Source: a virus
Taxonomy: Duplodnaviria; Heunggongvirae; Uroviricota; Caudoviricetes
Virus record (IMG/VR): IMGVR_UViG_3300042322_000140
Location: 64,228 to 128,227 of that record
Reading direction: 5' to 3' (one strand)
Length of the DNA stretch: 64,000 nucleotides
In this document: piece after piece, positions 1 through 64,000 of the stretch
How positions within the stretch are numbered: the first letter of the stretch is position 1
How the letters are laid out: each line of letters opens with the position of its first letter
Made by a program: the position numbers and the translations under genes
Notes under the pieces: model-generated
Told to the model about the DNA's origin: nothing
The model's input: only the letters and a program-made list of their open reading frames with translations
Databases searched by the model: none

Positions 1-72
1 CAAATAAGATTGTTTGTGGTGCGTGACTTGCCATTTTTAATTTTAATTTTAGTTATTATTTATTTATTGTTA

Positions 73-738
73 TTATACTTTTTGTAGTGCTCTTTGCATA
101 TCTATTTGATATTTTGCATCTCCACTATTCCCTTCAAATAAGCTCGCTGCCATTGATATAATTCTATCTAAGAATTTGTTATCAAACTCTGGTGCAAACT
201 GTTCATTAAACGGGCTTTCGGGATCATCTTCAACTATTGTTTTTATTTGTACTGGGTATCTGTAGTAAGTTAAGTATAACTCATCATTTGAAAAACAGTC
301 TTTATAAACATATAAGTTGTTTGAAGATATTGAGAATGGTGCTTCTCTAGCTATAAAAGAGGGCTTATTAAATTCATCTTGTAGTATCTCTATCTTATTG
401 TCATCTTTTATTTCGTAAAGGTTAATTTTTTGTCCTTTACATGTGCTATTAGATGCTTTTGTATAAGCAGAGGAAAGATCGAAATAATTTTTTGGTAGTT
501 CAAAAGTGTCTGCATATTCAACAGAGTCTTTCTTTTGTATTTTAAAATTAGTTACTAGTACTTGTTGTATATATCTAATTTCATCATTTTTTTTGTTGTC
601 TAAGATGTATTCTATCATCTTATTTTGAGCTTCATTGAATACAACTACAAATCTACCTCTATCTCCTGCAACATTTGAATTTTCAAAGTTGTCGTTTACT
701 TTTAGTAAAAATTTTATATAAGCTTGTTCTGTAGTCAT
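73..738 (-). CDS. hypothetical protein, distal gene of the head/packaging operon
   Basis: 221-aa ORF with no opposite-strand competitor; lies in the minus-strand structural operon downstream of the capsid gene. Confidence 0.5.
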   Translation of the reverse strand: MTTEQAYIKFLLKVNDNFENSNVAGDRGRFVVVFNEAQNKMIEYILDNKKNDEIRYIQQVLVTNFKIQKKDSVEYADTFELPKNYFDLSSAYTKASNSTCKGQKINLYEIKDDNKIEILQDEFNKPSFIAREAPFSISSNNLYVYKDCFSNDELYLTYYRYPVQIKTIVEDDPESPFNEQFAPEFDNKFLDRIISMAASLFEGNSGDAKYQIDMQRALQKV

Positions 739-783
739 TTTTGTTTTAAAAAAAGGGGATAATTAAATACCCCCGTATTTATG

Positions 784-1755
784 TTACTCAAGAAGTCCTG
801 TGAAAATCTGTTTTAATTCCTTGTCGTCTTTTACTTTTCTAGCAGCATTTTTCCAGCCACTTTCTACAAAGACATCATCTATCCAGATTTCTCCTTTTTT
901 ATTTTTTACTTTACCTTTAATATAAAGTTCTTTTAATTTTGAATGGATATAAATTTCTTCTCCTCCATCTTCTGTTTGATATTTCTCTACTGTTTCAATA
1001 AAGACTTTATCATTTTGAAACTTGTCTTCTTTAGATTTTATGAAGTTTCCAAATACTGTATACAGTACTCCGTCTTCTGTTGCTTTATTAGCACTTATTC
1101 CTAAGTAATCTAATACTCTAATTAATCCTTCTCTATCTGAACCTAATAAGTTATAGAATAAGGCAGATGCTTTAGCTTGTCTCATTTCTTTTTCGGCCTC
1201 AACAGATATAGAACTGTCTTTGTCAACAATACAATACATTGAAATAGGTTGTTTAAACTCTGGATGAGATTCCATATGCTTAGGTGTAACTCTTCTGTGT
1301 ATTAGTAATAAATATAATCTAAGTAAATCTTCAGCTTTAGATGTGTCAAATACTTTTCCTCTTTGTAAATCAATTCTAAAAGAATCCCAAAAAAGATTAT
1401 TTTTTGAATTTTGGTCAAGGACATCTACTCCTTTTTCTGCTTCAATAGGTTTTATGATATTCTCCCTTATTGATTTTAATGCTTCTACTCTAAAGTCTGA
1501 ATGAATAGCTCTCATAAAAGAGCTTGAAGTAGGGTATAACCCAGTGTCCCAGATACCTCTTTCTCTGTCAAATACTGCTCCAGGGAATGTATCTACTATA
1601 GTGTCACTTAATACTTTTGTTGTATTAAATTCTTTAAATCCATCTGGTGCAGATGTATCTAACTTTTCTTTTATTTCATACAGTGTATCTTTTTTAATCT
1701 CGAAGTCGTAGATTTTAAGAATTACATTACCTGTATCCTTGCTTTTTACTGCCAT
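784..1755 (-). CDS. hypothetical structural-module protein
   Basis: 323-aa ORF, tightly packed downstream of the putative capsid gene; no recognisable motif. Confidence 0.5.
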   Translation of the reverse strand: MAVKSKDTGNVILKIYDFEIKKDTLYEIKEKLDTSAPDGFKEFNTTKVLSDTIVDTFPGAVFDRERGIWDTGLYPTSSSFMRAIHSDFRVEALKSIRENIIKPIEAEKGVDVLDQNSKNNLFWDSFRIDLQRGKVFDTSKAEDLLRLYLLLIHRRVTPKHMESHPEFKQPISMYCIVDKDSSISVEAEKEMRQAKASALFYNLLGSDREGLIRVLDYLGISANKATEDGVLYTVFGNFIKSKEDKFQNDKVFIETVEKYQTEDGGEEIYIHSKLKELYIKGKVKNKKGEIWIDDVFVESGWKNAARKVKDDKELKQIFTGLLE

Positions 1756-1914
1756 GTTTTTTATTTTTGGTTACTTAACTTTTTTCTGTGTTGGGTTGTA
1801 TTCTTTGGTTGGTTTGGTTATGCAAAATTACAAATTTTATTTGGTTCTTGCAAATTCGTTAAATATCTTACCCCACCAATTTAGATAGGGTAAGATTTAT
1901 TTAACTATTTAATA

Positions 1915-3609
1915 TTAGTTGAAACCTTTTCTTCCAGCTTCGTCTAATTCAATCATTACGAAACGGGTTAAATCTCTAACGTGAATATCTGCGATATTAA
2001 ATGCCCAGAACTCTTGTCCGATTTGTTTCATAGAAGACATTACATCTCCAGCTTTTCTGTAATCATAACGACCATTAGTAGTTCCCCAATAGCACATTTC
2101 GCCTTGTGGTTTTACTAAGTAGATGTTAGCTCCAGAATTACCACCGTCTACTAAAGTAGCACCTTTTGGTAAAGCTTTGTTATTAGAATACATTTGATCT
2201 TCTACATCCCAAATAACCATTGAGTAAGCTGTTGGTGATAAGTTTTCTGGGTGGAATCCACCTGCTAAACGGTCAACACCTTCCATCATGTTCAATGATG
2301 TATCTTCTTCAATTTCTACACTTCCAATTCCTGGAATGAATACTTTTGTAAAACGGATTGGCACATACTCTAAGTTAAATGGATCATTTCCACGAACTGG
2401 GTTAGGTATAGTTCTTTCTGTTCCTAAGAATGTGTTCAATGATGCATTTTGAGAGTTTACTTCATCAGAGAAGATCTCTAAAATGTTTTGGTATGCATAT
2501 TTACCACATTTGAATTTCAAACGTCTTTCAACGTCTTGTTTGAATGGGTTGATACGGAATACATATTCTGCAGCTTCTTTCAAGTGATCACGAGTGATTC
2601 CACCTGGACGACCATACTTAACAAGTTTTCCACGTCTCAATTGGTGCCATAAACCTTCGTTTAATCTAGCAACTCCATTTGAATCACGAACTGTAGCGGC
2701 ACGTTGGAATAAAAGTTTTTGAGCAGTTAAACGCTCTAATTCTCTCATTGTCAAGAACTCCATTGTAGCTCCGATTTTTGCATTTTTCATATCTGGAACT
2801 TTCTTACCACCTTTAGTGATTAAGTTAGTCAATACTGCATAATCGTTACCACCAAATTCAGATTGTAATTTGTCTAAGTAAGATTTAGATTGTGCGTCTG
2901 CTCCAGAGAATGATTTAGAATCAGCCATACCTGTAATGTAAGCTTCAACTCCTGATGCAGATCCTAAACGGAACTCACATCTCATTGTACCTACTGTATC
3001 TGGCATATCAAAGTGCGAGAAGTTAGTACCTCTTTCTCCTAAGATAGCATGTCCTACTTTAAAGTATTGAATACCTTTAGATAAGTTAGAAGCTAAGAAC
3101 CAAGTGCTCTTATCATTGTCTGCTAATTTTACTGTGTGTTCGAATCCTTCACCTACAGCTACTACAGGCTCTTCACCAGAAACGATGATTTGTTGACCGT
3201 AGTATTTATCATTTGATAATACATCTCCTGTTGTAAAAGATCTGTTTAATACAATTTTAAAAGTACTTCCATCAACACCTGGGTAAGCTTGGCTAGATGT
3301 ATCACGAGTTGTATAGCAACCTTTGTACTCTTCTACAGCGATGTCGTATGTGAAACCTCCGTCCCATCCATTAACTTCAAGGATAGCTTTGTTTTGTAAT
3401 AATTCTCTAAGAATACCGTAGCTTCTTACTGCTTGTTTTCCCCACAAGTTCATCAAACCTAAGTGATGCTTGTTTGGGTCTTCTTTGTACCATGAGTAAA
3501 GTGAAGGTAAGTCTTGTGCACCACCGATTGAAGAAACTGTTTTCTTGTCTGTGAACATTATTACTTGGTCTCCATTTACAACGAAGGGAATGTTTTGTTG
3601 TGTTACCAT
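1915..3609 (-). CDS. putative major capsid protein
   Basis: 564-aa ORF directly downstream (minus strand) of terminase, portal and acidic scaffold. This is the canonical TerL-portal-scaffold-MCP order. The call rests on synteny only. Confidence 0.45.
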   Translation of the reverse strand: MVTQQNIPFVVNGDQVIMFTDKKTVSSIGGAQDLPSLYSWYKEDPNKHHLGLMNLWGKQAVRSYGILRELLQNKAILEVNGWDGGFTYDIAVEEYKGCYTTRDTSSQAYPGVDGSTFKIVLNRSFTTGDVLSNDKYYGQQIIVSGEEPVVAVGEGFEHTVKLADNDKSTWFLASNLSKGIQYFKVGHAILGERGTNFSHFDMPDTVGTMRCEFRLGSASGVEAYITGMADSKSFSGADAQSKSYLDKLQSEFGGNDYAVLTNLITKGGKKVPDMKNAKIGATMEFLTMRELERLTAQKLLFQRAATVRDSNGVARLNEGLWHQLRRGKLVKYGRPGGITRDHLKEAAEYVFRINPFKQDVERRLKFKCGKYAYQNILEIFSDEVNSQNASLNTFLGTERTIPNPVRGNDPFNLEYVPIRFTKVFIPGIGSVEIEEDTSLNMMEGVDRLAGGFHPENLSPTAYSMVIWDVEDQMYSNNKALPKGATLVDGGNSGANIYLVKPQGEMCYWGTTNGRYDYRKAGDVMSSMKQIGQEFWAFNIADIHVRDLTRFVMIELDEAGRKGFN

Positions 3610-3651
3610 TTTTAATTTAATTTAATTTAATTTATTGTTTATTATTGTTTA

Positions 3652-4791
3652 TTAATCGAAATTCAATGATTCAAGAGGAGATATTGGTGATGTCTCTTCT
3701 TGTTTTGTTCTTGATACTCTTGTAGTATCTTGTACAATTTTTATCTTTTTTAAGTTTTCTAACTGTACGTTCTTTTTAGTTTCTGAAGTTACCCTCTTAA
3801 TGTATGTCTCTTTATCTAACATAAATTGAATAAGCTCTTTTGCTTTTTTAGGATCGTTCATCCATTCTTCATATATGTTATCTATTTCAAAAGATCCATT
3901 TTCATCTTTCTTAGTAGCTACATCAACAAACTTTCTAGTTAGGTTTTCTGATACACCTTCTTGTTTAAATTCTGATGCTAAACCTTTTCTATACTCTTTT
4001 ATTCTTTCTACTTCTTCTTTTTGCTCAGCTATAAGTTCTTGCTCTTTATTCTCAAGACCTTTGTAAAATTGTTGTCTTTGATAGTCAACTATTTTTTGAG
4101 CTTTTACATCAATTGTTAAGTCTTTTTTGGAAGATTCTACTAAAGCTCTTGTTTCAGAAGGGCTGTGTCCAATTATATTTTGGTAGTACCATGCTAATAC
4201 TTCTGCATTATGCCCATCATTATCTTCATCATATCCTTGAAAAGGCTCTTTTAAAGATTCTGGGTTTTGAAATAAAGCTTTTGCTAAATCGAGGTCTCCA
4301 CTCTTAACTATATTGATAAGACGTTTTTTAACCTCATCTAACCCCTCAATATCAACATACTTAGATTTTAACTCTTCGTCTTTTTGATCTTTTATGGCTT
4401 TTTCAAGGTTTTTAAAAGTGTCCTTATCTATATTGTCTAATTCAGAAAGAAGTTTTTCTGTACCGTCTTCTGTTTCAATTAGTACGTCTTCCCATTCTCC
4501 TGAGTCTAATCTATCTTTTACAATATCAAAATATATTGCATCTGAATTATTAAAGACTATTTCTTCTTTGTTCTCTTTTTTAGAAGGTTCATTCTTTTCT
4601 ACAACTACTTCTTCTTTTTCTTCTTTGTCGTCATTTTTTTCAGAATCGTCTGAGCTATCTTCCTTTTCGTCTGATAAGTCAATACTAACTTCTTCATCTT
4701 TTTTTGGATTAGCTCCCTCTTCTAATGAAAAATCGTTAAATTCTAGTAATTGTTCAAATGACAGTTCTTCTTGGTTTTGTTCTGTTCTCAT
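3652..4791 (-). CDS. acidic scaffolding-like protein
   Basis: 379 aa, extremely D/E/K-rich and low-complexity (EKEDSSDDSEKNDDKEEKEEVVVEK...). Sits between the portal and capsid genes. Confidence 0.45.
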   Translation of the reverse strand: MRTEQNQEELSFEQLLEFNDFSLEEGANPKKDEEVSIDLSDEKEDSSDDSEKNDDKEEKEEVVVEKNEPSKKENKEEIVFNNSDAIYFDIVKDRLDSGEWEDVLIETEDGTEKLLSELDNIDKDTFKNLEKAIKDQKDEELKSKYVDIEGLDEVKKRLINIVKSGDLDLAKALFQNPESLKEPFQGYDEDNDGHNAEVLAWYYQNIIGHSPSETRALVESSKKDLTIDVKAQKIVDYQRQQFYKGLENKEQELIAEQKEEVERIKEYRKGLASEFKQEGVSENLTRKFVDVATKKDENGSFEIDNIYEEWMNDPKKAKELIQFMLDKETYIKRVTSETKKNVQLENLKKIKIVQDTTRVSRTKQEETSPISPLESLNFD

Positions 4792-4895
4792 TTCTTGTGC
4801 AAAATTAGTGGTTTTTTTTGTAACTGCAAAATTAGTTAAAATTTGCCTTTCTTAAATTCCTGTTGTTAAATTATTTTTAATTAGTTAAATATTAT

Positions 4896-7673
4896 TTAAT
4901 TTTTGTTAATCTCTGCTATGTATCTATCATTCATCATAGATCTATCTTTTTGCTCTAGTTGTTTAATTTTAACCTCTAGATCTTTACTCATAGCGTCTGC
5001 CTTATCTGTTATTTGTTGTTCTTGTAGTCCTAGTCTTCTATCATTAATATCCATGTCGCTACTTGCCTTCATTTCTTTCAGTGCCATATCTGCTTGTAGG
5101 CTAATATTCTTGAAAGATTTTGCATCTGCGTCTTTGTCTGCGGCTCTACCTTGTGCTTGTATCTCCTCTTGCATAATTCTAGCTTCTCTATCTCTTTGAT
5201 TTTGGTCAGCCAGCCAAGCCCTATCTGCATTTTTCTCAGTAGCTGCACCTTGTATTTGTTTATCAGCAAGTTCTTGCTCGTGAGCTCTTTGTGCTTCAGT
5301 TTCTTTTTGTTTTTCGCCTCTTCCTTTTTTACCTATGGCTACAAGCTCTACTATTGTATCTGCTGAGAATAACTCTGCATAGTCAAGTAAATCGCTTCCT
5401 AAAGTGTTCATATTTAATAGGGCTTGTTTCATTGTTTCAAGCTCTCTACGTTTTTTAGGATCATTTACTGGGAATACTCCAATTCTTCTTAGTGGAAAAT
5501 CTGGATCTGATAAGTGCATAAATATTTTATCCCCATCAGAGTTTGAGAATACAAAATCAACATCTAGGTATTCTTTTTGACAATACTGTGCTATTGATAA
5601 ATGTAGCTCCATAGCTTTTCTTCTAGCAACTGCCATTGTATTAAATATATCAGCTGTTTGCATATAAGAAGCTTCTGTACCTTGTTTTACACCTGTGGCT
5701 GTCTCATACACGCTTGGTTGCCCTAATCTCTGTGGTGTTATACCAATTTGCTCTAAGGCTTTTCTTTGGTAGTATTCAGATAATTGTATTCTGCTATTTA
5801 TTTGTTTGTCAAAAGATATGTCTTGGGTCATGAACGTGTTCATTTGTCCATTTGCCCCTGCCATGTTCTGCTTGGTGGTATCTAAAGGTACTAATCCAAC
5901 ATCTTTTGCTAAATCTCTAAGCTTGCTTAATGACTCTTCAATTGTACCATGGTCTTTGTACTCCGATGGTAAGAAGTTTATATCAAATAAGAAAAACATA
6001 CCAATTTCTTTTTCGAGTAAGTTAAATATCTGGTTTAAACAAATATTATACCCAATTTGGTATGGTCTAAGCTTTTGTGCTATTGAAGATGCTATAATAC
6101 CACCAACTGGTATCTTTACATCAAATATATTAGATTCTCCTCTTATTTGGTAAGGTAGTGGCTCTACTCCTAAGTAAAGATTCTCTGTTAAGAAAGAGTT
6201 ACCAGCATTTATTTTTGTACCTTGCCAAATTTCAGGTACCCAAAACTCATACATACAGTTTGTTTCTAGATCTTTCTGTATATCTTTTAAAGCTTTTGTT
6301 GTAACCTTTTTTATATTATTTTCTTTTACAAATTCAGGTAGTATGTCATCTGTTACAATTGCTGTGTCTTCATATCCTGCTTCTGTTGTATAGTTTATAA
6401 ACCACATTCTTTTCCAGCTTCTCCAGTATGATTCGGTAACTTGTAATAAATCTTTTCTTACATTTATATCGTCTCTTTGTATTCTGCTGTAGTTATATGA
6501 GAGGTTATTATTGTTTTGGAATGGGCTTAGCCAGTTTGGTATTCTTTGTTGTCCGTCTGGTGTGTCTACTAGTACTTCTCCCATTGGTATATCCAATGCG
6601 TCCTGTATTTGTAAACCCATGTCGTAATTATAGTAGTTATGAAAAGGTAAAGTCTGAACTTGTCCAAACATCCCATTATTCATAGCATTTTTCCATGATT
6701 GTACTTGGGAACTAGCATTACCACCATCGGTTTCTGCATAGTTTATATTCAATTTTTTTATCTCATTAGAACTAAGTAAGTGTGAGTACCTTTTTATAAT
6801 GTCTGATGGAGATATATAAAAAACTCTACCAACATACTCACAGTCTTGTGGGTTTTCGGCAGTTACATCTTGTGAAAAGAATGTTTCTAAAGGTGACCAT
6901 CTTTCTGGTTTATAATAGTCATACCCTATATAATAGTTTCTAAAAAATCTTCCGGTAACTAAGTAATCTTCCATCTCTTGTTTGTCCAGCTTGTCCATAT
7001 AGAATCTTTGCTGATCTTTCTCAATAACATGTTCTGCCCACTCTGCGGCTTTTGTTTTCCAGTCTTTCATTTCCTTCTCAATCTGAGATGGGGATACGAT
7101 TTTTGCTTTCTCTTGCTCAAGCATTTGCATATACTGCTGTTGCTCTTCTTCACTTTTGAAATCTTGCTTATTAGGGTTTATCCCCATTTTATTAAGCTCA
7201 ATATCTAACTCTTTTTTGAATGTTTCTAGTGCATACTCTCTAACTCTATTTGTTCTTTCTCTTAGATATTCATTTTGAGAAATATCATCAATAGTGTCTA
7301 CTTTAAAGTCATCTTTTTGTTCAAGCCACTCTCCTACTAACTGTCTAGTAATAATACCTATAAAATCATAATGTTTTACAAATGTAGGTATTCCTACGCT
7401 GTCTCCTAAGTCTCTAACTCTATTTAAAACTTGGTTATCAGTCTCATAGTCTGAATATGCAAGTCTACCTTCTAGCATCTTATAAAGATCTCTGAATTTA
7501 ACATTCTCGCCTAGTTGAGATATTCCTATGGACTCAAGTGCGTCCATATTTTTCTTCTTCCATGCTAGCTTTTCTTTTTGGCTATCAGGAACTGTTTGTG
7601 TTGGAAGAGAGTGGGTAGAAGAAACTGATGTTCCAACCCCATTATAAAAAGAGTGTAAGTTATGACTGTCCAT
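4896..7673 (-). CDS. putative portal protein with long C-terminal coiled-coil/charged extension
   Basis: 925 aa, second gene after TerL. The C-terminal roughly 150 aa are charged with heptad-like repeats. The call rests on position and size. Confidence 0.5.
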   Translation of the reverse strand: MDSHNLHSFYNGVGTSVSSTHSLPTQTVPDSQKEKLAWKKKNMDALESIGISQLGENVKFRDLYKMLEGRLAYSDYETDNQVLNRVRDLGDSVGIPTFVKHYDFIGIITRQLVGEWLEQKDDFKVDTIDDISQNEYLRERTNRVREYALETFKKELDIELNKMGINPNKQDFKSEEEQQQYMQMLEQEKAKIVSPSQIEKEMKDWKTKAAEWAEHVIEKDQQRFYMDKLDKQEMEDYLVTGRFFRNYYIGYDYYKPERWSPLETFFSQDVTAENPQDCEYVGRVFYISPSDIIKRYSHLLSSNEIKKLNINYAETDGGNASSQVQSWKNAMNNGMFGQVQTLPFHNYYNYDMGLQIQDALDIPMGEVLVDTPDGQQRIPNWLSPFQNNNNLSYNYSRIQRDDINVRKDLLQVTESYWRSWKRMWFINYTTEAGYEDTAIVTDDILPEFVKENNIKKVTTKALKDIQKDLETNCMYEFWVPEIWQGTKINAGNSFLTENLYLGVEPLPYQIRGESNIFDVKIPVGGIIASSIAQKLRPYQIGYNICLNQIFNLLEKEIGMFFLFDINFLPSEYKDHGTIEESLSKLRDLAKDVGLVPLDTTKQNMAGANGQMNTFMTQDISFDKQINSRIQLSEYYQRKALEQIGITPQRLGQPSVYETATGVKQGTEASYMQTADIFNTMAVARRKAMELHLSIAQYCQKEYLDVDFVFSNSDGDKIFMHLSDPDFPLRRIGVFPVNDPKKRRELETMKQALLNMNTLGSDLLDYAELFSADTIVELVAIGKKGRGEKQKETEAQRAHEQELADKQIQGAATEKNADRAWLADQNQRDREARIMQEEIQAQGRAADKDADAKSFKNISLQADMALKEMKASSDMDINDRRLGLQEQQITDKADAMSKDLEVKIKQLEQKDRSMMNDRYIAEINKN

Positions 7674-7733
7674 TATATATTTTTAAACCGCAAAATTAGT
7701 TAAAATTTTTGACAACACAAAATTAGTTAAAAA

Positions 7734-10499
7734 TTAGAAATACTTTTTTGGTCTACTTGAAGATCCATATAGTCTTTCTGCTAAACTTCTTTCTGGTTGT
7801 TTTTTTACATTTTCTTCTTTATTTGTCTTCCTACTATTTAGTACTGGAAGCATATAGTTATTGAATAAATAAAACTCATATCCTAAACATGACATAAATG
7901 ATGTAATTCTATCTACGTTATTTTCTTTTTTATAGGTTATTATCTCATCTAATAATCCAATATCATTTATCATTTGTACACCTAATACGGTCTTTTCTTC
8001 ACCGTTTTCATCTTGTATTATAAACTCCTGTCTCATATAGTTTTTTACTAGGCCTAATAAGAATCTCTTATTTTCTGGGCTTGGGTTCCAACCATATCTT
8101 CTTCTACCATTAGACTGTTGTGTCATATCTGATTTAAAATCCATAGATTCAACAAGCCATAAATCTGTTGCTCTTTTTCTATCTAGGTATTCCTTAAACC
8201 CCATATCGGCATTCTCCATAAATGCTTTTGCGTTAAATGCCTGCATTAGTAAAAAAATCTGTCTATATAGTTTGTTATGTGGGTCCGGCCTTGATGCAAC
8301 TGAGGCTACAATTCTACCACACCACTTATCCATACCTATATTTACTTTGTATATGTGGAATGAACCAACAGAGTCTGTTCCAGACTCTTCCTGCTTGTAA
8401 TCATCAAATCCCCCTACATACAAATATGATACCGGTTTTGTTGTTGGTAGCTCTTCATACAATACAACTGGTGCATCTACAAATCCTCCATTATGTGGGT
8501 ATTCTGCAAGCTCTTTGTTGTTCATCTCATAGAATATCTTTCCTGTACCATCTTGCATGATAGTTACTTTTTTACCACAGTTCCCAGACTCTAGTAGGTA
8601 TTCTTTATGTCTCTTGGCCTCTAATGCTGGGAATGGGTTTTCTTCAGAAGACATAAAACAATCTTCTGGGTCTAGTGGGTATTGAACTCTTTTCTGTTGT
8701 TCTAATAACTGTCCTTTTGATCCACCTACCGCTCTTGATTCTTCTAATACTGTCTTAAGTAGCTTTGTATTGTTTTCCCAATTTGTAGTGTGTATCATTA
8801 TTTTATCTAGCTCATCTGAGTCGTCTATATCAAGAAATCTAGAAAAAGCTTGTTGTTTCTTAATAAAACCTTCCTCATATGCCATCTGCCCTGGGAAAAA
8901 AGTTGCAAACTTTCTTCTTTTCCAAGTTATATGTTCTGGGTCTATTTTATTTTCTAATAGGTCCCAATCCATAGGTAGTAAGTCATAGGCCTCTGGGTTT
9001 GAGAGTACATCAACTGCATCTCTTGATAGATCTGCTTCTCCACCTGTACCTGCTAATACTGTAACACACTTAAATCCATAAGGGGTCTTAAAAGATGGTA
9101 ATGCAGCAAGATAAGGTTTTAAAAATGCGTACTTTCCTATCTCATCATATATAGATACTGATGGTGCTAGACCTGCTGTCTTTTGTGTTTTTGATTTTGC
9201 TCCAGATTCAAGATTCTGTACAATTAGTGTAGAAAACACTATTGGATTTGATGCATCTTCTTTTATACCAAAGGTGGTCTCTCCATTATCCCACTCTTGC
9301 TTTAAAATATCTATTTGTAATGGCTTATCAATATAAGTCATTGAGGTTTTAATCTTACTTGTCAATGCATTTATATCTGATGAGCTACCGCCAATAACGG
9401 AGCCAAAAGAATTAAACTTTGTTATTGTTCTCCAGTGTGCTAATGATGCTAATATTACAGACTTACCAAAACGCCTAGTGCCATACATTAGTAATGCTTT
9501 GGAGTAGTAATTTTCATTTTCTGGATTGATTGCTTTTTTTAAATTTTCTGCAAAAAACCACTCATTATCTCTAAGGTCAGGTTGTATGTTTGGCTCTGAT
9601 CCGTTTGGTTGAGGTATTGGTGTTCTAAAGAAATTAAGGTGAAAGTATAACCATGGGTGTACAAAGTATCCAGATATTGTTACGCCATATGTTATTTTGT
9701 TTATCTCCTCTGACCAGAATTGTAAGACAACAGGGTCTTGATCAAAAAAGTGTTTTTTACTATTCCATTTTGGAATATCTCTTGGATTCATATTTATAAA
9801 CATCTCTTTTGATGTTCTCAAATGCCAATCTACTGGGACTTTTTCTATTGCCTCTCTTGCGTCCTCCCTTAAAAGCATCAATGGTTCTCTCATAAGAAGA
9901 GATGCTTTTTCATCTTTAAAGAATTTTATTACTGTATTGTCTGTGTCGTTTGATATATTAAGTTTTGAAAGCTTTTCCTGTATTTTTATTTTTTCATTAA
10001 ATACTGTATCTTGGAAAACAATTTCGTATGTCTTATAATCAATATCATTCTCTGTTTCAGCCTCTTGAGTAAGTACATCCATGTTATACTTTAAGTAGTC
10101 ATCACACTTGCTAATATGCAAAGTGATTATATCTACTGTTTCATCTATAAAATCCTGCGTTTTTTTTAGGCTCCTATCACCACTTGCTTCAGATATAAAC
10201 ACAGAAAGCCTACCAAGTATAGACGTGGTAAGCTCATTTTCCTGCTTAAATAAAGCCTCTTTAGTTTTTTTAGTGTAGTCAGATAAATCTTTTATCCTTT
10301 TCTCTACCTCTTTTAATTTTTTGCTTGTGCCTGAAGAATCACTATCCTGTGTTTGTAGGCTCAAAATCTCTTGCGAAAATTCTGTCATCCTTTCTTCATA
10401 CTTTGAATTGTTGTTCCAAGTATTTGACTCAATAACTTTTTTATTTCTCCTAAAGTATTCCTTATGGTTTTTTATAAAGTTGTCAATGTATTCAGACAT
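7734..10499 (-). CDS. terL: terminase large subunit with unusually long N-terminal extension
   Basis: 921 aa. Walker A-like LLMYGTRRFGKSVILASLAHW at about residue 335. Acidic GGFDDY near the C-terminal RNaseH-like region. It is the first large gene of the packaging operon. Confidence 0.65.
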   Translation of the reverse strand: MSEYIDNFIKNHKEYFRRNKKVIESNTWNNNSKYEERMTEFSQEILSLQTQDSDSSGTSKKLKEVEKRIKDLSDYTKKTKEALFKQENELTTSILGRLSVFISEASGDRSLKKTQDFIDETVDIITLHISKCDDYLKYNMDVLTQEAETENDIDYKTYEIVFQDTVFNEKIKIQEKLSKLNISNDTDNTVIKFFKDEKASLLMREPLMLLREDAREAIEKVPVDWHLRTSKEMFINMNPRDIPKWNSKKHFFDQDPVVLQFWSEEINKITYGVTISGYFVHPWLYFHLNFFRTPIPQPNGSEPNIQPDLRDNEWFFAENLKKAINPENENYYSKALLMYGTRRFGKSVILASLAHWRTITKFNSFGSVIGGSSSDINALTSKIKTSMTYIDKPLQIDILKQEWDNGETTFGIKEDASNPIVFSTLIVQNLESGAKSKTQKTAGLAPSVSIYDEIGKYAFLKPYLAALPSFKTPYGFKCVTVLAGTGGEADLSRDAVDVLSNPEAYDLLPMDWDLLENKIDPEHITWKRRKFATFFPGQMAYEEGFIKKQQAFSRFLDIDDSDELDKIMIHTTNWENNTKLLKTVLEESRAVGGSKGQLLEQQKRVQYPLDPEDCFMSSEENPFPALEAKRHKEYLLESGNCGKKVTIMQDGTGKIFYEMNNKELAEYPHNGGFVDAPVVLYEELPTTKPVSYLYVGGFDDYKQEESGTDSVGSFHIYKVNIGMDKWCGRIVASVASRPDPHNKLYRQIFLLMQAFNAKAFMENADMGFKEYLDRKRATDLWLVESMDFKSDMTQQSNGRRRYGWNPSPENKRFLLGLVKNYMRQEFIIQDENGEEKTVLGVQMINDIGLLDEIITYKKENNVDRITSFMSCLGYEFYLFNNYMLPVLNSRKTNKEENVKKQPERSLAERLYGSSSRPKKYF

Positions 10500-10939
10500 T
10501 ATGTCGCTTGTGTTTTCTTTAATAAATCCTTGAAGAAATCGCTATCTAAGAATTTTGCTCTTTCTTCTTCTAGTAAGCCGGTTTCTGTCTCCACTAAATC
10601 ATTTTTTTCAACTACAAATACTCTTTTTGGGGCCCAGTTTTTCATCTCTGTATAAAATACAGTAACTTCTTCTGGCAACTCTTCTGTAAAGAACTCTTTG
10701 TATAGCTCTATTGCATTTATAAGCTTTAAGAACATAAGTTGCAGATCTTTATTATACAATATTGTGTCTACATATACGTGCACAAGTATTTGTTGTAACT
10801 CTTCTACATTTTTTCCTGAAACTACATCTTTAAGATTGCCTTTATCTTTTGCTAACTTCTCATTTTTTAGCTTTACGATGCTTTCAAACTCTTTATACTC
10901 TACATATAAAGCAACTACTTTTTCTTTTACTAATTCCAT
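10499..10939 (-). CDS. hypothetical protein (candidate small terminase, by position only)
   Basis: 146-aa ORF immediately upstream of terL on the same strand. Confidence 0.3.
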   Translation of the reverse strand: MELVKEKVVALYVEYKEFESIVKLKNEKLAKDKGNLKDVVSGKNVEELQQILVHVYVDTILYNKDLQLMFLKLINAIELYKEFFTEELPEEVTVFYTEMKNWAPKRVFVVEKNDLVETETGLLEEERAKFLDSDFFKDLLKKTQAT

Positions 10940-10940
10940 A

Positions 10941-11135
10941 CTATACTTCTTTTTCTTCTTGTCTTGTTTTTTCTATAGCAGAAAATATATCTTCATCTGA
11001 AACTTTCATTATGTCAGATATTTTACTTGCCCCTGTAAGTCTCAATGCACTATACAATAATTCTCCTAGAGTATACTCTGGAAACTCTTTTGAAAAATCT
11101 TGTAACTCTCTTATTGCGTTATTTTTAAAATTCAT
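10941..11135 (-). CDS. hypothetical small protein
   Basis: 64-aa ORF packed in the minus-strand operon. Confidence 0.35.
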   Translation of the reverse strand: MNFKNNAIRELQDFSKEFPEYTLGELLYSALRLTGASKISDIMKVSDEDIFSAIEKTRQEEKEV

Positions 11136-11136
11136 A

Positions 11137-11454
11137 TTATTCTATTATATTTCCTTTTAGATTAAATATTACTACTTTTTGTGTCCCTGTAGAATCTGTA
11201 CATCTTTCTGTAACTTTTTGGTTAATTGTTCCAAGCTTCTTATTGTCATAAGATACTGAAATCATAACACTATTTGGTTGTATTTCTACAGTTGGTGTTG
11301 TACACCCACATGTTTTAGACACAGATACATGCTCTACCTCTTCTAGCTTTATGTTTACTAGTGTGTTACCACCGTACTTTATCGTGCCGTATTCTATATT
11401 GTACTCTTGGTTTTTTACAACTTCTTTTAGTTGTGGACTTCCTGTGATTTTCAT
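11137..11454 (-). CDS. hypothetical protein
   Basis: 105-aa ORF in the operon. Confidence 0.4.
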   Translation of the reverse strand: MKITGSPQLKEVVKNQEYNIEYGTIKYGGNTLVNIKLEEVEHVSVSKTCGCTTPTVEIQPNSVMISVSYDNKKLGTINQKVTERCTDSTGTQKVVIFNLKGNIIE

Positions 11455-11468
11455 TTTTTTATTTTTGG

Positions 11469-11786
11469 TTATATATTATTCCATTTACCTTTAGGGCACA
11501 TGTTTTCTGGGTCCTCTTGAGAGCTTTTAAATATTAAGTTGCAAGTACAAACTGTACATATAGCATCTTCTGTTACTTTTACTCCCATTATGAAGTTTAG
11601 TATTTTATTTGCTCTAAACATAAATGTCTCTACAAGACTTAAGTCTAACTTATTATCAGAGTTGTAGGAGCAAGGTTTGCAAATACTTAATCTATTTTTT
11701 TGAGTTTCTGTGAGTACTTCGTTGTATTCTCTTCTACTCTTAATTGCTAACTTAGCTTTTTTTAAAATATTTAGCATGTTCTTCAT
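11469..11786 (-). CDS. Cys-rich (zinc-binding?) hypothetical protein
   Basis: 105 aa with CKPC...CTVCTC cysteine clusters. Confidence 0.4.
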   Translation of the reverse strand: MKNMLNILKKAKLAIKSRREYNEVLTETQKNRLSICKPCSYNSDNKLDLSLVETFMFRANKILNFIMGVKVTEDAICTVCTCNLIFKSSQEDPENMCPKGKWNNI

Positions 11787-12222
11787 TGTGTATAGTTTCT
11801 AAAATTTTCCAGTACTTATAAAAAGAGGGTACTATGTTTCTTTCAACATCCTCTTCTTTTTTTCTTATTGATATGTACAGTAAGGGTTTATTAAAGTTTT
11901 TTATATCATTACCTTCTGGCTTCTTTAAAATAGCTTTTAGATAATTTATCTTATTTGTTATATACTTGTAATGTAACAAATTACTCTTTGTTGTCAATGT
12001 GCATAATCCAAGATAATAGTTAAACCTCATTTTACCAAGGTTTGGGAAGTTTACTAAAACTAACTCATCATTTGTAGTTATTGACTTTTTTAAATAATTA
12101 ATATTATTCTTTATAATGTCAGCCAAAAGTACTTTATCTTTTCCGGTTCTTAATGAAAGCTCCTCTAATATATCTTCAATAAAACAAATTGGTTTATCAG
12201 CTTTTTTTGAAGGCAAGGACAT
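11752..12222 (-). CDS. hypothetical protein
   Basis: 156-aa ORF. Confidence 0.4.
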   Translation of the reverse strand: MSLPSKKADKPICFIEDILEELSLRTGKDKVLLADIIKNNINYLKKSITTNDELVLVNFPNLGKMRFNYYLGLCTLTTKSNLLHYKYITNKINYLKAILKKPEGNDIKNFNKPLLYISIRKKEEDVERNIVPSFYKYWKILETIHNEEHAKYFKKS

Positions 12223-12553
12223 ATATTTGCTTTTTGTTTTTTATAAAACTTTCTCTTACACTCTCCATATCTGGAGATAGTTTACTCATTCTCAAATTTT
12301 TCTCACTTGACATTAAATAGCCTTTCTCTCTTAAGTGTACATCTGCCACTCTAATATCACCATCTTTTTTTCCTGTATCTTCTTTTATAAACTCTTTGGT
12401 ATCCTTACTATAACCACTTCTTATATAGTAAACAAGTATAAGCCTCTCAAAATTTCTTAGAGAGACTTCTTGTGATATTGAGTAAACACGTAAGATCTTA
12501 TCTATAAGATCAATTTCGTTTTTGTATCTTGTTTTTAATGTTGGAAAACTCAC
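12197..12553 (-). CDS. hypothetical protein
   Basis: 118-aa ORF. Confidence 0.4.
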   Translation of the reverse strand: MSFPTLKTRYKNEIDLIDKILRVYSISQEVSLRNFERLILVYYIRSGYSKDTKEFIKEDTGKKDGDIRVADVHLREKGYLMSSEKNLRMSKLSPDMESVRESFIKNKKQIYVLAFKKS

Positions 12554-12616
12554 TGCTTATATATTTTATGCAAAGATACAAACTATTTTTGAATAATACA
12601 ACTTTTTAACAAAAAA

Positions 12617-12940
12617 TTAACTATATTTATCAACAATTTCTTTTATGTTTCTTGTCATGGGCTGTAACCTAAAGATGTTAAATAGAAAAGCTTCTGCGAT
12701 TCTAGATAGAACTCTTATTGTTAAGGCCGGGTGCATTTGATACAATCTATATAAATCAAATGTTAGGTTGCTGATAAAATCTTCATTTTCATCAAGGTAC
12801 GCTGTTGAAACTATCTTTTCAGATACATCTTCCCAGAGTACATCGTAAAATTCCTCGTATGTTAACTCTTGGAACTCGCTATAGGTAAAATCTTTTACTG
12901 ACATATTATATGGTTTTAGTTGCAAAATTACAAAAACCAT
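12617..12940 (-). CDS. hypothetical protein, first gene of minus-strand operon
   Basis: 107-aa ORF that starts next to the divergent control region. Confidence 0.4.
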   Translation of the reverse strand: MVFVILQLKPYNMSVKDFTYSEFQELTYEEFYDVLWEDVSEKIVSTAYLDENEDFISNLTFDLYRLYQMHPALTIRVLSRIAEAFLFNIFRLQPMTRNIKEIVDKYS

Positions 12941-12989
12941 TTGTAAAAAACAAATAAGTTAAAAAAATAGTTAATCAATTTGGAAATAA

Positions 12990-13080
12990 ATATAATAATT
13001 TTTATCTTTGCAAAAAGTTTTTTGATATTTGTTTTTTTTATTCAAATATTATTATTACCTTTGCAAAAAATATTTTTATG
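12990..13080 (+). promoter_or_regulatory. two tandem Bacteroidetes-type -7 boxes (TAtcTTTGcaaaaa, TAccTTTGcaaaaaa) reading rightwards into an ORF-free segment
   Basis: The sequence 'tatctttgcaaaaag' and 'tacctttgcaaaaaatat' match the TAnnTTTG -7 consensus. No ORF lies downstream for about 440 nt. Confidence 0.4.
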
Positions 13081-13081
13081 A

Positions 13082-13365
13082 CGTGTGGCTATCTTAAAAG
13101 ATTCACGTTGCGGTTTAACCACCTAAGCTAAATGGAAGAGGGCATTGCTATTGTAATGAAGACCGCCAGAGCATGGCTAGTTAAGGTTCTAGCCAATTTC
13201 ACAAATGTAGACAGATAAATAAAATACTCTGTCGAATAATCAATAAGGATTTCAGTGATAAATCAAAAAAACTTACAGCAGGCCTTTGGATTCGGTGTTT
13301 TTCCGCTGCTGGTCCTACTTACTTCCTCTTTCTTTATTAAAAGAGGGGGTAAGGGGGTGTTTTTA
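13082..13365 (+). ncRNA. candidate small RNA, or leader/origin-like structured segment
   Basis: ORF-free. Inverted repeats include ACGTGTGG...TTCACGT, CAGCAGG...CCGCTGCTG, and TCCTCTTTC...AAAGAGGGGG followed by GTAAGGGGGTGTTTTT, which is terminator-like. It lies downstream of the two promoters above. Confidence 0.3.
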
Positions 13366-13486
13366 CACATTGTAAAAAACATTTGTTGCGTTTTTACAGT
13401 TTGAACCACGTACATACAAAAACTGTAATTACCGCAACAGTAAATATTTATTAAAATAATAGTAATTATATTTTGTAGTTTAATAT

Positions 13487-13516
13487 TTTATTTGTATCTT
13501 TGCAAAAAATATAAGT
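13487..13516 (+). promoter_or_regulatory. promoter (TAtcTTTGcaaaaaa) for the helicase/recA operon
   Basis: 'ttgtatctttgcaaaaaatataagtATG' sits immediately before the 13517 start. Confidence 0.5.
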
Positions 13517-14896
13517 ATGTATAAATTAAGGGATTACCAAAGTAAAGCTATTACAGAAGGATTAAATATACTAAACAATACTAAAGCATCTAGAGAGTTA
13601 ATTGTACTTCCTACAGGTGCCGGTAAATCTATTGTTATAGCAGAGATTGTAAAGCAGTTAGGTGAGCCTATCGTGATATTACAGCCCTCAAAAGAGTTGC
13701 TTGAACAGAACTATCAGAAATTTATTAATGTTGGCGGTAACGCTTCAATTTACTCAGCTTCCGCTGGGTGTAAAGAATTAAGTAATGTTACTTTTGCAAC
13801 AATAGGCTCGATAAAAAAGGCAGTCAATGAATTAAAAAAGCTTAAAGTGACCAAAATAATTATTGATGAGTCACACATTGGAGTTAAGGGAGGTTCTCAA
13901 CTAAGATTATTTTTAAATAGCCTTGGTATAACTAATGTTTTAGGACTAACAGCAACACCCTTTATACTAGCTAGTACAATGAATGGTGCCGAACTAAAGA
14001 TGCTTACAAAGATAAAGAGTAAACTTTTTACTAATATATCTTACGTTGAGCAAATACATAGTATGTTAGATAATAGGTATTGGACACCTTTAGAGTATAG
14101 AGTTGTAGAACAAGACGACACTTTTTTAAAAATAAACTCTTCTGGATCAGATTACACAGAGGATAGCATGCAGAGTTTTTACGAGAATAATGATTTACAA
14201 TCACAAATAGTAGATAATGTTGAGCATTGTATTAGTGAGGGTTCAAAATCAATACTTGTATTTGTACCAACAATAGAAGAGGCTGATAGACTAGCTTCTA
14301 GAATAACTAATTCTAAGTCTGTAAGCTCTTTGACAAATAAAAAAGAAAGAGACGATATTATCAATGGTTTCAAGAATGGGCAAATAAATGTTGTGATAAA
14401 CGTAGGTATTTTAACTACAGGCTTTGATTACCCGGAATTAGAAACTATTATATTAGGTAGATCAACAATGTCTTTTGCTTTATACTATCAAATGATAGGT
14501 AGAGGTGTAAGAATACACGATAATAAGAATAAAACTGTTGTTATTGACCTTAGTGAGAACTATAATAGATTTGGGAAGGTTGAAGATTTTACTGTTGATT
14601 TTGTAGAGGGTTATGGATGGGGGTTATTCAAAGGAGAGAGCTTAATAAGCAATTATCCAATAGAAGCTAAACACAGACCAACAAAAGCGAATCTAGTAAA
14701 AAAGAAAAATATAGCAGTGCCTGTACTACAAGTAGGAAGCAATAAAATGCCTTTTGGTAAATATAAAGACTTTATGCTGCTTGATATTTTAAAGAAAGAC
14801 AAAGGTTATTTAGTTTGGATGTACGAAAAGTTTACTTTTTACCCTAATCAAAAATGGCTTAAGCTAGAAATAGCCACTTTGTTAAATTTATCATAA
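13517..14896 (+). CDS. SF2 DEAD/DEAH-box DNA helicase with C-terminal MPFGKYKD (DUF3820-like) tail
   Basis: Walker A LPTGAGKS; motif II IIDESH; helicase C-domain motifs (TTGFDYPE, YQMIGRGVR); C-terminal MPFGKYKDFMLLDIL...YLVWM. Confidence 0.75.
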   Translation: MYKLRDYQSKAITEGLNILNNTKASRELIVLPTGAGKSIVIAEIVKQLGEPIVILQPSKELLEQNYQKFINVGGNASIYSASAGCKELSNVTFATIGSIKKAVNELKKLKVTKIIIDESHIGVKGGSQLRLFLNSLGITNVLGLTATPFILASTMNGAELKMLTKIKSKLFTNISYVEQIHSMLDNRYWTPLEYRVVEQDDTFLKINSSGSDYTEDSMQSFYENNDLQSQIVDNVEHCISEGSKSILVFVPTIEEADRLASRITNSKSVSSLTNKKERDDIINGFKNGQINVVINVGILTTGFDYPELETIILGRSTMSFALYYQMIGRGVRIHDNKNKTVVIDLSENYNRFGKVEDFTVDFVEGYGWGLFKGESLISNYPIEAKHRPTKANLVKKKNIAVPVLQVGSNKMPFGKYKDFMLLDILKKDKGYLVWMYEKFTFYPNQKWLKLEIATLLNLS

Positions 14897-14957
14897 AAAT
14901 TTGCATAATATAAAAGTTTTTTGTATCTTTGCATATAATTTAAAAAGTAAGTAAGAA

Positions 14958-15941
14958 ATGGCAGAAGAAAAAGACCCTTTATTAGATGTTTTAGCTAGTA
15001 TGGATAAAAGATTCGGAAAAGGTGCGGTTATTGTAGGAGACACTGTTATACAGACAGAAAGACAAAGTACTGGATCATTAGGTGTAGATATAATCACCGG
15101 AGGTGGTTGGGGAAAAGGGAGAATGGTTGAGATTTACGGCCCTGAAAGCTCAGGTAAAACTACACTATGTATCCATACAATGATACAAGCTCAGATAGAT
15201 AGCCCAGATAAAAAAGTAGCTTTTATTGATGCCGAACATGCTTTTGATAGAAATTATGCAGAGCACCTTGGATTAGATATGTCACAGGTAATTATATCAC
15301 AACCAGATAGCGGAGAACAAGCTCTTGAAATAGCAGAGGCTTTGATTGCATCAGGTAAAATATCAGTTTGTGTTATTGACTCTGTTGCCGCATTGACACC
15401 AAGAGCAGAAATTGAAGGAGAAATGGGGGATTCTAAAATGGGGTTACATGCTAGACTAATGTCACAAGCTTGTAGAAAATTGACTGGAGTAGTAAGTAAA
15501 ACAAACACAGTGCTTCTTTGGACAAACCAAATTAGGATGAAAATAGGTGTAATGTTTGGTAGCCCAGAAACAGTTCCTGGTGGAGAAGCTTTGAAATTTT
15601 ATGCATCTACCCGAATTGACATTCGTAAAAGCAAAGGGGATGAAGATAAAGACGGAAATATTATCAACAGCCACGTAAAAGTAAAAACCATTAAGAATAA
15701 ATTAGCACCCCCTTTCCAAGTAACTAAGTTTGATATTGTTTTTGGAGAAGGTATTGACAGATCTAGTGAGATTTTAGCTATTGGCGAAGATATTGGAATA
15801 ATAGAGAAAAAAGGATCTTGGTTTAATTACGGAGAAACTAAGTTAGGCCAAGGAGGAAACAATGTAAAACAGTTACTTTCTGATAACCCTGAGTTATCTG
15901 AGGAAATTGAAAATAAGATTAGAAAATATTTTAATATCTAG
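14958..15941 (+). CDS. recA: RecA recombinase (bacterial-type)
   Basis: Near-canonical RecA N-terminal and P-loop: KRFGKGAV...TGSLGVDI..GGWGKGRMVEIYGPESSGKTTL; length 327 aa. Confidence 0.9.
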   Translation: MAEEKDPLLDVLASMDKRFGKGAVIVGDTVIQTERQSTGSLGVDIITGGGWGKGRMVEIYGPESSGKTTLCIHTMIQAQIDSPDKKVAFIDAEHAFDRNYAEHLGLDMSQVIISQPDSGEQALEIAEALIASGKISVCVIDSVAALTPRAEIEGEMGDSKMGLHARLMSQACRKLTGVVSKTNTVLLWTNQIRMKIGVMFGSPETVPGGEALKFYASTRIDIRKSKGDEDKDGNIINSHVKVKTIKNKLAPPFQVTKFDIVFGEGIDRSSEILAIGEDIGIIEKKGSWFNYGETKLGQGGNNVKQLLSDNPELSEEIENKIRKYFNI

Positions 15942-15943
15942 AT

Positions 15944-16405
15944 ATGTCGGTACACAACTGGATCCATAACGGGTATGACATTAATAGTATAGCAGATATG
16001 CAAAGGCATTGCCCCAAAGTGTGGGGCTTTGTCTATAAGCTTACCCTATACAAGAAAGGTACAAAGTCTGTAGAGTTTGAGTACATAGGTAAAAAGAATG
16101 TATACTCTAAAAGAAAAAGAGTCTTTGGAAAAAAAGAAACAGAAGCATTAGGTGACAAACGTAAGAAAAATTATGAACACGTTATTAAAGAAGCCGATTG
16201 GAAACTATACGTATCGAGTAATAAGTTCATAAAACTAAACAGTTCAAAATTTGATATTTCTAGAGAGATTTTATGTTTTTCTACAAACGATAATGATTTG
16301 ACTTACCAAGAAGCAAAAGAAATAATCTGCTCAGGGGCACTAGAAGACTGTAGATTTCTAAATGATGGGGTATCAATTCGTAGATTTGGTAAAAAAACTT
16401 TATAA
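15944..16405 (+). CDS. GIY-YIG endonuclease-like protein (possible homing endonuclease)
   Basis: WGFVYKLT...YIGKK motif pair typical of GIY-YIG. 153 aa. Abuts the recA stop. Confidence 0.45.
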   Translation: MSVHNWIHNGYDINSIADMQRHCPKVWGFVYKLTLYKKGTKSVEFEYIGKKNVYSKRKRVFGKKETEALGDKRKKNYEHVIKEADWKLYVSSNKFIKLNSSKFDISREILCFSTNDNDLTYQEAKEIICSGALEDCRFLNDGVSIRRFGKKTL

Positions 16406-16460
16406 AAATTTGGTAGTTTAAAATATTTTTTGTACCTTTGCAAAGAATTAAAAAATAGAT

Positions 16461-16643
16461 ATGAGCGAAGAAGTAAAATTCACTTATTACTTAGACAGTA
16501 AAGAGGTAGAAAGACATTCTATAAACTGGGAGTCAAATATAACGGTTAAAGTAGTACTAGACAAAGTTTATATTACCCCACTAGCAGAGGGGCATTTATC
16601 TACTAGACACAAAGCAAGAAAAGAATATTTAATTAAAAAGTAA
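16461..16643 (+). CDS. hypothetical small protein
   Basis: 60-aa ORF after the promoter 'tacctttgcaaagaa'. Confidence 0.4.
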   Translation: MSEEVKFTYYLDSKEVERHSINWESNITVKVVLDKVYITPLAEGHLSTRHKARKEYLIKK

Positions 16644-16646
16644 AGT

Positions 16647-17051
16647 ATGAGTGAATTTATAGACCTTACTGTTATTACAATGAGGCTAAAAAAAGAAGTA
16701 AAAGATAATATTACAAAATCTTTTATGAAAGGTATTGGTGGAGGAAGTCAATCTAAAGACTCCTATGGCAGAGATGCCGATTTTTATAGGGATCTTGGTA
16801 TAGATCCACCAGAAGAATTTGAAGATGGGCCAGAAGCTTCTCAATTTAAAGTTGATGAAGATGATATGGAGAAGTTAGAAAGCCCTGCTAGATTTAGGCT
16901 AGATAGCTTAATATTCTTTGTGGCAGGAGAAAAAGAAGGCTCTACAATTTATTTAGATATAGACTACAGAGCATCTGTAAAAGAAACAGTAAAAGAGATT
17001 GAAGCAAAAATTAATAAGTTAAGTAAAAAAAGTAAAGATGGCGTTAAGTAA
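16647..17051 (+). CDS. hypothetical acidic protein
   Basis: 134-aa ORF. Confidence 0.45.
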   Translation: MSEFIDLTVITMRLKKEVKDNITKSFMKGIGGGSQSKDSYGRDADFYRDLGIDPPEEFEDGPEASQFKVDEDDMEKLESPARFRLDSLIFFVAGEKEGSTIYLDIDYRASVKETVKEIEAKINKLSKKSKDGVK

Positions 17052-17787
17052 AAATTATTTACAGTTAGAGTTTGGATCAGGTCATTTTTTTGACTATTCA
17101 AAAGAAGAAAAAGATGGATATGTAAAGCACGTATCAACAAAAGGTAACACAAGTTACAGAAAGTATTACAAAGACGGAGTAGAAGGAGTATTAGACTCTA
17201 TCTCTATTTATGATGGGAAGTTTGGACAACAGATTTCTATTAGTCTAAAAAAAGAAGACGAGATCTTCTATTTACCAGTTGCTATTTATGACCAAAAGGG
17301 CCAAGTAGACAACACGTATGCTGAGAGTTTAATTAAACTTTTGCCTAAATTGGAAAAAGGACAAAACTTGACAGTTCAAGGCTACAACTTTAAACCAGAA
17401 GACAGCCCTTACTCTAAAATTGGATTTAGCATAAAAGCTAGTGGTGAAAAATTAAAATCAGACATCACTAATAGCTATTACAAAGATGGAGAACTAGTTC
17501 CTGGAGACGTTCCTGCTATTGTGTGGGTAGAAAAACTTGGAAAAAAGAAACCATCAGCTGCCTCTATCGAAGCTAAAGATGCTTATCTTTTAGAGTTGTT
17601 AGAAACAGAAGAAAAAAGACTAACTTGGAAAAAGGATGAAGCTGCCGATACAAATAGTACTGCACAAGCACCTAAACCAGAGCCAGTTAAAGCTGAACCA
17701 AAATCGGTACCGACAGCTACTGCAGAACAAGCATTTGAACCAGTTCCTACATCATTAGAAGAGGACGATGACGATTTACCATTTTAA
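17038..17787 (+). CDS. SSB-like protein with bacterial-SSB-type C-terminal tail (…EEDDDDLPF)
   Basis: 249 aa. Flexible Pro/Ala/Glu-rich linker followed by DDDDLPF at the extreme C-terminus (compare bacterial SSB DDDIPF and T7 gp2.5 acidic-Phe). It lies between recA and the chaperonin genes. The N-terminal fold could not be assigned. Confidence 0.5.
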   Translation: MALSKNYLQLEFGSGHFFDYSKEEKDGYVKHVSTKGNTSYRKYYKDGVEGVLDSISIYDGKFGQQISISLKKEDEIFYLPVAIYDQKGQVDNTYAESLIKLLPKLEKGQNLTVQGYNFKPEDSPYSKIGFSIKASGEKLKSDITNSYYKDGELVPGDVPAIVWVEKLGKKKPSAASIEAKDAYLLELLETEEKRLTWKKDEAADTNSTAQAPKPEPVKAEPKSVPTATAEQAFEPVPTSLEEDDDDLPF

Positions 17788-17817
17788 TAATTATAAATAA
17801 ACCAAAATTTTAAGACA

Positions 17818-18084
17818 ATGTCAAAAGAAAACAAAATTTCAGAAGAGCATTTAGTAACAGTAAAGGAATTTACTAACTTTTTTGCAAACGCAAAATTAGC
17901 ATTAGGTGATGCTACGCTTAGATACGAGACAGATAAAACTAGTATCTTATCTCAAACAAAAGCTAAAGACGAAGAGTTCGTAAGCTTCCAAAAAACTTTA
18001 GAAGAATCTTACGGAAGAGTAAACATTAATATCGAAACTGGTGAATACACTCCAGTAGAAGAGAAAGTTACAAAAGGAGAATAA
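17818..18084 (+). CDS. hypothetical protein
   Basis: 88-aa ORF. Confidence 0.45.
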   Translation: MSKENKISEEHLVTVKEFTNFFANAKLALGDATLRYETDKTSILSQTKAKDEEFVSFQKTLEESYGRVNINIETGEYTPVEEKVTKGE

Positions 18085-18087
18085 TAC

Positions 18088-18495
18088 ATGGAAGCAGAAG
18101 TAAAAAACCCAATGAATTACGGTTACTTAGGTGACGAACAGATTACAATCTCAGCAAGAGAGTTTATGATGATGAAAGCGGCTGTTGAGCATGGTATCAA
18201 CGCTACATCTGAGAGCTACATGCCAGAAATCTTGAAGTATGTAAATACTGAGGACTCTTCATTTGTTGAAAACCCTAGTGATGAAGACTTAGCATCAGGT
18301 AAAGTAGTACCGGTTACAGATAGAGAGGCTACCTTCAATCCTAGAAATGTTAAGTTTAAGTATTCTACTAAACTTACACCGGATATGGTAGAGGCCCAAC
18401 AACTTATTCTAGAAATTCACACTAGAAATGTTGAAATGGGGAATGCTAAGTCTAAAGAGGAATTAGAAGAAGCTAGCAAAGCGAAAGCAAATTAA
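18088..18495 (+). CDS. hypothetical protein
   Basis: 135-aa ORF. Confidence 0.45.
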   Translation: MEAEVKNPMNYGYLGDEQITISAREFMMMKAAVEHGINATSESYMPEILKYVNTEDSSFVENPSDEDLASGKVVPVTDREATFNPRNVKFKYSTKLTPDMVEAQQLILEIHTRNVEMGNAKSKEELEEASKAKAN

Positions 18496-18500
18496 AAGTT

Positions 18501-18809
18501 ATGAATAGCGAGCAATTACTTTCGGCATACCTAAAGCGAAGCTTAGCTGCAGTTAAACAACAATTAGGAGAGGCATGTACTTACCTCTCCTTTTCTAAAG
18601 AAAAGGCAGTTAATCAAAAAACTGGTATTTTGGAAGAGTATGACGCTTTTACTGCACAGATTAAAAACGAGTTTGGAGGAAAAGACAAGATAGTATACCG
18701 TATAGACAAACCTTTATTTTTATTAGAGGCAACTGATTTTAAAACGCTATTGTATAACTTAAATGAAAAAACATATGAGCGAGGAGATTCAGATACAGAA
18801 ACAATATAA
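18501..18809 (+). CDS. hypothetical protein
   Basis: 102-aa ORF. Confidence 0.45.
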   Translation: MNSEQLLSAYLKRSLAAVKQQLGEACTYLSFSKEKAVNQKTGILEEYDAFTAQIKNEFGGKDKIVYRIDKPLFLLEATDFKTLLYNLNEKTYERGDSDTETI

Positions 18810-18964
18810 CTCTTTCAAGGAGTCAGGAGATTTAAAAATGTTATTTCCTGGACTTTCAGGGAATTGGGAAAAAGATAAAGCAAGATTTATAAGAATTTGG
18901 GGAGAGCACCAAAGATTACTAAAAGAAGCAAGTGCATTTAACTCAGATAAAAACTAAAAAATAA

Positions 18965-20503
18965 ATGTTAAAAATAGGAAAAGAAGCTAAGGAGTCCCTG
19001 ATTAGGGGTATAAATACAGTTTCAGATGCAGTCAAGACCACAATGGGTGCAGAAGGTAAAACTGTTATTATAGAAAATAAGATGGGCTTTAAACCTCATA
19101 TTACTAAGGACGGAGTAACAGTTGCGGAGAGTATTCACTTAGAAGACGCATATGAAGAGCTTGGAGCCAAGCTTATCAAAGAGGCAGCAAGAAGAACTGT
19201 AGACTTAGTAGGAGATGGTACAACAACAGCCACTGTTATCACACAAGAGTTGATAAACAAGGGTATTGAAAAATTAGATTCTGGAATATCTCACGTAGAA
19301 TTAAGAGAAGGCATGGCCATAGCTCTTGAGGATGTTAAGCTAGCTTTGAAATCTTTAAAAAAAGACGTAGGAGAAAAAGAAGTAAAACAAATAGCTACTA
19401 TATCTGCAAACAATGACGTAATTGTAGGGGGGATTATTGCAGATGTATACAAAAAAATTGGAGTAGACGGAACGGTTGATGTACAAGAGGGGGTAGCAAA
19501 AGATACTACAGTTAACTATATTGAAGGTATGTCTTTAGACAGAGGTTGGGCCTTACCACATTTTATATCAGATTCAAGTACAGCAACAGCTGAAATTAAT
19601 GATACATATATCTTGATTTATGACGGTAAGATCAACGCAGTTAATGATATTGCAGAGCATGTAAGAAAAGCTCAATCAGAAGGTAAAGGTTTACATATAT
19701 TTGCAGAAGATTTAGATGAAGGTGTAATGACAATGCTTGTAAAGAGCAAAATGCAAGGAACATTTAGAGTTACTGTAACGATGAACCCAGACTTTGGTGC
19801 AAATAGAACGAGTATCCTTGAGGATCTCGCTATTTTCACAGGGGCTCAAGTCTTCACCCCCAAATTTTCGACAAAGGTTGTTCTGGGGTATGCAGTAAAA
19901 ACCATCTCTGATAAAAGCAGAACAGTTATTATTACAGATACGGGCAGCCAAGAACTTTTAGATAGAATTGAAGAGTTAAAGACACAGGTAGAAAACACTG
20001 AAGATGTTGTAGATAAAGGCAAGCTAGTAAAAAGATTATCAAATCTTAGAAATGCCGTAGCAATTGTAACAGTTGGTGGTGTAACAGACCTGGAAGTAAA
20101 AGAAAAGAAAGATCGGATTGACGATGCAGTAAGTGCAGTTAAATCTGCGTTAGAGGGAGGTTATGTAGCAGGAGGAGGATCAACATTATTGTTTATTTCC
20201 AAGTATAGAATGAAGAAAAAGTTGAAAGGCGGCAAAAAGGATGGTTACGAGTTGGTAAAAGCAGCTATACAAAAACCATTCGAACAAATTTTAGCAAATG
20301 CAGGCTTAGAAAAAGACAAATACGAGCCAAGACTAAGAGTATATGGAAAAGGCATTAACGTTAAGTCAAGAAAGGTAGAAAATTTACTAGAAAAAGGAGT
20401 TATAGACTCTGCAAAAGTAGTAGAAGTCTCCCTAGAAAATGCAACTTCAGTGGCATCTCTAGTTTTACAAACAGATTGTATAATAACAAGCACAGGACTA
20501 TAA
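18965..20503 (+). CDS. groEL: GroEL-family chaperonin (Cpn60) homologue
   Basis: N-terminus aligns by eye to GroEL: GINTVSDAVKTTMGAEGKTVII...PHITKDGVTVAESIHLEDAYEELGAKLIKEAARRTVDLVGDGTTTATV, plus EGMSLDRGW. 512 aa, with no GGM tail. Confidence 0.85.
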   Translation: MLKIGKEAKESLIRGINTVSDAVKTTMGAEGKTVIIENKMGFKPHITKDGVTVAESIHLEDAYEELGAKLIKEAARRTVDLVGDGTTTATVITQELINKGIEKLDSGISHVELREGMAIALEDVKLALKSLKKDVGEKEVKQIATISANNDVIVGGIIADVYKKIGVDGTVDVQEGVAKDTTVNYIEGMSLDRGWALPHFISDSSTATAEINDTYILIYDGKINAVNDIAEHVRKAQSEGKGLHIFAEDLDEGVMTMLVKSKMQGTFRVTVTMNPDFGANRTSILEDLAIFTGAQVFTPKFSTKVVLGYAVKTISDKSRTVIITDTGSQELLDRIEELKTQVENTEDVVDKGKLVKRLSNLRNAVAIVTVGGVTDLEVKEKKDRIDDAVSAVKSALEGGYVAGGGSTLLFISKYRMKKKLKGGKKDGYELVKAAIQKPFEQILANAGLEKDKYEPRLRVYGKGINVKSRKVENLLEKGVIDSAKVVEVSLENATSVASLVLQTDCIITSTGL

Positions 20504-20504
20504 T

Positions 20505-20750
20505 ATGAAACCATTATTTCAAAGAGTTCTACTAAAAGTAGAAGTATTAAAACAACAAGAGCTGTTCGGAGAAGACCAGACCAAGCCAAAAGTACATCTA
20601 GTAGATATAGCAGATGATTGTCATGGCTCTATTCAAGGGTTAATAGGATCAGAAATCTTGTTCAATGGAGTTATAGCAGAAGTTGTAGAAGAAACAGAGG
20701 AATACAAATTAGTATTGACACACGAAACAAACTTATTAATGAAGTACTAA
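20505..20750 (+). CDS. groES: GroES-like co-chaperonin (Cpn10)
   Basis: 81 aa. N-terminal MKPLFQRVLLKVEV resembles GroES IRPLHDRVIVKR. C-terminal EEYKLVLTHETNLLMKY resembles EEVLIMSESDILAIVEA. Start overlaps the groEL stop. Confidence 0.55.
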   Translation: MKPLFQRVLLKVEVLKQQELFGEDQTKPKVHLVDIADDCHGSIQGLIGSEILFNGVIAEVVEETEEYKLVLTHETNLLMKY

Positions 20751-20873
20751 CCCCCCTATAAGGCACAAGTTAAGCCCTGTCGCTGTTGGGGTGTCCCCGG
20801 CAGTTCTGAATCCAGCCAAAAGGCGTAGGTGGTGTTAAGGTACAGGTACAATTAGGGTATTAAATAAAAAAAT

Positions 20874-21236
20874 ATGAATAGTAGTTTAACAACAAATAAC
20901 AGTAGCTTGATAGGTATAAGTGGTTCCGTACTTGGAGGTTATTCTGGTACAAGCACAGCAACAATCGCAACCCCTTATGGACTTGGGATTGGTATAGAAC
21001 CGTCAACGGGGTATATAACAATTAAAAATAATCAAATGAGACAAGTAAAAGTAGCACTCTTCAATGTAGTAAGAGACCCAGAAACTAACAATATCACAGA
21101 CTCTACTTTTGCAGAAGAGTTTTGGGTAAAACAAAAAGCAGACGTATCTCTAGAGTTAGCCACTATGACTCACTTAAAGAGATTAATTGACCCAGATAAA
21201 GAGGTCATAAGAGAAATTTATTCTATATACTTATAA
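20874..21236 (+). CDS. hypothetical protein
   Basis: 120-aa ORF. Confidence 0.45.
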   Translation: MNSSLTTNNSSLIGISGSVLGGYSGTSTATIATPYGLGIGIEPSTGYITIKNNQMRQVKVALFNVVRDPETNNITDSTFAEEFWVKQKADVSLELATMTHLKRLIDPDKEVIREIYSIYL

Positions 21237-21238
21237 GC

Positions 21239-22264
21239 ATGAAAAACACAAAAGACAGATTCCCACTTGATCCAAAAGTGAACTGGTGGAGGCTTCCGGA
21301 GGAAGTAGCGGTATTAGCAAAAAAAGTAAATGATATTGAAGTAGGTGGAGGAGTAACAGGCTCACCACAAGACTTACAAGATGTTACAGATGAAGGTGAG
21401 TCAACTACAAACAACATTCAGTTTCTTGATAACGCCAAGATACTTTTTGACAATGGCTCAAGATTACAAAAAGGTACTACTAATAGTCAGACTGGCGGTA
21501 ATGGAGGAGTTGCTCAGGTATGTTCTATAGACTACGAATTGAAATGGGAAGCAGGAAGACAGTATGTTATGCAACAAGACGGATTTACTATTCGTGAGGT
21601 AAGGCATAATTTTACACTTACTCCAGGAGTTAATGATGATTCTACTAGAGGGTTTGTTCCTGACAGCAGATGGATATTAGATAATGGAGATACCTACGTA
21701 TGTACAGACAATACAGCAGAAAACGCTATTTGGGTATTAATATTTACTGCACAAAATCCAGGTTTATTTGCTCAAACAGCATTAGGAACACTTATAACAA
21801 ACACTACAGTTGAAACTTCACTTATTGGTACAGGAGTTGGTTCATTAACTGTTCCAGCTAATGCTTTTCAAGTAGGTGATTCATTTACAGCTAAGATGTG
21901 TGGGTATTTATCTTGTGCAAATAATGAAACAATACATATTAGAGTGAAATCTGATGGTATCACTATAGCAGATGCTGGTATTTTCCAAATGAAAATAGCA
22001 ACAAATAAGTATTTTGAATTAACACTAGATTTTACTATCACAAAAATAGGAGCAGCTGGAGTAGCTGAACTATTTACAAATGGTCAATATAGTTATAACC
22101 ATAACGCAGCAGGAGAGCTATCTGGTAATAATTTTGCTTTAGTATCTAATACTGTATTTGACACAACAGTAGTCAACGCCTTATCAATTACAGCAGAATG
22201 GGGATTAGCCAATACAGCTAATAAAATACAATCCCAAAACTGCGTACTTACTAAAGTATATTAA
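21239..22264 (+). CDS. hypothetical protein (Gly/Thr/Asn-rich; possible structural or receptor-binding)
   Basis: 341-aa ORF. Composition resembles beta-rich fibre or lectin proteins. No motif assigned. Confidence 0.45.
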   Translation: MKNTKDRFPLDPKVNWWRLPEEVAVLAKKVNDIEVGGGVTGSPQDLQDVTDEGESTTNNIQFLDNAKILFDNGSRLQKGTTNSQTGGNGGVAQVCSIDYELKWEAGRQYVMQQDGFTIREVRHNFTLTPGVNDDSTRGFVPDSRWILDNGDTYVCTDNTAENAIWVLIFTAQNPGLFAQTALGTLITNTTVETSLIGTGVGSLTVPANAFQVGDSFTAKMCGYLSCANNETIHIRVKSDGITIADAGIFQMKIATNKYFELTLDFTITKIGAAGVAELFTNGQYSYNHNAAGELSGNNFALVSNTVFDTTVVNALSITAEWGLANTANKIQSQNCVLTKVY

Positions 22265-22577
22265 AAAAAAATTAGCCCTCTTCCGGTGCACTGGTAAGGA
22301 TCGAAGATGGAGATTACTGATACGATTGAAATAAAAACCTCTTCGGAGTTATCGTATAGGCGAGGATGCTCACCGGAACGTATGCCGGCACAGTTGTAGC
22401 TCTGGGGATAATTCAAAAGCTATAAAATATTGGGGGCAGGGCAAAACCTAGACAGCTTCTAAGCAGGGTTAAATCTGGACAGCCCCCATAATATTGCGTT
22501 AAAGTGTAAAGGTTGCATTCTGGTCTCATAAGTCAGAGGGGTGGTTCGATTCCACGTTACGCTACTAAATATAAAGT
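22265..22577 (+). ncRNA. unclassified structured RNA-like intergenic element
   Basis: ORF-free and GC-richer than the flanks. Long-range helices include CTTCCGGTGC/GCTCACCGGAAC, TGGGGGC/GCCCCCA, GATACGAT/ATCGTATA, and a CUC-UUCG-GAG tetraloop hairpin. A GGTTCGATTCC T-loop-like motif lies at 22543-22553. No cloverleaf could be closed. Confidence 0.35.
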
Positions 22578-22847
22578 ATGAGAGATAAGTATATTAAAAT
22601 GAGAAACTCCGGGAAGCTAGACATAAACTGGTTTTATCAGTATTACCGGAAAGAAGAAGGTAAAGCAGATCCACAGACCTTTTTTGACATATTTGAATAT
22701 GAGGTACAAAAAGTGCAAGTCCCAGGAGGCTTTATTGAAAACAGAGTTCCTAGAAATAAGCAGACAATACTAGATCACCTAGATAAAAAGTTTGAACTAA
22801 CAATCCTTTACAGCAAAGAAGGACAATTCCTAAAAATAGTAGAGTAA
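22578..22847 (+). CDS. hypothetical protein
   Basis: 89-aa ORF. Confidence 0.45.
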   Translation: MRDKYIKMRNSGKLDINWFYQYYRKEEGKADPQTFFDIFEYEVQKVQVPGGFIENRVPRNKQTILDHLDKKFELTILYSKEGQFLKIVE

Positions 22848-22848
22848 G

Positions 22849-23103
22849 ATGGCAGAAGTAGAGGCAATAAAATTTTCAGCAACATGGTGCGGTCCATGTA
22901 GAGTAGTATCAAAACAATTAGAAGGCCTAGACTTCACAAACATAGATATTGACGAAGACCAAGAGGGGCTAGCAAAAAAATCAAATGTAAGAAGCGTTCC
23001 CACAATTATCTTTATGAAAGATGGAGAAGAAGTAGGAAGACATTCAGGATTAATAACAAGAGAAGAATACATAACCAAACTAGAAACATTTAAAAATCAA
23101 TAA
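22849..23103 (+). CDS. trx: thioredoxin-like protein
   Basis: Canonical WCGPC active site (FSATWCGPCRVV) in an 84-aa protein. Confidence 0.8.
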   Translation: MAEVEAIKFSATWCGPCRVVSKQLEGLDFTNIDIDEDQEGLAKKSNVRSVPTIIFMKDGEEVGRHSGLITREEYITKLETFKNQ

Positions 23104-23106
23104 GAC

Positions 23107-23343
23107 ATGTTAAACCTTTTATGCCCAACAACAGCTGCCTCATTAGGTAGAAAAAAGTCACAAATACTGGGGATATTTACAAAAACTCATGCAGAGTTAG
23201 TAGCCCTATCAATAGAACATGATAACTACCATAGTAAATTATCAGACCAGATGTCTAAGATAGCAGAAGAGATGTCAGCTGTCGAAGGAGAAGTAGCAAG
23301 TACCAACAAGCTGCTATCTCAGATCAAGAAGTTTATCGACTAG
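23107..23343 (+). CDS. hypothetical protein
   Basis: 78-aa ORF. Confidence 0.4.
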   Translation: MLNLLCPTTAASLGRKKSQILGIFTKTHAELVALSIEHDNYHSKLSDQMSKIAEEMSAVEGEVASTNKLLSQIKKFID

Positions 23344-23347
23344 TACG

Positions 23348-23635
23348 ATGGTAAGAACTTACAGAAAAAAACCAGTCGATATACAGGCAGTCCAATTTAC
23401 TAGAGATAATTGGGAAGAGATTAAAGATTTTACAGATGGTACCGCCAAAGACCTTACAATAGAAAGAAGAATAGACGGTGTAGCCACATGTATTATCCCA
23501 ACATTAGAGGGGCAGCATATTGCAACAGAATGGGATTATATTATCCGAGGAGTAGAGGGGGAATTTTACCCTTGCAAACCAGGGATATTTGAGAAGACTT
23601 ACGAGATAAGTTCTAAAACATCTGAATTGCAATGA
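23348..23635 (+). CDS. hypothetical protein
   Basis: 95-aa ORF. Confidence 0.45.
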   Translation: MVRTYRKKPVDIQAVQFTRDNWEEIKDFTDGTAKDLTIERRIDGVATCIIPTLEGQHIATEWDYIIRGVEGEFYPCKPGIFEKTYEISSKTSELQ

Positions 23636-24171
23636 GAGATGAAACAACAGTCCAACTAAAGCTAAAAGCTTGGGACGAAAGCAACAAAGAAATGCACTCT
23701 CAGTTTCAGTTTATAGCTTCCGGAGAAGAAGGCAACGATTGGATAGTATTTACTTCCGATAAACAAAAGTTAACAGACGAACCTCACCCATTACAGAACC
23801 CTTACTTTAGACAACAGTTCAAAATAAGACAGTTCACCGGATCAAGCACTAAAGATGAAGACATCTATACTGGAGACTTTGTTAAAATAGAGTTCATGGA
23901 CTCAGATGAAAAAATAATTGCCACTGAAATATGCATAGCTTTATGGGAAGAAGGTATAGGAGCATTTACATTTGCACCTTCAACCAAACACAGAGGGCTA
24001 GATATAGAGGGATTCTTCAAGAGATACCGTAAAAAAGAAATACAGTTCATAAGATGGGTCGAGATTATAGGCAACATCTTTGAGAATCCAGAATTAGACC
24101 TTATATGGGAAAAAGAAAGAGAGCGAGAATTTAGTACAAACCCAGCAGTAGAAGATAACCAATTAAAATAA
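23632..24171 (+). CDS. hypothetical protein
   Basis: 179-aa ORF, start overlaps the previous stop. Confidence 0.45.
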   Translation: MRDETTVQLKLKAWDESNKEMHSQFQFIASGEEGNDWIVFTSDKQKLTDEPHPLQNPYFRQQFKIRQFTGSSTKDEDIYTGDFVKIEFMDSDEKIIATEICIALWEEGIGAFTFAPSTKHRGLDIEGFFKRYRKKEIQFIRWVEIIGNIFENPELDLIWEKEREREFSTNPAVEDNQLK

Positions 24172-24176
24172 ACCAA

Positions 24177-24395
24177 ATGTCAGAACAAAGACCACCCACA
24201 TTAGGGGAAAGAAGAGTACAAAGAAACTTTAATCCATCAGCAAACCCTCAAGTAGAGTCGTTGAAGATTAAGTACGCAGATTTGATAGATACCCTAGAGG
24301 ATCTAAGAACAGCATCAAATGCAAGAGAAGTATCAATAGCTCAAACAGAAGCAGAGACATCTTGTATGTATGCAGTAAAAGCAATCTTCGTATAA
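24177..24395 (+). CDS. hypothetical protein
   Basis: 72-aa ORF, last gene before the tandem terminators. Confidence 0.4.
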   Translation: MSEQRPPTLGERRVQRNFNPSANPQVESLKIKYADLIDTLEDLRTASNAREVSIAQTEAETSCMYAVKAIFV

Positions 24396-24430
24396 ACCCC
24401 AACAGGTAAGTGTACCACAAACCAAACTAG

Positions 24431-24455
24431 CCCCGGAGAGATCTGGGGTTTTTTT
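24431..24455 (+). terminator. rho-independent terminator 1
   Basis: CCCCGGAGAGATCTGGGG followed by T7. Confidence 0.7.
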
Positions 24456-24458
24456 GTA

Positions 24459-24490
24459 CCCCCCCTTAGAACAAGGTGAGGGGTTTTTTG
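24459..24490 (+). terminator. rho-independent terminator 2
   Basis: CCCCCCCTTAGAACAAGGTGAGGGG followed by T6. Confidence 0.6.
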
Positions 24491-24506
24491 TTTTGTAATT
24501 TTTAGG

Positions 24507-24561
24507 ATCAATTTTATGAAAATCAATTTTTTTAAGATCAATTTTTTTTGAAATCAATTTT
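24507..24561. repeat. 4 × ATCAATTTT direct repeats with 15-16 nt period
   Basis: Copies at 24507, 24522, 24537 and 24553. They lie in a 1.1-kb ORF-free region. Confidence 0.7.
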
Positions 24562-25487
24562 ATGTGGGGGACACCCTAACCACCATAGTAAAAACCCCCA
24601 CAGATTTTGGGAGATTTTACCCCACCCCCCCTATGATACCACACAAAGACCTTTGTGCCTTAAATCGAAGCCTAGGAGTTTTGGATTTTCCAAGTTATTT
24701 TTATACTATTTATCTATAGTATACCTAGATGTTATAAGGTTACTCTATACCTATAAAGTAGGTATGTAGTCAAGCAGTCTAGTTTTAGCCTAGCTTATTT
24801 AGACTAGTTATGTATAATATAATTGTTGATAACTTTATATGATTTTGTATTGCTATATCATTTCAATTACAGGGTTACCTATTCATTGGTATTTTCTTTC
24901 TACGGCAAAAAAACTATACAAGTGGCACTAAGATACCTAATTGATATTATCGTGTCTCAAATCGTCCCTAATTGATTTTGTGGCTGTATTGATACCATGC
25001 ACTATATAGTATTATAATACCTTATTTAGAATGAATATAAACTATATCTTTTTTTTACTTTATATTAGTTTATATGGAATTTAGTTGTATCTTTGTAGTG
25101 TTGAAATTAACAACCTATAAAATTGGGTTCATGTGTCCCTATTCACATGTAGCGAGACCACAGCAATAAAGTGGCGGTAGTGATAAAACACTATAAAATA
25201 GGCTAAGGCTAGTCTACCCTAAGAAGTGAAGCCCTAGATACTAACTAAATAAGATAGTACTAGTAAGTGTATGTAGGTAGAGACCTACACTGATGATTCG
25301 CAGTACGATGAAACACTTAATACCTTTGATATGAAAAATTTATCAGATTACATTGTACATTGTTCAATAGAGAGTATCCAATGGGACGAATACAATCGAC
25401 CATTTGAACAAACGCCAAACGGCAAAATCTATCTATCTAAAAAGTCTTACGACTATAGTATAGAAAACTAGTTTTTACAAGGTGATA

Positions 25488-25518
25488 CAGCCTACCTATA
25501 TAAGTGGCTGTTTTTTTT
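25488..25518 (+). terminator. hairpin plus T8 (CAGCC...GGCTGTTTTTTTT)
   Basis: Seen directly in the sequence. It sits just upstream of the ATG at 25531. Confidence 0.5.
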
Positions 25519-25530
25519 ATACATACTACT

Positions 25531-25725
25531 ATGAAAAAGTTTAACGAGTTCGAGTGTTCACTGATTGTTCAAGGTTTAGCATTGGTTTGCGAGGGTTGGA
25601 AAGCCGAGATTGACCAAGTAGAAGCCGAGGGTAAACGAAGTTTATTTACCCAAGCCTATGTTGACATGGTTGTCAAGGAATTGACCGAGAAAGTTCAACT
25701 AGGCACATTGAAGCCTAAGAAGTAA
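25531..25725 (+). CDS. hypothetical small protein
   Basis: ATG MKKFNEFE. The track ORF at 25504 starts with GTG inside the terminator hairpin, so it is trimmed here. Confidence 0.4.
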   Translation: MKKFNEFECSLIVQGLALVCEGWKAEIDQVEAEGKRSLFTQAYVDMVVKELTEKVQLGTLKPKK

Positions 25726-25897
25726 CAACCTAAAGCCCCTTGAAATATAGGGGCTATTTTAAATTAACTAATACATATTATCATGAAGTACTTAAAATAT
25801 TTTTTACAGCACCAAAGACCTCAAATTATTGCTTGTATTATTGCAGCACTTTATTTTCTAACTAGATTTTTATACTAACTAATTAAAACTTACAAAC

Positions 25898-26788
25898 ATG
25901 GAAATTTTAAAAGACTTACAAAGCGGACAAAAAAACATCGAGACTATCAAAACTCAATTATTTGATGTAATCAAAACACCTTATAAAACAGGTATTAAAA
26001 AATATCCTAACCCTAATAATGCATTCGGAGTTTATAGAAAAAAGGGTGGTAAAGACGCTTGGCTAGGTAATGTAGGTAAAGACTTCATACCAACACAACC
26101 TAAGCTGTTGTTTGAAGACTTTGAGAGTTGTCTGTATGACACTGATGCTAAGATGCAAGATGTTAAGTACATGGAACTGAAAGGCGGTAGCAAAATTGTA
26201 TTTGAAGCACCTATCAAGACTATCGGCTTCAAGAACTTGAAAGGCGAACAAGATGAAATGATAGTTAAGATTAACTTAGCTACGGGGTTTGACGGCTTAA
26301 CTAAGACTAGCTTATTTATTAGCTGTTACAGAATGGTTTGTGCTAACGGAATGAAAGCATGGCGTACTGAGTTCGCTACTTCTTTCAAGAATACTAAAAA
26401 TAATATCGGAAAGGCTTCATCACTTTGTTATGATGTTGCTAAGGCTACAGACCAAATCAACGACTTTGAGGCTTATCTTAGAAAGCTAGACAAAGTTCAA
26501 GTTAACCAATCTAAAGTTGACGAGTTTTTGATGAAGACAATCGGTTATAACGAGGCTATTCGTAGCGAACTAGGAACGGCTAAGCAAAACATTTTGAATA
26601 GTGTTCAAGAGAGTATTGCACTAGAGTTTAGTAGAACCGGCTCTACACTATGGGGCTTAGTAAATGGTATTACCCATTACACCAACCACGTTGCTAGAGC
26701 CGATGATAGAAATGATTATCTATTAGTAGGTGGCGGTCTTAAACTAAATGATACGGCACAAAAAGTAGCCTTAGAAATGGCTTACTAA
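25898..26788 (+). CDS. hypothetical protein, possibly DUF932-like phage/plasmid-associated family
   Basis: 296 aa. The YRMVCANGM motif resembles the conserved Cys-x-N-G of the DUF932 family. Assignment is tentative. Confidence 0.4.
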   Translation: MEILKDLQSGQKNIETIKTQLFDVIKTPYKTGIKKYPNPNNAFGVYRKKGGKDAWLGNVGKDFIPTQPKLLFEDFESCLYDTDAKMQDVKYMELKGGSKIVFEAPIKTIGFKNLKGEQDEMIVKINLATGFDGLTKTSLFISCYRMVCANGMKAWRTEFATSFKNTKNNIGKASSLCYDVAKATDQINDFEAYLRKLDKVQVNQSKVDEFLMKTIGYNEAIRSELGTAKQNILNSVQESIALEFSRTGSTLWGLVNGITHYTNHVARADDRNDYLLVGGGLKLNDTAQKVALEMAY

Positions 26789-27484
26789 TTATTAACCAAG
26801 CCCCTCGAAAGAGGGGTTTATATTACCTAGTACGTAGTGTAGACTATTCAGCAAAGCGAAATTGCCGTATCTATCCATGTGTAGCATGTTAAAGATTTTA
26901 GTTTGTGTGTTTCTATTTTATTGCTTGAGAATATTGTACCTAGGAAATTCAGTATTCAGTGCTAATGAAGATAAAAAATGAAACGCTCTAAAGTAATTGG
27001 GTTAGTAACAATCCTACCTTGTGAATACTTGTAAAGGTAAATTTGTTTATGTAGTTTTTTATTATTATCTTTGTAACTTAATCAATTAATTATATGGGCG
27101 TATATGTTGCAGTTACTATTATAGCAATAGTAGTTTTAAAATCTTTAAAAAAATAATAACTATGGTAAAAGTAGAACTATTAGACTTCGGTTTCAAAGCC
27201 GTTATCATCAAGGACAAAAAAGTTATAGGGGAAATGCTAGGAGTTACTTTAGCTAATCTATACACTAGCTTATATAAAGTTTATGGTATAGATCTCTATG
27301 GAAAAGTGTGTTTAAATTAATTAATATAAATCAATCATTATGACAAATCGAAAAAGTTATGCAGTTTTTATTATCTATCTTATTTTAATGACCTCTATGT
27401 TAGTCTCTAGTTGTGCTAGTAGATGCAAACAACAAAGAAGATATTGGAGTACCCATAGAGCAGTCTAATCTTAAATTAACTAAT

Positions 27485-27661
27485 ATGAAAAAATCAAATC
27501 TTATTATTTCGTCTATTGCACTTGTAGGGCAAGTTATGGGGTTCATCGGTATCTTTGTAGCTGACGGACATAATCAATTAATGTTAAGCCTTTACACATT
27601 TTTATTATTCGGTTGTATTGGGGGACTATCCTTGATATTAGATAGTAGAAGAGTAGTTTAA
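27485..27661 (+). CDS. small 2-TM membrane protein
   Basis: Start re-set to the ATG inside the TTAAATTAACTAATATG motif. Two hydrophobic helices (IISSIALVGQVMGFIGIFVA, LYTFLLFGCIGGLSLIL). Confidence 0.45.
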   Translation: MKKSNLIISSIALVGQVMGFIGIFVADGHNQLMLSLYTFLLFGCIGGLSLILDSRRVV

Positions 27662-27682
27662 ATTAACTAACACAAACAACAA

Positions 27683-27709
27683 GGGGGGACGAAAGTTTCC
27701 CCTTTTTTT
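27683..27709 (+). terminator. rho-independent terminator
   Basis: GGGGGGACGAAAGTTTCCCC followed by T7. Confidence 0.6.
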
Positions 27710-27787
27710 ATGCCCAAAAGTTTGGTAGATTAAAAACTTATTTGTATATTTGTATTGGCAATGATGCTAAACTAATACCTAACTATT

Positions 27788-28006
27788 ATGGCACAAGAAT
27801 TTATCTTAAGAGAAAATGTACTAACGGATAACACGTTATTACTAGCCGATGAAGGCAAAGTATTCAAAGGGGGATACATAGCGATAGTCAAAGAGTATAC
27901 CTATCAAAATTCGTGGTCGGATAAGTTAGGGGTAAAGAGGTTTAAAAAAGAGGATAGACTGAATAACTATCTTGAAAAGAATTACCCACAATTTGAAATG
28001 TATTAA
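27788..28006 (+). CDS. hypothetical protein
   Basis: 72 aa, downstream of the AAAAGTTTGGTAG...TAtaTTTG promoter. Confidence 0.45.
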   Translation: MAQEFILRENVLTDNTLLLADEGKVFKGGYIAIVKEYTYQNSWSDKLGVKRFKKEDRLNNYLEKNYPQFEMY

Positions 28007-28016
28007 ACTAACTAAT

Positions 28017-28196
28017 ATGAAAACTAGAAAATTAGACAAGGACGAGAGACAAGACATTGGTATAACTATTACCAATAAGTTAATTGAATTGGGTTATGTA
28101 CCCGATTGTACGGATACAGACGACCAAAGCGAGTTCGAGGTACAAGACTTAATTGCTAGTGTACTCAAGGAATTAAAATTAAGAAAAAAAGTTTAA
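28017..28196 (+). CDS. hypothetical small protein
   Basis: Start at the motif ATG (tattAAACTAACTAATATG). The track ORF at 27972 is over-extended. Confidence 0.4.
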   Translation: MKTRKLDKDERQDIGITITNKLIELGYVPDCTDTDDQSEFEVQDLIASVLKELKLRKKV

Positions 28197-28535
28197 AAAT
28201 AATAGCACTATCGTTTGGTAGTGTTATTTTTTTGTCGTATATTTGTATAACAATAAGAGGGAACGATATGGATAGATAGAATACATAGGGATAAGGATTT
28301 GACAAAGGGCGATGTGTAATACCAACACAGGAAGAGTAGACTCCGTCCTACCTTATAGTGAGAGAGTTGCGAGGGAAACGTTTGGGTAAAGATACGAAAA
28401 AAATCAAAGCAAAACAAATAAACTTATTAACAGAATTTTGTTGATAACTTAATAAAAAAATTGTTGCATAATCAAAACTATTGCCGTATATTTGTCTTGT
28501 GGTTGTAACAAAGCAATTACTTTATATTATATAGT

Positions 28536-28862
28536 ATGAAAAAAGTAGTAGTTAATATAGGTTTAAAAGTTAAAGATAGTGAGGGTAAAACGCAACTATC
28601 AAGAACGCTAACTTACTTATTAGAAAATGTTGTATTAACTAATGTAAGAGTAGAAGAAGAGGGTATATATAAAGGTAATAGTGAACGTACACTAGTAGCT
28701 TACTTTGAAGTAGATAGTTTAGGACTTTTGCTAAATACTTTGGCTTGGCAATTAAGTCAAGACGCTATTGCTTATAAGATAGACGGAATTGGGGGAGTAG
28801 CTTTTAATCCTTGGTATAAGGGGGAGAAGTTTTTGTTTGACCAACAATTTTTTATAGATTAA
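28536..28862 (+). CDS. hypothetical protein
   Basis: 108 aa. Confidence 0.45.
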   Translation: MKKVVVNIGLKVKDSEGKTQLSRTLTYLLENVVLTNVRVEEEGIYKGNSERTLVAYFEVDSLGLLLNTLAWQLSQDAIAYKIDGIGGVAFNPWYKGEKFLFDQQFFID

Positions 28863-28939
28863 TAAAAATAATTGCAAAAAAGTTTTGCAGTATCAAAAAT
28901 AAGTATTATATTTGTATAACAATTTAAAACAACAACATT

Positions 28940-29101
28940 ATGATTTACGTTTATTTTGAAAGTGGAACACATGCAGAACTAGTAGCAATCTTTAGCAGTG
29001 AAGATTTGTATATGGCTTGTTTGCCAATGCTAGAACAGAAAGCAAAAGAAAGTAATATGTACGTTACAGAAAGCGTACAAGAAACAAGTATTAATCAATA
29101 A
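28940..29101 (+). CDS. hypothetical small protein (53 aa, below ORF-track cutoff)
   Basis: ATG follows the AAAAAGTTTTGCAG...TAtaTTTG promoter. It ends at a TAA inside the next start motif. Confidence 0.3.
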   Translation: MIYVYFESGTHAELVAIFSSEDLYMACLPMLEQKAKESNMYVTESVQETSINQ

Positions 29102-29111
29102 ATTAACTAAT

Positions 29112-29699
29112 ATGAACACATTAAAAATAATACACGATAGTTGTGCAGAAAGTCCTAGAGAGTGGGATAATTTCGGAAATATGATTTGTTTCCATGGTCG
29201 TTATGATTTGGGGGATAAACACAATTACAATGCAGATGATTATTCGGGGTGGGAAGAAATGGAGAAAGCAATCCTAACAGATGAAGGCAAGGGTGCAATC
29301 ATTCTACCTTTGTACCTATACGACCATTCAGCAGTAAGTATAAGCACTAGTCCATTCGGTTGCCGTTGGGATAGTGGGCAGATAGGGTTTATAGTAGTTA
29401 ATAAGAAAACTATTTTAGACAATTTTGGGGGGAAGATTATTACCCAAAAGACAAGGGAGAAAGCAATCAAGTTGCTAGATGCAGAAGTAGAAACGTATAA
29501 CTATTATGTAGAGGGAGAAGTGTATGGTTTTAGGATAGTAGATGAAAACGATGATGAAGTGGATAGTTGTTGGGGTTTTTATGGTACAGACTTTTTAACC
29601 AATGGTATGCTAGAGTATATATCTTCGGAAAATTTAGGGGATATTACACAAGAACAATTAGAGGAGTTAGTAGAGAATACAGAAGTAGAGTATAGTTGA
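29112..29699 (+). CDS. hypothetical protein
   Basis: 195 aa, with a motif start. Confidence 0.5.
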   Translation: MNTLKIIHDSCAESPREWDNFGNMICFHGRYDLGDKHNYNADDYSGWEEMEKAILTDEGKGAIILPLYLYDHSAVSISTSPFGCRWDSGQIGFIVVNKKTILDNFGGKIITQKTREKAIKLLDAEVETYNYYVEGEVYGFRIVDENDDEVDSCWGFYGTDFLTNGMLEYISSENLGDITQEQLEELVENTEVEYS

Positions 29700-29840
29700 T
29701 AGAGGGTTTATTCTCCCCCCTTTGTTGTAGTATGCGAGGGGGGAAATAAAAAAGAAAAAAAGATTAAAAAAAATTAGGATAATAAAAAATTAATTAGTAC
29801 ATTTGTATAGGCAAATAAGCCAAACTTTAAATTAAACAAT

Positions 29841-30137
29841 ATGAAAATTGTAACACAAAAAGCAGTAGCATGTTTCCGTAATGGTGGGAACGCAACATTC
29901 AGTAACACTAGAGTAGTAACTGAAAATGAAGTATCAAAAATGTATTTGTTCGGTAACTTAATTGCTACCCTAGAACACAAGGTTGGGGGAGTAATGAAAG
30001 TATCTAATGCAGGTTGGGATAGCAACACTACAAAGGAAAGATTAAACGGCTTACCTAATGTTCGTATCAACCAAAAGAACTTTGAGTGGTATCTAAATGG
30101 GGAGAAGTGGAACGGAAGTTGGAAACAAATTAACTAA
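29841..30137 (+). CDS. hypothetical protein
   Basis: 98 aa. Confidence 0.45.
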   Translation: MKIVTQKAVACFRNGGNATFSNTRVVTENEVSKMYLFGNLIATLEHKVGGVMKVSNAGWDSNTTKERLNGLPNVRINQKNFEWYLNGEKWNGSWKQIN

Positions 30138-30211
30138 TATAAACAAGGCAAGTAGTGGGGGAGAGTTTTTTGAATTTGTCTTTCCCCTACAAAAGCCACA
30201 AACTAAAAGAT

Positions 30212-30427
30212 ATGAATACAGATAGTATAGTATATTACAAGGACGATGTAAACAAGCACCCATTTTTAGTACATGCAGTACTTAATGATAATAGTGTAGT
30301 ACTAGGGTTGGCAGAGTACCCCGATGTAGAGCAAGACTTTGGAACACCAATAGATATTTTGAGTGAGTTCGAGGGGGAAGAAAAAACAGCCAAAGCTAGA
30401 CAAATTTATTATCTAATAGAGCAGTAA
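30212..30427 (+). CDS. hypothetical small protein
   Basis: The track ORF at 30155 begins with GTG. The first ATG (MNTDSIVYY) is at 30212. Confidence 0.4.
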   Translation: MNTDSIVYYKDDVNKHPFLVHAVLNDNSVVLGLAEYPDVEQDFGTPIDILSEFEGEEKTAKARQIYYLIEQ

Positions 30428-30428
30428 G

Positions 30429-30644
30429 ATGAAACATACAATAGTAGTAGGAACAATAGAGTTTCTAAATAGAAAAGCAATCATACACGATATAGAAGAA
30501 GTATATCATGCTGGAAGTAAAGAAGAACAAGAAGTACTAGAAGATACATTCAATCAAGAGGGGTTAGACTACCTAACCATAGAGAAGTATCAAGGGAACA
30601 TAGAAGTAACAAAACAATTATTAATCAAACTACTAACAAACTAA
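30429..30644 (+). CDS. hypothetical protein
   Basis: 71 aa. Confidence 0.4.
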   Translation: MKHTIVVGTIEFLNRKAIIHDIEEVYHAGSKEEQEVLEDTFNQEGLDYLTIEKYQGNIEVTKQLLIKLLTN

Positions 30645-30650
30645 TACAAC

Positions 30651-30851
30651 ATGCGTTCAATCCACATACCACAACAACTAAAAGAACAATACATAGGGGC
30701 AGTACTAGGGGGGCAGACTAGAGTAACGATACAAGGAATAGAAATATCGTGGAAAGCACTACCTAGCAAAAGAGAGTTGGGGGAAAAAGAGAGGGAGAAG
30801 ATAGCACTTCAAATGGCAGAAAGAGATTTGAGTGCAGTTTTGGGGGGGTAA
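30651..30851 (+). CDS. hypothetical protein
   Basis: 66 aa. Confidence 0.4.
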   Translation: MRSIHIPQQLKEQYIGAVLGGQTRVTIQGIEISWKALPSKRELGEKEREKIALQMAERDLSAVLGG

Positions 30852-31048
30852 TTACATTATTCGCATCTCGGCTCGGGAGGTAGATAAATAATTCGCAACG
30901 AAGTTAGCAGTTTATTGAGAATAATTCAAAGATTGTGTACGTTTCTAAAGGGGTGGATAGCCCCCTCCCATGATTTGAGGTAGTTTCGCAGTAGTTTAAA
31001 TTAGGTAATACGATTAGCTATTACTATATAGTAAAAAAGATAAAAAGT

Positions 31049-31339
31049 ATGAAAAAGCAACATATCCAACAAGACATTGGAAGTATTATATCAAGGTATG
31101 GTATCTTTGATATTGGAGAAGTACAAGGAGAGACTTCCCCTAGTATAGAAACAAGAGGTAATCTAGTTAGTCTCCTAGAGGAGTTTAGACAAGACCATGC
31201 AATAGTGGTTGTATATGATAGTAACTATTCTATTGTGGATACTTATAGACTATCTTATATAGATATGCCATTAGATACTTTGAAAGAAGTAAGAGCATTA
31301 TGTTTGCAGTATGAAGAAGTACAAGCAGATTTAGATTAA
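31049..31339 (+). CDS. hypothetical protein
   Basis: 96 aa. Confidence 0.45.
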   Translation: MKKQHIQQDIGSIISRYGIFDIGEVQGETSPSIETRGNLVSLLEEFRQDHAIVVVYDSNYSIVDTYRLSYIDMPLDTLKEVRALCLQYEEVQADLD

Positions 31340-31447
31340 CTAGTTTACTTTTTTTTGATGCCGAAAATATTTTAAAAATAATTGTAAAAAAGTTTGGTAG
31401 TTACATTTTAATTGCTTACCTTTGATTAACAAATTAAAACAAACATT

Positions 31448-31849
31448 ATGAACACAGAGACTAAAAAATCAGTACTAGCGTTATGTAAAAATAACCCACA
31501 ACTAACAGAGTTTGTTAAGCAGACTTTTTTAAGATACACCGATAAAGAAATTATTTTCCTAGACGATGTTTCAAATTGGAATTGGGATTTTGAATTTGAT
31601 TATGGTAATAGTGCATTCGCTTTAAGAAACGAAGATATGCTAGAACTTGATAAAGATTTACCAATAGAAGATAGAGGTTGGCAACCGGAGACTATGGAAG
31701 AATTTTTTGAAGAGTATGGTTGTGATTTTGATTGGGATAAACTAACTTTAGACAACGGCAAAGTTTTATTCTTACTAGACCAAGAAGAATACCTAGAGTT
31801 TCTAGTTTTAGACCAAGACAAAATAGAAGAGGGTTACGCAATTTTATAA
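31448..31849 (+). CDS. small acidic protein (W/D/E-rich)
   Basis: 133 aa, DWDWDFEFDYGN...; very acidic. Confidence 0.5.
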   Translation: MNTETKKSVLALCKNNPQLTEFVKQTFLRYTDKEIIFLDDVSNWNWDFEFDYGNSAFALRNEDMLELDKDLPIEDRGWQPETMEEFFEEYGCDFDWDKLTLDNGKVLFLLDQEEYLEFLVLDQDKIEEGYAIL

Positions 31850-31868
31850 ATTAGTTAATACAAACATT

Positions 31869-32105
31869 ATGAAAGAAATTAAGATTTTTAGAATTAGATA
31901 CTACGATGATAACACAGATTATTTTTTCAAAGGTATCGAAGAGTTAAGAGACTTTGCCAAAGAAAGAATAAATGGTGGTTGGGAAACAGAAACAACTGAA
32001 GAAGATTTAGACGATGATGCTAAACTATTTGATTTTCTTATAGAAGATTATGGCGAAGAACTTACAGAACTATTCAGCATTAAGCTAGAAGATTTTAATC
32101 AATAA
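31869..32105 (+). CDS. small acidic protein
   Basis: 78 aa, E/D-rich. Confidence 0.45.
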   Translation: MKEIKIFRIRYYDDNTDYFFKGIEELRDFAKERINGGWETETTEEDLDDDAKLFDFLIEDYGEELTELFSIKLEDFNQ

Positions 32106-32115
32106 ACTAACTAGT

Positions 32116-32313
32116 ATGAAGTTAAATGAAAATCACCGAAGAGTGCTACTAGATGAACTAGAAATAGCAACGGCTCAATATAATGAGCATATACTTTTAA
32201 AAGAAGATGCCCCTAGTTTATCCGAAGGATATTGTGAAATTCGTATCTTCCTAGAAACAGAGAGGATAGAGTTAATCAAAAAAAGTTTAATCACTAACGA
32301 GATAGACTACTAG
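32116..32313 (+). CDS. hypothetical small protein
   Basis: 65 aa, with a motif start. Confidence 0.4.
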   Translation: MKLNENHRRVLLDELEIATAQYNEHILLKEDAPSLSEGYCEIRIFLETERIELIKKSLITNEIDY

Positions 32314-32400
32314 TAAAAAAAATTTAAAAATAATTGTAAAAAAGTTTGGTAGTGTAGAATTAATTACTTATCTTTGACTAACTTAAAAAACAGAAACATT

Positions 32401-32727
32401 ATGAACACAAGAATTTTAAACAACGATTTAGACAACCTAGAAGTTGAAGTATCAAGATATTTCTCCGAGTTGCTAGAAGAACAACAAGAGTTTATTATCT
32501 TTGCAGAAGAAGATTTAGAACACGATGCCCCCGATGATTACCTAGAGGTAAGAAACGACATGACCGGAAACGTATTTGATGTACACCCATTGAAAGTTAC
32601 CAAAGAGGGTATCCTAGTTGTTGAAAGTGATGGAAGTTTTGTAAGACACTTAATTAGAATACACGACCTATCTAGCGTACAAGACCGAATTAACTTATGT
32701 GAACTAATGGAGAACCTTTTAGACTAA
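32401..32727 (+). CDS. small acidic protein
   Basis: Start set to the ATG at 32401, downstream of the promoter whose -7 box is at 32369-32376. Confidence 0.45.
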   Translation: MNTRILNNDLDNLEVEVSRYFSELLEEQQEFIIFAEEDLEHDAPDDYLEVRNDMTGNVFDVHPLKVTKEGILVVESDGSFVRHLIRIHDLSSVQDRINLCELMENLLD

Positions 32728-32732
32728 CTAAT

Positions 32733-33050
32733 ATGGACAGACAAGAAGATTGCAGATTAATAGCAGAGTTTTTAGGTTGGAATAAGTCTTTAGGTATAAC
32801 CTACCACAAAGATACAAAAGTAACTACGGCAAAGCATTTTGATTTTGTTGCCAACGGAGATTGGAACGGCTTAATGAAAGTAGTAGAAAAAATAGAGAGT
32901 TTAGGAGTATGTGTAGAGATAAGAGAAAATGTATGTTACATATCCCCATTTCCAAACAACTATATTTCCGAACTAGAACAGACTAAACTACAAGCAACAT
33001 TCAAGGCAGTAGTAGAATTTATAAAATGGTATAACAATCAAACTAACTAA
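32733..33050 (+). CDS. hypothetical protein
   Basis: 105 aa, with a motif start. Confidence 0.45.
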   Translation: MDRQEDCRLIAEFLGWNKSLGITYHKDTKVTTAKHFDFVANGDWNGLMKVVEKIESLGVCVEIRENVCYISPFPNNYISELEQTKLQATFKAVVEFIKWYNNQTN

Positions 33051-33051
33051 T

Positions 33052-33228
33052 ATGAAAATTACAATTTTAGATTTTAGTACCGGAGAAGTTTTTATCTTCC
33101 CCTTTGATGAAAATGTGTACGAAGATGCACAAGATTTTTTTGATAGCGAATATTGTACAGACAGAGGTATAAACCTATCAAATTGTGAGTACATGGTATC
33201 GGATACCTTAACCCTACAAATATTTTAA
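33052..33228 (+). CDS. hypothetical small acidic protein (58 aa, below track cutoff)
   Basis: Exact start motif CAAACTAACTAATATG. It ends at a TAA inside the next motif. Confidence 0.35.
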   Translation: MKITILDFSTGEVFIFPFDENVYEDAQDFFDSEYCTDRGINLSNCEYMVSDTLTLQIF

Positions 33229-33238
33229 ATTAACTAGT

Positions 33239-33514
33239 ATGAAAATTTTTAACAGATTGAACAATAAGTTCGAGGATTTTGATAACCAAGAGTTTTATCT
33301 AACCATAATGGTTGATGAATTAAGAGACGACAAAGCAGAAGTAGTAACATTGATTGATACTAAAACTTCTTTAGTATTGCCCCTAAATAGTGAAGATGAT
33401 TTTGACACTATTCAAGCAGTAGAGTTATTCAAAAAAGAAGATAAAAGATTTGCTATCTATGTAGATTTTTTTAGAAACGACAACCCAAGTAGTCTTAAAG
33501 AAATTTTAAACTAA
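33239..33514 (+). CDS. small acidic protein
   Basis: 91 aa. Confidence 0.45.
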   Translation: MKIFNRLNNKFEDFDNQEFYLTIMVDELRDDKAEVVTLIDTKTSLVLPLNSEDDFDTIQAVELFKKEDKRFAIYVDFFRNDNPSSLKEILN

Positions 33515-33519
33515 CTAAT

Positions 33520-33723
33520 ATGAACTCAATAAGTAAAATCGAAGAAGTACTATTTGACAAATTTAATACATCATTCAGTATAAGTAGAGACAAGTATGGT
33601 TATATGGTAACACCAAACGATACTTTAGCACTAGCAGAATATTTAGAAACAGATGCAAATAGCGATGATTTTGTCAGCGATTTAGACAAGATTGAAGTAG
33701 CAGTCAATATTCTGTTTCTTTAG
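33520..33723 (+). CDS. hypothetical small protein
   Basis: 67 aa. Confidence 0.4.
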   Translation: MNSISKIEEVLFDKFNTSFSISRDKYGYMVTPNDTLALAEYLETDANSDDFVSDLDKIEVAVNILFL

Positions 33724-33856
33724 TTTTTTACAAGGCGAAAAAAAAAATAAAAATAATTGCAAAAAAGTTTGGTGGTTTAAAATAATTGCCGTATATTTGT
33801 ATAACAAAACAGAGGGATAGCCGAAACCCTAACCTAGTAGGCACAAATCAAATATT

Positions 33857-34162
33857 ATGAAAAGAACAATAGAACAAAGCATTCTAGCAGTAGAGCAAAA
33901 TTTAAGCAGTGTATTCACTAAAGAGGACGTACTAGAACTATTACAAAACATTGAACAAGAAACAAACCTCACAGACGAACAGAGAGAAAGTATTGTTTCG
34001 GACATCATGCAGAACATAGAGTATGAAGAAGATAACATTGTTGATAAAGATAGTGTAAGACTAGATATTGATAGTAGTAACTATGTAACTATTGATAGTG
34101 TAGCAATAGACTTTGATATTATTAGAAAAGCAGTAAAAGACGTTGTAATTAACCTAGACTAA
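33857..34162 (+). CDS. small acidic protein
   Basis: 101 aa. Confidence 0.45.
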   Translation: MKRTIEQSILAVEQNLSSVFTKEDVLELLQNIEQETNLTDEQRESIVSDIMQNIEYEEDNIVDKDSVRLDIDSSNYVTIDSVAIDFDIIRKAVKDVVINLD

Positions 34163-34309
34163 CATGGTAACTATTTGTGTGATGCCAAACTTAAAAGGCA
34201 CAAGAGCAGAACATTGTAAAGCACTATTGGTATGCTTGGCAATAGATATGACTTACATTATACCAATACTAACAACAATTTAAACAAACTAATTTAAAAA
34301 TCAATTATT

Positions 34310-34897
34310 ATGACAAACAATTTATTTAACGGCTTACAAGTCGTAACCGGAGAAGTTAAAGCAAACTTATTAGACGAGAACACTGACATCAGTATTTCAT
34401 TAAGAGGAGTAGTATCCTTAACCAAAGGAAACTTTGAGCAAACCTACAATTATTGGGTTAATAATTGTGAGAACACAAGATACGGATATGTTGATTGTGA
34501 TGATTGGGATTGGGACGAGCAATCAACCAAACTAGGTGGGTTACCTATTGATAGTTTAAGCCAACTAAGACAAACACTACAAAATAGTGGATTGAGTACT
34601 CTAGCAAATAGCCTTGATTTTGAAGAGGAAGAAAGAAGAAAAGCAATATTTCTAACAATTCAAAATAGCATCGGTTTCCAAAAGCAGTTTGGTAAGAAAG
34701 CAAAGTTTTGGAGATTTTTAAGCCCCGATGAACAAACACTTGTTAGGTTAAGTTTTGCTATCGACAATTTTGATACTTGCCACGAACACGACAAAAGAAA
34801 TTTTGGTATCAAAAGTTATGATGAAGAGGGAGAAGAGATTAAGCACTATGTACCAACCCTAGAAGAGTTAAAAGAACTTAAAGAAAGTTTAACATAA
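34310..34897 (+). CDS. hypothetical protein
   Basis: 195 aa. Confidence 0.5.
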   Translation: MTNNLFNGLQVVTGEVKANLLDENTDISISLRGVVSLTKGNFEQTYNYWVNNCENTRYGYVDCDDWDWDEQSTKLGGLPIDSLSQLRQTLQNSGLSTLANSLDFEEEERRKAIFLTIQNSIGFQKQFGKKAKFWRFLSPDEQTLVRLSFAIDNFDTCHEHDKRNFGIKSYDEEGEEIKHYVPTLEELKELKESLT

Positions 34898-34904
34898 TCT
34901 TAAC

Positions 34905-35177
34905 ATGAAAGATTGGGCAGATACAAACATTTGCCCTATCTTTACAAAGAATTTAAAATCAATCATTATGCAAAACTTATTAAGATTAACTAGTACAAAG
35001 GGAGAGACTATCCTTATCGGAGTAGAGAGTATCATTTCAGTAGAGACACAAAAAACTACTGACACACAAGGTAGAGTATCGGAGTGTACCAAAATTTTTA
35101 GCCGTTCAGCTATGGCATCAAGTTATTGGGTTACCGAAAGTGTAGAGCAGATTTATAACCAATACAGAAACAAATAG
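34905..35177 (+). CDS. hypothetical protein
   Basis: 90 aa. Confidence 0.45.
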   Translation: MKDWADTNICPIFTKNLKSIIMQNLLRLTSTKGETILIGVESIISVETQKTTDTQGRVSECTKIFSRSAMASSYWVTESVEQIYNQYRNK

Positions 35178-35181
35178 AGTT

Positions 35182-35700
35182 ATGGAAGTAGATAAAAAAT
35201 GGTTTTATCATCGTAACAAACTAGTTACTTTAAACATAGAATTAAAAAATAAGTCAATAGATTTTGCTATTGAATTGATAGACAAGTTAATAGATAGTTT
35301 AATATACGACTTCAACGATTGGATACTATACATGCAAAGTATGTCCGACTATTCAATAGAGGAACTAGAAAGTTTTGAAGAACACTATCAAAATCTACTA
35401 ACCTTTGAAGAAAATTTAGATAACTTTGTAACCAAACGAGTAAAAAATATGGAAGATTTACTAGAGTTATACAAGAAAGACACATTCAGCGATGAAGATA
35501 ATAGATTAATTAATCTAGCAATCGACAACTATGAACTCTATACAGACGACATCAAAGAAGATTTCATGGGGTATATGTATTCAAACATACCTTTGAAATA
35601 TACACAAGAGGAGATTTGGGGATATACAGATGAGAACTATTCAAACGGACTAACACACAAAGAAAATTTTAACAATTTATTAAATTATTTAAACAAATAG
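35182..35700 (+). CDS. acidic hypothetical protein
   Basis: 172 aa. Confidence 0.5.
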   Translation: MEVDKKWFYHRNKLVTLNIELKNKSIDFAIELIDKLIDSLIYDFNDWILYMQSMSDYSIEELESFEEHYQNLLTFEENLDNFVTKRVKNMEDLLELYKKDTFSDEDNRLINLAIDNYELYTDDIKEDFMGYMYSNIPLKYTQEEIWGYTDENYSNGLTHKENFNNLLNYLNK

Positions 35701-35705
35701 AAATT

Positions 35706-36065
35706 ATGGGAAGATATTATACCGGAGACATTGAGGGAAAATTTTGGTTTGGTTTACAACCAAGCGATGCACCTAGCAGATTTGGAGGTACAGAGCAAGA
35801 ACCGGCTTACATCACATACGATTTTCAAGAGGATAACCTTGAAGAGATAGAAGAAGAAATCAAAAACATTCAAGAAAATCTAGGAGAAAAAATCGGTATC
35901 ATTGATAAATTTTTTGAGGACAACACCGGCTACAACGATGCTATGTTACAAGAAGTAGGTATCACTAACGATGAGTTAAGAGAGTATGCAGACTTACAAC
36001 TAGGTATTCAAATACGAGATTGTGTCAAAGAGCAAGGGTATTGTACAATGGATTGTGAAATTTAA
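35706..36065 (+). CDS. acidic hypothetical protein
   Basis: 119 aa. Confidence 0.5.
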   Translation: MGRYYTGDIEGKFWFGLQPSDAPSRFGGTEQEPAYITYDFQEDNLEEIEEEIKNIQENLGEKIGIIDKFFEDNTGYNDAMLQEVGITNDELREYADLQLGIQIRDCVKEQGYCTMDCEI

Positions 36066-36085
36066 ACTAACTAATATAAAGTAAG

Positions 36086-36310
36086 ATGAGAGTAGTTAGG
36101 ATAAACACAACGGCATACGAGGAAGAGGACTTCTTCTTAATGACAGATTTGACAGACGAACAGATTGAGGAAGTAATTACCCCAATAGTAGAACTAGAAC
36201 GCAACGATGAAAGTTACTATACAAACGAGGAACTAACAGAAACCTTGATGTACAAGTACCCTAATAATGTGATTGTGATGTACACAGATTTTGAAAAAAT
36301 AATTATCTAA
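36086..36310 (+). CDS. small acidic protein
   Basis: 74 aa. Confidence 0.4.
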   Translation: MRVVRINTTAYEEEDFFLMTDLTDEQIEEVITPIVELERNDESYYTNEELTETLMYKYPNNVIVMYTDFEKIII

Positions 36311-36370
36311 AAAAGTTTTGTAGATTAAAATAAAAGTATTATCTTTACCAAGAATTTAAAATCAACTATT

Positions 36371-36697
36371 ATGAAAAGAGACTACACCCCTAGACAGACA
36401 GAAATTATGGGTTTCTTAGAAAATCTAGTAAACCAAAGATTTAGTGAAGAGACACTAAACAAAACCTTATCGGAGTTTTTTAATGAGCCTATTGTTGTAG
36501 AGAACAACACACAAGATAGGATAGACAATAACGATTTTGATACGGAAGAAGATTTACCAACAGACTACAACTTGATGTTCAATGTTGATAATGAGCAAGA
36601 CTATGGGTATTATGATATTTATATGTTACCTATGCGTAGAGCAGGTTTTGATTATAGTACGATGTACATAACAGAGGTGGCTTATGAGTTCGATTAA
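36371..36697 (+). CDS. acidic hypothetical protein
   Basis: 108 aa. Confidence 0.45.
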   Translation: MKRDYTPRQTEIMGFLENLVNQRFSEETLNKTLSEFFNEPIVVENNTQDRIDNNDFDTEEDLPTDYNLMFNVDNEQDYGYYDIYMLPMRRAGFDYSTMYITEVAYEFD

Positions 36698-36908
36698 ACT
36701 ACACGATACGGACTATGTGCTTTGGGATAAAGCAAATGACCAATTAGTACGTTGGAGTAGCGATAGCGAGATTGTTATCTACGGAGACAAAGAAGAGGCA
36801 GAGGAAGATTGTTATGGTAACGAATACGTTACTAGATGCACAGACCTACCGGAACATCATCAAGAAGAATTAAGAAAACAAATTTCAAAGTATTATGAAA
36901 ACAATTAG
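36684..36908 (+). CDS. hypothetical protein
   Basis: 74 aa. Confidence 0.4.
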   Translation: MSSIKLHDTDYVLWDKANDQLVRWSSDSEIVIYGDKEEAEEDCYGNEYVTRCTDLPEHHQEELRKQISKYYENN

Positions 36909-37344
36909 AGAAAAAGTCCTAGAGCAAATTGGACTAGCAGAAGAAATACAAGAGATAGCCGGAATTAACATAGTAAATTGTGGTAATTGTGGAGAGGTAC
37001 TTCTTCATAGAATTACCGAAGATGAGTATATTGAATGCCCTTATTGTGATTGTAAGAGTGAGCCTTGTGATTTCCCCGATTTTTTATATCGTGGTATGGA
37101 GACCTCCGAAGCCTTTGATGAAGAGCCAGTAGTTACTGAAAATCTATTAGACGATGCAGTCAGTAAAATTACTGTGGCTTTGGTAAAAGGTTTGCAGTAC
37201 GGAGAGGAGTTAGAACTAAATGAAGAGTACACTTTGTACCACTATACCGAAGATGATGTTATTGTGTTGAACAGAACAGAAGATTGGGAAGAACTTTATC
37301 AAATATTGTACGAAGATGACAAGATAATTTTTGAGGTACTTTAA
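36895..37344 (+). CDS. Cys-cluster (zinc-ribbon-like) acidic protein
   Basis: 149 aa, CGNCGE...CPYCDC. Confidence 0.45.
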   Translation: MKTIREKVLEQIGLAEEIQEIAGINIVNCGNCGEVLLHRITEDEYIECPYCDCKSEPCDFPDFLYRGMETSEAFDEEPVVTENLLDDAVSKITVALVKGLQYGEELELNEEYTLYHYTEDDVIVLNRTEDWEELYQILYEDDKIIFEVL

Positions 37345-37354
37345 ATAAGATAGT

Positions 37355-37576
37355 ATGAGTAAGTATTTTAGCATTAACGGATATTGGAAAGATGACAAGT
37401 CCGAGTTTGAGGGGTTTATCGTCAAAGAGTATGACGATGCAGAAGAAGATGAGTTTAGAGATGAACAAATCTTACATTATGGTTTGAGTGAAAATGACCT
37501 CAAACATTCAGTTGATACCGGTGGTAATGATAATTTGGATTTTGTAGTAACTTCCTTTGGGGAAATAGATTTTTAA
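37355..37576 (+). CDS. small acidic protein
   Basis: 73 aa. Confidence 0.4.
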   Translation: MSKYFSINGYWKDDKSEFEGFIVKEYDDAEEDEFRDEQILHYGLSENDLKHSVDTGGNDNLDFVVTSFGEIDF

Positions 37577-37580
37577 TAGT

Positions 37581-37787
37581 ATGGAAGAATTAGCAGTTGT
37601 TACCGGATACATTATGTACTATGATTTGCTAGAGTTTAAAATCAATGGGAGTTTCTTCTCCAAGATTGATAAAGCTATGGAATTGGCAGATAAGTTTATA
37701 CAAAAGTATGACAAGGAGTACAGAGAGAATTGGACAGAATTAGATTGGGAAGAAACCCTAGATGAATTTATAACTAAAAACGATTAA
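37581..37787 (+). CDS. small acidic protein
   Basis: 68 aa. Confidence 0.4.
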   Translation: MEELAVVTGYIMYYDLLEFKINGSFFSKIDKAMELADKFIQKYDKEYRENWTELDWEETLDEFITKND

Positions 37788-37791
37788 TATT

Positions 37792-38001
37792 ATGAAATCA
37801 GTACACGAATTAAGTCAAGACGAACTGCAAGAATTAAGAAGTCGTTGGTATAGCCAACACGAAGACGATGGCTCGTTAGAAGAGGTTTTAGAAACAGAAG
37901 TTGATGATGAAACCGAAGTGCCTATGGACGTTGTAATAGCATATTACGAGGGAACGTATTTTGTAGAAGAGGATTTTTGGTGTAATCTTTCAAATGCCTA
38001 A
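37792..38001 (+). CDS. small acidic protein
   Basis: 69 aa, E/D-rich. Confidence 0.4.
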   Translation: MKSVHELSQDELQELRSRWYSQHEDDGSLEEVLETEVDDETEVPMDVVIAYYEGTYFVEEDFWCNLSNA

Positions 38002-38003
38002 GT

Positions 38004-38423
38004 ATGACTAGAATATCAGTTGGGGTAAGAGCAATAGAGCTTTGCGATGCCCACTTAATCAAAGAAAGAATTGAACTATTAAGAATACCGAATGCAATAA
38101 AGTCCGGTAAAGCAGTTGTTAAAGACATACCTAAAAGTTTTACTTTAGGTGTAGGGCATGTTAAATTCTTTTATGACAAATTGGGTTACCTACAAGAAAG
38201 GTACGAAGAACTTACGGCAGAGTGTTTAGAAAGAGATTTTAAGATAACAGACTTCTCGGATAGCTTTGCAAACTTACCCACAAACCTTTGTAATAATTAC
38301 CAAGAAAGAGATATTGATAGAGTAATTGTCGTAGAGAGAGTTAATGAGAGATTGCTAGGCATGAAAAACTTGAAGTACAACAGAGAGCAAATTGATGTAG
38401 AACATTTATTAATTAAAAAATAA
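38004..38423 (+). CDS. hypothetical protein
   Basis: 139 aa. Confidence 0.45.
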   Translation: MTRISVGVRAIELCDAHLIKERIELLRIPNAIKSGKAVVKDIPKSFTLGVGHVKFFYDKLGYLQERYEELTAECLERDFKITDFSDSFANLPTNLCNNYQERDIDRVIVVERVNERLLGMKNLKYNREQIDVEHLLIKK

Positions 38424-38487
38424 TCAAAAAAGTTTTGGTAATCACAAAAAAAGAATTACCTTTGTAAAAAATTTAAAATCAACAACT

Positions 38488-38865
38488 ATGAAAAATTTAA
38501 CGGCAGAGCAAAGATTAGTCTTTGTAAGACAAGATGTAGCAAGATTGCTAGAACAATTACCGGAAAAGGTTTTAATAACGCCTATCGAGGGGTTTGAGGA
38601 CTTAGAAACCATATTAAGCAATATCGCAGTCGCTTGTGATGAAGAAGACCAAGAGCCAAAACATTGGCTTGTAACATGGTACGAAGTATTTAGGCATGAT
38701 GACGAGGAAGGTACAGAAACTATTGCTAATTTCGATACAGAGAAACAAGCAAAAGACTTTATGTATGATTACTCAATGAGGTATCCGGAAGTAGAGTTAT
38801 ATTATGACGAGTGGCAGAGTAATGCAGACGGAAGTGGAGTAGCAAAAAGAAACCCTATAAACTAA
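38488..38865 (+). CDS. acidic hypothetical protein
   Basis: 125 aa. Confidence 0.45.
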   Translation: MKNLTAEQRLVFVRQDVARLLEQLPEKVLITPIEGFEDLETILSNIAVACDEEDQEPKHWLVTWYEVFRHDDEEGTETIANFDTEKQAKDFMYDYSMRYPEVELYYDEWQSNADGSGVAKRNPIN

Positions 38866-38870
38866 CTAAT

Positions 38871-39071
38871 ATGAACGCAAAAAAAATACTAGGGGAATTG
38901 TTGGACTTACAAAGTAATGGACACGACTTGGAAAATATAGAAGTTTATTACAGAAACAATCCCGATAGTGATGTTGAAAGCATATCATTTGTTTCGGAAG
39001 ATTTGTATGACGAACAGACAAATAGCATATTGAGAAGTATAGTATTAATGGAAGAAATTGAAGAAGTATGA
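38871..39071 (+). CDS. small acidic protein
   Basis: 66 aa, with a motif start. Confidence 0.4.
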   Translation: MNAKKILGELLDLQSNGHDLENIEVYYRNNPDSDVESISFVSEDLYDEQTNSILRSIVLMEEIEEV

Positions 39072-39295
39072 GAATTATAGTAGAGTATTTTCCGGAGATA
39101 GACGAAGTTACACAAGTCTATATAAGACACTCAATCACACCAAGTATGGTATCTAGTGATGAAACCAGTAGTCATTATAATATTGACTTCTGTATAGAGC
39201 AGTTAGAAGAGGGTAACAAAAAAGGAGTATTTACTGAAGACATCAAACTTTTACATGAGTTAATGCAAGAGGGTGTTGAATATATAGAAATTTAA
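39068..39295 (+). CDS. hypothetical protein
   Basis: 75 aa. Confidence 0.4.
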   Translation: MRIIVEYFPEIDEVTQVYIRHSITPSMVSSDETSSHYNIDFCIEQLEEGNKKGVFTEDIKLLHELMQEGVEYIEI

Positions 39296-39297
39296 TT

Positions 39298-39519
39298 ATG
39301 AATACAATAGAACAAGCAAAACAAGTATTAAGAGACAACGGATATTACGTTGATAATCTTTGGAGTGTAGAAGACGTAGTAAGTAACTATAATTGTACAG
39401 ACGAGGAGGCACAAGAGGTGCTAGATGGGGCATTACAAAATAATGCTACAATGGAACAAATTTGGTATGCTATTAATTACCATGCAGAAGAAATAGGGTT
39501 AACTAAAATAGAGCAGTAA
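39298..39519 (+). CDS. hypothetical protein
   Basis: 73 aa. Confidence 0.4.
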   Translation: MNTIEQAKQVLRDNGYYVDNLWSVEDVVSNYNCTDEEAQEVLDGALQNNATMEQIWYAINYHAEEIGLTKIEQ

Positions 39520-39704
39520 TGATGTTAGCAATAGCAATTATACTAGGTATCGCTATGATACTTAATATTGTAGAGACAAATGGTAACTATAATGTATTAA
39601 TGGCATCAGCATTAGTAATATCTTTGTGGGGGTTAAGTCTTACACTTGCAATAATAGTGTTAGTAGTTTTGATTTTGATCGGTATAAGCTGTTTAATGAA
39701 ATAG
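39519..39704 (+). CDS. small 2-TM membrane protein
   Basis: 61 aa, almost entirely hydrophobic (two helices). Confidence 0.45.
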   Translation: MMLAIAIILGIAMILNIVETNGNYNVLMASALVISLWGLSLTLAIIVLVVLILIGISCLMK

Positions 39705-39706
39705 TA

Positions 39707-39871
39707 ATGACTTATATTGTATTCGAGTATAACTTGAAGTCAAACACCTTTGGCAAAGTAGTAAAGAAAGGTTTAACAAAAGAGAAAGCCAAGTCCCTAG
39801 TTACAGAGCTAGGGGTTGGTTATTCTTATGGGGAAACAAATAGAATGTTAGAAGATTTTAAACTAAAATAA
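39707..39871 (+). CDS. hypothetical small protein
   Basis: Start trimmed to the ATG after the membrane-protein stop. The track ORF at 39626 overlaps the previous gene. Confidence 0.35.
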   Translation: MTYIVFEYNLKSNTFGKVVKKGLTKEKAKSLVTELGVGYSYGETNRMLEDFKLK

Positions 39872-39875
39872 TATT

Positions 39876-40100
39876 ATGGACATTAGAATAAATATAGTAG
39901 AAGTAGCTACAATACTTGCAGATAGAGACCTAATAACTTCATTTGGAGATGAGGGAGGTAAGCATAGATTTCCAAATGGTATCATACTAGACCTAGATGA
40001 TGAGACTTCTCACACAGAAGAGGCACAAGACTATGTTAATGCAAGATACGATTATTGGTATGACTTTTTGTGGGACTTAAAAAGAGCAGAGTATGAATAA
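39876..40100 (+). CDS. hypothetical protein
   Basis: 74 aa. Confidence 0.4.
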   Translation: MDIRINIVEVATILADRDLITSFGDEGGKHRFPNGIILDLDDETSHTEEAQDYVNARYDYWYDFLWDLKRAEYE

Positions 40101-40317
40101 GGATAACTTACTTCTCAACATAACAGATGTTAATGATTTTCTGTTAGACGACACAAGATGCTCTAAAGAGCAGAAAGAAGAGATTATTAGTACTCTATGG
40201 GGTATCAATCAAGTAAGGGGCAGAAAGTGGGTTTTTAGCCACGATTGGAAAGAGTACATCATTGATGAGTACAACGAGCATAACGACTTCATAAAAACCT
40301 ATACATTTAAAGTATGA
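40093..40317 (+). CDS. hypothetical protein
   Basis: 74 aa. Confidence 0.4.
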   Translation: MNKDNLLLNITDVNDFLLDDTRCSKEQKEEIISTLWGINQVRGRKWVFSHDWKEYIIDEYNEHNDFIKTYTFKV

Positions 40318-40517
40318 ATACAAGAAAAACAAAATTAGTAGAGATAGATATTACCCTAAATACTGGGTTTAATATGTTTTTGAACCCAAATGTAGTAACT
40401 CTAAGATTTGACAAAAAAGTTTTAGACAGTACTCCAAGTAGAGAGGTTAAGTTAGGGCTAGAGACCACGCATAAAACTAGCATGGCAAAGTCAGCAAAAA
40501 ACAAAAATAAAAAGTAA
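40314..40517 (+). CDS. hypothetical basic protein
   Basis: 67 aa, lysine-rich C-terminus. Confidence 0.4.
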   Translation: MNTRKTKLVEIDITLNTGFNMFLNPNVVTLRFDKKVLDSTPSREVKLGLETTHKTSMAKSAKNKNKK

Positions 40518-40520
40518 GAT

Positions 40521-40751
40521 ATGGCAGATACATTTTTAATAAATAATATAGCAGCAAGTATTGTAAGTGAAACGGCTACAATCACAGGGAAAGCTTCTCT
40601 AAGCCCCAATAAGATGAAAATTCAAATGGACGGAACTCAACTTGAGGACTTTACAAAGGGTATTGCAAATCAAGAGATACAATCACAAGCAAACATTGAC
40701 TTTATAAAAGGGTTAGTGTTAGAGGTGTTGGCAGAACAAAATTTGATATAG
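40521..40751 (+). CDS. hypothetical protein
   Basis: 76 aa. Confidence 0.4.
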   Translation: MADTFLINNIAASIVSETATITGKASLSPNKMKIQMDGTQLEDFTKGIANQEIQSQANIDFIKGLVLEVLAEQNLI

Positions 40752-40887
40752 TATGATAGCATGGTTAATTTTGTTAATATTGGCAATGTATTGGTTAAAT
40801 AGTTTAAAAAGATTTTAGTATGCCCTTAATAGTAGTAGTAATAATAGTGTTTATTTATATATATTCAAACACATCAAGATAAATGAT

Positions 40888-41121
40888 ATGAAAACAATAA
40901 TCCACGTAAATCAACATGTAATTCGATCAAATAGTAAGAATGGAGAAGAAAAGCCGGTGCTTACTTGTAAGACTTACAAAGAAAACAAATATGCCAAGGA
41001 AGTAGAAATACTAGATGTTGAGGGGAGAGTTGTAGCAAAAGTTATTTATAGCCCAAACAAGCCCCTATCATGTGGGGCTAAAGTTTGGATAGAGACAGAA
41101 AACAAAGTAAATATAATATAA
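40888..41121 (+). CDS. hypothetical protein
   Basis: 77 aa. Confidence 0.4.
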   Translation: MKTIIHVNQHVIRSNSKNGEEKPVLTCKTYKENKYAKEVEILDVEGRVVAKVIYSPNKPLSCGAKVWIETENKVNII

Positions 41122-41278
41122 TCTCCAAATTCAGTTGAAATCCTTACAAACCTTGTAATGTTGGTCGTTGTTATGTTCGTGTCGCTGTACTTTGAATTTA
41201 GGAGAGAAAATCATAATGGTACAAATAACAATATAGGTGACAATCTGGAAAGACAGATTTAATTTTAAATTAACTAAT

Positions 41279-41860
41279 ATGAAACTAATAAGAGATTTTA
41301 AATATTTTATACGAGAGTTTGATTTTTTAAGAGCTTATAACTCTCCGTTCAAAGCACCAAAATTAAGGTGGTATTGCGGAAAGATAGCTTTAGGCACACC
41401 TTACTTCTACCCTAGAAAGTGGGTAAAATTCACTCCACAAGATGCTGTTGATAAAGCTACAGAGTATGTTAATGATGATAAGCATATTAAAAAGTCTTTT
41501 GAAGAGTGGTACGCTAGTTTTTTAAATTACAGAAAAGCGGTTCCTAGAAAGATAGGCTTTGACTTTGTGCCTCTAGGTTGGAAGACAAAGTACGATAGTT
41601 ATAGATTTGAGTGGTCTCCAAGAATAAGTTTTGTATTTATTAAATGGCAGATAGCAGTCACATTTGTAGCAGAACACTCAGACCAATATTGGGAGAGTTG
41701 GCTATACTACACAAGAGAAACTGACAAGACTAAGCCTACAAAAGATAGGATTGCACAATGCAGAAAAGAGGCACGACAAACTTGGACTACTCATCACTCA
41801 GATGGGACAAAAGAAACAACAAACTACTACAATAAAATATTAAAACGTAAGTGGTTGTAG
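41279..41860 (+). CDS. hypothetical protein
   Basis: Start re-set to the motif ATG (ttttAAATTAACTAATATG). Trp/Tyr-rich, 193 aa. Confidence 0.45.
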   Translation: MKLIRDFKYFIREFDFLRAYNSPFKAPKLRWYCGKIALGTPYFYPRKWVKFTPQDAVDKATEYVNDDKHIKKSFEEWYASFLNYRKAVPRKIGFDFVPLGWKTKYDSYRFEWSPRISFVFIKWQIAVTFVAEHSDQYWESWLYYTRETDKTKPTKDRIAQCRKEARQTWTTHHSDGTKETTNYYNKILKRKWL

Positions 41861-41934
41861 ATAAAAAATAATTTAAAAAAATGTTGTATGATTAAAAAAT
41901 TAATCTTACCTTTGCAAAAAATATTAGTAAAACT

Positions 41935-42297
41935 ATGAAACTATTTAAAAAAGAATTAGTACTAACTCAACAAGAAGAGGGTATAGTAAATGTAATTAAG
42001 AGCATGACTTTTAGGAAAGATTGCCTTATTGAAATAAACCCCGAAACTATGGACTATTTACTATCCATAGAGGACTTGCAGTATTTTATATTGATAGATT
42101 CAGAGGGTGTACAAATATCAAACCATAGCTTTTTTATAACACGAAGATTAAGGTCTAATGTTGTAGATAGTATAAAGAGTATAGTAAAAGCTGAAACCTC
42201 TGCTAGAAGACAATTAAAAGCAGATAGTATTTTTAACAACGAACTAGAATTATTAACAAAAATAAATAAAGCAATAAATAATGGCAGAAGTAAATAG
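41935..42297 (+). CDS. hypothetical protein
   Basis: 120 aa, after the promoter TAccTTTGcaaaaaa. Confidence 0.45.
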   Translation: MKLFKKELVLTQQEEGIVNVIKSMTFRKDCLIEINPETMDYLLSIEDLQYFILIDSEGVQISNHSFFITRRLRSNVVDSIKSIVKAETSARRQLKADSIFNNELELLTKINKAINNGRSK

Positions 42298-42775
42298 TGT
42301 GCTTAAAGTATCTGACTTAGTAAAGTTCAGCGAGAAAGATTACCTAGAGACAAAGAAAACTCTAGCTGTAATGGACGAAATGGTTCGAGAGTATGTAAAA
42401 GGCACAGAGAGCCTAGATGCACTAGAAGACCTAAAGAGAAGATTTAATGGTTACTTAGTTTACCTAGCCGGTTATTATAGTAAGGTTAGATGCTTTCGTG
42501 AGAACTTCGAGTTCTTGGAGGCACAGAGAAAGCGTATAAAGAGTGAGGCGATAGAGGACTTAATAAGACATAGTGAAGAGAAAATCTCTCAATCTGCTGC
42601 TGAAAAAGTAGTATATTCACACCCTTATTACATTGAGCGTATTACCTTGTTAGAGCAGTTGAAACGTTTCTTCTACCTAGTGGACTTATCTTATCAAAAC
42701 TATCAAGATGTACAAAGAAGTATCTATCAATCAATCTCTGTCTTAGCAAAAGAAAGGCACTCAACAATATCGTAG
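42281..42775 (+). CDS. hypothetical protein
   Basis: 164 aa. Confidence 0.5.
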   Translation: MAEVNSVLKVSDLVKFSEKDYLETKKTLAVMDEMVREYVKGTESLDALEDLKRRFNGYLVYLAGYYSKVRCFRENFEFLEAQRKRIKSEAIEDLIRHSEEKISQSAAEKVVYSHPYYIERITLLEQLKRFFYLVDLSYQNYQDVQRSIYQSISVLAKERHSTIS

Positions 42776-42776
42776 T

Positions 42777-43205
42777 ATGGGAAGTGTAATAGATTTTATA
42801 GAATGTCCACGATGTAAAAGCGAAGATTGTTTCGATGATTACTACTACAAAACCGGAGAAGAGTATATAAGCTGTCCGGATTGTGGCTATAATAGGTCTT
42901 CTTTTATCAAAAGAGATGATGAGGGTAATATGTTTAAAATAGATGAAGATAAAGACTTTGCTATTGATAATGTAGTAAGAGAAGAAACTTTGTTAGAAGA
43001 GCCTTATTGTGCCTTTATGATAAGGTACGAGGATGGTGTAGGTTCGGGGGGAGCGATCCCAACAAAAGAGGAGTATGATATTTTTGTATCAGATATTGTG
43101 TCAATTACAAATCAGCCAGACCACAAAATGGAAGAGGTAACAATCAGTAGGTTTGTTGATGGGGAGATTAAGAAAGAAACAATTTGGGGACAGACAAAAA
43201 AATAA
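42777..43205 (+). CDS. zinc-ribbon protein
   Basis: CPRCKSEDC...CPDCGYN pairs of CxxC. Confidence 0.5.
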   Translation: MGSVIDFIECPRCKSEDCFDDYYYKTGEEYISCPDCGYNRSSFIKRDDEGNMFKIDEDKDFAIDNVVREETLLEEPYCAFMIRYEDGVGSGGAIPTKEEYDIFVSDIVSITNQPDHKMEEVTISRFVDGEIKKETIWGQTKK

Positions 43206-43208
43206 GCT

Positions 43209-43571
43209 ATGACTTTAGAAAGACAATATAATAATTTCTTACACGAAAACCCAAACTCAAAGTTTTCGTTTAATGAATGGAAAGAGTGGCATGGTAATCA
43301 AATCAAGCAACAATTAGTTAGTATGATGAGAGCAGATGAAGAGTTAGGTCTATATGAGGAAGTACATGAAGATAACACTGAGAAGTGGAGAAATAACCCA
43401 TTACTTATTGATGAAATGGGGCAATATAATTTTCCAAGACGTAGAATGTATAGTGAAGAAGAGTTTAAAGAGTTAGTATATCACATGGTTGGTGCATTAG
43501 CTAACGCTAATAATATGACATTTAACGGAGCTATACTTGATGAATTTTTTAACAAATTTAAAAAGAAATAA
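43209..43571 (+). CDS. hypothetical protein
   Basis: 120 aa. Confidence 0.45.
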   Translation: MTLERQYNNFLHENPNSKFSFNEWKEWHGNQIKQQLVSMMRADEELGLYEEVHEDNTEKWRNNPLLIDEMGQYNFPRRRMYSEEEFKELVYHMVGALANANNMTFNGAILDEFFNKFKKK

Positions 43572-43717
43572 GATTATGAAAGTAGTTTATATGGAACAGA
43601 CACTAAAGATGATTGCTAAATTAGAAGGTGTTGCAGAGGCAAAAAAGTTAGAGGCAGAAGGAGAGATAAAGTATGTAGGAGATACTCCTTATTTATTAAT
43701 TATAAAAGAATAGTAGT

Positions 43718-43984
43718 ATGATACTAGTAGATGGAAGACATGAGTACGATTACTCTTTAGAAGATGATAACGTACATATATTAAGATATTCTGATAACGG
43801 CTCTTGGACATACCCTAAAGAGGTAGCTATGCAAGTTACAGACGATGGTAATGGACTAATAATAAAGCTCAGTGAAAAAGGAAGGATTGATTACTCAGAG
43901 GCAGAGATGTTACTGATACTTTTAAAATTAATTAATACAGAAAAAACTACTTACGAGGTAGTAACACAAAAAGAAAAACTATGA
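43718..43984 (+). CDS. hypothetical protein
   Basis: 88 aa. Confidence 0.4.
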   Translation: MILVDGRHEYDYSLEDDNVHILRYSDNGSWTYPKEVAMQVTDDGNGLIIKLSEKGRIDYSEAEMLLILLKLINTEKTTYEVVTQKEKL

Positions 43985-44364
43985 AAAAGATTTTAATAGC
44001 ATTATTATTAGTACTTGCAGTATCAACCGGATACTCACAGACACAATTTAGAGAAATTTATTCTCAAACAGCCTTGGTGGACAAAGATAATAAATTAACA
44101 AGAAAGGTTGGAGAAAATATCTTTATATTTAATTATGGAAGTGAGCCAGTAATCAAACTTTACATGTATGATGGAAGTGTCAGAATGTTCGATCAAATAA
44201 CAGACAGACAGTATGGTAAGACAGTGGGGGGGATGACATTCCACTACGCTAGATATGAAGAGAGGTCACAACATTTTACTGTAACCGTACAACTATTTGA
44301 TGATAAACAATATGGAGTTAGGCTAGTATTTACAGATGGTCAAACAATTCAGTTTATACATTAG
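43981..44364 (+). CDS. secreted protein (signal peptide)
   Basis: N-terminal MKKILIALLLVLAVSTGYSQ signal peptide. Confidence 0.5.
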   Translation: MKKILIALLLVLAVSTGYSQTQFREIYSQTALVDKDNKLTRKVGENIFIFNYGSEPVIKLYMYDGSVRMFDQITDRQYGKTVGGMTFHYARYEERSQHFTVTVQLFDDKQYGVRLVFTDGQTIQFIH

Positions 44365-44440
44365 TAAAAAATATTAAAAAAATATTGCAAGATTAAAAAA
44401 TAAGTTATATCTTTGCAGAGAATTTAAAAACAAATAAAAT

Positions 44441-44620
44441 ATGACAATAGAAAAAAAGATTTTAGAAGAAAAAAAAGAGTTTGCTATGGATTTTGGAGAT
44501 TGGTTACAATCTATGTGTAAGGATGTAGGAAATGGTAATTGGGAATACAGGATGGATAAAGAATTATATTCTACTTATGAAATAATAGATATTTTTTTAG
44601 AGGGAAGAGAGAACATTTAA
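44441..44620 (+). CDS. hypothetical small protein (59 aa)
   Basis: Follows the promoter TAtcTTTGcagag and the leader TTTAAAAACAAATAAAATATG. The same leader is duplicated before the next gene. Confidence 0.3.
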   Translation: MTIEKKILEEKKEFAMDFGDWLQSMCKDVGNGNWEYRMDKELYSTYEIIDIFLEGRENI

Positions 44621-44633
44621 AAACAAATAAAAT

Positions 44634-45725
44634 ATGAAATTATTAAGAGACATCCCTACTAAACATTTTGTAGGCATTGACATTGAAACAGTCCGTATTG
44701 TAGAAAAGTATGAAGACTTATCTCCGGAGTGGCAATCAGCATGGGAGTACAAGAACAAGCAATCGGGAGAGGTACCTTTCTTCGAGGAGTTAGCAGACTC
44801 TTGGGAAAAGACATCATCTTTGTATGCGGAGTTCAGTAAAGTTTGTGCTGTGAGTATTGTATTTATGATCGGGGAAGACAAAGCTAAGTACAAAGAGTTC
44901 TATGGAGAAGACGAGGCAGTATTACTTACAGACCTTAGAAATTTCTTACAAAGAATGTCAGATGGTGCCGATGGTAAAAACTACAGATTGTTAGGGCATG
45001 CCGCTAAGTATTTTGATTACCCTTTCTTATGCAAAAGATTTGTAATCAACAGCATTCAAATACCGGTATTGTTAGATACAGCACACCAAAAACCTTGGGA
45101 GAGCAGAAACATGTGTACTAACCAAGACATTTGGAAGATGGGTGGCTCTGGTGCCGGTAGTTCATTACAAGCGTTGTGTACTGCACTTAACATACCTATC
45201 AGTAAGGTAGACTTAGTAGGGGATGAAGTAGGTAGTGCTTATTACAGAGGAGAGGTAGAAAGAATTGCTCAGTATTGTACATTAGATACGATAGCTACTT
45301 TCAATGTAGTTCGTAGAATCAAGGGAGAAAAAGTATTTCAGTTTGATGAAGTTACTCCGGTAAAAGAAAGCACTCAGAAAGAAGAGTTAAAGTTAGTACC
45401 TAAGAAATCGACTATTGCTAAAGCAGTAAACAAAGTAGAAGTACCTAAGAAAGTTGAGGCTGTTGATACAAGAGAGCCGGAAGATGTACTTTTTGAGAAA
45501 CTGCCAATATTACATAAGTTAGTAAACGCAACAGAAATTCTACCGGAGACTAGACAAGAACTTACAGAGTTGTTAAAGAAGAAAAAGATGACTAAGAAAG
45601 ACAGAGTTATTGTAGAAGACATCTTAGTTAATTTGTATATCAATACAGAGATGTTCAAGTCAGATACATTAATACTACAAGAAGTAAAAAAAGCAGAAAT
45701 TCAAGAACTATTAAATAAGATATAA
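44634..45725 (+). CDS. DEDD-family (DnaQ-like) 3'-5' exonuclease
   Basis: Exo I VGIDIETV; Exo II LLGHAAKYFDYPFL; Exo III-like YCTLDT. Confidence 0.6.
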   Translation: MKLLRDIPTKHFVGIDIETVRIVEKYEDLSPEWQSAWEYKNKQSGEVPFFEELADSWEKTSSLYAEFSKVCAVSIVFMIGEDKAKYKEFYGEDEAVLLTDLRNFLQRMSDGADGKNYRLLGHAAKYFDYPFLCKRFVINSIQIPVLLDTAHQKPWESRNMCTNQDIWKMGGSGAGSSLQALCTALNIPISKVDLVGDEVGSAYYRGEVERIAQYCTLDTIATFNVVRRIKGEKVFQFDEVTPVKESTQKEELKLVPKKSTIAKAVNKVEVPKKVEAVDTREPEDVLFEKLPILHKLVNATEILPETRQELTELLKKKKMTKKDRVIVEDILVNLYINTEMFKSDTLILQEVKKAEIQELLNKI

Positions 45726-46405
45726 TGTTAGACTTACCAAAAGTATATGAGAATGAAGGGGGTAAATACCCCCAACATGTTGGGAAACCAAAACTTAGTT
45801 ATTCTGCTTACAACTCCTTTAATGAGGAAGCATACAAAGGGGAGTTTTTTGCTAACTACTTCTTAGGAATCCGAGGAGAGGGTAACATCTTTACAGACTT
45901 TGGTGGAAAGTGTGGGGTATTGTTTGAAACAGACTCTGAGACCTCCGATCTTTCTGATTCTGATGTAGAGGTTATCAAAGGTGTAGAGAGACCTGCAAAT
46001 GCTTTGTATGAGGTTGAGATAGTAGTAGACAGAGGTACATATGTTATCCAAGGGTTTATAGATAGAGAATACCTAGATGTTGAGGGTAATCTTGTTATTG
46101 ATGATTTAAAGACCGGTGCTATAAAAAGCAAGAAGGCTTTCTACGGAGGCGATGAGTACCAACAGACAACTTTGTATGCTTATCAGAGAGAATTAGAGGG
46201 GGAGCATATTGCTTATTCGGGAGTTATTTTGTTAGATAGAAAAGGTAATGGTCAAGAAAAGCATCCACTAAGATTAACCGGAGAAATTGAGCGTATACCT
46301 ACACCTTATTCTAAGAAAAGAGCAGAGGCTTTCCTGAAGTCTTTTGACAAGACTGCAAAAAAGATTGAGGAGTACCATAAAGTTTATAAAAAATATTTTG
46401 CGTAA
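45725..46405 (+). CDS. PD-(D/E)xK nuclease (RecB/Cas4-like exonuclease domain)
   Basis: IDDLKTG (D...D-x-K) and QQTTLYAY (QxxxY) motifs. Confidence 0.55.
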   Translation: MLDLPKVYENEGGKYPQHVGKPKLSYSAYNSFNEEAYKGEFFANYFLGIRGEGNIFTDFGGKCGVLFETDSETSDLSDSDVEVIKGVERPANALYEVEIVVDRGTYVIQGFIDREYLDVEGNLVIDDLKTGAIKSKKAFYGGDEYQQTTLYAYQRELEGEHIAYSGVILLDRKGNGQEKHPLRLTGEIERIPTPYSKKRAEAFLKSFDKTAKKIEEYHKVYKKYFA

Positions 46406-46642
46406 TACTTGCGAGATTAAAATATAGGTTGTATCTTTGCAGAAGAAATAATAACACATAGAAAGACAAACAAGTAATTAGATGTAGAGGTATGAGTACA
46501 CAGAGACTCTCTAGTTACAACACTACAAGAAGTGTTATGTTTGTTGAGTATGATAAGGATAGAAATAATCCCAATAGTAGATGTCTCTTTGAAGAATCCG
46601 TTTGGTGTAAATACTAAACTATCTTTATCCCAATCTTGATGG

Positions 46643-46825
46643 ATGTGTTATTTTAATAAATTAAAAAGTATGGTAAATAAAGTAGCAGGAGTAATTCTCC
46701 TAGTTTTCGGATGGTTATTCGGAACATTTTGGATTTTTAATCACATCAATGCTTGGGCTGGAATTGCAGTTGGTGTGTTAGGTTTAATAATTTCAGCAAA
46801 TCAAATTAGTAAAAAATTAAAGTAA
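46643..46825 (+). CDS. 2-TM small membrane protein (holin-like candidate)
   Basis: 60 aa, two hydrophobic helices, charged C-terminal SKKLK. Confidence 0.4.
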   Translation: MCYFNKLKSMVNKVAGVILLVFGWLFGTFWIFNHINAWAGIAVGVLGLIISANQISKKLK

Positions 46826-46830
46826 GAAAA

Positions 46831-47643
46831 ATGAAAAAAGTTTTAGCAGTATTTTTAGTGTTAGTAGTAGCAGTGGGTTTTACCTCTTGCGAAAGAGTTG
46901 CTCCAAACTATTATGGAGTGTTGATGGAAAATTATGGTAAGGATGGCAAGGATGACTATTCTAAACAACAAGGTAGAGTATCTACAATTTCTCCGGGGAC
47001 AGAGTTATTTCAAGTACCGGCATGGGAACAACGTGGTAAGTTTACTAATGATGAGGGACAAGACAGAACTTTACAAGTAAAAGCAGCAGATAACACAGCC
47101 TTTACATCTAAGCCGTTATATTCATATAAAGTAATTCAAACTAAAGTTGTAGATGTAGTATTCCAAAATTCTAGGTTAGGTTCTGGAGATGATTTTATGA
47201 ATGCCTTACAAGACAATGTATTGGAGCCAAGAATCTATGATATTATAAAAGAAGCATCAAGAAGTTATACAACAGAGCAATTAATGGCTAATGGTGGTTC
47301 ATTAAGATTTGAGCAATACGTTCAAGATATAGTTACAAAAGAGTTTGAGAAAGCCGGTTTAGAATTAATTAGTTTCAGTTTAAACTTAGACTTCTCTAAT
47401 AAAGTAAAAGCTAAGATTGACTCAAGAAACGAGGTAAATACAAATATCTCTGTTTTGGATCAGCAAATTGCAGAACAAAGAAAACGTAATGAATTGGAAG
47501 TTTTAAGAACTGAGCAAAATAAAATTAGAAGTGCCGGTATTACTCCACAAATATTACAAGAACAAGCAATTCGTAAGTGGAATGGTCATTTACCAACTAC
47601 TTATGCAGGAGGTGGCTTACCATTTGTTAAGGCAGTAAACTAA
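46831..47643 (+). CDS. lipoprotein, possibly SPFH/band-7-like
   Basis: Signal peptide with lipobox VGFTSC. The C-terminal region resembles SPFH domains, tentatively. Confidence 0.45.
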   Translation: MKKVLAVFLVLVVAVGFTSCERVAPNYYGVLMENYGKDGKDDYSKQQGRVSTISPGTELFQVPAWEQRGKFTNDEGQDRTLQVKAADNTAFTSKPLYSYKVIQTKVVDVVFQNSRLGSGDDFMNALQDNVLEPRIYDIIKEASRSYTTEQLMANGGSLRFEQYVQDIVTKEFEKAGLELISFSLNLDFSNKVKAKIDSRNEVNTNISVLDQQIAEQRKRNELEVLRTEQNKIRSAGITPQILQEQAIRKWNGHLPTTYAGGGLPFVKAVN

Positions 47644-48181
47644 TAAAAAATAACCTGTACCCCCGAAAAACTCGTATTTAAAGATAAGCAGGTTAGCTCT
47701 TATATAAAGGGGTATTAGAATAAGAGCAAAGGTGGTGTACCCAACCCGAAATGGGTGCTATTGGTCTCTGAAGAAAAGGGAACGCTTGTGAGTGGCAGTA
47801 CATAACTCTCAAAAATAGCTAAGCTGTGTAAAGCACCAGATCTGATAAACTGTGTGAAGCTATGGGTTAAACATTGAATACCTTTGTAAGAGAACCGTTA
47901 TCTGCACCTTTTAGGTAGTAGAGAGCATACGTCATACTTCCATAAAGATACTATCAGTAATGGTAGATGTGTTGTTCCCTTGAGAAAGGAATGGTTAATA
48001 AAGAGATTAGACTTAATTGTTTGCTATCTACAACACAAATGAGTTCTCAGCAAGTAGTTATGAGATTCGAGCCTGCAAAGTTCTTTGAAGTAACTATGTG
48101 ACCCTACTCTTGGTCCGGCTACGTAAGCTGATGCCGCTTACATGAAAGAGGGTGCTAAATTTTAATTAAAATAAATATAAA

Positions 48182-48355
48182 ATGAAAAAGATTTTCTTTT
48201 TAATGGCTATTATTTTAGCCTTTAGCGTAACAAGTTGTAAACAAGCTAGTGAAGTAAATTCAGATGCAACAACAGATTCAACAGCAGTTCAAGTTGATTC
48301 AAATGGTGTAGACACAACAAGTGTTGATACTACTGCTTTAGATACAGTTAAATAG
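48182..48355 (+). CDS. small Thr/Ser/Asp-rich lipoprotein (57 aa) embedded in the RNA island
   Basis: MKKIFFLMAIILAFSVTSC lipoprotein signal. Below the ORF-track cutoff. Confidence 0.35.
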   Translation: MKKIFFLMAIILAFSVTSCKQASEVNSDATTDSTAVQVDSNGVDTTSVDTTALDTVK

Positions 48356-48529
48356 TATTTAAGGATCGAGGCTTCTTCCTTTGAATGAAGCTACGCTACC
48401 GAAATGATAAGTGCCCTCACACGAGGGATTTTTAAAGAATGTTTTGGGTATGTTGGAAGGGGAAACAAGCACTGTGATCAGTGTGGCATAGAGTTGAGAG
48501 TCCGGATGTCAAAACTCTTTTAAGTCCTT

Positions 48530-48554
48530 GAGGGTTCGAGTCCCTCTACCTAAT
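48530..48554 (+). other. orphan tRNA-like T-arm plus 3' acceptor module
   Basis: GAGGG-TTCGAGT-CCCTC followed by TACCTAA. No 5' partner was found at tRNA spacing. Confidence 0.3.
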
Positions 48555-48590
48555 CGAAATAGTTTGTTGATGTATTATTGAATTTTGTTT

Positions 48591-48856
48591 GGACGGGAGT
48601 TCGATTCTCCCCACCTCCACAAGAGTTTCCTTGAACTATAAACAAGGTGGTGGAGTCGCTGAGAAATCAGAGACCTAACAGTTTGAGGGAGCGTTCTGTT
48701 TAAAAACGTAACAATAGGGGGTGACTGGTTTTGACAGCAATCTAGTAGGTAGTAAGTAGAACTAATTTCAAATTTAAACGACAACGTTTACCAACTTGGT
48801 GGGGTGCAAAGAATTGCAGCTTAACCACGCCTAGGGAGAGCGACATCTCCCTAACT
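48591..48856 (+). ncRNA. candidate circularly permuted (two-piece) tmRNA-like gene
   Basis: Acceptor piece: 48591 GGAC, GGGAG-TTCGATT-CTCCC (T-arm), CACCTCC-A (3' acceptor strand, 48612-48619). Coding piece: 48717 GGGGGTG-A-CTGGTTTTGAC-AGC, which matches the tmRNA 5' consensus GGGGnUGAnnnnGGnUUCGAC. GGGGGTG pairs with CACCTCC (6 Watson-Crick pairs plus one G·U). Tag-like frame ...AAC GAC AAC GTT TAC ... ATT GCA GCT TAA (N-D-N-V-Y...I-A-A-stop, ending at 48824). Then hairpin TAGGGAGA-gcgaca-TCTCCCTA (48832-48853). The tRNA-Met 5' end at 48857 would define the 3' end. Confidence 0.4.
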
Positions 48857-48930
48857 GGTCCTATAGCTCATTCGGTTAGAGCAACTGACTCATAATCAGT
48901 AGGTGCTTGGTTCGATTCCAAGTGGGACCA
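48857..48930 (+). tRNA. tRNA-Met: tRNA-Met(CAU) (elongator or Ile-lysidine type)
   Basis: The full cloverleaf was folded by hand. Acceptor GGTCCTA/TGGGACC (one G·U). U8 A9. D-stem GCTC/GAGC. Anticodon stem ACTGA/TCAGT with loop CT-CAT-AA. Variable loop AGGTG. T-arm CTTGG-TTCGATT-CCAAG. Discriminator A. CCA is not encoded. Confidence 0.9.
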
Positions 48931-49193
48931 CTTAGCAAGGCATAAACGATAAGGAATACTCGTCACAGGTTTATGTTGAGTTGCAGACGGGCCGAAATGC
49001 TTACGGTTAACAAGGCTTAACTCATAAAGTCTAGAGAGCAAAATCTAACGAGTGACTGATGGAAAGACATCAACATGGGAAAGTAGCAGATAAGGTCGCC
49101 CCTGAACTGTGAGTGGGACTAATGTGACGGTCAATCGTAAAGGCTCAAGGTACGTAACAAGTAGTAGTTGGTTGGAGTAAGTGACTTAGCATC

Positions 49194-49217
49194 GGGGGTT
49201 CGATTCCCCCCTTTTTT
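49194..49217 (+). terminator. tRNA-T-arm-like hairpin GGGGG-TTCGATT-CCCCC(C) plus T6
   Basis: Ends the ORF-free RNA island. The hairpin is directly followed by TTTTTT. Confidence 0.5.
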
Positions 49218-49238
49218 ACAAACTAAAAATTATATAAA

Positions 49239-49436
49239 ATGTCAGTATTTAAAGTGTCTTTTATGGGAACTCGAATAGGAGAACATAATGGTAAGCCTAG
49301 TAAAATAAGATTTAAAGTGCAGGATGAAGAAGGTGAAGATTATTACAGTTCAGGGGGAGAACAAAAAATAGAATTTGATATAGACTTAGAGTACAAGGAT
49401 GTAACCAATTTAAAAATAACAGAAGTTTATGAATAA
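49239..49436 (+). CDS. hypothetical protein
   Basis: 65 aa. Confidence 0.4.
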   Translation: MSVFKVSFMGTRIGEHNGKPSKIRFKVQDEEGEDYYSSGGEQKIEFDIDLEYKDVTNLKITEVYE

Positions 49437-49459
49437 AGTAAAAACAAAATTAATATAAG

Positions 49460-49765
49460 ATGAACGAACTATTTAAAAAAACAAAAACAGACAGATTTCA
49501 GTTAGATGAAAACTACTTCCTAGAGTCAGATGGCTACCATGGGCTAACACTATTGTTTGAACAAGCTAGGATGAAGAAGAAAAAAGATGGTAGTGGGGAA
49601 GAAGAATACCTTTATGTAGACAAATGGTACTACCCTAAAGTATCAATGGTTCTCCATAAGTACTTAGAACTTGTAACAAAAGATACAAAATCTATAGAAG
49701 AATTAAGAGAAGTTGTGTTAAGGGTAGAAACAAAAATTGACTCCATTCGAGAGTCATGGAAATAG
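49460..49765 (+). CDS. hypothetical protein
   Basis: 101 aa. Confidence 0.45.
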   Translation: MNELFKKTKTDRFQLDENYFLESDGYHGLTLLFEQARMKKKKDGSGEEEYLYVDKWYYPKVSMVLHKYLELVTKDTKSIEELREVVLRVETKIDSIRESWK

Positions 49766-49774
49766 TTTAACTAA

Positions 49775-49806
49775 TTTGCAAAAATAATTCTATTTTTGTA
49801 TCTTTG
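49775..49806 (+). promoter_or_regulatory. Bacteroidetes-type promoter (TTTG-N20-TAtcTTTG) upstream of nrdB
   Basis: TTTG at 49775-49778 and TAtcTTTG at 49799-49806. Confidence 0.5.
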
Positions 49807-49818
49807 TACCTTAATATC

Positions 49819-49852
49819 GGAGTACCTCTTTTAATTAGGAGGTACTTTTTTT
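49819..49852 (+). promoter_or_regulatory. leader hairpin plus T-run between promoter and nrdB (attenuator-like)
   Basis: GGAGTACCTC...GAGGTACTTTTTTT. Confidence 0.4.
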
Positions 49853-49880
49853 ACCTTAATTTTTAAAATAATAAAAACCA

Positions 49881-50858
49881 ATGAGCATCTTCACAGAAAG
49901 AAAAAACTACAAGCCGTTTGAGTACAGCGGTATTACAGACCCCTTAATTAATGCAATGTGGGCCGGACACTGGACTCATAATGAGTTCAATTTTTTGAAT
50001 GACATTCAAGATTACAAAACAAAATTAACAGTAGAAGAACAAGGAGTAGTCAAAAGAGCTATACTACTAACTTCACAAGTAGAAGTTGCTGTAAAATCTT
50101 ATTGGTCTAACATTGGGAAGTTACTCCCTAAGCCTGAGATAGCTGACATGGGGGCAGTATTCGGAGGGGTAGAAGTTGTCCACTCAAAAGCATATGCAGA
50201 GATACTATCAAAACTTGGATTGGAAGATCAATTTGAAGATTTGTTCTCAGAGCCGGTTGTTGTTGGGAGAGTGAATTATTTAACAAAGTATATCAACAAG
50301 ATATACAAAAATGACCATAAGAATATTTGCTATTCTTTAGTTTTATTTACATTATTCACAGAATATACTGCTTTATTTTCACAATTCTATACTATTCTAG
50401 GATTTAATAGGTTCAGAGGAGTGCTTAAAGATGTAGCAAATGTAGTGCAATATACTTCGAAAGAGGAAAACTTACATGCAGAAGGTGGTATTGCCTTACT
50501 TAACCAAATTAGAGCAGAGCACCCAGAATTATTTGATGCAGAGTTTGTTGAGAAGATTAGACAAGAAGTACTAGAGGCTTACAAAGCTGAGGCAGATTTG
50601 ATTGACTGGATTCTAGAGGGTTATGAAAATGAGTTTTTATCCCCTAAGATTTTAAAAGGTTATGTACAAATTAGATTAAACGATGCCCTAGAGAAAATTG
50701 GTATGGGAACTTCTTTTGAGATTGATCCTCAGATTAGGGAAGAAACTCTTTGGATGGAAGAAGAAGTTTATGCAAGTGCTTTGACAGACTTCTTTCACAA
50801 AAAACCTATTGATTATAGTAAAAAAATGAAAACGTATAACGAAGAAGATTTATTTTAA
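49881..50858 (+). CDS. nrdB: ribonucleotide reductase small (beta/R2) subunit
   Basis: Ferritin-like diiron ligand motifs EVVHSKAY and EENLHAEGG. Size and context with the alpha subunit. Confidence 0.75.
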   Translation: MSIFTERKNYKPFEYSGITDPLINAMWAGHWTHNEFNFLNDIQDYKTKLTVEEQGVVKRAILLTSQVEVAVKSYWSNIGKLLPKPEIADMGAVFGGVEVVHSKAYAEILSKLGLEDQFEDLFSEPVVVGRVNYLTKYINKIYKNDHKNICYSLVLFTLFTEYTALFSQFYTILGFNRFRGVLKDVANVVQYTSKEENLHAEGGIALLNQIRAEHPELFDAEFVEKIRQEVLEAYKAEADLIDWILEGYENEFLSPKILKGYVQIRLNDALEKIGMGTSFEIDPQIREETLWMEEEVYASALTDFFHKKPIDYSKKMKTYNEEDLF

Positions 50859-50859
50859 G

Positions 50860-52506
50860 ATGGAAGATTTTAATTGGTTAAACAAAGACTCAAGAGCATT
50901 TCTTGAAAAAGACTACTTATTAGAGGGGGTTACCCCTGAAGAACGTATCAGACAAATAGCAGATACAGCAGAAAGTGTACTAGGTATTGAAGGATTTTCA
51001 GATAAATTCTACGGCTACATGGCTAAAGGATTTTATTCATTAGCTACACCGGTTTGGATGAATTTTGGCCTTGATAGAGGGTTACCTATATCTTGTTATG
51101 GAATTGACATTCAAGATGACACAATGGATATTCTGAGAGCAACAGCTGAGATTGGTGCCTTAACTAAAATGGGAGGTGGTACTGCCGGTTACTTCGGTAA
51201 GTTAAGAGGTAGAGGTGCACCTATTCGTAACAATGGAGTTTCAAACGGAGCTGTTAGTTTCTTACTACCTTTCCAAACAACAACAGATGTTATTACACAA
51301 GGTCAAGCAAGAAGAGGTTATTTTGCTGCTTACTTACCTGTTGATCACCCAGATATTGAGGAGTTTTTACAATGTAGGAATGAAGGTAATGTTATTCAAA
51401 ATATTGCTCTAGGAGTTTGTATCTCAGATGAATGGATGGAGTCAGCAGAGGCCGGGGATAAAGATAAAAGAAAAATCTTAGCCAAGATACACCAAAAAAG
51501 AGCAGAGTCTGGGTTTCCTTACATCTTCTTTACCGGTAATGTAAACAAGAATAAGCCTAAAGTGTACAAAGATAAAGAGATGGATATTAACCACTCTCAG
51601 ATGTGTACAGAAATCTTAGAATATACAGATGAGCATAAATCATTTGTTTGTTGTTTATCTTCCTTGAACCTTTTACATTGGGATGAGATGGTTCAAACAG
51701 ATGCAGTTGAAACTTTGGCTTACTTCTTAGATGCAGTTTATTCTGAGTTTATACAAAAGGCAGATGGTATTCCATTTATGGAGAAAGCTTTGTTGTTCGC
51801 AAAAGAACACAGAAGTATCGGTATTGGAGTTCTTGGATGGCACAGTTTCTTACAATCTAAACTTATTCCTTTTGAGGGCTTAGAATCTAAGATGTTGAAT
51901 GCCGAGATTTTTAGAACTATCAACGATAAAAGTTTAATTGCAAGTATGCAGTTAGCAACTATGTTTGGGGAGCCGGAAATGCTGAAAGGTTACGGACAAA
52001 GATTTACAACTAGACTAGCAATTGCCCCTACAACAAGTTCGTCTTTTATCCTTGGACAAGTTAGTCCAAGTATTGAGCCATTACAGTCTAATTACTTTAT
52101 TAAAGATCTAGCTAAAGGTAAGTTTGTTTATAGAAACCCTTACTTAAAGAAGTTATTGAAAGATAAAGAGCAGGATACTCCGGAAGTATGGAACAGCATC
52201 TTATTAAAAGGTGGTTCAGTACAACATTTAGATATTCTTGACGAAAAAGAAAAATTAGTATTCAAAACATTTGGTGAGATAAGCCAATTAGAAATAGTAC
52301 AACAAGCTGCCCAAAGACAGAGATTTATTGACCAAGGGCAGTCTTTAAACCTAATGATACACCCTGATACTTCCTTGAAAGAAGTCAATGCGTTGTTCTT
52401 TGAGTCTTGGAAGTTAGGTATAAAAACACTTTATTATCAAAGAAGTGTGAATATGGCCCAAGAGGTTAGCCGTAATCTTATGGATTGCTCTAGTTGTGAG
52501 GGGTAA
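50860..52506 (+). CDS. nrdA: ribonucleotide reductase large (alpha/R1) subunit, class I, no ATP-cone
   Basis: Active-site NHSQMCTEI (compare SNLCTEI). CCLSSLNL cysteine. C-terminal redox pair CSSCEG. Confidence 0.75.
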   Translation: MEDFNWLNKDSRAFLEKDYLLEGVTPEERIRQIADTAESVLGIEGFSDKFYGYMAKGFYSLATPVWMNFGLDRGLPISCYGIDIQDDTMDILRATAEIGALTKMGGGTAGYFGKLRGRGAPIRNNGVSNGAVSFLLPFQTTTDVITQGQARRGYFAAYLPVDHPDIEEFLQCRNEGNVIQNIALGVCISDEWMESAEAGDKDKRKILAKIHQKRAESGFPYIFFTGNVNKNKPKVYKDKEMDINHSQMCTEILEYTDEHKSFVCCLSSLNLLHWDEMVQTDAVETLAYFLDAVYSEFIQKADGIPFMEKALLFAKEHRSIGIGVLGWHSFLQSKLIPFEGLESKMLNAEIFRTINDKSLIASMQLATMFGEPEMLKGYGQRFTTRLAIAPTTSSSFILGQVSPSIEPLQSNYFIKDLAKGKFVYRNPYLKKLLKDKEQDTPEVWNSILLKGGSVQHLDILDEKEKLVFKTFGEISQLEIVQQAAQRQRFIDQGQSLNLMIHPDTSLKEVNALFFESWKLGIKTLYYQRSVNMAQEVSRNLMDCSSCEG

Positions 52507-52532
52507 TTAATTTTATTATTTTTTGTTTTTAG

Positions 52533-52556
52533 CCCTCCAGAAATGGGGGGTTTTTT
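52533..52556 (+). terminator. rho-independent terminator after nrdA
   Basis: CCCTCCAGAAATGGGGGG followed by T6. Confidence 0.6.
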
Positions 52557-52642
52557 ATTTTATTAAAAAAAGTTTAACTTTTTCTTGCACATGTTAAATA
52601 TTCTCCATATCTTTGCAAAGTGAAATTAAAACATTAAAAATT

Positions 52643-52849
52643 ATGAAAAAATTATTATTACTTTTAATAGGGGTTGCTACATTATCTTGCTCCTCAGTAG
52701 AACAAAGAATAAAAGAGTATTCTTACACAAACGAGTGGTACTATATGGGTACTGAAAGATACCAAGTTTACAAAACAGAAAATGGTAGAAGGTATATTGT
52801 TGTGTTGAACAACAAACAAACTAATTTTAAACGTAAATATATTAAATAA
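52643..52849 (+). CDS. small lipoprotein (o-spanin-like candidate)
   Basis: Start set to MKKLLLLLIGVATLSCSS (lipobox LSC). Lies immediately upstream of the glucosaminidase. Confidence 0.4.
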   Translation: MKKLLLLLIGVATLSCSSVEQRIKEYSYTNEWYYMGTERYQVYKTENGRRYIVVLNNKQTNFKRKYIK

Positions 52850-52855
52850 TAAGAT

Positions 52856-53392
52856 ATGTATAAATTTAACAAAGACAGCTTAATTTACGAGAGAGTAAAC
52901 ATTTGGAAGTATGTTGGTATGATTGCCTTTTCTTTATTGATAGTATTCACATTAAGCTCTTTTGTTTTGAAAGAGGTTGTAATAGTCAACGCAGAAAAAG
53001 AAGTTATTTTAAAAACCAATGAGGACTTCTCTAAAGATAAGTTATTATTAGAAGTAGAAAAATACTCCTTTAAGTACCCCGATATTGTGATGGCCCAGGC
53101 TATTCTAGAAAGTGGGCATTTTAAATCTCCGGTATTCAAACAAAACCACAATATGTTTGGTATGAGACAGGCATTACGTAGAATAAGCACTGCACAGGGC
53201 TCAAATCTTAATCATGCGTATTATACTAGTTGGAAGGATTGCGTAGCTGACAGAGCCTTATATGAAGCCCAGTACCTATCTAAGCTGACAAGAGAACAAT
53301 ACTTTTCTTACTTAGACCAAGTTTATGCTGAGGGTGGAGGTTATAGCAAACTATTAAAGCAGGTAATACAAAAAATGAGCCATGATAAATAA
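52856..53392 (+). CDS. N-terminally membrane-anchored GH73 glucosaminidase (endolysin candidate)
   Basis: Glucosaminidase/FlgJ-like motif AQAILESGHFKS...NHNMFGMRQ. N-terminal TM segment IWKYVGMIAFSLLIVFTLSSFVL. Confidence 0.65.
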   Translation: MYKFNKDSLIYERVNIWKYVGMIAFSLLIVFTLSSFVLKEVVIVNAEKEVILKTNEDFSKDKLLLEVEKYSFKYPDIVMAQAILESGHFKSPVFKQNHNMFGMRQALRRISTAQGSNLNHAYYTSWKDCVADRALYEAQYLSKLTREQYFSYLDQVYAEGGGYSKLLKQVIQKMSHDK

Positions 53393-53984
53393 TCTAAATT
53401 CAATAAGGCCGTTGCTTAATTACGAAAGTAAAGGAGACTTCTACATGTTGTATATCTTTAAGCGTAAAAAAGACCAACCGGAAGGAGAAAGAGATAATCA
53501 TCAATCTGTAAGGACAATCAAGACATACTGTATTGAAAGTATTGAGCACCTAGAAAGACGATATGATGAGATAATTCAATTATGTGAGATGTTCAAAGCA
53601 AGGGCTTATATTCATGTTCAAAAACAAAACCATTTTGATGTATCATTAAGTATGATGTCTGCTTTGGCACAAAAGATTCAGAATGGAAACCATAATCAGA
53701 AGGGGCTGTTTGATTCAGTTGTAGGGCAAATAAAAACGCAAGAGAAAAGGTGGATTGTTGACGTTGATACTAAAGATCTTCAAGATTTAGTTGAGGTTGC
53801 GGAATTTATCTACAATCTTAGACCTATCGGACATAAGATTATAACCACACTCCCAACTAAAAACGGATTTCATTTAATAACAGAGAGGTTTGATGTTAAA
53901 TCATTTGGTGATAGATACCCAGAAATTGATATACAAAAGAAAAATCCAACACTGCTTTACTATCCAAAAAGCTTAGAAAATTAA
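53382..53984 (+). CDS. hypothetical protein
   Basis: 200 aa; no motif assigned. Confidence 0.45.
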   Translation: MINNLNSIRPLLNYESKGDFYMLYIFKRKKDQPEGERDNHQSVRTIKTYCIESIEHLERRYDEIIQLCEMFKARAYIHVQKQNHFDVSLSMMSALAQKIQNGNHNQKGLFDSVVGQIKTQEKRWIVDVDTKDLQDLVEVAEFIYNLRPIGHKIITTLPTKNGFHLITERFDVKSFGDRYPEIDIQKKNPTLLYYPKSLEN

Positions 53985-53989
53985 AAATT

Positions 53990-54466
53990 ATGAGTACATT
54001 TTTTATATCCGACCTACATTTAGGTCATGAAAATATGGCTATCAAAAGAGGGTTCTCTTGTGCAGATGAGATGAACGAGCACATCATTAAGTGTTGGAAC
54101 TCTGTGATAAGTAAAAGAGACTTAGTTTACATACTTGGTGATGTTACAATGGAGAAAGTCAGAGATTATCCTATACTTCTACAGCTTAAAGGGGAGAAGA
54201 CAGTTGTTCTTGGTAACCACGATGAACCTCAGCACGCTAGAGAGCTGCTTAAGTATGTGAACAAAGTTGCAGGAATGATTGACTATAAAGGTAATTCTAT
54301 ACTTACACATTGCCCTATACACCCTAGTCAATTAGACTATAGATACAGCTATAATATTCATGGGCATGTCCATGAGAACAGCTTAGACGATCCTAGGTAC
54401 ATAAATGTATCATGTGAGGTAGTTGATTACACACCAGTAGAATATTTAAAATTAATAAATAAATAG
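53990..54466 (+). CDS. calcineurin-like metallophosphoesterase
   Basis: Motifs DLHLGH, GDV, GNHD, HGHVH. Confidence 0.7.
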   Translation: MSTFFISDLHLGHENMAIKRGFSCADEMNEHIIKCWNSVISKRDLVYILGDVTMEKVRDYPILLQLKGEKTVVLGNHDEPQHARELLKYVNKVAGMIDYKGNSILTHCPIHPSQLDYRYSYNIHGHVHENSLDDPRYINVSCEVVDYTPVEYLKLINK

Positions 54467-54467
54467 T

Positions 54468-54752
54468 ATGAAAATAGCAACTAAAGAATTTGATATTGTA
54501 GCACATGATGAGTCTTTCGGTTATTTAATAACAGAGACATATTACATTATGGGGGTATCTATATGGTTACGTTACCATTATGCCTCAGAACAATTACAAA
54601 CACCCTTCGCAAAGATAGAAGAGGCAATCTACGCAATAACTGTGTTAGAAGATGAGTATGAATTAACTAATGTAAATTTTAAAGAAAACTTAGTGCTGTA
54701 TGTACTATTAGTAATTTTTGTTCTTCTTATAATAAACAACACTTTTAAATAA
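54468..54752 (+). CDS. hypothetical protein with C-terminal TM segment
   Basis: 94 aa; hydrophobic C-terminus LVLYVLLVIFVLLIIN. Confidence 0.4.
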   Translation: MKIATKEFDIVAHDESFGYLITETYYIMGVSIWLRYHYASEQLQTPFAKIEEAIYAITVLEDEYELTNVNFKENLVLYVLLVIFVLLIINNTFK

Positions 54753-54792
54753 TAAAAGCAGAAGAGCCAACTGTAAACCGGCAAAATTAATT

Positions 54793-54999
54793 ATGGAAAT
54801 ATTTGTATGGGCAATGGTAATATTGTCATTTGCAGCATTAATTTACTTTACTGTTAAACCTTATTTTAAAGGTCTTGACTACAGTAAATTTAAGCAACCT
54901 GATTTTTCTATCGAGGAAGAGGTATTGGAAAAACCGGCTCCTAAGAAAAAGAGATACTACAAAAAAAGAAAGCCTAAAAATGATAAAGGCGAAAAATAA
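54793..54999 (+). CDS. small membrane protein with basic tail
   Basis: N-terminal TM segment plus KKKRYYKKRKPK. Confidence 0.4.
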   Translation: MEIFVWAMVILSFAALIYFTVKPYFKGLDYSKFKQPDFSIEEEVLEKPAPKKKRYYKKRKPKNDKGEK

Positions 55000-55516
55000 A
55001 GTGTGTATCGAATGTGGTAGAGATGATCAACCTTGGTTCTCAAAAAAGAGATGCCGAGGTTGTTCTATCATCCAGAATGCAAAGTCATCAATGACAGTAG
55101 TCAGAAAAGCTATAAAAAAACAAACAGATAAAAACAAGGAATATCGTAAATCGCAATCAGCAATACGTGACCCCTATTTTGAATATCACATAGCTAATTG
55201 TACAAGCTCTGAGCATAGTGGTGTGAATATATTTTTCCCTACTAGAGCAAATTGCTGTCATCTTTTTGACAAGGCTAGGCATCAAAGTGTTCAAGGGAAT
55301 TTAATAAATTGTGTTTATCTTACCTTAGATGAACATACTAGGTTTGATCAGTTATTGTATAGCCATCAGTTTGATAAACTATCTAAAGAGTTCCCAAATG
55401 CTTGGGCACATGCTGTAAATAGAATGAAATTGTTATTACCAGAAGTAAAAGAAGAAACAAAATTTAAACATAGATTCGAAGAATGGATACAATCAAAACA
55501 GTCAGAGATAGACTAA
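54980..55516 (+). CDS. zinc-finger protein, possibly HNH-like endonuclease
   Basis: Start trimmed to MIKAKNK. CIECG...CRGC zinc ribbon. CCHLFDKARH...GNLIN...LDEH could be an H-N-H motif. Confidence 0.35.
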   Translation: MIKAKNKVCIECGRDDQPWFSKKRCRGCSIIQNAKSSMTVVRKAIKKQTDKNKEYRKSQSAIRDPYFEYHIANCTSSEHSGVNIFFPTRANCCHLFDKARHQSVQGNLINCVYLTLDEHTRFDQLLYSHQFDKLSKEFPNAWAHAVNRMKLLLPEVKEETKFKHRFEEWIQSKQSEID

Positions 55517-55692
55517 ATCATGTAAAGTCAGATTTGGCTACATTAAAACAGCCAAAGATGGGTAAGAGTCATTTTGATAGTCTTAGGATATGGGAGTTGG
55601 AACAAGAGAAAAAAGTTTTAGAAGAAAAGCTTGCAGAATTAAAAAACAATTCATAACTTTGCAAAAAATTTATTAACAATAAAAAAATTAAT

Positions 55693-55962
55693 ATGTATTA
55701 CAATACTACAAATGAATCAGCAGAACAATTAAAAACGTTCAAAGGTAAAGCAACAAAGCAAGAAAATGAAATTTTGCAGTTGTTCAAAAGAGATAGTTTT
55801 TTGTCACCCTCAGATGTACAAAAAGAATTTCAAAACTACCCCCTAACTTCAGTTAGACGTGCAATTACTAACCTAACAATAGCAGGGCTTTTAGAAAAAA
55901 CTGCTGACAAAAGACCGGGTATCTATGGAAGAAACGAGTGTGTTTGGAAATATAAGTGCTAA
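55693..55962 (+). CDS. winged-helix DNA-binding protein
   Basis: SVRRAITNLTIAGLLEK helix-turn-helix-like segment in an 89-aa protein. Follows the promoter TAacTTTGcaaaaaa. Confidence 0.45.
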   Translation: MYYNTTNESAEQLKTFKGKATKQENEILQLFKRDSFLSPSDVQKEFQNYPLTSVRRAITNLTIAGLLEKTADKRPGIYGRNECVWKYKC

Positions 55963-56183
55963 CAATGAGTAAAGCATACGAAGAAAGAAAACAATGGTTC
56001 TTAGATAGAGTAGGCAAAAGAGTATTTAGAGAATCAAATGGTTGTACCTGTGGGGTATGTGAACATAATCAAAAGAATGGGATAGTTATTACAAGTGATA
56101 TGCATGCCTTATATATGCTAGATATGGAGGGTATGAGTAATATACCGGAAGAATCAGACCACCCATTTAAATACAGAGATTAA
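55956..56183 (+). CDS. hypothetical Cys-containing protein
   Basis: 75 aa. Confidence 0.4.
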   Translation: MLTMSKAYEERKQWFLDRVGKRVFRESNGCTCGVCEHNQKNGIVITSDMHALYMLDMEGMSNIPEESDHPFKYRD

Positions 56184-56184
56184 T

Positions 56185-56478
56185 ATGAAAATAGGAATTG
56201 GAGAACACTGTTTTGGTTCATACGTTAGTGTAGATGATACTAACTTATGTAATGATGAGTATGTAGACTTAGAACTACAAAGAGAAGGTAGGATAATAAT
56301 TTTATCTGAATTAACAAAAAACATAGATAACATACCTGCATACTATTGGAAAGAATTAGCAGAAATGGCTATGTCAAATAACGAGAGTTTTGAAGTAGAC
56401 CAAGAAGAGTCTTTTCATGATACTTGTGAACAATGTGGTAATTGGAATAACCATACAACGTATAACAAAAAACAATAA
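56185..56478 (+). CDS. hypothetical protein
   Basis: 97 aa. Confidence 0.4.
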   Translation: MKIGIGEHCFGSYVSVDDTNLCNDEYVDLELQREGRIIILSELTKNIDNIPAYYWKELAEMAMSNNESFEVDQEESFHDTCEQCGNWNNHTTYNKKQ

Positions 56479-56483
56479 AAGTA

Positions 56484-56729
56484 ATGAGAGGTACAATCAG
56501 AAAAGACCAAGACGGTTGGTCAGTAGTATACTTCGTAACAGCTGAGGATTGTGATGCAGTAGCTAGAGTAGAGATGAAGCTACATAAGGAAGATCATGAG
56601 CATGTAAAACATGGAGATTTAGTAGACTTTGAAGCAGTAAAAGTTGGTAAAAAACTTGTAGCTAAGCTAGAAAGAGTGACTACTCACAAAAGAGAAATAA
56701 ACGATCATTTAAAACAAGTAGTACTATGA
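56484..56729 (+). CDS. hypothetical protein
   Basis: 81 aa. Confidence 0.4.
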   Translation: MRGTIRKDQDGWSVVYFVTAEDCDAVARVEMKLHKEDHEHVKHGDLVDFEAVKVGKKLVAKLERVTTHKREINDHLKQVVL

Positions 56730-57424
56730 TTATAGGTTTGTCAGGCCGTATGGGCAGCGGTAAAGATACCGTTGGTAAAATTATACAATATCTTTTATGT
56801 AAGAATGTGGGGGATATTAGTCTAGAAGATGTGGTTTCGTGTAATGACCATGATTGGTGGTTAGATGAACAATCTAAATTTGAAATCAAGAAGTTTGCTG
56901 GTAAATTAAAAGCTGTTGGTAGCTTACTTACAGGGATACCTACAGAAAAGTTTGAAGACCAAGAGTTTAAAAAGACAGACTTGCCAAATGAGTGGGTTTA
57001 TATAGAAAATGGGTATGCTGCTAGAAATATGACAGTTCGTGATTTCTTACAGAAACTTGGTACAGAGGCAATGCGTAACGGCTTACATACAAATGTGTGG
57101 GTCAACGCTTTGTTTGCAGATTATAAAGAAGAGCTCGACCCCTATCATTTTAAATCTCATATAAACGAGTCTACATTAAAATATCCAAATTGGATTTTGA
57201 CAGACATGAGGTTTCCAAACGAACTAGAATCTGTTGTAGAAAGAAATGGTATTACTATTAGAGTAACAAGACCGGTTGAAAAAAGCAAAACAACTGCTAG
57301 ATTACACCCCTCGGAAACATCTCTTGATAAAGCTGAGTTTGATTATGAGATTGTAAACGATGGCACTATCAAAGAGTTAGCAGAAAAGGTGCAAATAATT
57401 TTAATAAAAGAAGGCATACTATGA
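56726..57424 (+). CDS. deoxynucleoside monophosphate kinase (T4 gp1-like P-loop kinase)
   Basis: N-terminal MIIGLSGRMGSGKDT resembles T4 dNMP kinase MKLIFLSGVKRSGKDT. Confidence 0.6.
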   Translation: MIIGLSGRMGSGKDTVGKIIQYLLCKNVGDISLEDVVSCNDHDWWLDEQSKFEIKKFAGKLKAVGSLLTGIPTEKFEDQEFKKTDLPNEWVYIENGYAARNMTVRDFLQKLGTEAMRNGLHTNVWVNALFADYKEELDPYHFKSHINESTLKYPNWILTDMRFPNELESVVERNGITIRVTRPVEKSKTTARLHPSETSLDKAEFDYEIVNDGTIKELAEKVQIILIKEGIL

Positions 57425-57795
57425 ACCCAAGATTTGAACCAAAACACATATTAGCTATAGATTTCGATCTAACTATATGTATGAGTGATTACCCAAAACT
57501 TGGCCCAATGAGAAGAGGTGCCAAAGAAGCAATAACAAAGCTTTATAATGATGGGTTTGGTATTGTGATTAACACATGTAGAGATGGTCACCCTTTGTCT
57601 GATGCAATGCATTGGTTAAAAGATAACGACATTCCTTACCATTATGTTAATTGTAATTTTCCACACTTAATCGAGCACTACAAAGCTGATTGTCGTAAGA
57701 TTTCAGCAGATATGTACATAGATGATAAGGGGGTAGAGGACCTACCGTCTTGGACTAAAATTTATAAAATAATAACAAACAAATTTAAAATATGA
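57421..57795 (+). CDS. HAD-superfamily small hydrolase (nucleotidase-like)
   Basis: DxDxT motif ILAIDFDLTI. Confidence 0.5.
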   Translation: MNPRFEPKHILAIDFDLTICMSDYPKLGPMRRGAKEAITKLYNDGFGIVINTCRDGHPLSDAMHWLKDNDIPYHYVNCNFPHLIEHYKADCRKISADMYIDDKGVEDLPSWTKIYKIITNKFKI

Positions 57796-58094
57796 AAAGT
57801 TACGGTGAATTAGAGGCTCTTGTTATAGCATGGGCGGCACAAAAAGGCATTTTAGAAAAAGCTACGCCAATGGCTCAAGCACTAAAAACATTAGAAGAAT
57901 GTACAGAATTATGTACAGCAATCAACAATAATGACCGTCCTGAGATCATTGATGCTTTGGGTGACATTCTAGTAACAATCATTATCCAAGCAGAGATGCA
58001 AGGCATGAGTCTTAGAAACTGTTTAGAGAGTGCATACAATGTAATTTCTCAGCGTACCGGTAGAATGGAGAATGGCCAATTTGTAAAAGATTAA
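57792..58094 (+). CDS. MazG-like nucleotide pyrophosphohydrolase
   Basis: EECTEL...ALGDILV all-alpha NTP-PPase signature. Confidence 0.6.
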   Translation: MKSYGELEALVIAWAAQKGILEKATPMAQALKTLEECTELCTAINNNDRPEIIDALGDILVTIIIQAEMQGMSLRNCLESAYNVISQRTGRMENGQFVKD

Positions 58095-58264
58095 AATTAA
58101 ATAAGATTTAATTAGGTTTATTAAGAAATACTTTGTACCTTTGCACAATGATAAAAACTGTAAGAAGATTGGTGTATATTATGATGTTAATTACCCCTTA
58201 TTTATTGATAATAGCCGCTGAGCTTTATCTATTGTTGTTAGTAATAAGTAAACTATTTTAGTAA

Positions 58265-58852
58265 ATGTATATAAACTTTGAAATCGCAAAGAAGAGAGGA
58301 TTGTCTCCCACAGATGTTGTAAATCTACAGCTTATCTCACAAAACAAATTAGAGAGTTTGTGGGAGATTATTACAGAAACTATAACTCTAGGTACTTTAG
58401 ATAGATACCAAACTTTAGAGTACATTACCTTAGTAAAAGCAAAGAACAAAAGTGATACTATTCAGAATCGTGTTAGGCTTACACCTAAAGGCAATGAGTT
58501 ACTAGAAGAGCTGCAAGTCCCTATGATAGATGAAGACGACTTAAAGTTATATGACTGGTTAGAGTCTGTATATAAGGCAGAGAATAAAGAAATAGGTAAT
58601 AGAAAAAAGACAAAGTTGTTTATAGCTCTATTTAGAGTTAACTCTGGTATTGATAGAAATAAACTAGCTTACTTATGTAAAGTGTTTATGAATGATGCTA
58701 GTCAGTTTGAGTGGTCTAAAGTTTTAGAATACCTTTTCTTTAAGCCGGCCAATCTTTATAGTACCAAGTTCGATATTGAGCAATCAAGATTGTATAGATA
58801 CTACTTGAAGTATCAAGATATGTTTGATAATAAATTTAAAACCTTAGAATAA
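58265..58852 (+). CDS. hypothetical protein (helicase-associated by position)
   Basis: 195 aa, immediately upstream of the DnaB-like gene. Confidence 0.45.
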   Translation: MYINFEIAKKRGLSPTDVVNLQLISQNKLESLWEIITETITLGTLDRYQTLEYITLVKAKNKSDTIQNRVRLTPKGNELLEELQVPMIDEDDLKLYDWLESVYKAENKEIGNRKKTKLFIALFRVNSGIDRNKLAYLCKVFMNDASQFEWSKVLEYLFFKPANLYSTKFDIEQSRLYRYYLKYQDMFDNKFKTLE

Positions 58853-58853
58853 A

Positions 58854-59999
58854 ATGCAAATACAAAAATTTAGAGACCTTACTAAAAAAGCTTTCCAAGA
58901 GATTAAGCAGTACCAAATTGGTAACAAAGGTATTATAAAAACAGGACTTCCTTATTTTGATGATGTCTTTCCTGTAGTTAATGGCTCAGTAATTGTATTT
59001 TCAGCAGGTTCCGGTATTGGTAAAAGTTACACATTGGCCAAAATGGTTGATAATATCTTAAGTAAAGAGTTAAACCCTACAGCTGATAACTTTGTAGTAC
59101 TTAATATATCTTTAGAGATGAGAGTTCTTAGTTTAGTCCTTCGTGGTATGGCTAAGAATATAAAGTCTAAATCTAAAAAAGAAATCTTATTACAAGAGTT
59201 TACAGAAGAAGAGAAGTTACAAGCTAAATCTTACTTTGAATCTTTACAAGATGATAGAGTTAGTATCTCACAAGTTCCGACTACACCAAATAAGTTTTAT
59301 GAAGGTTGTAAAGAGTTCTTAGAGATGAACAAAGATAAAGATTCAGTTATTATTACTGTCGATCACTTAGCATTGATTTCTGGAGATTCTGGAGAAGGTA
59401 GAAATACTATTATTGAAAAGTTTATAGAAAGGGTTAATGATTTAAAGATGGAGTACGAAAATGTTATTTTTATACTGTTGTCTCAAACAAACTCAGAGAT
59501 GATTAAAAGAGCTAAAGATAAAGATATTATGGCTCAACCTCAACCCTCAGATTTGTACTACTCTCAGTTTACTTTCCAAGTTGCAGACTTTGTAGCCGTA
59601 ATGACTAACCCAACCAGGCTTGGTATCAAAGAATACAGCAAGATTGATCCGGATAGGTATCCAAATTTAGAGAAGTTCTTCTTGGAAGAGGATCTAAAAG
59701 GTAGAGTTTCTTTAGAGCCATTTGGTGTAAATTATGTGCACTTACTAAAATGTAGAGAGGCCGATGGTTTATACTTAGATATTTATGCTGAAGAATTACC
59801 TATTCCTGATGTGGAGAATATCAGAAAGAGTAGAAAGAAAGAATCTATTTCAGTAAGTAATCTTAGTGCACCGGTCTTTGGTAAAACAGAAACTATAGCT
59901 GTTGATGCACCCCCACCACCTCCACCATTAGGTAAAATAGAGGATGCATTTGACCCTATAGTTTTAGCAGATGAAGAAGACGATGATGCACCATTTTAA
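58854..59999 (+). CDS. DnaB-family replicative helicase ATPase domain protein with SSB-type C-terminal tail (…EEDDDAPF)
   Basis: H1 SAGSGIGKSYT. H1a NISLEM. H2 VIITVDHLALIS. H3 ILLSQTNSEM. Pro-rich linker, then DEEDDDAPF at the C-terminus. Confidence 0.7.
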   Translation: MQIQKFRDLTKKAFQEIKQYQIGNKGIIKTGLPYFDDVFPVVNGSVIVFSAGSGIGKSYTLAKMVDNILSKELNPTADNFVVLNISLEMRVLSLVLRGMAKNIKSKSKKEILLQEFTEEEKLQAKSYFESLQDDRVSISQVPTTPNKFYEGCKEFLEMNKDKDSVIITVDHLALISGDSGEGRNTIIEKFIERVNDLKMEYENVIFILLSQTNSEMIKRAKDKDIMAQPQPSDLYYSQFTFQVADFVAVMTNPTRLGIKEYSKIDPDRYPNLEKFFLEEDLKGRVSLEPFGVNYVHLLKCREADGLYLDIYAEELPIPDVENIRKSRKKESISVSNLSAPVFGKTETIAVDAPPPPPPLGKIEDAFDPIVLADEEDDDAPF

Positions 60000-60119
60000 T
60001 TAGAACAATCCTGACTATTTATTTAGTTGGGATTTTTTTTTGAAAATAATTTGCAAAAAGCTTGCAGGAATAAAATCTTGTTCGTATCTTTGCATAGAAT
60101 TTAAAAACAAATAGAAATT

Positions 60120-60701
60120 ATGATTAAAAAAATGTTATTAGGATTGACTATTTTAGTTAGTGTAGGGATGTCAAAATCACCACAAAATATGACTATAGTT
60201 ATACAACCTTTCGAAGGTATGCCTAAAGAAGAAGTAGAGTATGTAACAAGGGAAGTTAAAAAGATATACCCCTATGTAACAGTTATGAAAGAAACCCCCT
60301 TACAGAAAAAGTTTATGAACTCTACCAAAACTAGGTATAGAGCAGACCTTTTGATAAAGGATCTTAACTTAAAGGCTAAAGAGGGTACTTGTGTTATAGG
60401 GTTAACAAACAAAGATATAAGCACCACTAAAGGTAAATACGCAGATTGGGGTGTTATGGGACTAGGTTATTGCCCAGGAAATGCTTGTGTAATATCGAAT
60501 TACCGAGTCAAGGGCACAGATAGACTAGATAAACTGTATAAACTATCAATACACGAATTAGGGCATACACAAGGACTACCGCACTGCCCATCAAAAGGTT
60601 GCATAATGCAAGATGCTAAGGGTAAAGATAATTTTAGTAAAGAATACGGATTTTGTAAAAAGTGCACTAAACATTTAAGAAATAGAAATTGGAAAATATG
60701 A
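60120..60701 (+). CDS. secreted archaemetzincin-like zinc metalloprotease
   Basis: Signal peptide MIKKMLLGLTILVSVGMS. HELGHTQGLPHC-PSKG-C-I-M fits the archaemetzincin HExxHxxGxxHCx4CxM signature. A second CKKC pair follows. Confidence 0.6.
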   Translation: MIKKMLLGLTILVSVGMSKSPQNMTIVIQPFEGMPKEEVEYVTREVKKIYPYVTVMKETPLQKKFMNSTKTRYRADLLIKDLNLKAKEGTCVIGLTNKDISTTKGKYADWGVMGLGYCPGNACVISNYRVKGTDRLDKLYKLSIHELGHTQGLPHCPSKGCIMQDAKGKDNFSKEYGFCKKCTKHLRNRNWKI

Positions 60702-60970
60702 GACATGAATGCAGAGTTATCCCAAAAGAAGAAATAATGGCAAACAGATGTAGTGCTTATGAGTTTATAGATTTTGATAATCTTGGACCAGAGACAGAGG
60801 TAAAAAGCGTATTCAACTATTTTAGAAAAGACTTTACAGAAATGTACCCTACAGAGGGTGCCGAAAAAACATTAGTTAGACCTACAGATGTGTATTGTAG
60901 ACTAACTCTAGCTTTAAATAAAAAGCTTGGTATACACAAAATTAATAAATCCTGGAAAAATAAAAAGTGA
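60689..60970 (+). CDS. hypothetical protein
   Basis: 93 aa. Confidence 0.4.
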   Translation: MENMRHECRVIPKEEIMANRCSAYEFIDFDNLGPETEVKSVFNYFRKDFTEMYPTEGAEKTLVRPTDVYCRLTLALNKKLGIHKINKSWKNKK

Positions 60971-61338
60971 TGCAGTACAAAGATATAAACGAAGAAGTAG
61001 AGAACTGGAAAAACTCTTGGCAACAAAACCACTACATGGCTAAACTGACAGAAAAGCAAAGGGAAAAAGATTTCAGAGAAGGTTACATGAGAGGTTTTGA
61101 AATAGCTACAAAAATATCGGAAAAGAAAAACCTAGATATGATATTGAAAAGCATAGACACAGGTTTGCTAAATGAAATGGTTGCCTACGCAGAGAAAGAT
61201 AAAGCAGAAGTAACACGAGTAGAGGTTATACAACACTCAGAGCCACACAATGGAAGAGCTTATACTAACTATAATGCTAAAGATGTTGAGGTACAATACC
61301 AAGATGGTGGTAAAACATTAAAAATATTTTGTAAGTAA
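60967..61338 (+). CDS. hypothetical protein
   Basis: 123 aa. Confidence 0.45.
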   Translation: MMQYKDINEEVENWKNSWQQNHYMAKLTEKQREKDFREGYMRGFEIATKISEKKNLDMILKSIDTGLLNEMVAYAEKDKAEVTRVEVIQHSEPHNGRAYTNYNAKDVEVQYQDGGKTLKIFCK

Positions 61339-63281
61339 TGAATTTAGATAAGATATACGTAATAGATGCAGAGTCAGATGGACTTGTAGATCAGTCTACA
61401 AAGATCTGGTGTATGGGTATAAGTTGGATGGACAAGTCTGGAAAGTGGAAAGTAAAATCTACTATTGACTATGATGATATGCGTAACATCTTGACTAACC
61501 CTGACAATACATTAGTTTGTCATAACATAGTTAGATTTGACGTACCTTTATATGAAAAAATACTTGGGATAAAGGTTACAGCAAGTGTTATTGACTCTCT
61601 AGGTTTATCTTGGTACTTATACCCGGAAAGGGGCCAAAGAGACCATGGACTAGCTTCTTGGGGGGAAGAGTTTGGAGTACCAAAACCAAAGATTGATAAC
61701 TGGGAAAATCTTTCTATAGAAGAGTACAGAAATAGGGTAGAAGAGGATGTTAAGATTAACACAAACCTATGGGTAAAACAATACAAGTATTTAAAAAAGA
61801 TATATGATGACCCTAGAGATATAGTAAGAATCATAAGCTACTTGAACTTTAAACTAACTTGTCTAAAGATTCAAGAAGAAGATAAAATTCTGATTGATGT
61901 AGAACAATGTCAAAAAAACTTAGATTACTTACAAGGTATCGAGAATGAAAAGAAAGTATTACTAGAGGCTGCTATGCCAAAGTTACCAATAATAAAAACT
62001 TTGACTAAGCCAAAAGTTATGTATAAAAAAGACGGTAGTTTGAGTGTAGCTGGTAATAGATGGTTAGAGTTACTAGAGCATAATGGAGTAAGAGAAGACT
62101 TTGAAGGAGAATTAAACGTTACTACTGGTTACGATGAGCCAAATGCCGGAAGTCCTACCCAAGTAAAAGACTGGTTGATGAAACTTGGTTGGAAGCCTTT
62201 ACTGTTTGAAGAAGGTCGTAATGGTAAGGTGCCGCAAGTTCGTGATAAAGAAAAGATGTTGTGTAAGAGTGTACTGGCTCTTAGAGATAAGGAGCCGGCT
62301 ATCGAACACTTAGATGGTTTATCTGTAGTTACTCACAGAGCAGGTTATTTGAAAGGTTTCTTAGAACGTGCTGATGAGAATGGTTATGCTGTGGCTTATG
62401 CACATGGGTTTACAAAAACTTTAAGATTAAAACATGCAAAGCCATTTGTGAACTTACCTAAACCGACAGCCCCATATGGAGAGTACATCAGAAGTGTTAT
62501 AATAGCACCTAAAGGCAGTATCTTGATTGGTTCCGATGTTAGTAGTTTGGAGGATAAAATGAAACAAATCTCTATCTACCCTTATGATCCTGGGTATGTT
62601 GAAGATATGAACAGACCGGGTTGGGATGCTCACCTAGATCTAGGTGTTAGAAGTGGTATTATATCACAAGAAGAGTCTGACTTTTTTAGATGGTATAAAA
62701 CTAAAGATAAAAAGAGAGAAGATTTACCTGAAATATTTAAAGTCTATAAAGACGAAGAATTATCTGAGCAATTTGAAAAGGTGAGTAAGAAAAGAGCAAC
62801 TTCTAAAACTGGTAACTATGCTTTGACATATGGTTGTGGTGTACCTAAATTAAAAGAGTCAACAGGTCTTACAACAAAAGATGCTAAGACTTTGTTTGAT
62901 GGATATTGGGGCCGTAATTGGTCTGTTAAGAAGTATGCTGAGGATAGAGCAGTTAGGTTAGTAGATGGTAAGTCTTGGATTTGGAACCCTATAACCAACT
63001 TTTACTACTTTTTGGCATCTGAGAAAGATAGATTTTCTGCTTGTAATCAGTCTGCCGGTGTTAGGGTGTTTGATGGTTATGTTTATGAGATGATTAAACG
63101 TGGTGTTAGACCTATTTTTCAGGCTCATGATGAGGTTTTATTAAGAGTTAAAAATGAAGATGTGGATTCTACAATAGCGGCTCTTAAATCTTCTATAAAT
63201 AAGGTAAATAAACAATACAATTTCCCAGTTGAAATTGAGATTGATATTCAAACAGGAGAGTCTTATGCAGCAGTGCATTAA
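61338..63281 (+). CDS. polA: family A DNA polymerase (T7-like; 3'-5' exo plus polymerase, no 5'-3' exo)
   Basis: Exo I IDAESDGL. Motif A DVSSLEDK. Motif B RATSKTGNYALTYGCG. Motif C QAHDEVLL. Confidence 0.8.
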   Translation: MNLDKIYVIDAESDGLVDQSTKIWCMGISWMDKSGKWKVKSTIDYDDMRNILTNPDNTLVCHNIVRFDVPLYEKILGIKVTASVIDSLGLSWYLYPERGQRDHGLASWGEEFGVPKPKIDNWENLSIEEYRNRVEEDVKINTNLWVKQYKYLKKIYDDPRDIVRIISYLNFKLTCLKIQEEDKILIDVEQCQKNLDYLQGIENEKKVLLEAAMPKLPIIKTLTKPKVMYKKDGSLSVAGNRWLELLEHNGVREDFEGELNVTTGYDEPNAGSPTQVKDWLMKLGWKPLLFEEGRNGKVPQVRDKEKMLCKSVLALRDKEPAIEHLDGLSVVTHRAGYLKGFLERADENGYAVAYAHGFTKTLRLKHAKPFVNLPKPTAPYGEYIRSVIIAPKGSILIGSDVSSLEDKMKQISIYPYDPGYVEDMNRPGWDAHLDLGVRSGIISQEESDFFRWYKTKDKKREDLPEIFKVYKDEELSEQFEKVSKKRATSKTGNYALTYGCGVPKLKESTGLTTKDAKTLFDGYWGRNWSVKKYAEDRAVRLVDGKSWIWNPITNFYYFLASEKDRFSACNQSAGVRVFDGYVYEMIKRGVRPIFQAHDEVLLRVKNEDVDSTIAALKSSINKVNKQYNFPVEIEIDIQTGESYAAVH

Positions 63282-63316
63282 AAATAAATCAGAAAAAGCT
63301 TGCGGCATTAAAATTA

Positions 63317-63580
63317 ATGTTATATCTTTGCAAAATAAAATTAGAAAACATGAGAACAGAAGAAATTAATTATTTTGGTGTAGAGATGACAGTAGAGGGT
63401 AATTACCATGCTGGAGAGTCTCAAGTAATGTATGACTCAGATATGGGTGGTCACCCTGGTAGTGGTCCTGAATTTGAATTGTATGATGTATTTGTTGGAG
63501 GTATTTCAATACTAAACTTATTATCGTATGAGCAATTAGCAGAAATTGAGTCTGAAGTAATAGAAAAAATAGAGGGATAA
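63317..63580 (+). CDS. hypothetical protein
   Basis: 87 aa after the promoter TAtcTTTGcaaaataaa. Confidence 0.4.
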   Translation: MLYLCKIKLENMRTEEINYFGVEMTVEGNYHAGESQVMYDSDMGGHPGSGPEFELYDVFVGGISILNLLSYEQLAEIESEVIEKIEG

Positions 63581-63882
63581 TGGTAGCTATAACAAAAGAA
63601 CAACAGATAATTTGGGATATTTATAGAGACCTATATAAAGCATCTACCCCAAAAGCTAACTTTGATACGTTAGTAGAAGAGGCTCCTACAAATAGCAGAG
63701 GTCAAAAAGATATTGGTTTTATGAACTATGAGATACCTGAGTCTTTGTTTAATGAGATATTAGACAAACATCTGAAGGGCCGTAGAATAACTAAAATAAA
63801 ACAGCGTATGTTTCGTACTACAATATTGATGGGTTGCAGCCCTAAATTTAGTAAGAATGAGCCACAAATAGAAAAAAAATGA
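63580..63882 (+). CDS. hypothetical protein
   Basis: 100 aa. Confidence 0.4.
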   Translation: MVAITKEQQIIWDIYRDLYKASTPKANFDTLVEEAPTNSRGQKDIGFMNYEIPESLFNEILDKHLKGRRITKIKQRMFRTTILMGCSPKFSKNEPQIEKK

Positions 63883-64000
63883 GCTACAAATTAGTAATAA
63901 AATCAGACGGATTGGTTAAAGAGTCTAGAGATGTTATATGGATTGAGTTCCATATAAATGGTACATTTAAAGAATCATTTGATGGACCAGTAGTTGGTAG

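Follow-up and report, generated by a model that had tools for sequence, protein, structure and literature searches.

A probable circularly permuted, pseudoknot-free tmRNA gene in a large marine phage

The tmRNA locus

Positions 48591-48856 of the 64,000-nucleotide stretch of phage DNA analysed here, referred to as the window, very probably hold a functional, circularly permuted gene (ssrA) for tmRNA, the RNA that rescues stalled ribosomes, with a tRNA-like domain of the Bacteroidota type and with no pseudoknots, as far as comparative sequence analysis can tell. The phage that carries it is large and marine and counts Cellulophaga and crAss-like phages among its relatives. All parts of the locus lie on the plus strand, in the order acceptor piece (48561-48619), an intervening sequence or spacer of 97 nt (48620-48716) that fills the gap up to G1 of the next part, and a coding piece of 140 nt (48717-48856), which runs from the 5’ strand of the acceptor stem through a hairpin after the stop codon and a final ACU. 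A tRNA-like element, read from the sequence, occupies 48444-48554 directly 5’ of the acceptor piece, and a tRNA-Met (CAT) without an encoded CCA follows at 48857-48931. An initial annotation had proposed a circularly permuted two-piece tmRNA with a tag frame, presumably freed in part by RNase P at the adjacent tRNA-Met, and this central reading is supported by a covariance-model match, by covariation and by the relatives of the gene; all of its base-level statements also held when the sequence was read again.

The Rfam model tmRNA_permuted (RF04321, into which RF01849-51 were merged; gathering score 47) matches 48562-48824 over its full extent, model positions 1-213, with 64.1 bits and E = 4.7e-10 for the whole window, and the covariance-model search that the initial annotation had proposed was thus positive. 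The order of acceptor piece, intervening sequence and coding piece recurs in 13 further loci, and RF04321 scores above threshold in 13 related loci, cultured phages included (Maribacter phage Panino, 62.2; Chryseobacterium phage MA9V-3, 64.7), while one close relative, L003, fell below the Rfam threshold in the same search. Taken together, the RF04321 score and the recurrence in relatives with compensatory base changes put the match far beyond chance. A profile of a one-piece phage tmRNA family, described below, also matches both halves of the window gene in permuted order (48571-48620, E = 1.2e-12; 48717-48754, E = 2e-6).

In three close relatives, L001, L003 and L004, ARAGORN finds a permuted tmRNA whose tag frame is the one given in the initial annotation. 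It calls one in the window too, with other limits (48530-49101) and another tag (DKEYSSQVYVELQTGRNAYG); this call was judged to be a chimera with neighbouring tRNA-like elements, wrong in both limits and tag, since its start lies near the T arm of the tRNA-like element on the upstream side and its tag comes from a conserved block past the tRNA-Met, and since Rfam, and ARAGORN itself in the relatives, back the other frame.

The tRNA-like domain and helix 2

The 3’ end of the acceptor piece (48591-48619) reads GGAC / GGGAG-TTCGATT-CTCCC / CACCTCC-A, and the start of the coding piece (48717-48738) reads GGGGGTG-A-CTGGTTTTGAC-AGC. The 7-mers GGGGGTG (48717-23) and CACCTCC (48612-18) form seven base pairs, with a sole G·U at position 3 (48719/48616), exactly as had been described, and 97 nt separate the 3’ half from the 5’ half downstream of it, close to the earlier estimate of about 100 nt. 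Along the acceptor piece, whose 5’ end was placed within 48555-48561, come the 3’-side strands of helix 2 (P2c, 48561-65; P2b, 48575-80; P2a, 48585-91), the GGAC (48591-94), the T arm (48595-99 / 48607-11) with its loop TTCGATT, the acceptor 3’ strand (48612-18) and the discriminator A48619; CAAG follows this A and no CCA is encoded. The domain has no anticodon arm; the coding piece continues after the acceptor 5’ strand with a D-loop analogue (48724-35), the 5’-side strands of helix 2 (48735-63) and an A/U-rich linker (48764-79).

A G3·U acceptor pair is the alanine identity pair, recognised by AlaRS, and it is invariant in all 13 distinct tRNA-like domains that were aligned. Across that alignment 96.6% of the cells are paired, and the acceptor stem is 100% paired with three pairs changed on both sides. 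Compensatory changes in this stem, whose lack the initial annotation had named as evidence against itself, are present in L003 (GGGGATG/CATCTCC) and in the crAss-like phage cr114_1 (GGGGCAT/ATGCTCC), both of which remain fully paired. Among five close relatives, 95.8% of the cells are paired versus 40-52% when the partners are slid, and 13 pairs are changed on both sides versus 0-3. Such changes fall in five helices: the acceptor stem, the T arm (three pairs), helix 2a (three to four pairs changed on both sides), helix 5 and the hairpin after the stop codon. The distal part of helix 2 is tentative, because the duplex energy of P2b and P2c is no better than that of shuffled sequences (mean z = -0.49); these strands also barely covary in the pair counts of the five close relatives. 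Distal helix 2 is the part expected to help join the two pieces.

Tag frame, helix 5 and the missing pseudoknots

The initial annotation had read a tag-like frame beginning at AAC and resembling the ANDENY of Escherichia coli. The open frame and its TAA (48822-24) stand, while GAC (48780-82) is more likely than AAC to be the resume codon, given the motif UAA-NN-[GAC or GGN] common to 14 of 14 permuted relatives, the ARAGORN calls in relatives and the Rfam alignment. The tag would then start one codon later, which makes the NDN likeness to ANDENY partly coincidental. Read from GAC, the frame (48780-48824) encodes DNVYQLGGVQRIAA, and the corresponding tags of relatives are DNVYQLGGVQRRFAA, DNVYQLGGVQLRAVA, DNVYTLGGVQKRFAA and GDVYQLGGVQLRAVA, in which a 3-nt indel stays in frame, as does the stop codon. 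Length, frame and core sequence of the tag are conserved across the relatives, together with an Ala-rich hydrophobic end.

Helix 5 (48799-48828) holds the end of the tag, with the stop codon within its 3’ side. Two pairs of its inner stem (48805-09 / 48814-18) are changed on both sides among relatives (TGCAA/TTGCA versus ACAGCT/AGCTGT), and no covariation was seen in the outer stem (48799-802 / 48825-28) among the five close relatives. The tight hairpin that had been assigned to the helix-5 position lies instead after helix 5, where PK2 would be. This hairpin of 8 bp (48832-48853; 48832-39 / 48846-53, loop GCGACA) is 100% paired, and three of its pairs have changed on both sides. Panino, L056 and L086 have hairpins like it, the loops of which read R-CGA-(A/C)-A. 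In the window only ACU separates the hairpin from the tRNA. A pairing seen by eye between GCGAC of its loop and GTCGC of the spacer was rejected, as it is broken in L003 and no compensating change is seen there.

PK1 would not fit, since the linker from P2c to the resume codon is just 16 A/U-rich nt long (48764-79), and downstream of helix 5 no pseudoknot was found, only the one hairpin and then the tRNA-Met. In Escherichia coli PK1 is normally needed for tagging, and a hairpin can stand in for it experimentally (PMC3968760). The absence of PK1 therefore leaves tagging competence not assured and lowers conformity to the family, while function is still possible.

Alternative explanations

As an RNA without PK1, whose tRNA-like domain is its best conserved functional part, the molecule might be made chiefly to act as a decoy, its likeness to tRNA letting it titrate host SmpB or compete with the tmRNA of the host, in which case host trans-translation would be shut down or redirected and the tag would be secondary. 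For this there is precedent in mycobacteriophage DS6A, which carries little beyond the tRNA-like domain, and a DS6A-like molecule strongly inhibits tmRNA, perhaps via SmpB titration (PMC4131195; PMC11915505). A decoy, however, needs neither a tag nor a helix 5, and the relatives keep both, the former with its length, frame, core, in-frame indel and Ala-rich hydrophobic end, the latter with its stop codon and with covariation; we regard a predominant decoy role as improbable. It is very unlikely that a rearrangement broke a one-piece phage tmRNA gene and that the locus is its decaying, non-functional remnant. A sister phage does carry an intact one-piece gene at the same locus, all pseudoknots are gone and the RNA cluster is hypervariable, with insertions, but five diverged relatives, and distant phages too, have retained the permuted order, and the compensatory changes in five helices and the open tag frame speak for purifying selection and not for decay.

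The likeness could also be a chance product of tRNA fragments, the 3’ half could belong to a one-piece tmRNA, or the region could be coding on the minus strand, and these readings are hardly credible. The permuted search of ARAGORN does give false positives in tRNA arrays, as in Cellulophaga phage phi4:1, listed as permuted in the supplement on phage Melnitz, where the call spans 660 nt of a tRNA array, has no Rfam support and is probably false; at the window locus, in contrast, the covariance-model score is well over threshold and covariation is present. A one-piece gene is hinted at by a match of RF00023 to 48459-48622, which at 31.9 bits is below threshold; the GGGGAAA at 48460, however, pairs with only 4 of 7 acceptor bases and relatives do not conserve the sequence 5’ of 48530; the initial annotation, too, had seen no correctly spaced 5’ partner upstream. 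The minus strand does hold an open reading frame of 69 aa (48575-48784), which is broken in relatives by spacer indels that are not multiples of three (spacer lengths of 97 nt in the window, 92 in L004, 94 in L031 and 131 in L003). These three readings are refuted as far as sequence analysis reaches, and a functional permuted tmRNA gene is the reading followed below.

The intervening sequence

The core of the spacer is the most conserved block of the locus, with 48624-48662 identical in five relatives except for one G/A difference in L003. It comprises a hairpin A (48629-33 / 48643-47), the motif UGGUGGAG (48648-55), which complements the mature 3’ end CUCCACCA exactly, and a hairpin B with a GAAA loop (48655-57, 48659-62 / 48667-70, 48672-74). 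This near-invariant core of hairpin, UGGUGGAG and hairpin appears to be shared with the one-piece phage family only; Panino, cr114_1 and the remaining distant relatives under study have spacers without the UGGUGGAG module, and the TGGTGGA motif occurs in 0 of 27 Bacteroidota host tmRNA genes. The spacer matches the module that follows the tag in one-piece genes weakly (E = 0.011 in 1.8 kb, about 0.2 in 3 Mb), which is suggestive of homology between the two. The block is unique in the window and was rejected as a repeated promoter or DNA signal; a sigma-70 scan of the plus strand, a scan that does not cover Bacteroidota promoters, found nothing.

A more speculative pair of linked readings is possible and on balance rather doubtful. 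The spacer would be an anti-acceptor element, and the permuted gene would represent a fourth, independent origin of permutation, within Bacteroidota phages, derived from a one-piece phage gene that still sits at the same locus in a sister phage; it would then also be the first tag-encoding tmRNA without any pseudoknot. As an anti-acceptor, the spacer may act during transcription as a placeholder that occupies the 3’ strand while the partner of that strand, 100 nt further on, is still to be transcribed, or it may be released as a third RNA and base-pair with the CCA ends of tmRNA or of tRNA-Ala.

Flanking tRNAs and proposed processing

The upstream tRNA-like element has an acceptor-like stem, TTGGGTA (48444-50) / TACCTAA (48547-53), and a T arm, GAGGG-TTCGAGT-CCCTC (48530-46). 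Its MFE fold forms both, with an energy no better than that of shuffled sequences (z = -0.10), and neither ARAGORN nor Rfam calls a tRNA at this place in the window. Real tRNAs stand at the corresponding position in L004 (an 85-nt tRNA-Met), L072 (tRNA-Ala) and Panino (tRNA-Asp). On the other side, ARAGORN and Rfam (69.5 bits) confirm that the coding piece abuts a tRNA-Met at 48857; the two adjoin in five relatives, and a tRNA-Met takes the same downstream position in L001, L003, L004 and L031.

Two RNAs, cut from a common precursor and held together by base pairing, are inferred from the neighbouring tRNA and tRNA-like elements and from the requirement for a free 3’ end. One precursor would be transcribed through the cluster of tRNA-like elements and cut by host tRNA-processing enzymes, with the acceptor piece gaining its 5’ end when the upstream element is processed at its 3’ side. 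To make a chargeable 3’ end, an enzyme of the RNase Z type would cut behind A48619 and CCA would then be added, the acceptor piece (about 62-68 nt) ending in ...CACCUCCACCA; CCA addition by the host is assumed, as the neighbouring tRNA-Met also has no encoded CCA. Cuts by RNase P before G48717 and before the tRNA-Met at 48857 would release the 140-nt coding piece and the 97-nt spacer. Acceptor and coding pieces would pair through the 7-bp acceptor stem and helix 2 into a tRNA-Ala-like domain with its G3·U, which would be charged with alanine, bind host SmpB and EF-Tu and enter stalled ribosomes. Translation would resume at GAC 48780 and add A-DNVYQLGGVQRIAA, a tag whose hydrophobic Ala-Ala end should send the protein to proteolysis.

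No SmpB gene was found among 20 mid-sized open reading frames of the window, which is part of the genome, and the function would thus depend on host SmpB accepting the candidate RNA. Processing, charging, SmpB use and tagging, as set out here, would serve the phage, likely by keeping up ribosome recycling during infection and possibly by attaching a tag of the phage’s own choice.

Origin and one-piece relatives

The gene probably arose from a one-piece tmRNA of the Bacteroidota type, apart from the permuted lineages of alphaproteobacteria, betaproteobacteria and cyanobacteria, a separation judged from hosts, tag type and synteny. Its 5’ 19-mer is identical to that of one-piece tmRNAs of Bacteroidota hosts with the tags GENNYALAA, GESTYAMAA and GEESFAMAA. 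A sister contig, L035 (IMGVR_UViG_3300010885_017276), whose NrdB is 90% identical, carries a one-piece tmRNA (RF00023, 93.7 bits) in the same neighbourhood. Helix-2 sequence identity was tried as a test of lineage and is uninformative, since shuffled AT-rich controls score equally high. No family of clan CL00001 beats the partial RF00023 match of 31.9 bits, in an Rfam copy that may lack lineage-specific models. The 175 permuted genes called by ARAGORN in viral contigs mostly have tags of the AND..ALAA type and a different 5’ motif, and a 2025 database of 97,179 tmRNA sequences (figshare 28430909), which has 79 phage entries, holds, for Bacteroidota, 24,380 standard versus 48 permuted genes.

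Comparison with known tmRNAs

A permuted phage tmRNA, which the initial annotation had thought would be new, was reported in 2022 for the OM43 phage Melnitz and for pelagimyophages, and two-piece forms are common among marine phage tmRNAs, with 53 of 133 unique phage tmRNAs by ARAGORN (PMC9004378). The compact permuted architecture itself is present in Panino (PP540027; RF04321 62.2; tag GKVMNVSFAPTVRQFA) and MA9V-3 (PV245944; 64.7; tag GNVIDINKYVAKLEVAA) and in cr114_1 (50.9; tag GNFYVTDYTRIAA), all three annotated as tmRNA SsrA; for the crAss-like phage cr125_1, an annotated tmRNA lies under a BLAST match and is known from annotation only. A BLAST search of the window tmRNA region against GenBank phages gave short partial matches only. 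The Panino gene is flanked by tRNA-Asp and tRNA-Thr, and cr114_1, unlike the window, has a tRNA-His inside the spacer. The papers on Panino and MA9V-3 do not mention the permuted arrangement, and the tmRNA call of cr114_1 appears in a supplementary table only. As the gene type is known and the current Rfam model detects the window gene, the basic finding is an annotation result; the stripped-down permuted tmRNA of Bacteroidota phages as such seems not to have been described previously.

A natural tag-encoding tmRNA of about 205 nt without a pseudoknot would bear on the role of PK1 and of the pseudoknot ring and would offer a minimal scaffold for study. One-piece and permuted forms at one locus in close phages give an unusually recent view of circular permutation, and the spacer, which other lineages are assumed to discard, stands out here as the most constrained stretch, complements the CCA end and may regulate folding or charging. 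Because the same gene type occurs in cultured phage-host pairs (Panino with Maribacter halichondriae, MA9V-3 with Chryseobacterium MA9), bench tests are possible.

The one-piece phage tmRNA family comprises L035 and about 30 viral contigs, which share the 5’ 19-mer with the window gene; in L035 the gene sits at the same locus, beside nrdB. In Cellulophaga phage Calle_2, a more distant relative, the 5’ end differs by one base (GGGGGCG). All these genes, Calle_2 included, resemble the window gene in the unencoded CCA, a similar helix-2 3’ strand and the TGGTGG(A) motif, and differ from it in that they follow the standard gene order, contain a PK1 region and encode long tags such as ANAQIEANMNKVFSLLGEEVAVAA, with the TGGTGGA module placed between tag and helix 2, inside the mature RNA. 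Bacteroidota host tmRNAs have a 5’ end, GGGGGUGACUGGUUUUGAC, identical to that of the window gene, and their tags start, like the window tag, with a residue other than Ala (Gly or Glu), whereas they are one-piece molecules of 370-400 nt with short tags (GENNYALAA and similar).

Melnitz, like the window, has a permuted ssrA in a large marine lytic phage, and its gene is of the alphaproteobacterial type and reportedly under a glutamine riboswitch (PMC9004378); Rfam searches found no riboswitch at the window locus. The comparison with the three known permuted lineages of bacteria, drawn through reviews, concerns alphaproteobacteria (Caulobacter ssrA), some betaproteobacteria and cyanobacteria. 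Their gene order is that of the window, and so are the tRNA-like domain made of two RNAs, the G3·U and a tag ending in hydrophobic-Ala-Ala; RNase P and RNase Z are their presumed processing enzymes, and they typically retain PK1 and PK2 in the coding piece (PMC3985003), whereas the window gene has no room for PK1 and one hairpin after helix 5. The window type differs from them further in a first tag residue of Asp or Gly instead of Ala, in a 5’ motif, ACUGGUUUUGAC, that matches Bacteroidota hosts, and in a coding piece that ends at a tRNA or a terminator.

Organization of the permuted gene and its genome

The permuted two-piece tmRNA gene proposed by the initial annotation is real and was correctly interpreted. 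The Rfam search suggested as a check is positive: the full model of permuted tmRNAs, RF04321, aligns to 48562-48824 with 64.1 bits (E = 4.7e-10 for the whole window) against a gathering score of 47. ARAGORN, suggested for the same purpose, also calls a permuted tmRNA in the window, but places it wrongly at 48530-49101 and draws the tag from sequence past tRNA-Met; this call is regarded as a chimera with neighbouring tRNA-like elements. In three close relatives the program returns the tag frame that was originally read.

The acceptor piece, which corresponds to the 3' half of the tmRNA, spans 48561-48619, does not encode CCA, and comprises the helix-2 strands P2c (48561-65), P2b (48575-80) and P2a (48585-91), the T arm (48595-99 / 48607-11), the acceptor 3' strand (48612-18) and the discriminator A48619. 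A 97-nt spacer (48620-48716) precedes the coding piece (48717-48856), in which the acceptor 5' strand (48717-23) is followed by a D-loop analogue (to 48735), helix-2 strands (to 48763), a 16-nt A/U-rich linker (48764-79), the resume codon GAC (48780-82), the tag DNVYQLGGVQRIAA with its TAA stop at 48822-24, and an 8-bp post-stop hairpin (48832-53), with ACU between the hairpin and tRNA-Met (48857-48931). The predicted mature RNA totals about 205 nt. The sequences at 48591-48619 (GGAC / GGGAG-TTCGATT-CTCCC / CACCTCC-A) and 48717-48738 (GGGGGTG-A-CTGGTTTTGAC-AGC), the frame, the hairpin and the position of tRNA-Met are all exactly as first described.

The window has a G+C content of about 33%, and its phage genes include those for a large portal protein, ribonucleotide reductase and a family A DNA polymerase. 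Among cultured phages, the portal is best matched by phi4:1 and phi17:2 of Cellulophaga, at 40% identity, with crAss-like phages next. Comparison of the tmRNA region with GenBank phages gave short partial matches and nothing longer, and the close relatives in IMG/VR are contigs of 106-131 kb with 88-94% identical NrdB. Taken together, gene content, portal matches and search results identify the source as a large, uncultured marine phage with a host most likely among Bacteroidota. Elsewhere in the window, an ORF at 15944-16405 carries a SegE-type GIY-YIG homing-endonuclease domain (Pfam PF19835, E = 1.8e-12), and at 22495-22564 Rfam gives a weak tRNA match of 32.2 bits, with several non-canonical pairs and no corresponding call by ARAGORN.

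Covariation, tag and helix 5

The proposed structure was scored on an unbiased MAFFT alignment of the window and four close relatives (L001, L003, L004 and L031). Pairing was found in 95.8% of cells, against 40-52% with partners slid by 1-3 columns, and 13 pairs were changed on both sides, against 0-3 in the slid versions; none of 500 shuffles reached these values, although the structure was drawn from the same sequences, which inflates the percentage paired and, to a lesser degree, the double-change count. Of the 13 double changes, the T arm, P2a and the post-stop hairpin contribute 3 each, the inner stem of helix 5 contributes 2, and the acceptor stem and P2c have 1 each. In a second alignment of 13 distinct tRNA-like domains, including the cultured Maribacter phage Panino and the crAss-like phage cr114_1, 96.6% of cells are paired and 10 pairs are changed on both sides. 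All 13 sequences keep the acceptor stem paired, for example as GGGGATG/CATCTCC in L003 and GGGGCAT/ATGCTCC in cr114_1, and all 13 have the G3·U pair. The acceptor pairing claimed initially is thus upheld by compensatory changes among related phages. Distal helix 2 (P2b and P2c), the expected clamp of the two pieces, is weakly supported, with one double change in the first alignment and duplex energies no better than those of shuffles (mean z = -0.49).

The tags of the five close relatives (DNVYQLGGVQRIAA, DNVYQLGGVQRRFAA, DNVYQLGGVQLRAVA, DNVYTLGGVQKRFAA and GDVYQLGGVQLRAVA) differ by an in-frame 3-nt indel, with silent changes in Gly and Val codons. In 14 of 14 permuted examples, the frame starts with GAC or GGN after UAA (or a close variant) and two bases, and both ARAGORN and the Rfam alignment put the resume codon at the place marked by this motif. 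The tag therefore probably starts one codon later than was proposed, and the likeness of the 'NDN' opening to the E. coli ANDENY is partly accidental. The tight hairpin assigned to the helix-5 position actually lies 3' of helix 5. Helix 5 is defined by its stop codon (PMC3968760) and occupies 48799-48828, enclosing the tag end and the stop.

Flanking RNAs and processing

The junction of the coding piece with tRNA-Met at 48857 recurs in four relatives, where, as in the window, the tRNA begins within 3 nt of the post-stop hairpin; more distant members have an intrinsic terminator, not a tRNA, at the end of the coding piece. Directly 5' of the acceptor piece, a 111-nt element (48444-48554) is tRNA-like, combining a T arm with an acceptor-like stem of 7 bp, but receives no tRNA call from ARAGORN or Rfam. 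A real tRNA holds the same upstream place elsewhere, namely an 85-nt tRNA-Met(CAT) in L004, tRNA-Ala in the contig L072 and tRNA-Asp in Panino. Neither the tmRNA nor tRNA-Met encodes CCA. In the simplest model, a tRNA-punctuated precursor would be cut by host RNase P and an RNase Z-type activity, and CCA would then be added; the same enzymes have been proposed for other two-piece tmRNAs (review, PMC3985003). A search of 20 mid-sized ORFs of the window for SmpB found none.

Other elements surround the gene. Just 3' of a small ORF (48182-48355), a terminator-like hairpin, CCCTC-ACAC-GAGGG followed by ATTTTT (48414-48433), suggests that transcription of the RNA cluster may begin anew here or rely on read-through. 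On the other side of tRNA-Met, a conserved noncoding block (48932-49235; 79-94% identical in L001, L004, L031 and L002) ends in a T arm, GGGGG-TTCGATT-CCCCC (49194-49210), which covaries from GC to AU at two pairs in relatives and is accompanied by a closing stem (TGGGAAAG/CTTTTTTA) and a T-run. The block may encode a second stable RNA of tRNA-like form, act as a terminator, or do both. L001 has a 443-nt insertion between the tRNA and this block, and in L031 and L002 the block itself is interrupted by about 190 nt that include a tRNA-like element. Noncoding sequence at 47812-48111, which may be another structured RNA, is 68% conserved just 5' of the one-piece tmRNA of the sister contig L035 (4788-5103), and its 5' edge is overlapped by a faint echo of tmRNA-family motifs (AAGGTGGTG ... 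TAAGCTGTGTAAA; 47715-47832, E = 0.33).

Origin of the permutation

The 19-nt 5' end of the tmRNA occurs in 52 viral contigs, about a dozen permuted and the rest standard one-piece, and also begins ordinary one-piece tmRNAs of Bacteroidota hosts (Dyadobacter, Telluribacter, Wenyingzhuangia, Ochrovirga, Bacteroidales), whose tags include GENNYALAA, GESTYAMAA and GEESFAMAA. L035, with NrdB 90% identical to that of the window, has a one-piece tmRNA (RF00023, 93.7 bits) in the equivalent region, flanked by a shared noncoding block and nrdB. When the profile of the one-piece phage family is compared with the window, the matches come in permuted order, with the 3' end of the profile at 48571-48620 (E = 1.2e-12) and the 5' end at 48717-48754 (E = 2e-6). 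At least 205 viral stretches were recovered by two gapped-pattern scans that demanded the permuted order, most with a different 5' motif and AND...ALAA tags. Such tags resemble alpha- and beta-proteobacterial ones. For Bacteroidota genomes, the 2025 tmRNA database lists 24,380 standard genes but only 48 permuted ones, and three main clades are described as having permuted forms (PMC11915505). In a comparison of helix-2 identity, shuffled AT-rich controls scored as high as the real sequences. The 5' 19-mer, L035 synteny, profile matches, tag types and database counts, taken together, point to a permutation that took place separately in Bacteroidota phages. The one-piece phage family (L035 5196-5518 and about 30 other viral contigs, such as L039, L043 and L054) has unusually long tags, e.g. 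ANAQIEANMNKVFSLLGEEVAVAA and VVSQGDNAQIEANMNKVFSLLNEDVILGVAA; none of its genes encodes CCA, and all have a TGGTGG(A) motif absent from host tmRNAs.

The conserved spacer

Within the spacer, 48624-48662, AGTTTCCTTGAACTATAAACAAGGTGGTGGAGTC(G/A)CTGA, has one variable position across the five close relatives, while the surrounding functional helices change freely, and occurs once in the window. Its order is hairpin A, UGGUGGAG, and hairpin B, which is capped by a GNRA loop. The one-piece genes of the phage family all have a similar module between tag and helix 2, made of a hairpin, GTGGTGGA, a second hairpin and ACC. Profile matches of this module to the spacer (E = 0.011; about 0.2 in 3 Mb) are no more than suggestive of homology. 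The spacer lies between the 3' and 5' acceptor strands, which is not where simple circular permutation of a one-piece gene puts the module. The TGGTGGA-type motif itself is specific: TGGTGG is found in 23/23 family members and TGGTGGA in 21/23, against TGGTGGA in 0/27 host tmRNAs and 5/198 other permuted precursors; the spacer 8-mer is expected 0.0007 times per 97 nt.

UGGUGGAG is exactly complementary to CUCCACCA, the mature 3' end. In predicted folds of the nascent transcript, the acceptor 3' strand pairs with the spacer motif until G1-G7 are made, after which the acceptor stem forms in its place; the stabilities of both duplexes are about equal (-14.1 and -13.2 kcal/mol). Given this complementarity, predicted switch and similar stability, it is plausible that the motif, noticed after the fact, serves as a placeholder or anti-acceptor element.

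Comparison with known two-piece tmRNAs

A permuted phage tmRNA, initially thought to be new, had already been reported in Melnitz and related pelagimyophages, with 53 of 133 unique phage tmRNAs two-piece by ARAGORN, and crAss-like phages including cr114_1 are listed as 'Permuted' in Table S1 of the same study (PMC9004378). The entry for phi4:1 (NC_021788) in that table is probably a false positive, since the ARAGORN call (4431-5092) covers 660 nt of tRNA array and lacks Rfam support. RF04321 was built in 2025 by merging three lineage models (PMC11915505).

In GenBank the gene is recorded as a tmRNA for Panino, Chryseobacterium phage MA9V-3 and cr114_1, and the Panino and MA9V-3 papers do not remark that it is permuted. 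In cr114_1 (NC_055897), the permuted tmRNA is preceded, at a distance of about 290 nt, by a RAGATH-9 RNA (1031-1198, 153.7 bits), and a tRNA-His gene (1555-1627) lies within the intervening sequence of the tmRNA. The permuted tmRNA of MA9V-3 (PV245944) is compact (RF04321, 64.7 bits; tag GNVIDINKYVAKLEVAA). The MA9V-3 paper also reports a gene with a ClpX annotation; ssrA tags are recognised by this unfoldase. A tmRNA of the Bacteroidota-phage permuted type, with the tag GEYSQTYRMAA, occurs at 3521-3814 of an 87-kb contig (CAYXOL010000017.1) binned in a MAG labelled uncultured Clostridium sp.; the contig may come from a phage and have been mis-binned.

In the literature, no paper was found describing the pseudoknot-free Bacteroidota-phage type, a one-piece/permuted switch in sister phages, or a conserved spacer; the interest of the gene rests on its minimal architecture, likely independent origin and unexplained spacer. 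Known two-piece tmRNAs typically keep the pseudoknots PK1 and PK2 in the coding piece (PMC3985003), whereas the window gene has no room for PK1, because only the 16-nt A/U linker precedes its resume codon, and has one hairpin alone 3' of helix 5. Tagging normally requires PK1, for which a stable hairpin can substitute (PMC3968760).

Follow-up and report, generated by a model that had tools for sequence, protein, structure and literature searches.

The SSB-like protein and the replicative helicase of a large uncultured phage related to the Cellulophaga phage phi17:2 share a DDD-x-Pro-Phe tip at their C termini. Both are encoded in the window, the 64,000-nucleotide stretch of DNA analyzed here, and the evidence supports a conserved, shared docking-type motif in their tails, through which the two proteins probably bind a common partner. 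The sequence-only reading had pointed to the same acidic-aromatic tip after a Pro/Ala/Glu-rich linker on both proteins, which was confirmed, and the four ORFs that it named lie exactly where it had placed them. The two tailed proteins comprise the following features:

17038..17787 (+): SSB-like protein, 249 aa, with a beta-rich globular domain (residues 1-198), a linker, and an SSB-type acidic tip
17725..17742 (+): upstream aromatic motif of the SSB-like tail, E-Q-A-F-E-P (residues 230-235)
17758..17784 (+): acidic tip of the SSB-like protein, EEDDDDLPF (residues 241-249)
58854..59999 (+): replicative helicase, 381 aa, with a RecA-like DnaB_C core and a C-terminal extension of ~70 residues
59871..59879 (+): first motif of the helicase extension, P-V-F (residues 340-342)
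59943..59954 (+): second motif of the helicase extension, D-A-F-D (residues 364-367), common to the SSB-like tail
59970..59996 (+): acidic tip of the helicase, DEEDDDAPF (residues 373-381)

The SSB-like ORF ends in ...EQAFEPVPTSLEEDDDDLPF (...PTATAEQAFEPVPTSLEEDDDDLPF) and the DnaB_C helicase ORF in ...EDAFDPIVLADEEDDDAPF (...LGKIEDAFDPIVLADEEDDDAPF). All 309 window ORFs of at least 40 aa were scanned for C termini of the form [DE]3+.?PF, and only these two were found. When each ORF was shuffled 2,000 times, a mean of 0.0005 such ends was expected and two were never reached; the shuffle control and the conservation of the tips together rule out a chance or low-complexity coincidence. Beyond the tip noted in the sequence-only reading, the two tails can be aligned over ~20 residues and share a two-part motif, in which (E/D/Q)-A-F-(E/D/G)-P is followed by an acidic run and then by x-P-F at the C terminus. 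The aromatic motif of the SSB-like protein aligns with the D-A-F-D of the helicase, and both linkers are rich in Pro, Ala, Thr, and Glu.

In both families, the tips are conserved islands that close poorly conserved linkers. The SSB-like family comprises 363 clusters at 50% identity. Its LPF positions have a top-residue frequency of 0.98, versus 0.29 for the linker, and 130 of 135 diverse full-length representatives end in PF, mostly as D-L-P-F. Many close homologs have the upstream element in the form PTAT-x-(E/Q)-AF-(E/G), but some family members lack it, and it is therefore an accessory element. Among the helicases, top-residue frequencies are 0.79 for PxF and 0.73 for xPF, versus 0.08 to 0.38 in the linkers overall and 0.17 to 0.38 in those on either side of PxF. 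In helicase alignment A2, P340, F342, F366, and P380 are each at least 90% conserved and F381 is invariant. Both (D/E/N)AF(G/D/E) and xPF-COOH are kept in the helicase clade down to 33% identity, and the whole extension is absent from DnaB_C helicases at 29% identity or less. The conserved PxF motif has no counterpart in the SSB-like tail. In the seven genomes where both tails were readable, their net acidities co-vary (Spearman rho 0.89, p 0.008). A back-translated motif scan for further same-genome SSB/helicase pairs yielded no new shared contigs, and tblastn with phi17:2 gp094 matched only the relatives of gp094 itself.

On the evidence of its sequence, the SSB-like ORF is a member of an unclassified phage protein family. 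It had no match in Pfam, PHROGs, or NCBIfam, and 108 family members searched against Pfam likewise gave none, PF00436 included. No solved relative was found in the PDB, where the sole SSB match (E 0.82) runs through the tail. In the AF2 model, residues 199 to 249 are predicted to be disordered (pLDDT <50), and the predicted core (residues 1-198) has the strand order of an OB-fold with extra N- and C-terminal elements. Profile comparisons were negative: hhalign gave probabilities of 0.7% and 0.25% against T7 gp2.5 and 0.1 to 0.2% against phiC31 gp3 and its TG1 counterpart. The protein contains no cysteine and therefore no zinc site, and its globular domain has a net charge of -1.

Its overall plan is that of bacterial SSB (PF00436), in which a globular core of ssDNA-binding type is followed by a Pro/Ala-rich disordered linker and a DDDIPF or DDDLPF tip. 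It differs from bacterial SSB in that its globular domain of ~200 residues cannot be linked to PF00436 at the sequence level and in that the phage carries the same tip on its helicase too. Canonical SSBs (PF00436, E ~1e-31) ending in DDDLPF occur in Flavobacteriaceae (Flagellimonas, Maribacter, Allomuricauda, Sinomicrobium) and in Bacteroidales, so that the window protein ends in the exact Flavobacteriaceae SSB hexapeptide. The assumption that SSB alone bears such a tip in bacteria is not strictly right, as DUF3127 proteins of Bacteroidota also end in DDDLPF. Among phage proteins, Bas52_0087 is SSB-like and has an FDDDIPF tip proposed as a host-factor interface (bioRxiv 10.64898/2026.04.29.721553). 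By its description, it resembles the window protein in being a non-canonical OB-fold protein with a disordered C terminus and a host-type SSB tip, and it differs in its two-OB architecture and in that no matching helicase tail is reported. The gp3 recombination directionality factor of TG1 and phiC31, a phage SSB, shares neither sequence similarity nor a zinc-binding cysteine cluster with the window protein, and the docking peptide of TG1 gp3 is N-terminal and hydrophobic rather than a C-terminal acidic tip (PMC11795197).

The helicase matched Pfam DnaB_C (PF03796, 5.5e-15, 55.9 bits against a cutoff of 27, residues 28-253) and phrog_37407 (7e-79). It scored far below the cutoff for NCBIfam phage_DnaB, where only model positions 151 to 370 align, and the domain search matched neither a DnaB N-terminal domain nor a primase domain. 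Three neighboring genes bear on the setting of the two tailed proteins:

13517..14896 (+): SF2 DNA helicase in the context of the SSB-like gene; phrog_16 4.4e-75; ResIII, Helicase_C, and ExoX-like_C (residues 413-438)
14958..15941 (+): UvsX/RecA-like recombinase in the context of the SSB-like gene, which it adjoins; phrog_97 1.3e-91
58265..58852 (+): 195-aa ORF that ends one base ahead of the helicase start codon

The 195-aa ORF matched phrog_32643 (8.7e-25), a family of unknown function, and had no match in Pfam or NCBIfam. Its place next to the helicase is conserved in phi17:2 as gp197, and it may be a helicase loader or an initiator. No close DNA relative of the region emerged from megablast against annotated phages. 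The same gene order is seen in phi17:2 and phi4:1 (Lightbulbvirus), which encode an SF2 helicase, RecA (gp089 in phi17:2), the SSB-fold protein gp094, NrdAB, and then gp197, the helicase gp198, PolA, and an AEP primase. In phi17:2, both tails are present, with gp094 ending in EEDDDLPF and gp198 in EEEDDKPF. The window helicase is 39.5% identical to gp198, whereas gp094 is only ~19% identical to the SSB-like protein and recognizable only by structure. The two phi17:2 proteins are annotated merely as a hypothetical protein and a DnaB-like helicase. The phi17:2 polymerase (794 aa) belongs to another PolA lineage.

The remaining replication and nucleotide metabolism genes considered here are as follows:

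61338..63281 (+): family-A DNA polymerase with a 3′-5′ exonuclease domain, 647 aa
61974..62153 (+): thumb insertion of the polymerase (residues 213-272), with the basic loop KLPIIKTLTKPKVMYKK
22849..23103 (+): phage thioredoxin with WCGPC, 84 aa
49881..50858 (+): NrdB, the beta subunit of ribonucleotide reductase; phrog_86 4.6e-64
50860..52506 (+): NrdA, the alpha subunit, ending in DCSSCEG; TIGR02510 752 bits against a cutoff of 602

The family-A polymerase was confirmed by Pfam DNA_pol_A (1.6e-15) and phrog_17 (6e-83). A sequence search retrieved no solved relative, and a fold search was needed. With the AF2 model (pLDDT 91), the top 26 PDB matches in Foldseek were all T7 gp5, the best being 6p7e_B (E 1.4e-26, TM ~0.7), ahead of Klenow (2.3e-20). 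The 6P7E structure contains gp5 together with the tail peptide of gp4. Sequence identity to gp5 is only 17 to 20%. In MAFFT and BLASTP alignments with gp5, the 60-residue thumb insertion falls where T7 has its thioredoxin-binding domain (TBD) and carries a lysine-rich stretch there (LPKYPRIKTPKVGGIFKKPKN in T7, MPKLPIIKTLTKPKVMYKKDGS in the window polymerase). Lys or Arg is conserved in at least 77% of homologs at positions 215, 222, 224, 226, 230, 231, and 241. Unlike the flexible T7 loop, the insertion is predicted to be folded (beta-loop-alpha-beta, pLDDT 81-87), and it is duplicated in some homologs. The thumb loop could simply bind duplex DNA. The segment that holds the front basic patch of T7 (K587, K589, R590, R591) is deleted in the window polymerase (VDGK--SWIWNP); in its place, basic insertions occur in a few members of the family.

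A T7 precedent underlies the comparison with gp5. As the sequence-only reading had stated, and as the literature bears out, the gp2.5 and gp4 tails both dock on the polymerase, on two basic patches of gp5/thioredoxin (PMC12339929; bioRxiv 10.64898/2026.05.20.726333). The window resembles T7 in having acidic, Phe-terminated tails with an upstream aromatic residue on both an SSB-like protein and a hexameric helicase (the T7 tails compared were SWDEDDEESEEADEDGDF and TDWSNDTDF). Its tips nonetheless end in D-x-P-F, the bacterial SSB type, rather than in D-F. The SSB-like protein is no relative of gp2.5, and the helicase, unlike gp4, lacks a primase domain, the primase being a separate AEP enzyme. 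Thioredoxin is phage-encoded in the window, another departure from T7.

The WCGPC thioredoxin was confirmed by PF00085 (1.1e-12); its match to TIGR01068 (2.3e-15) is below the cutoff. In relatives, thioredoxin was sought directly in 10-kb flanks. In 12 related contigs, its gene follows the SSB-like gene at a distance of 4 to 5 kb; in a 13th (L124), it is located upstream instead. It accompanies the window-type PolA in 5/5 genomes and is absent from 2/2 without it, a tiny sample confounded by relatedness. No thioredoxin was found in phi17:2, although both tails are present there, and an invariable association of thioredoxin with the tails was rejected on these grounds. A role as a polymerase subunit looks unlikely for the phage enzyme. 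The likelier job is reduction of the CSSCEG tail of NrdA, which was confirmed at the C terminus; NrdA is an ordinary thioredoxin client and its reduction the more conventional role, as the sequence-only reading had allowed. NrdB has the C terminus NEEDLF.

At the fork, the SSB-like protein would coat the exposed template while the hexameric DnaB_C helicase encircles the lagging strand, so that both would sit on fork ssDNA. Each would present, at the end of a flexible linker, a docking peptide made of an aromatic (D/E)AF element, an acidic run, and an x-Pro-Phe C terminus. The peptide would act as a tether, being the same ligand for one site, with a basic rim and a Pro-Phe-COO- pocket, on the common partner. 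A partner tethered in this way would stay concentrated at the fork and be handed between the helicase and the SSB-like protein. We tentatively take this partner to be the phage's own T7-gp5-like family-A polymerase, probably engaged through the conserved basic thumb insertion. The polymerase is the most likely partner because of the analogy with gp4 and gp2.5 on gp5/thioredoxin.

The T7-like replisome coordinated through shared tails that the sequence-only reading had proposed stands in part. In its favor are a non-random shared motif with the signature of a short linear motif, its deep conservation and the co-variation of tail acidity, the gp5-like fold, and the conserved basic insertion at the TBD site. 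Of the 21 loci with full flanks, 17 also have a PolA no more than 9 kb downstream from the tailed helicase. Other results argue against it. Besides the missing front patch and the folded, sometimes duplicated insertion, the acidity of the helicase tail does not follow polymerase charge, whether in the thumb loop (rho 0.08, p 0.79, n=14), in the whole insertion (rho -0.29), or at the front-patch site (rho 0.34). Two PolA lineages, only 20 to 25% identical to each other, occur with the tailed helicase. Phage CW02 encodes a polymerase of the window PolA subfamily, and its putative SSB bears an SSB-type tip, but the phage lacks thioredoxin and its primase-helicase is untailed. An obligatory link between the tail and the window PolA subfamily was rejected on CW02 and the two PolA lineages. 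Further against the proposal are the phi17:2 tails without thioredoxin, a helicase that is not a gp4-type fusion, an SSB-like protein unrelated to gp2.5, and the identity of the tip with the Flavobacteriaceae SSB hexapeptide.

That identity also makes host SSB partners a serious rival and an equally natural reader of the tails, since they would recognize the window tip too. The tails may copy the host SSB tip and recruit or soak up host SSB-interacting proteins at the phage fork (nucleases, helicases, primase, polymerase subunits, RNase H, and others), and a helicase with an acquired tip would then be a second recruiting platform or a decoy. This is a possible but rather unlikely explanation, and it is compatible with docking on the polymerase. 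The closest cultured relatives infect Cellulophaga (Flavobacteriaceae), which is not necessarily the host family of the window phage, and both Flavobacteriaceae and Bacteroidales SSBs share DDDLPF with the phage protein. The bacterial SSB C terminus (SSB-Ct) is a hub for at least 17 partners (PMC10018359, PMC5872125), and Bas52_0087 offers a precedent in a phage. Nearly all members of the SSB-like family moreover have D-L-P-F, regardless of the replication module, and the acidic-Phe tail is kept in MW202577, a complete genome without a detectable polymerase, which also counts against the polymerase as the reader. Weighing the other way, polymerase, helicase, AEP primase, recombinase, and exonucleases are all encoded by this phage lineage itself, so that its need for host factors is not obvious. 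The helicase residue before Pro-Phe also varies (A/S/N/D/K/T/P), whereas SSB keeps Leu or Ile.

Two further readers within the phage appear improbable. Another phage protein might read the tails, the AEP primase, the 195-aa ORF, the RecA/UvsX-like recombinase, and the SF2 helicase being the candidates; in the case of the primase, the peptide would do what a fusion does in T7 and link it to the helicase. The DnaB N-terminal domain binds primase in bacteria, and the window helicase has neither this domain nor a fused primase. In the closest relative, a BT4734-like AEP primase (PF08800, 3.5e-12) is encoded by a separate gene located 2.2 kb beyond the polymerase, and most tailed helicases are found together with an AEP primase. 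The extra PxF of the helicase extension, absent from the SSB-like tail, and the conserved position of the 195-aa ORF also fit such a partner. However, the AEP primases belong to two unrelated lineages, the SSB-like tail is also present in phages with other primase types, and the candidate readers have no evident binding surface. Slightly less probable still, the tails could be DNA mimics that fold into the ssDNA groove of the SSB-like protein, with the helicase tail binding the same groove, so as to regulate ssDNA binding and aid helicase loading onto, or displacement of, SSB-coated DNA. The gp2.5 tail competes with ssDNA for its own groove, according to simulations and their discussion (PMC12339929), and deletion of the gp4 tail lowers unwinding to ~45% (bioRxiv 10.64898/2026.05.20.726333). 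An SSB-like tail that is invariant whatever the other replication proteins is expected if its reader is the same protein, and the co-varying acidities agree. Yet the strict conservation of Pro-Phe-COOH points to a specific pocket rather than mere charge mimicry, the globular domain is not basic overall, and the low-confidence tail is undocked in the AF2 model.

The window system is a variation on the T7/SSB-tail theme built from unrelated proteins, and the polymerase remains our tentative preference as docking partner. As to its origin, it is conceivable, if doubtful, that the SSB family took the SSB tip of its hosts, independently or by capture, and that the helicase of one clade of large Bacteroidota phages copied this tip and so plugs into the readers of the tail. 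If this is true, the tip would link the helicase in trans with a separate primase and polymerase, or would capture or disarm host SSB-partner enzymes at the phage fork. A trans-coupling peptide would then stand in for the N-terminal domain of DnaB as well as for the primase fusion of T7.

T7 is the textbook case and, to our knowledge from the literature searched, the sole described system in which an SSB and a helicase share a tail type that holds the polymerase. The window phage and its relatives provide a second, independent natural example of shared SSB/helicase tails, assembled from parts not homologous to those of T7: an unclassified SSB fold, a minimal DnaB_C helicase, and a separate AEP primase. 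Two questions follow: whether tail sharing is a general solution for clamp-less phage replisomes and whether a helicase can exploit the SSB-Ct code to engage partners from the host or the phage. Both are directly testable because the tip is the bacterial SSB-Ct itself. A sizeable family of "hypothetical" phage proteins thereby gains a likely function and a defining motif.

Two replication proteins, an SSB-like protein and a DnaB-like helicase, were proposed in the sequence-only reading to end in the same acidic-aromatic tip. All four open reading frames (ORFs) that it named lie at exactly the coordinates assigned to them:

17038-17787: SSB-like protein, 249 aa, C-terminus ...PTATAEQAFEPVPTSLEEDDDDLPF
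22849-23103: short thioredoxin, 84 aa, WCGPC
58854-59999: DnaB_C helicase, 381 aa, C-terminus ...LGKIEDAFDPIVLADEEDDDAPF
61338-63281: family-A DNA polymerase (PolA)

The common tip was borne out. At least three acidic residues followed by a terminal (x)PF were found in 2/309 ORFs (≥40 aa, both strands), just the SSB-like protein and the helicase, versus a mean of 0.0005 in 2000 residue shuffles per ORF, which never reached two. The likeness is longer than first described, with ∼20 residues alignable between the two proteins in a two-part motif comprising (E/D/Q)-A-F-(E/D/G)-P, an acidic run, and the C-terminal x-P-F. A third acidic/aromatic end in the window, NEEDLF of ORF 49881-50858, is the ordinary R2 tail of NrdB. 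Both genes were readable in seven genomes (the window, Cellulophaga phage phi17:2, and five IMG/VR contigs). The tails were strongly acidic on both proteins in five of these and weak on both in the remaining two (EKHDDLPFA with QDDNKSPF; DDYQDLPFA with KEDSNSPF), such that tail acidities were correlated across these few and related genomes (Spearman rho 0.89, p 0.008). The helicase of one contig (..042882_000890) is just 36% identical to that of the window, and the acidic tails nonetheless match. This co-variation is the pattern expected from a shared reader, that is, a partner binding both tails, although it is suggestive only in a small sample of related genomes.

The SSB-like protein was recognized neither by profile libraries nor by sequence search of solved structures, and it is not a PF00436 SSB. 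Its family is large, with 360 close homologues and, by exhaustive profile search, 363 clusters at 50% identity; none of 108 diverse members gave a meaningful Pfam hit. AlphaFold2 models residues 1-198 confidently (pLDDT ∼90) and leaves residues 199-249 disordered, and the predicted core elements (strands 48-60, 63-72, and 75-82; helix 94-104; strands 110-118 and 127-134) follow, in the model, the canonical OB-fold order. The phi17:2 protein gp094, annotated only as hypothetical, has the same fold (Foldseek against viral models, E 5.6e-11), occupies the equivalent genomic position, and ends in ...AEEDDDLPF. A basic-aromatic motif, SYRKYY, is conserved in the family, and no other SSB was found among the window ORFs scanned against profile libraries. 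Because of the fold evidence, the three-part architecture, SYRKYY, the neighboring recombinase, and the lack of another SSB among the scanned ORFs, this putative ssDNA binder is likely the SSB of the phage. Among full-length representatives (one per cluster at 50% identity), 130/135 terminate in PF, with D-(L/I/M/V)-P-F in nearly every case, and L-P-F is 98% conserved versus 29% for the preceding linker. Remote members keep acidic Phe-terminated ends (MT836733, ...GDDSDLPF; MW202577, ...GGKDDDDF). In MT836733, a human-gut phage contig, the gene (13596-14344, minus strand) is split into two overlapping ORFs through a frameshift that is either genuine or a sequencing error, and the acidic end belongs to the downstream piece.

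The helicase core is a DnaB_C RecA-like domain (PF03796, 55.9 bits, residues 28-253); neither a DnaB N-terminal domain nor a primase domain was recognizable with Pfam or NCBIfam profiles. The ∼70-residue extension beyond the core contains three conserved aromatic islands amid variable sequence, the surrounding linkers having a conservation of merely 0.08-0.38:

Island 1: P-x-F, residues 340-342, top-residue frequency 0.79
Island 2: (D/E)-A-F-(G/D/E), F366 at least 90% conserved
Island 3: terminal x-P-F, F381 invariant, P380 at least 90% conserved

The extension and tip are kept down to 33% identity, including phi17:2 (EEEDDKPF), while DnaB_C helicases at ≤29% identity stop directly after the core; judged from these sequences, the tail is therefore a clade-specific addition. 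A 195-aa ORF (58265-58852), with its stop one base ahead of the helicase start codon and the same placement in phi17:2 (gp197), hits phrog_32643 (function unknown) and nothing in Pfam or NCBIfam, and is a possible helicase loader or initiator. Just upstream of this module are a MazG-like pyrophosphohydrolase (57792-58094) and a dNMP kinase (56726-57424), which with NrdAB and the thioredoxin form a nucleotide-supply set. An archaemetzincin-like metallopeptidase with a hydrophobic N-terminus (Peptidase_M54, 5e-12; 60120-60701), odd for a replication neighborhood, lies between the helicase and the polymerase.

No close DNA relative was found among annotated phages. The window helicase shares 39.5% identity with gp198, the DnaB-like helicase of two Lightbulbvirus members of 145 kb, Cellulophaga phages phi17:2 and phi4:1; crAss-like phage helicases are more distant, and uncultured viral contigs of up to ∼150 kb carry homologues. 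Gene order matches phi17:2 in one block (SF2 helicase, RecA/UvsX-like protein, small "NAD synthetase"-like ORF, 134-aa ORF, SSB-like gene) and, further along, in NrdB and NrdA and then the 195-aa ORF, helicase, and PolA. The genes after the polymerase in the closest relative (91-94% identical), which would fall just past the end of the window, encode a BT4734-like archaeo-eukaryotic-type (AEP) primase (PF08800, 3.5e-12) and an Mre11-like exonuclease. Since the G+C content is low (33.5%), the primase is of the Bacteroidota type, and the cultured relatives infect Cellulophaga, the host is probably a member of the Bacteroidota (Flavobacteriia). The SF2 helicase (13517-14896), upstream of the recombinase, carries at residues 413-438 a small ExoX-like_C domain (PF20600; 28.9 bits against a cutoff of 26.5), and its phi17:2 counterpart, gp081, ends in ...GFIVPF. 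The window also encodes a GroEL (18965-20503; phrog_5725, 1.8e-126), and GroES is annotated nearby in the phi17:2 syntenic block.

The polymerase is the leading single candidate reader of the tails, although this assignment is tentative. It is modeled with high confidence (pLDDT 91), T7 gp5 structures take the top ranks among solved relatives (E 1.4e-26) with Klenow behind, and the polymerase thumb carries a 60-residue insertion between helices 188-212 and 273-282, where T7 has its thioredoxin-binding domain. The insertion opens with a similar lysine-rich stretch in T7 (LPKYPRIKTPKVGGIFKKPKN) and the window (MPKLPIIKTLTKPKVMYKKDGS), and seven of its K/R positions show conservation of 77% or more throughout the polymerase family. 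In T7, the gp4 and gp2.5 tails are bound by two basic patches of gp5/thioredoxin (PMC12339929; bioRxiv 10.64898/2026.05.20.726333). Of 21 loci with full flanks, 17 have a PolA no more than 9 kb from the tailed helicase. Counting against the polymerase, a deletion removes the front basic patch of T7, the insertion is predicted to be folded (beta-loop-alpha-beta) and is duplicated in some homologues, and the tailed helicase occurs alongside either of two PolA lineages that are mutually only 20-25% identical; two AEP primase lineages likewise accompany it. Helicase tail acidity did not co-vary with polymerase charge (rho 0.08 for the loop, -0.29 for the whole insertion, 0.34 for the front-patch site; n = 14), and the complete genome MW202577 has an acidic-Phe tail on its SSB-like member, yet no polymerase was found. 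Salinivibrio phage CW02, with the same PolA subfamily, has a putative SSB tipped DFDDDLPW and a primase-helicase without a tail. The SSB candidate, hypothetical gp25 (13037-13849), lies two genes past the polymerase, ends in ...EPDFDDDLPW with Trp replacing the terminal Phe, and is probably the unannotated SSB of CW02. Replication modules are shuffled in IMG/VR contigs (loci L178, L183, L166, and L192), where helicases 36-38% identical to that of the window lie beside polymerases 80-85% identical. The thumb module LSxAGxKW..L..DYDGE is duplicated in some family polymerases (among homologues P0314, P0330, P0283, and P0324), and others, 975-1026 aa long, include a LAGLIDADG domain (PF14528) suggestive of an inserted intein or homing endonuclease.

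Many Bacteroidota were recovered in a scan of bacterial genomes for ...DDDLPF-stop. Canonical SSBs (PF00436, E about 1e-31 to 1e-33) account for the ORFs checked in Flagellimonas, Maribacter, and a Bacteroidales MAG, and their N-terminal SSB sequence recurs in the ORFs of Allomuricauda, Sinomicrobium, and two Flavobacteriaceae MAGs. The hexapeptide of the phage SSB-like protein is thus the tip of SSBs from the family holding the hosts of its closest cultured relatives, and host SSB-interacting proteins should therefore recognize both phage proteins. No homology was detectable between the phage domain and these SSBs. Recruitment or decoying of host partners by both tails is a serious rival reading, if somewhat unlikely; such an interface was proposed in a recent preprint for another non-canonical phage SSB-like protein, tipped FDDDIPF (bioRxiv 10.64898/2026.04.29.721553). 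It is quite improbable that another phage protein reads the tails; the main candidate, the separate AEP primase, would in that role stand in for the absent DnaB N-terminal domain as well as for the T7 fusion. A fold-back onto, or reciprocal binding to, the SSB-like groove is about as improbable. These readings and the polymerase as reader are not mutually exclusive. In Bacteroidota the SSB tip is not confined to SSB, since small DUF3127 proteins (PF11325, ∼125 aa) of Chryseobacterium, Pedobacter, and Crocinitomicaceae carry ...DDDLPF behind a Pro/Ala-rich linker; DUF3127 may be a second cellular family using the SSB-type docking code.

In 12 related contigs the thioredoxin gene is placed 4-5 kb downstream of its SSB-like neighbor; a 13th (L124) has it upstream instead. 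The thioredoxin gene was not found within 10 kb in more divergent loci and is absent from the entire phi17:2 genome. It accompanied the window-type PolA in 5/5 cases and occurred in 0/2 cases without it, a tiny count from related genomes and partly from 10-kb windows. The C-terminal cysteine pair of NrdA in class I RNR is re-reduced by thioredoxin-type proteins, and the window NrdA (TIGR02510, above cutoff) ends in DCSSCEG. A role in reducing this tail, raised earlier as an alternative, is fairly likely, and one as a T7-like polymerase subunit is improbable; the two are compatible.

The proposal of a T7-like replisome holds in part. Shared tails, a gp5-like fold, and a basic thumb insertion were found, but a gp2.5-family SSB, a gp4-type fusion, and the front basic patch, each tested, were not, which rules out a strict T7-type replisome; nor did the charges co-vary. 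The system resembles T7 in the acidic Phe-terminated tails common to SSB and helicase, and bacterial SSB in its disordered linker and SSB-Ct hub. The T7 gp2.5 tail is exchangeable with other acidic tails. T7 aside, no replicative helicase with an SSB-type tip was found described in the literature searched. The pair described here is a second, independent case of tail sharing, experimentally tractable because phi17:2 and phi4:1 are cultivable, and a sizeable family of proteins without annotation thereby gains a likely function.
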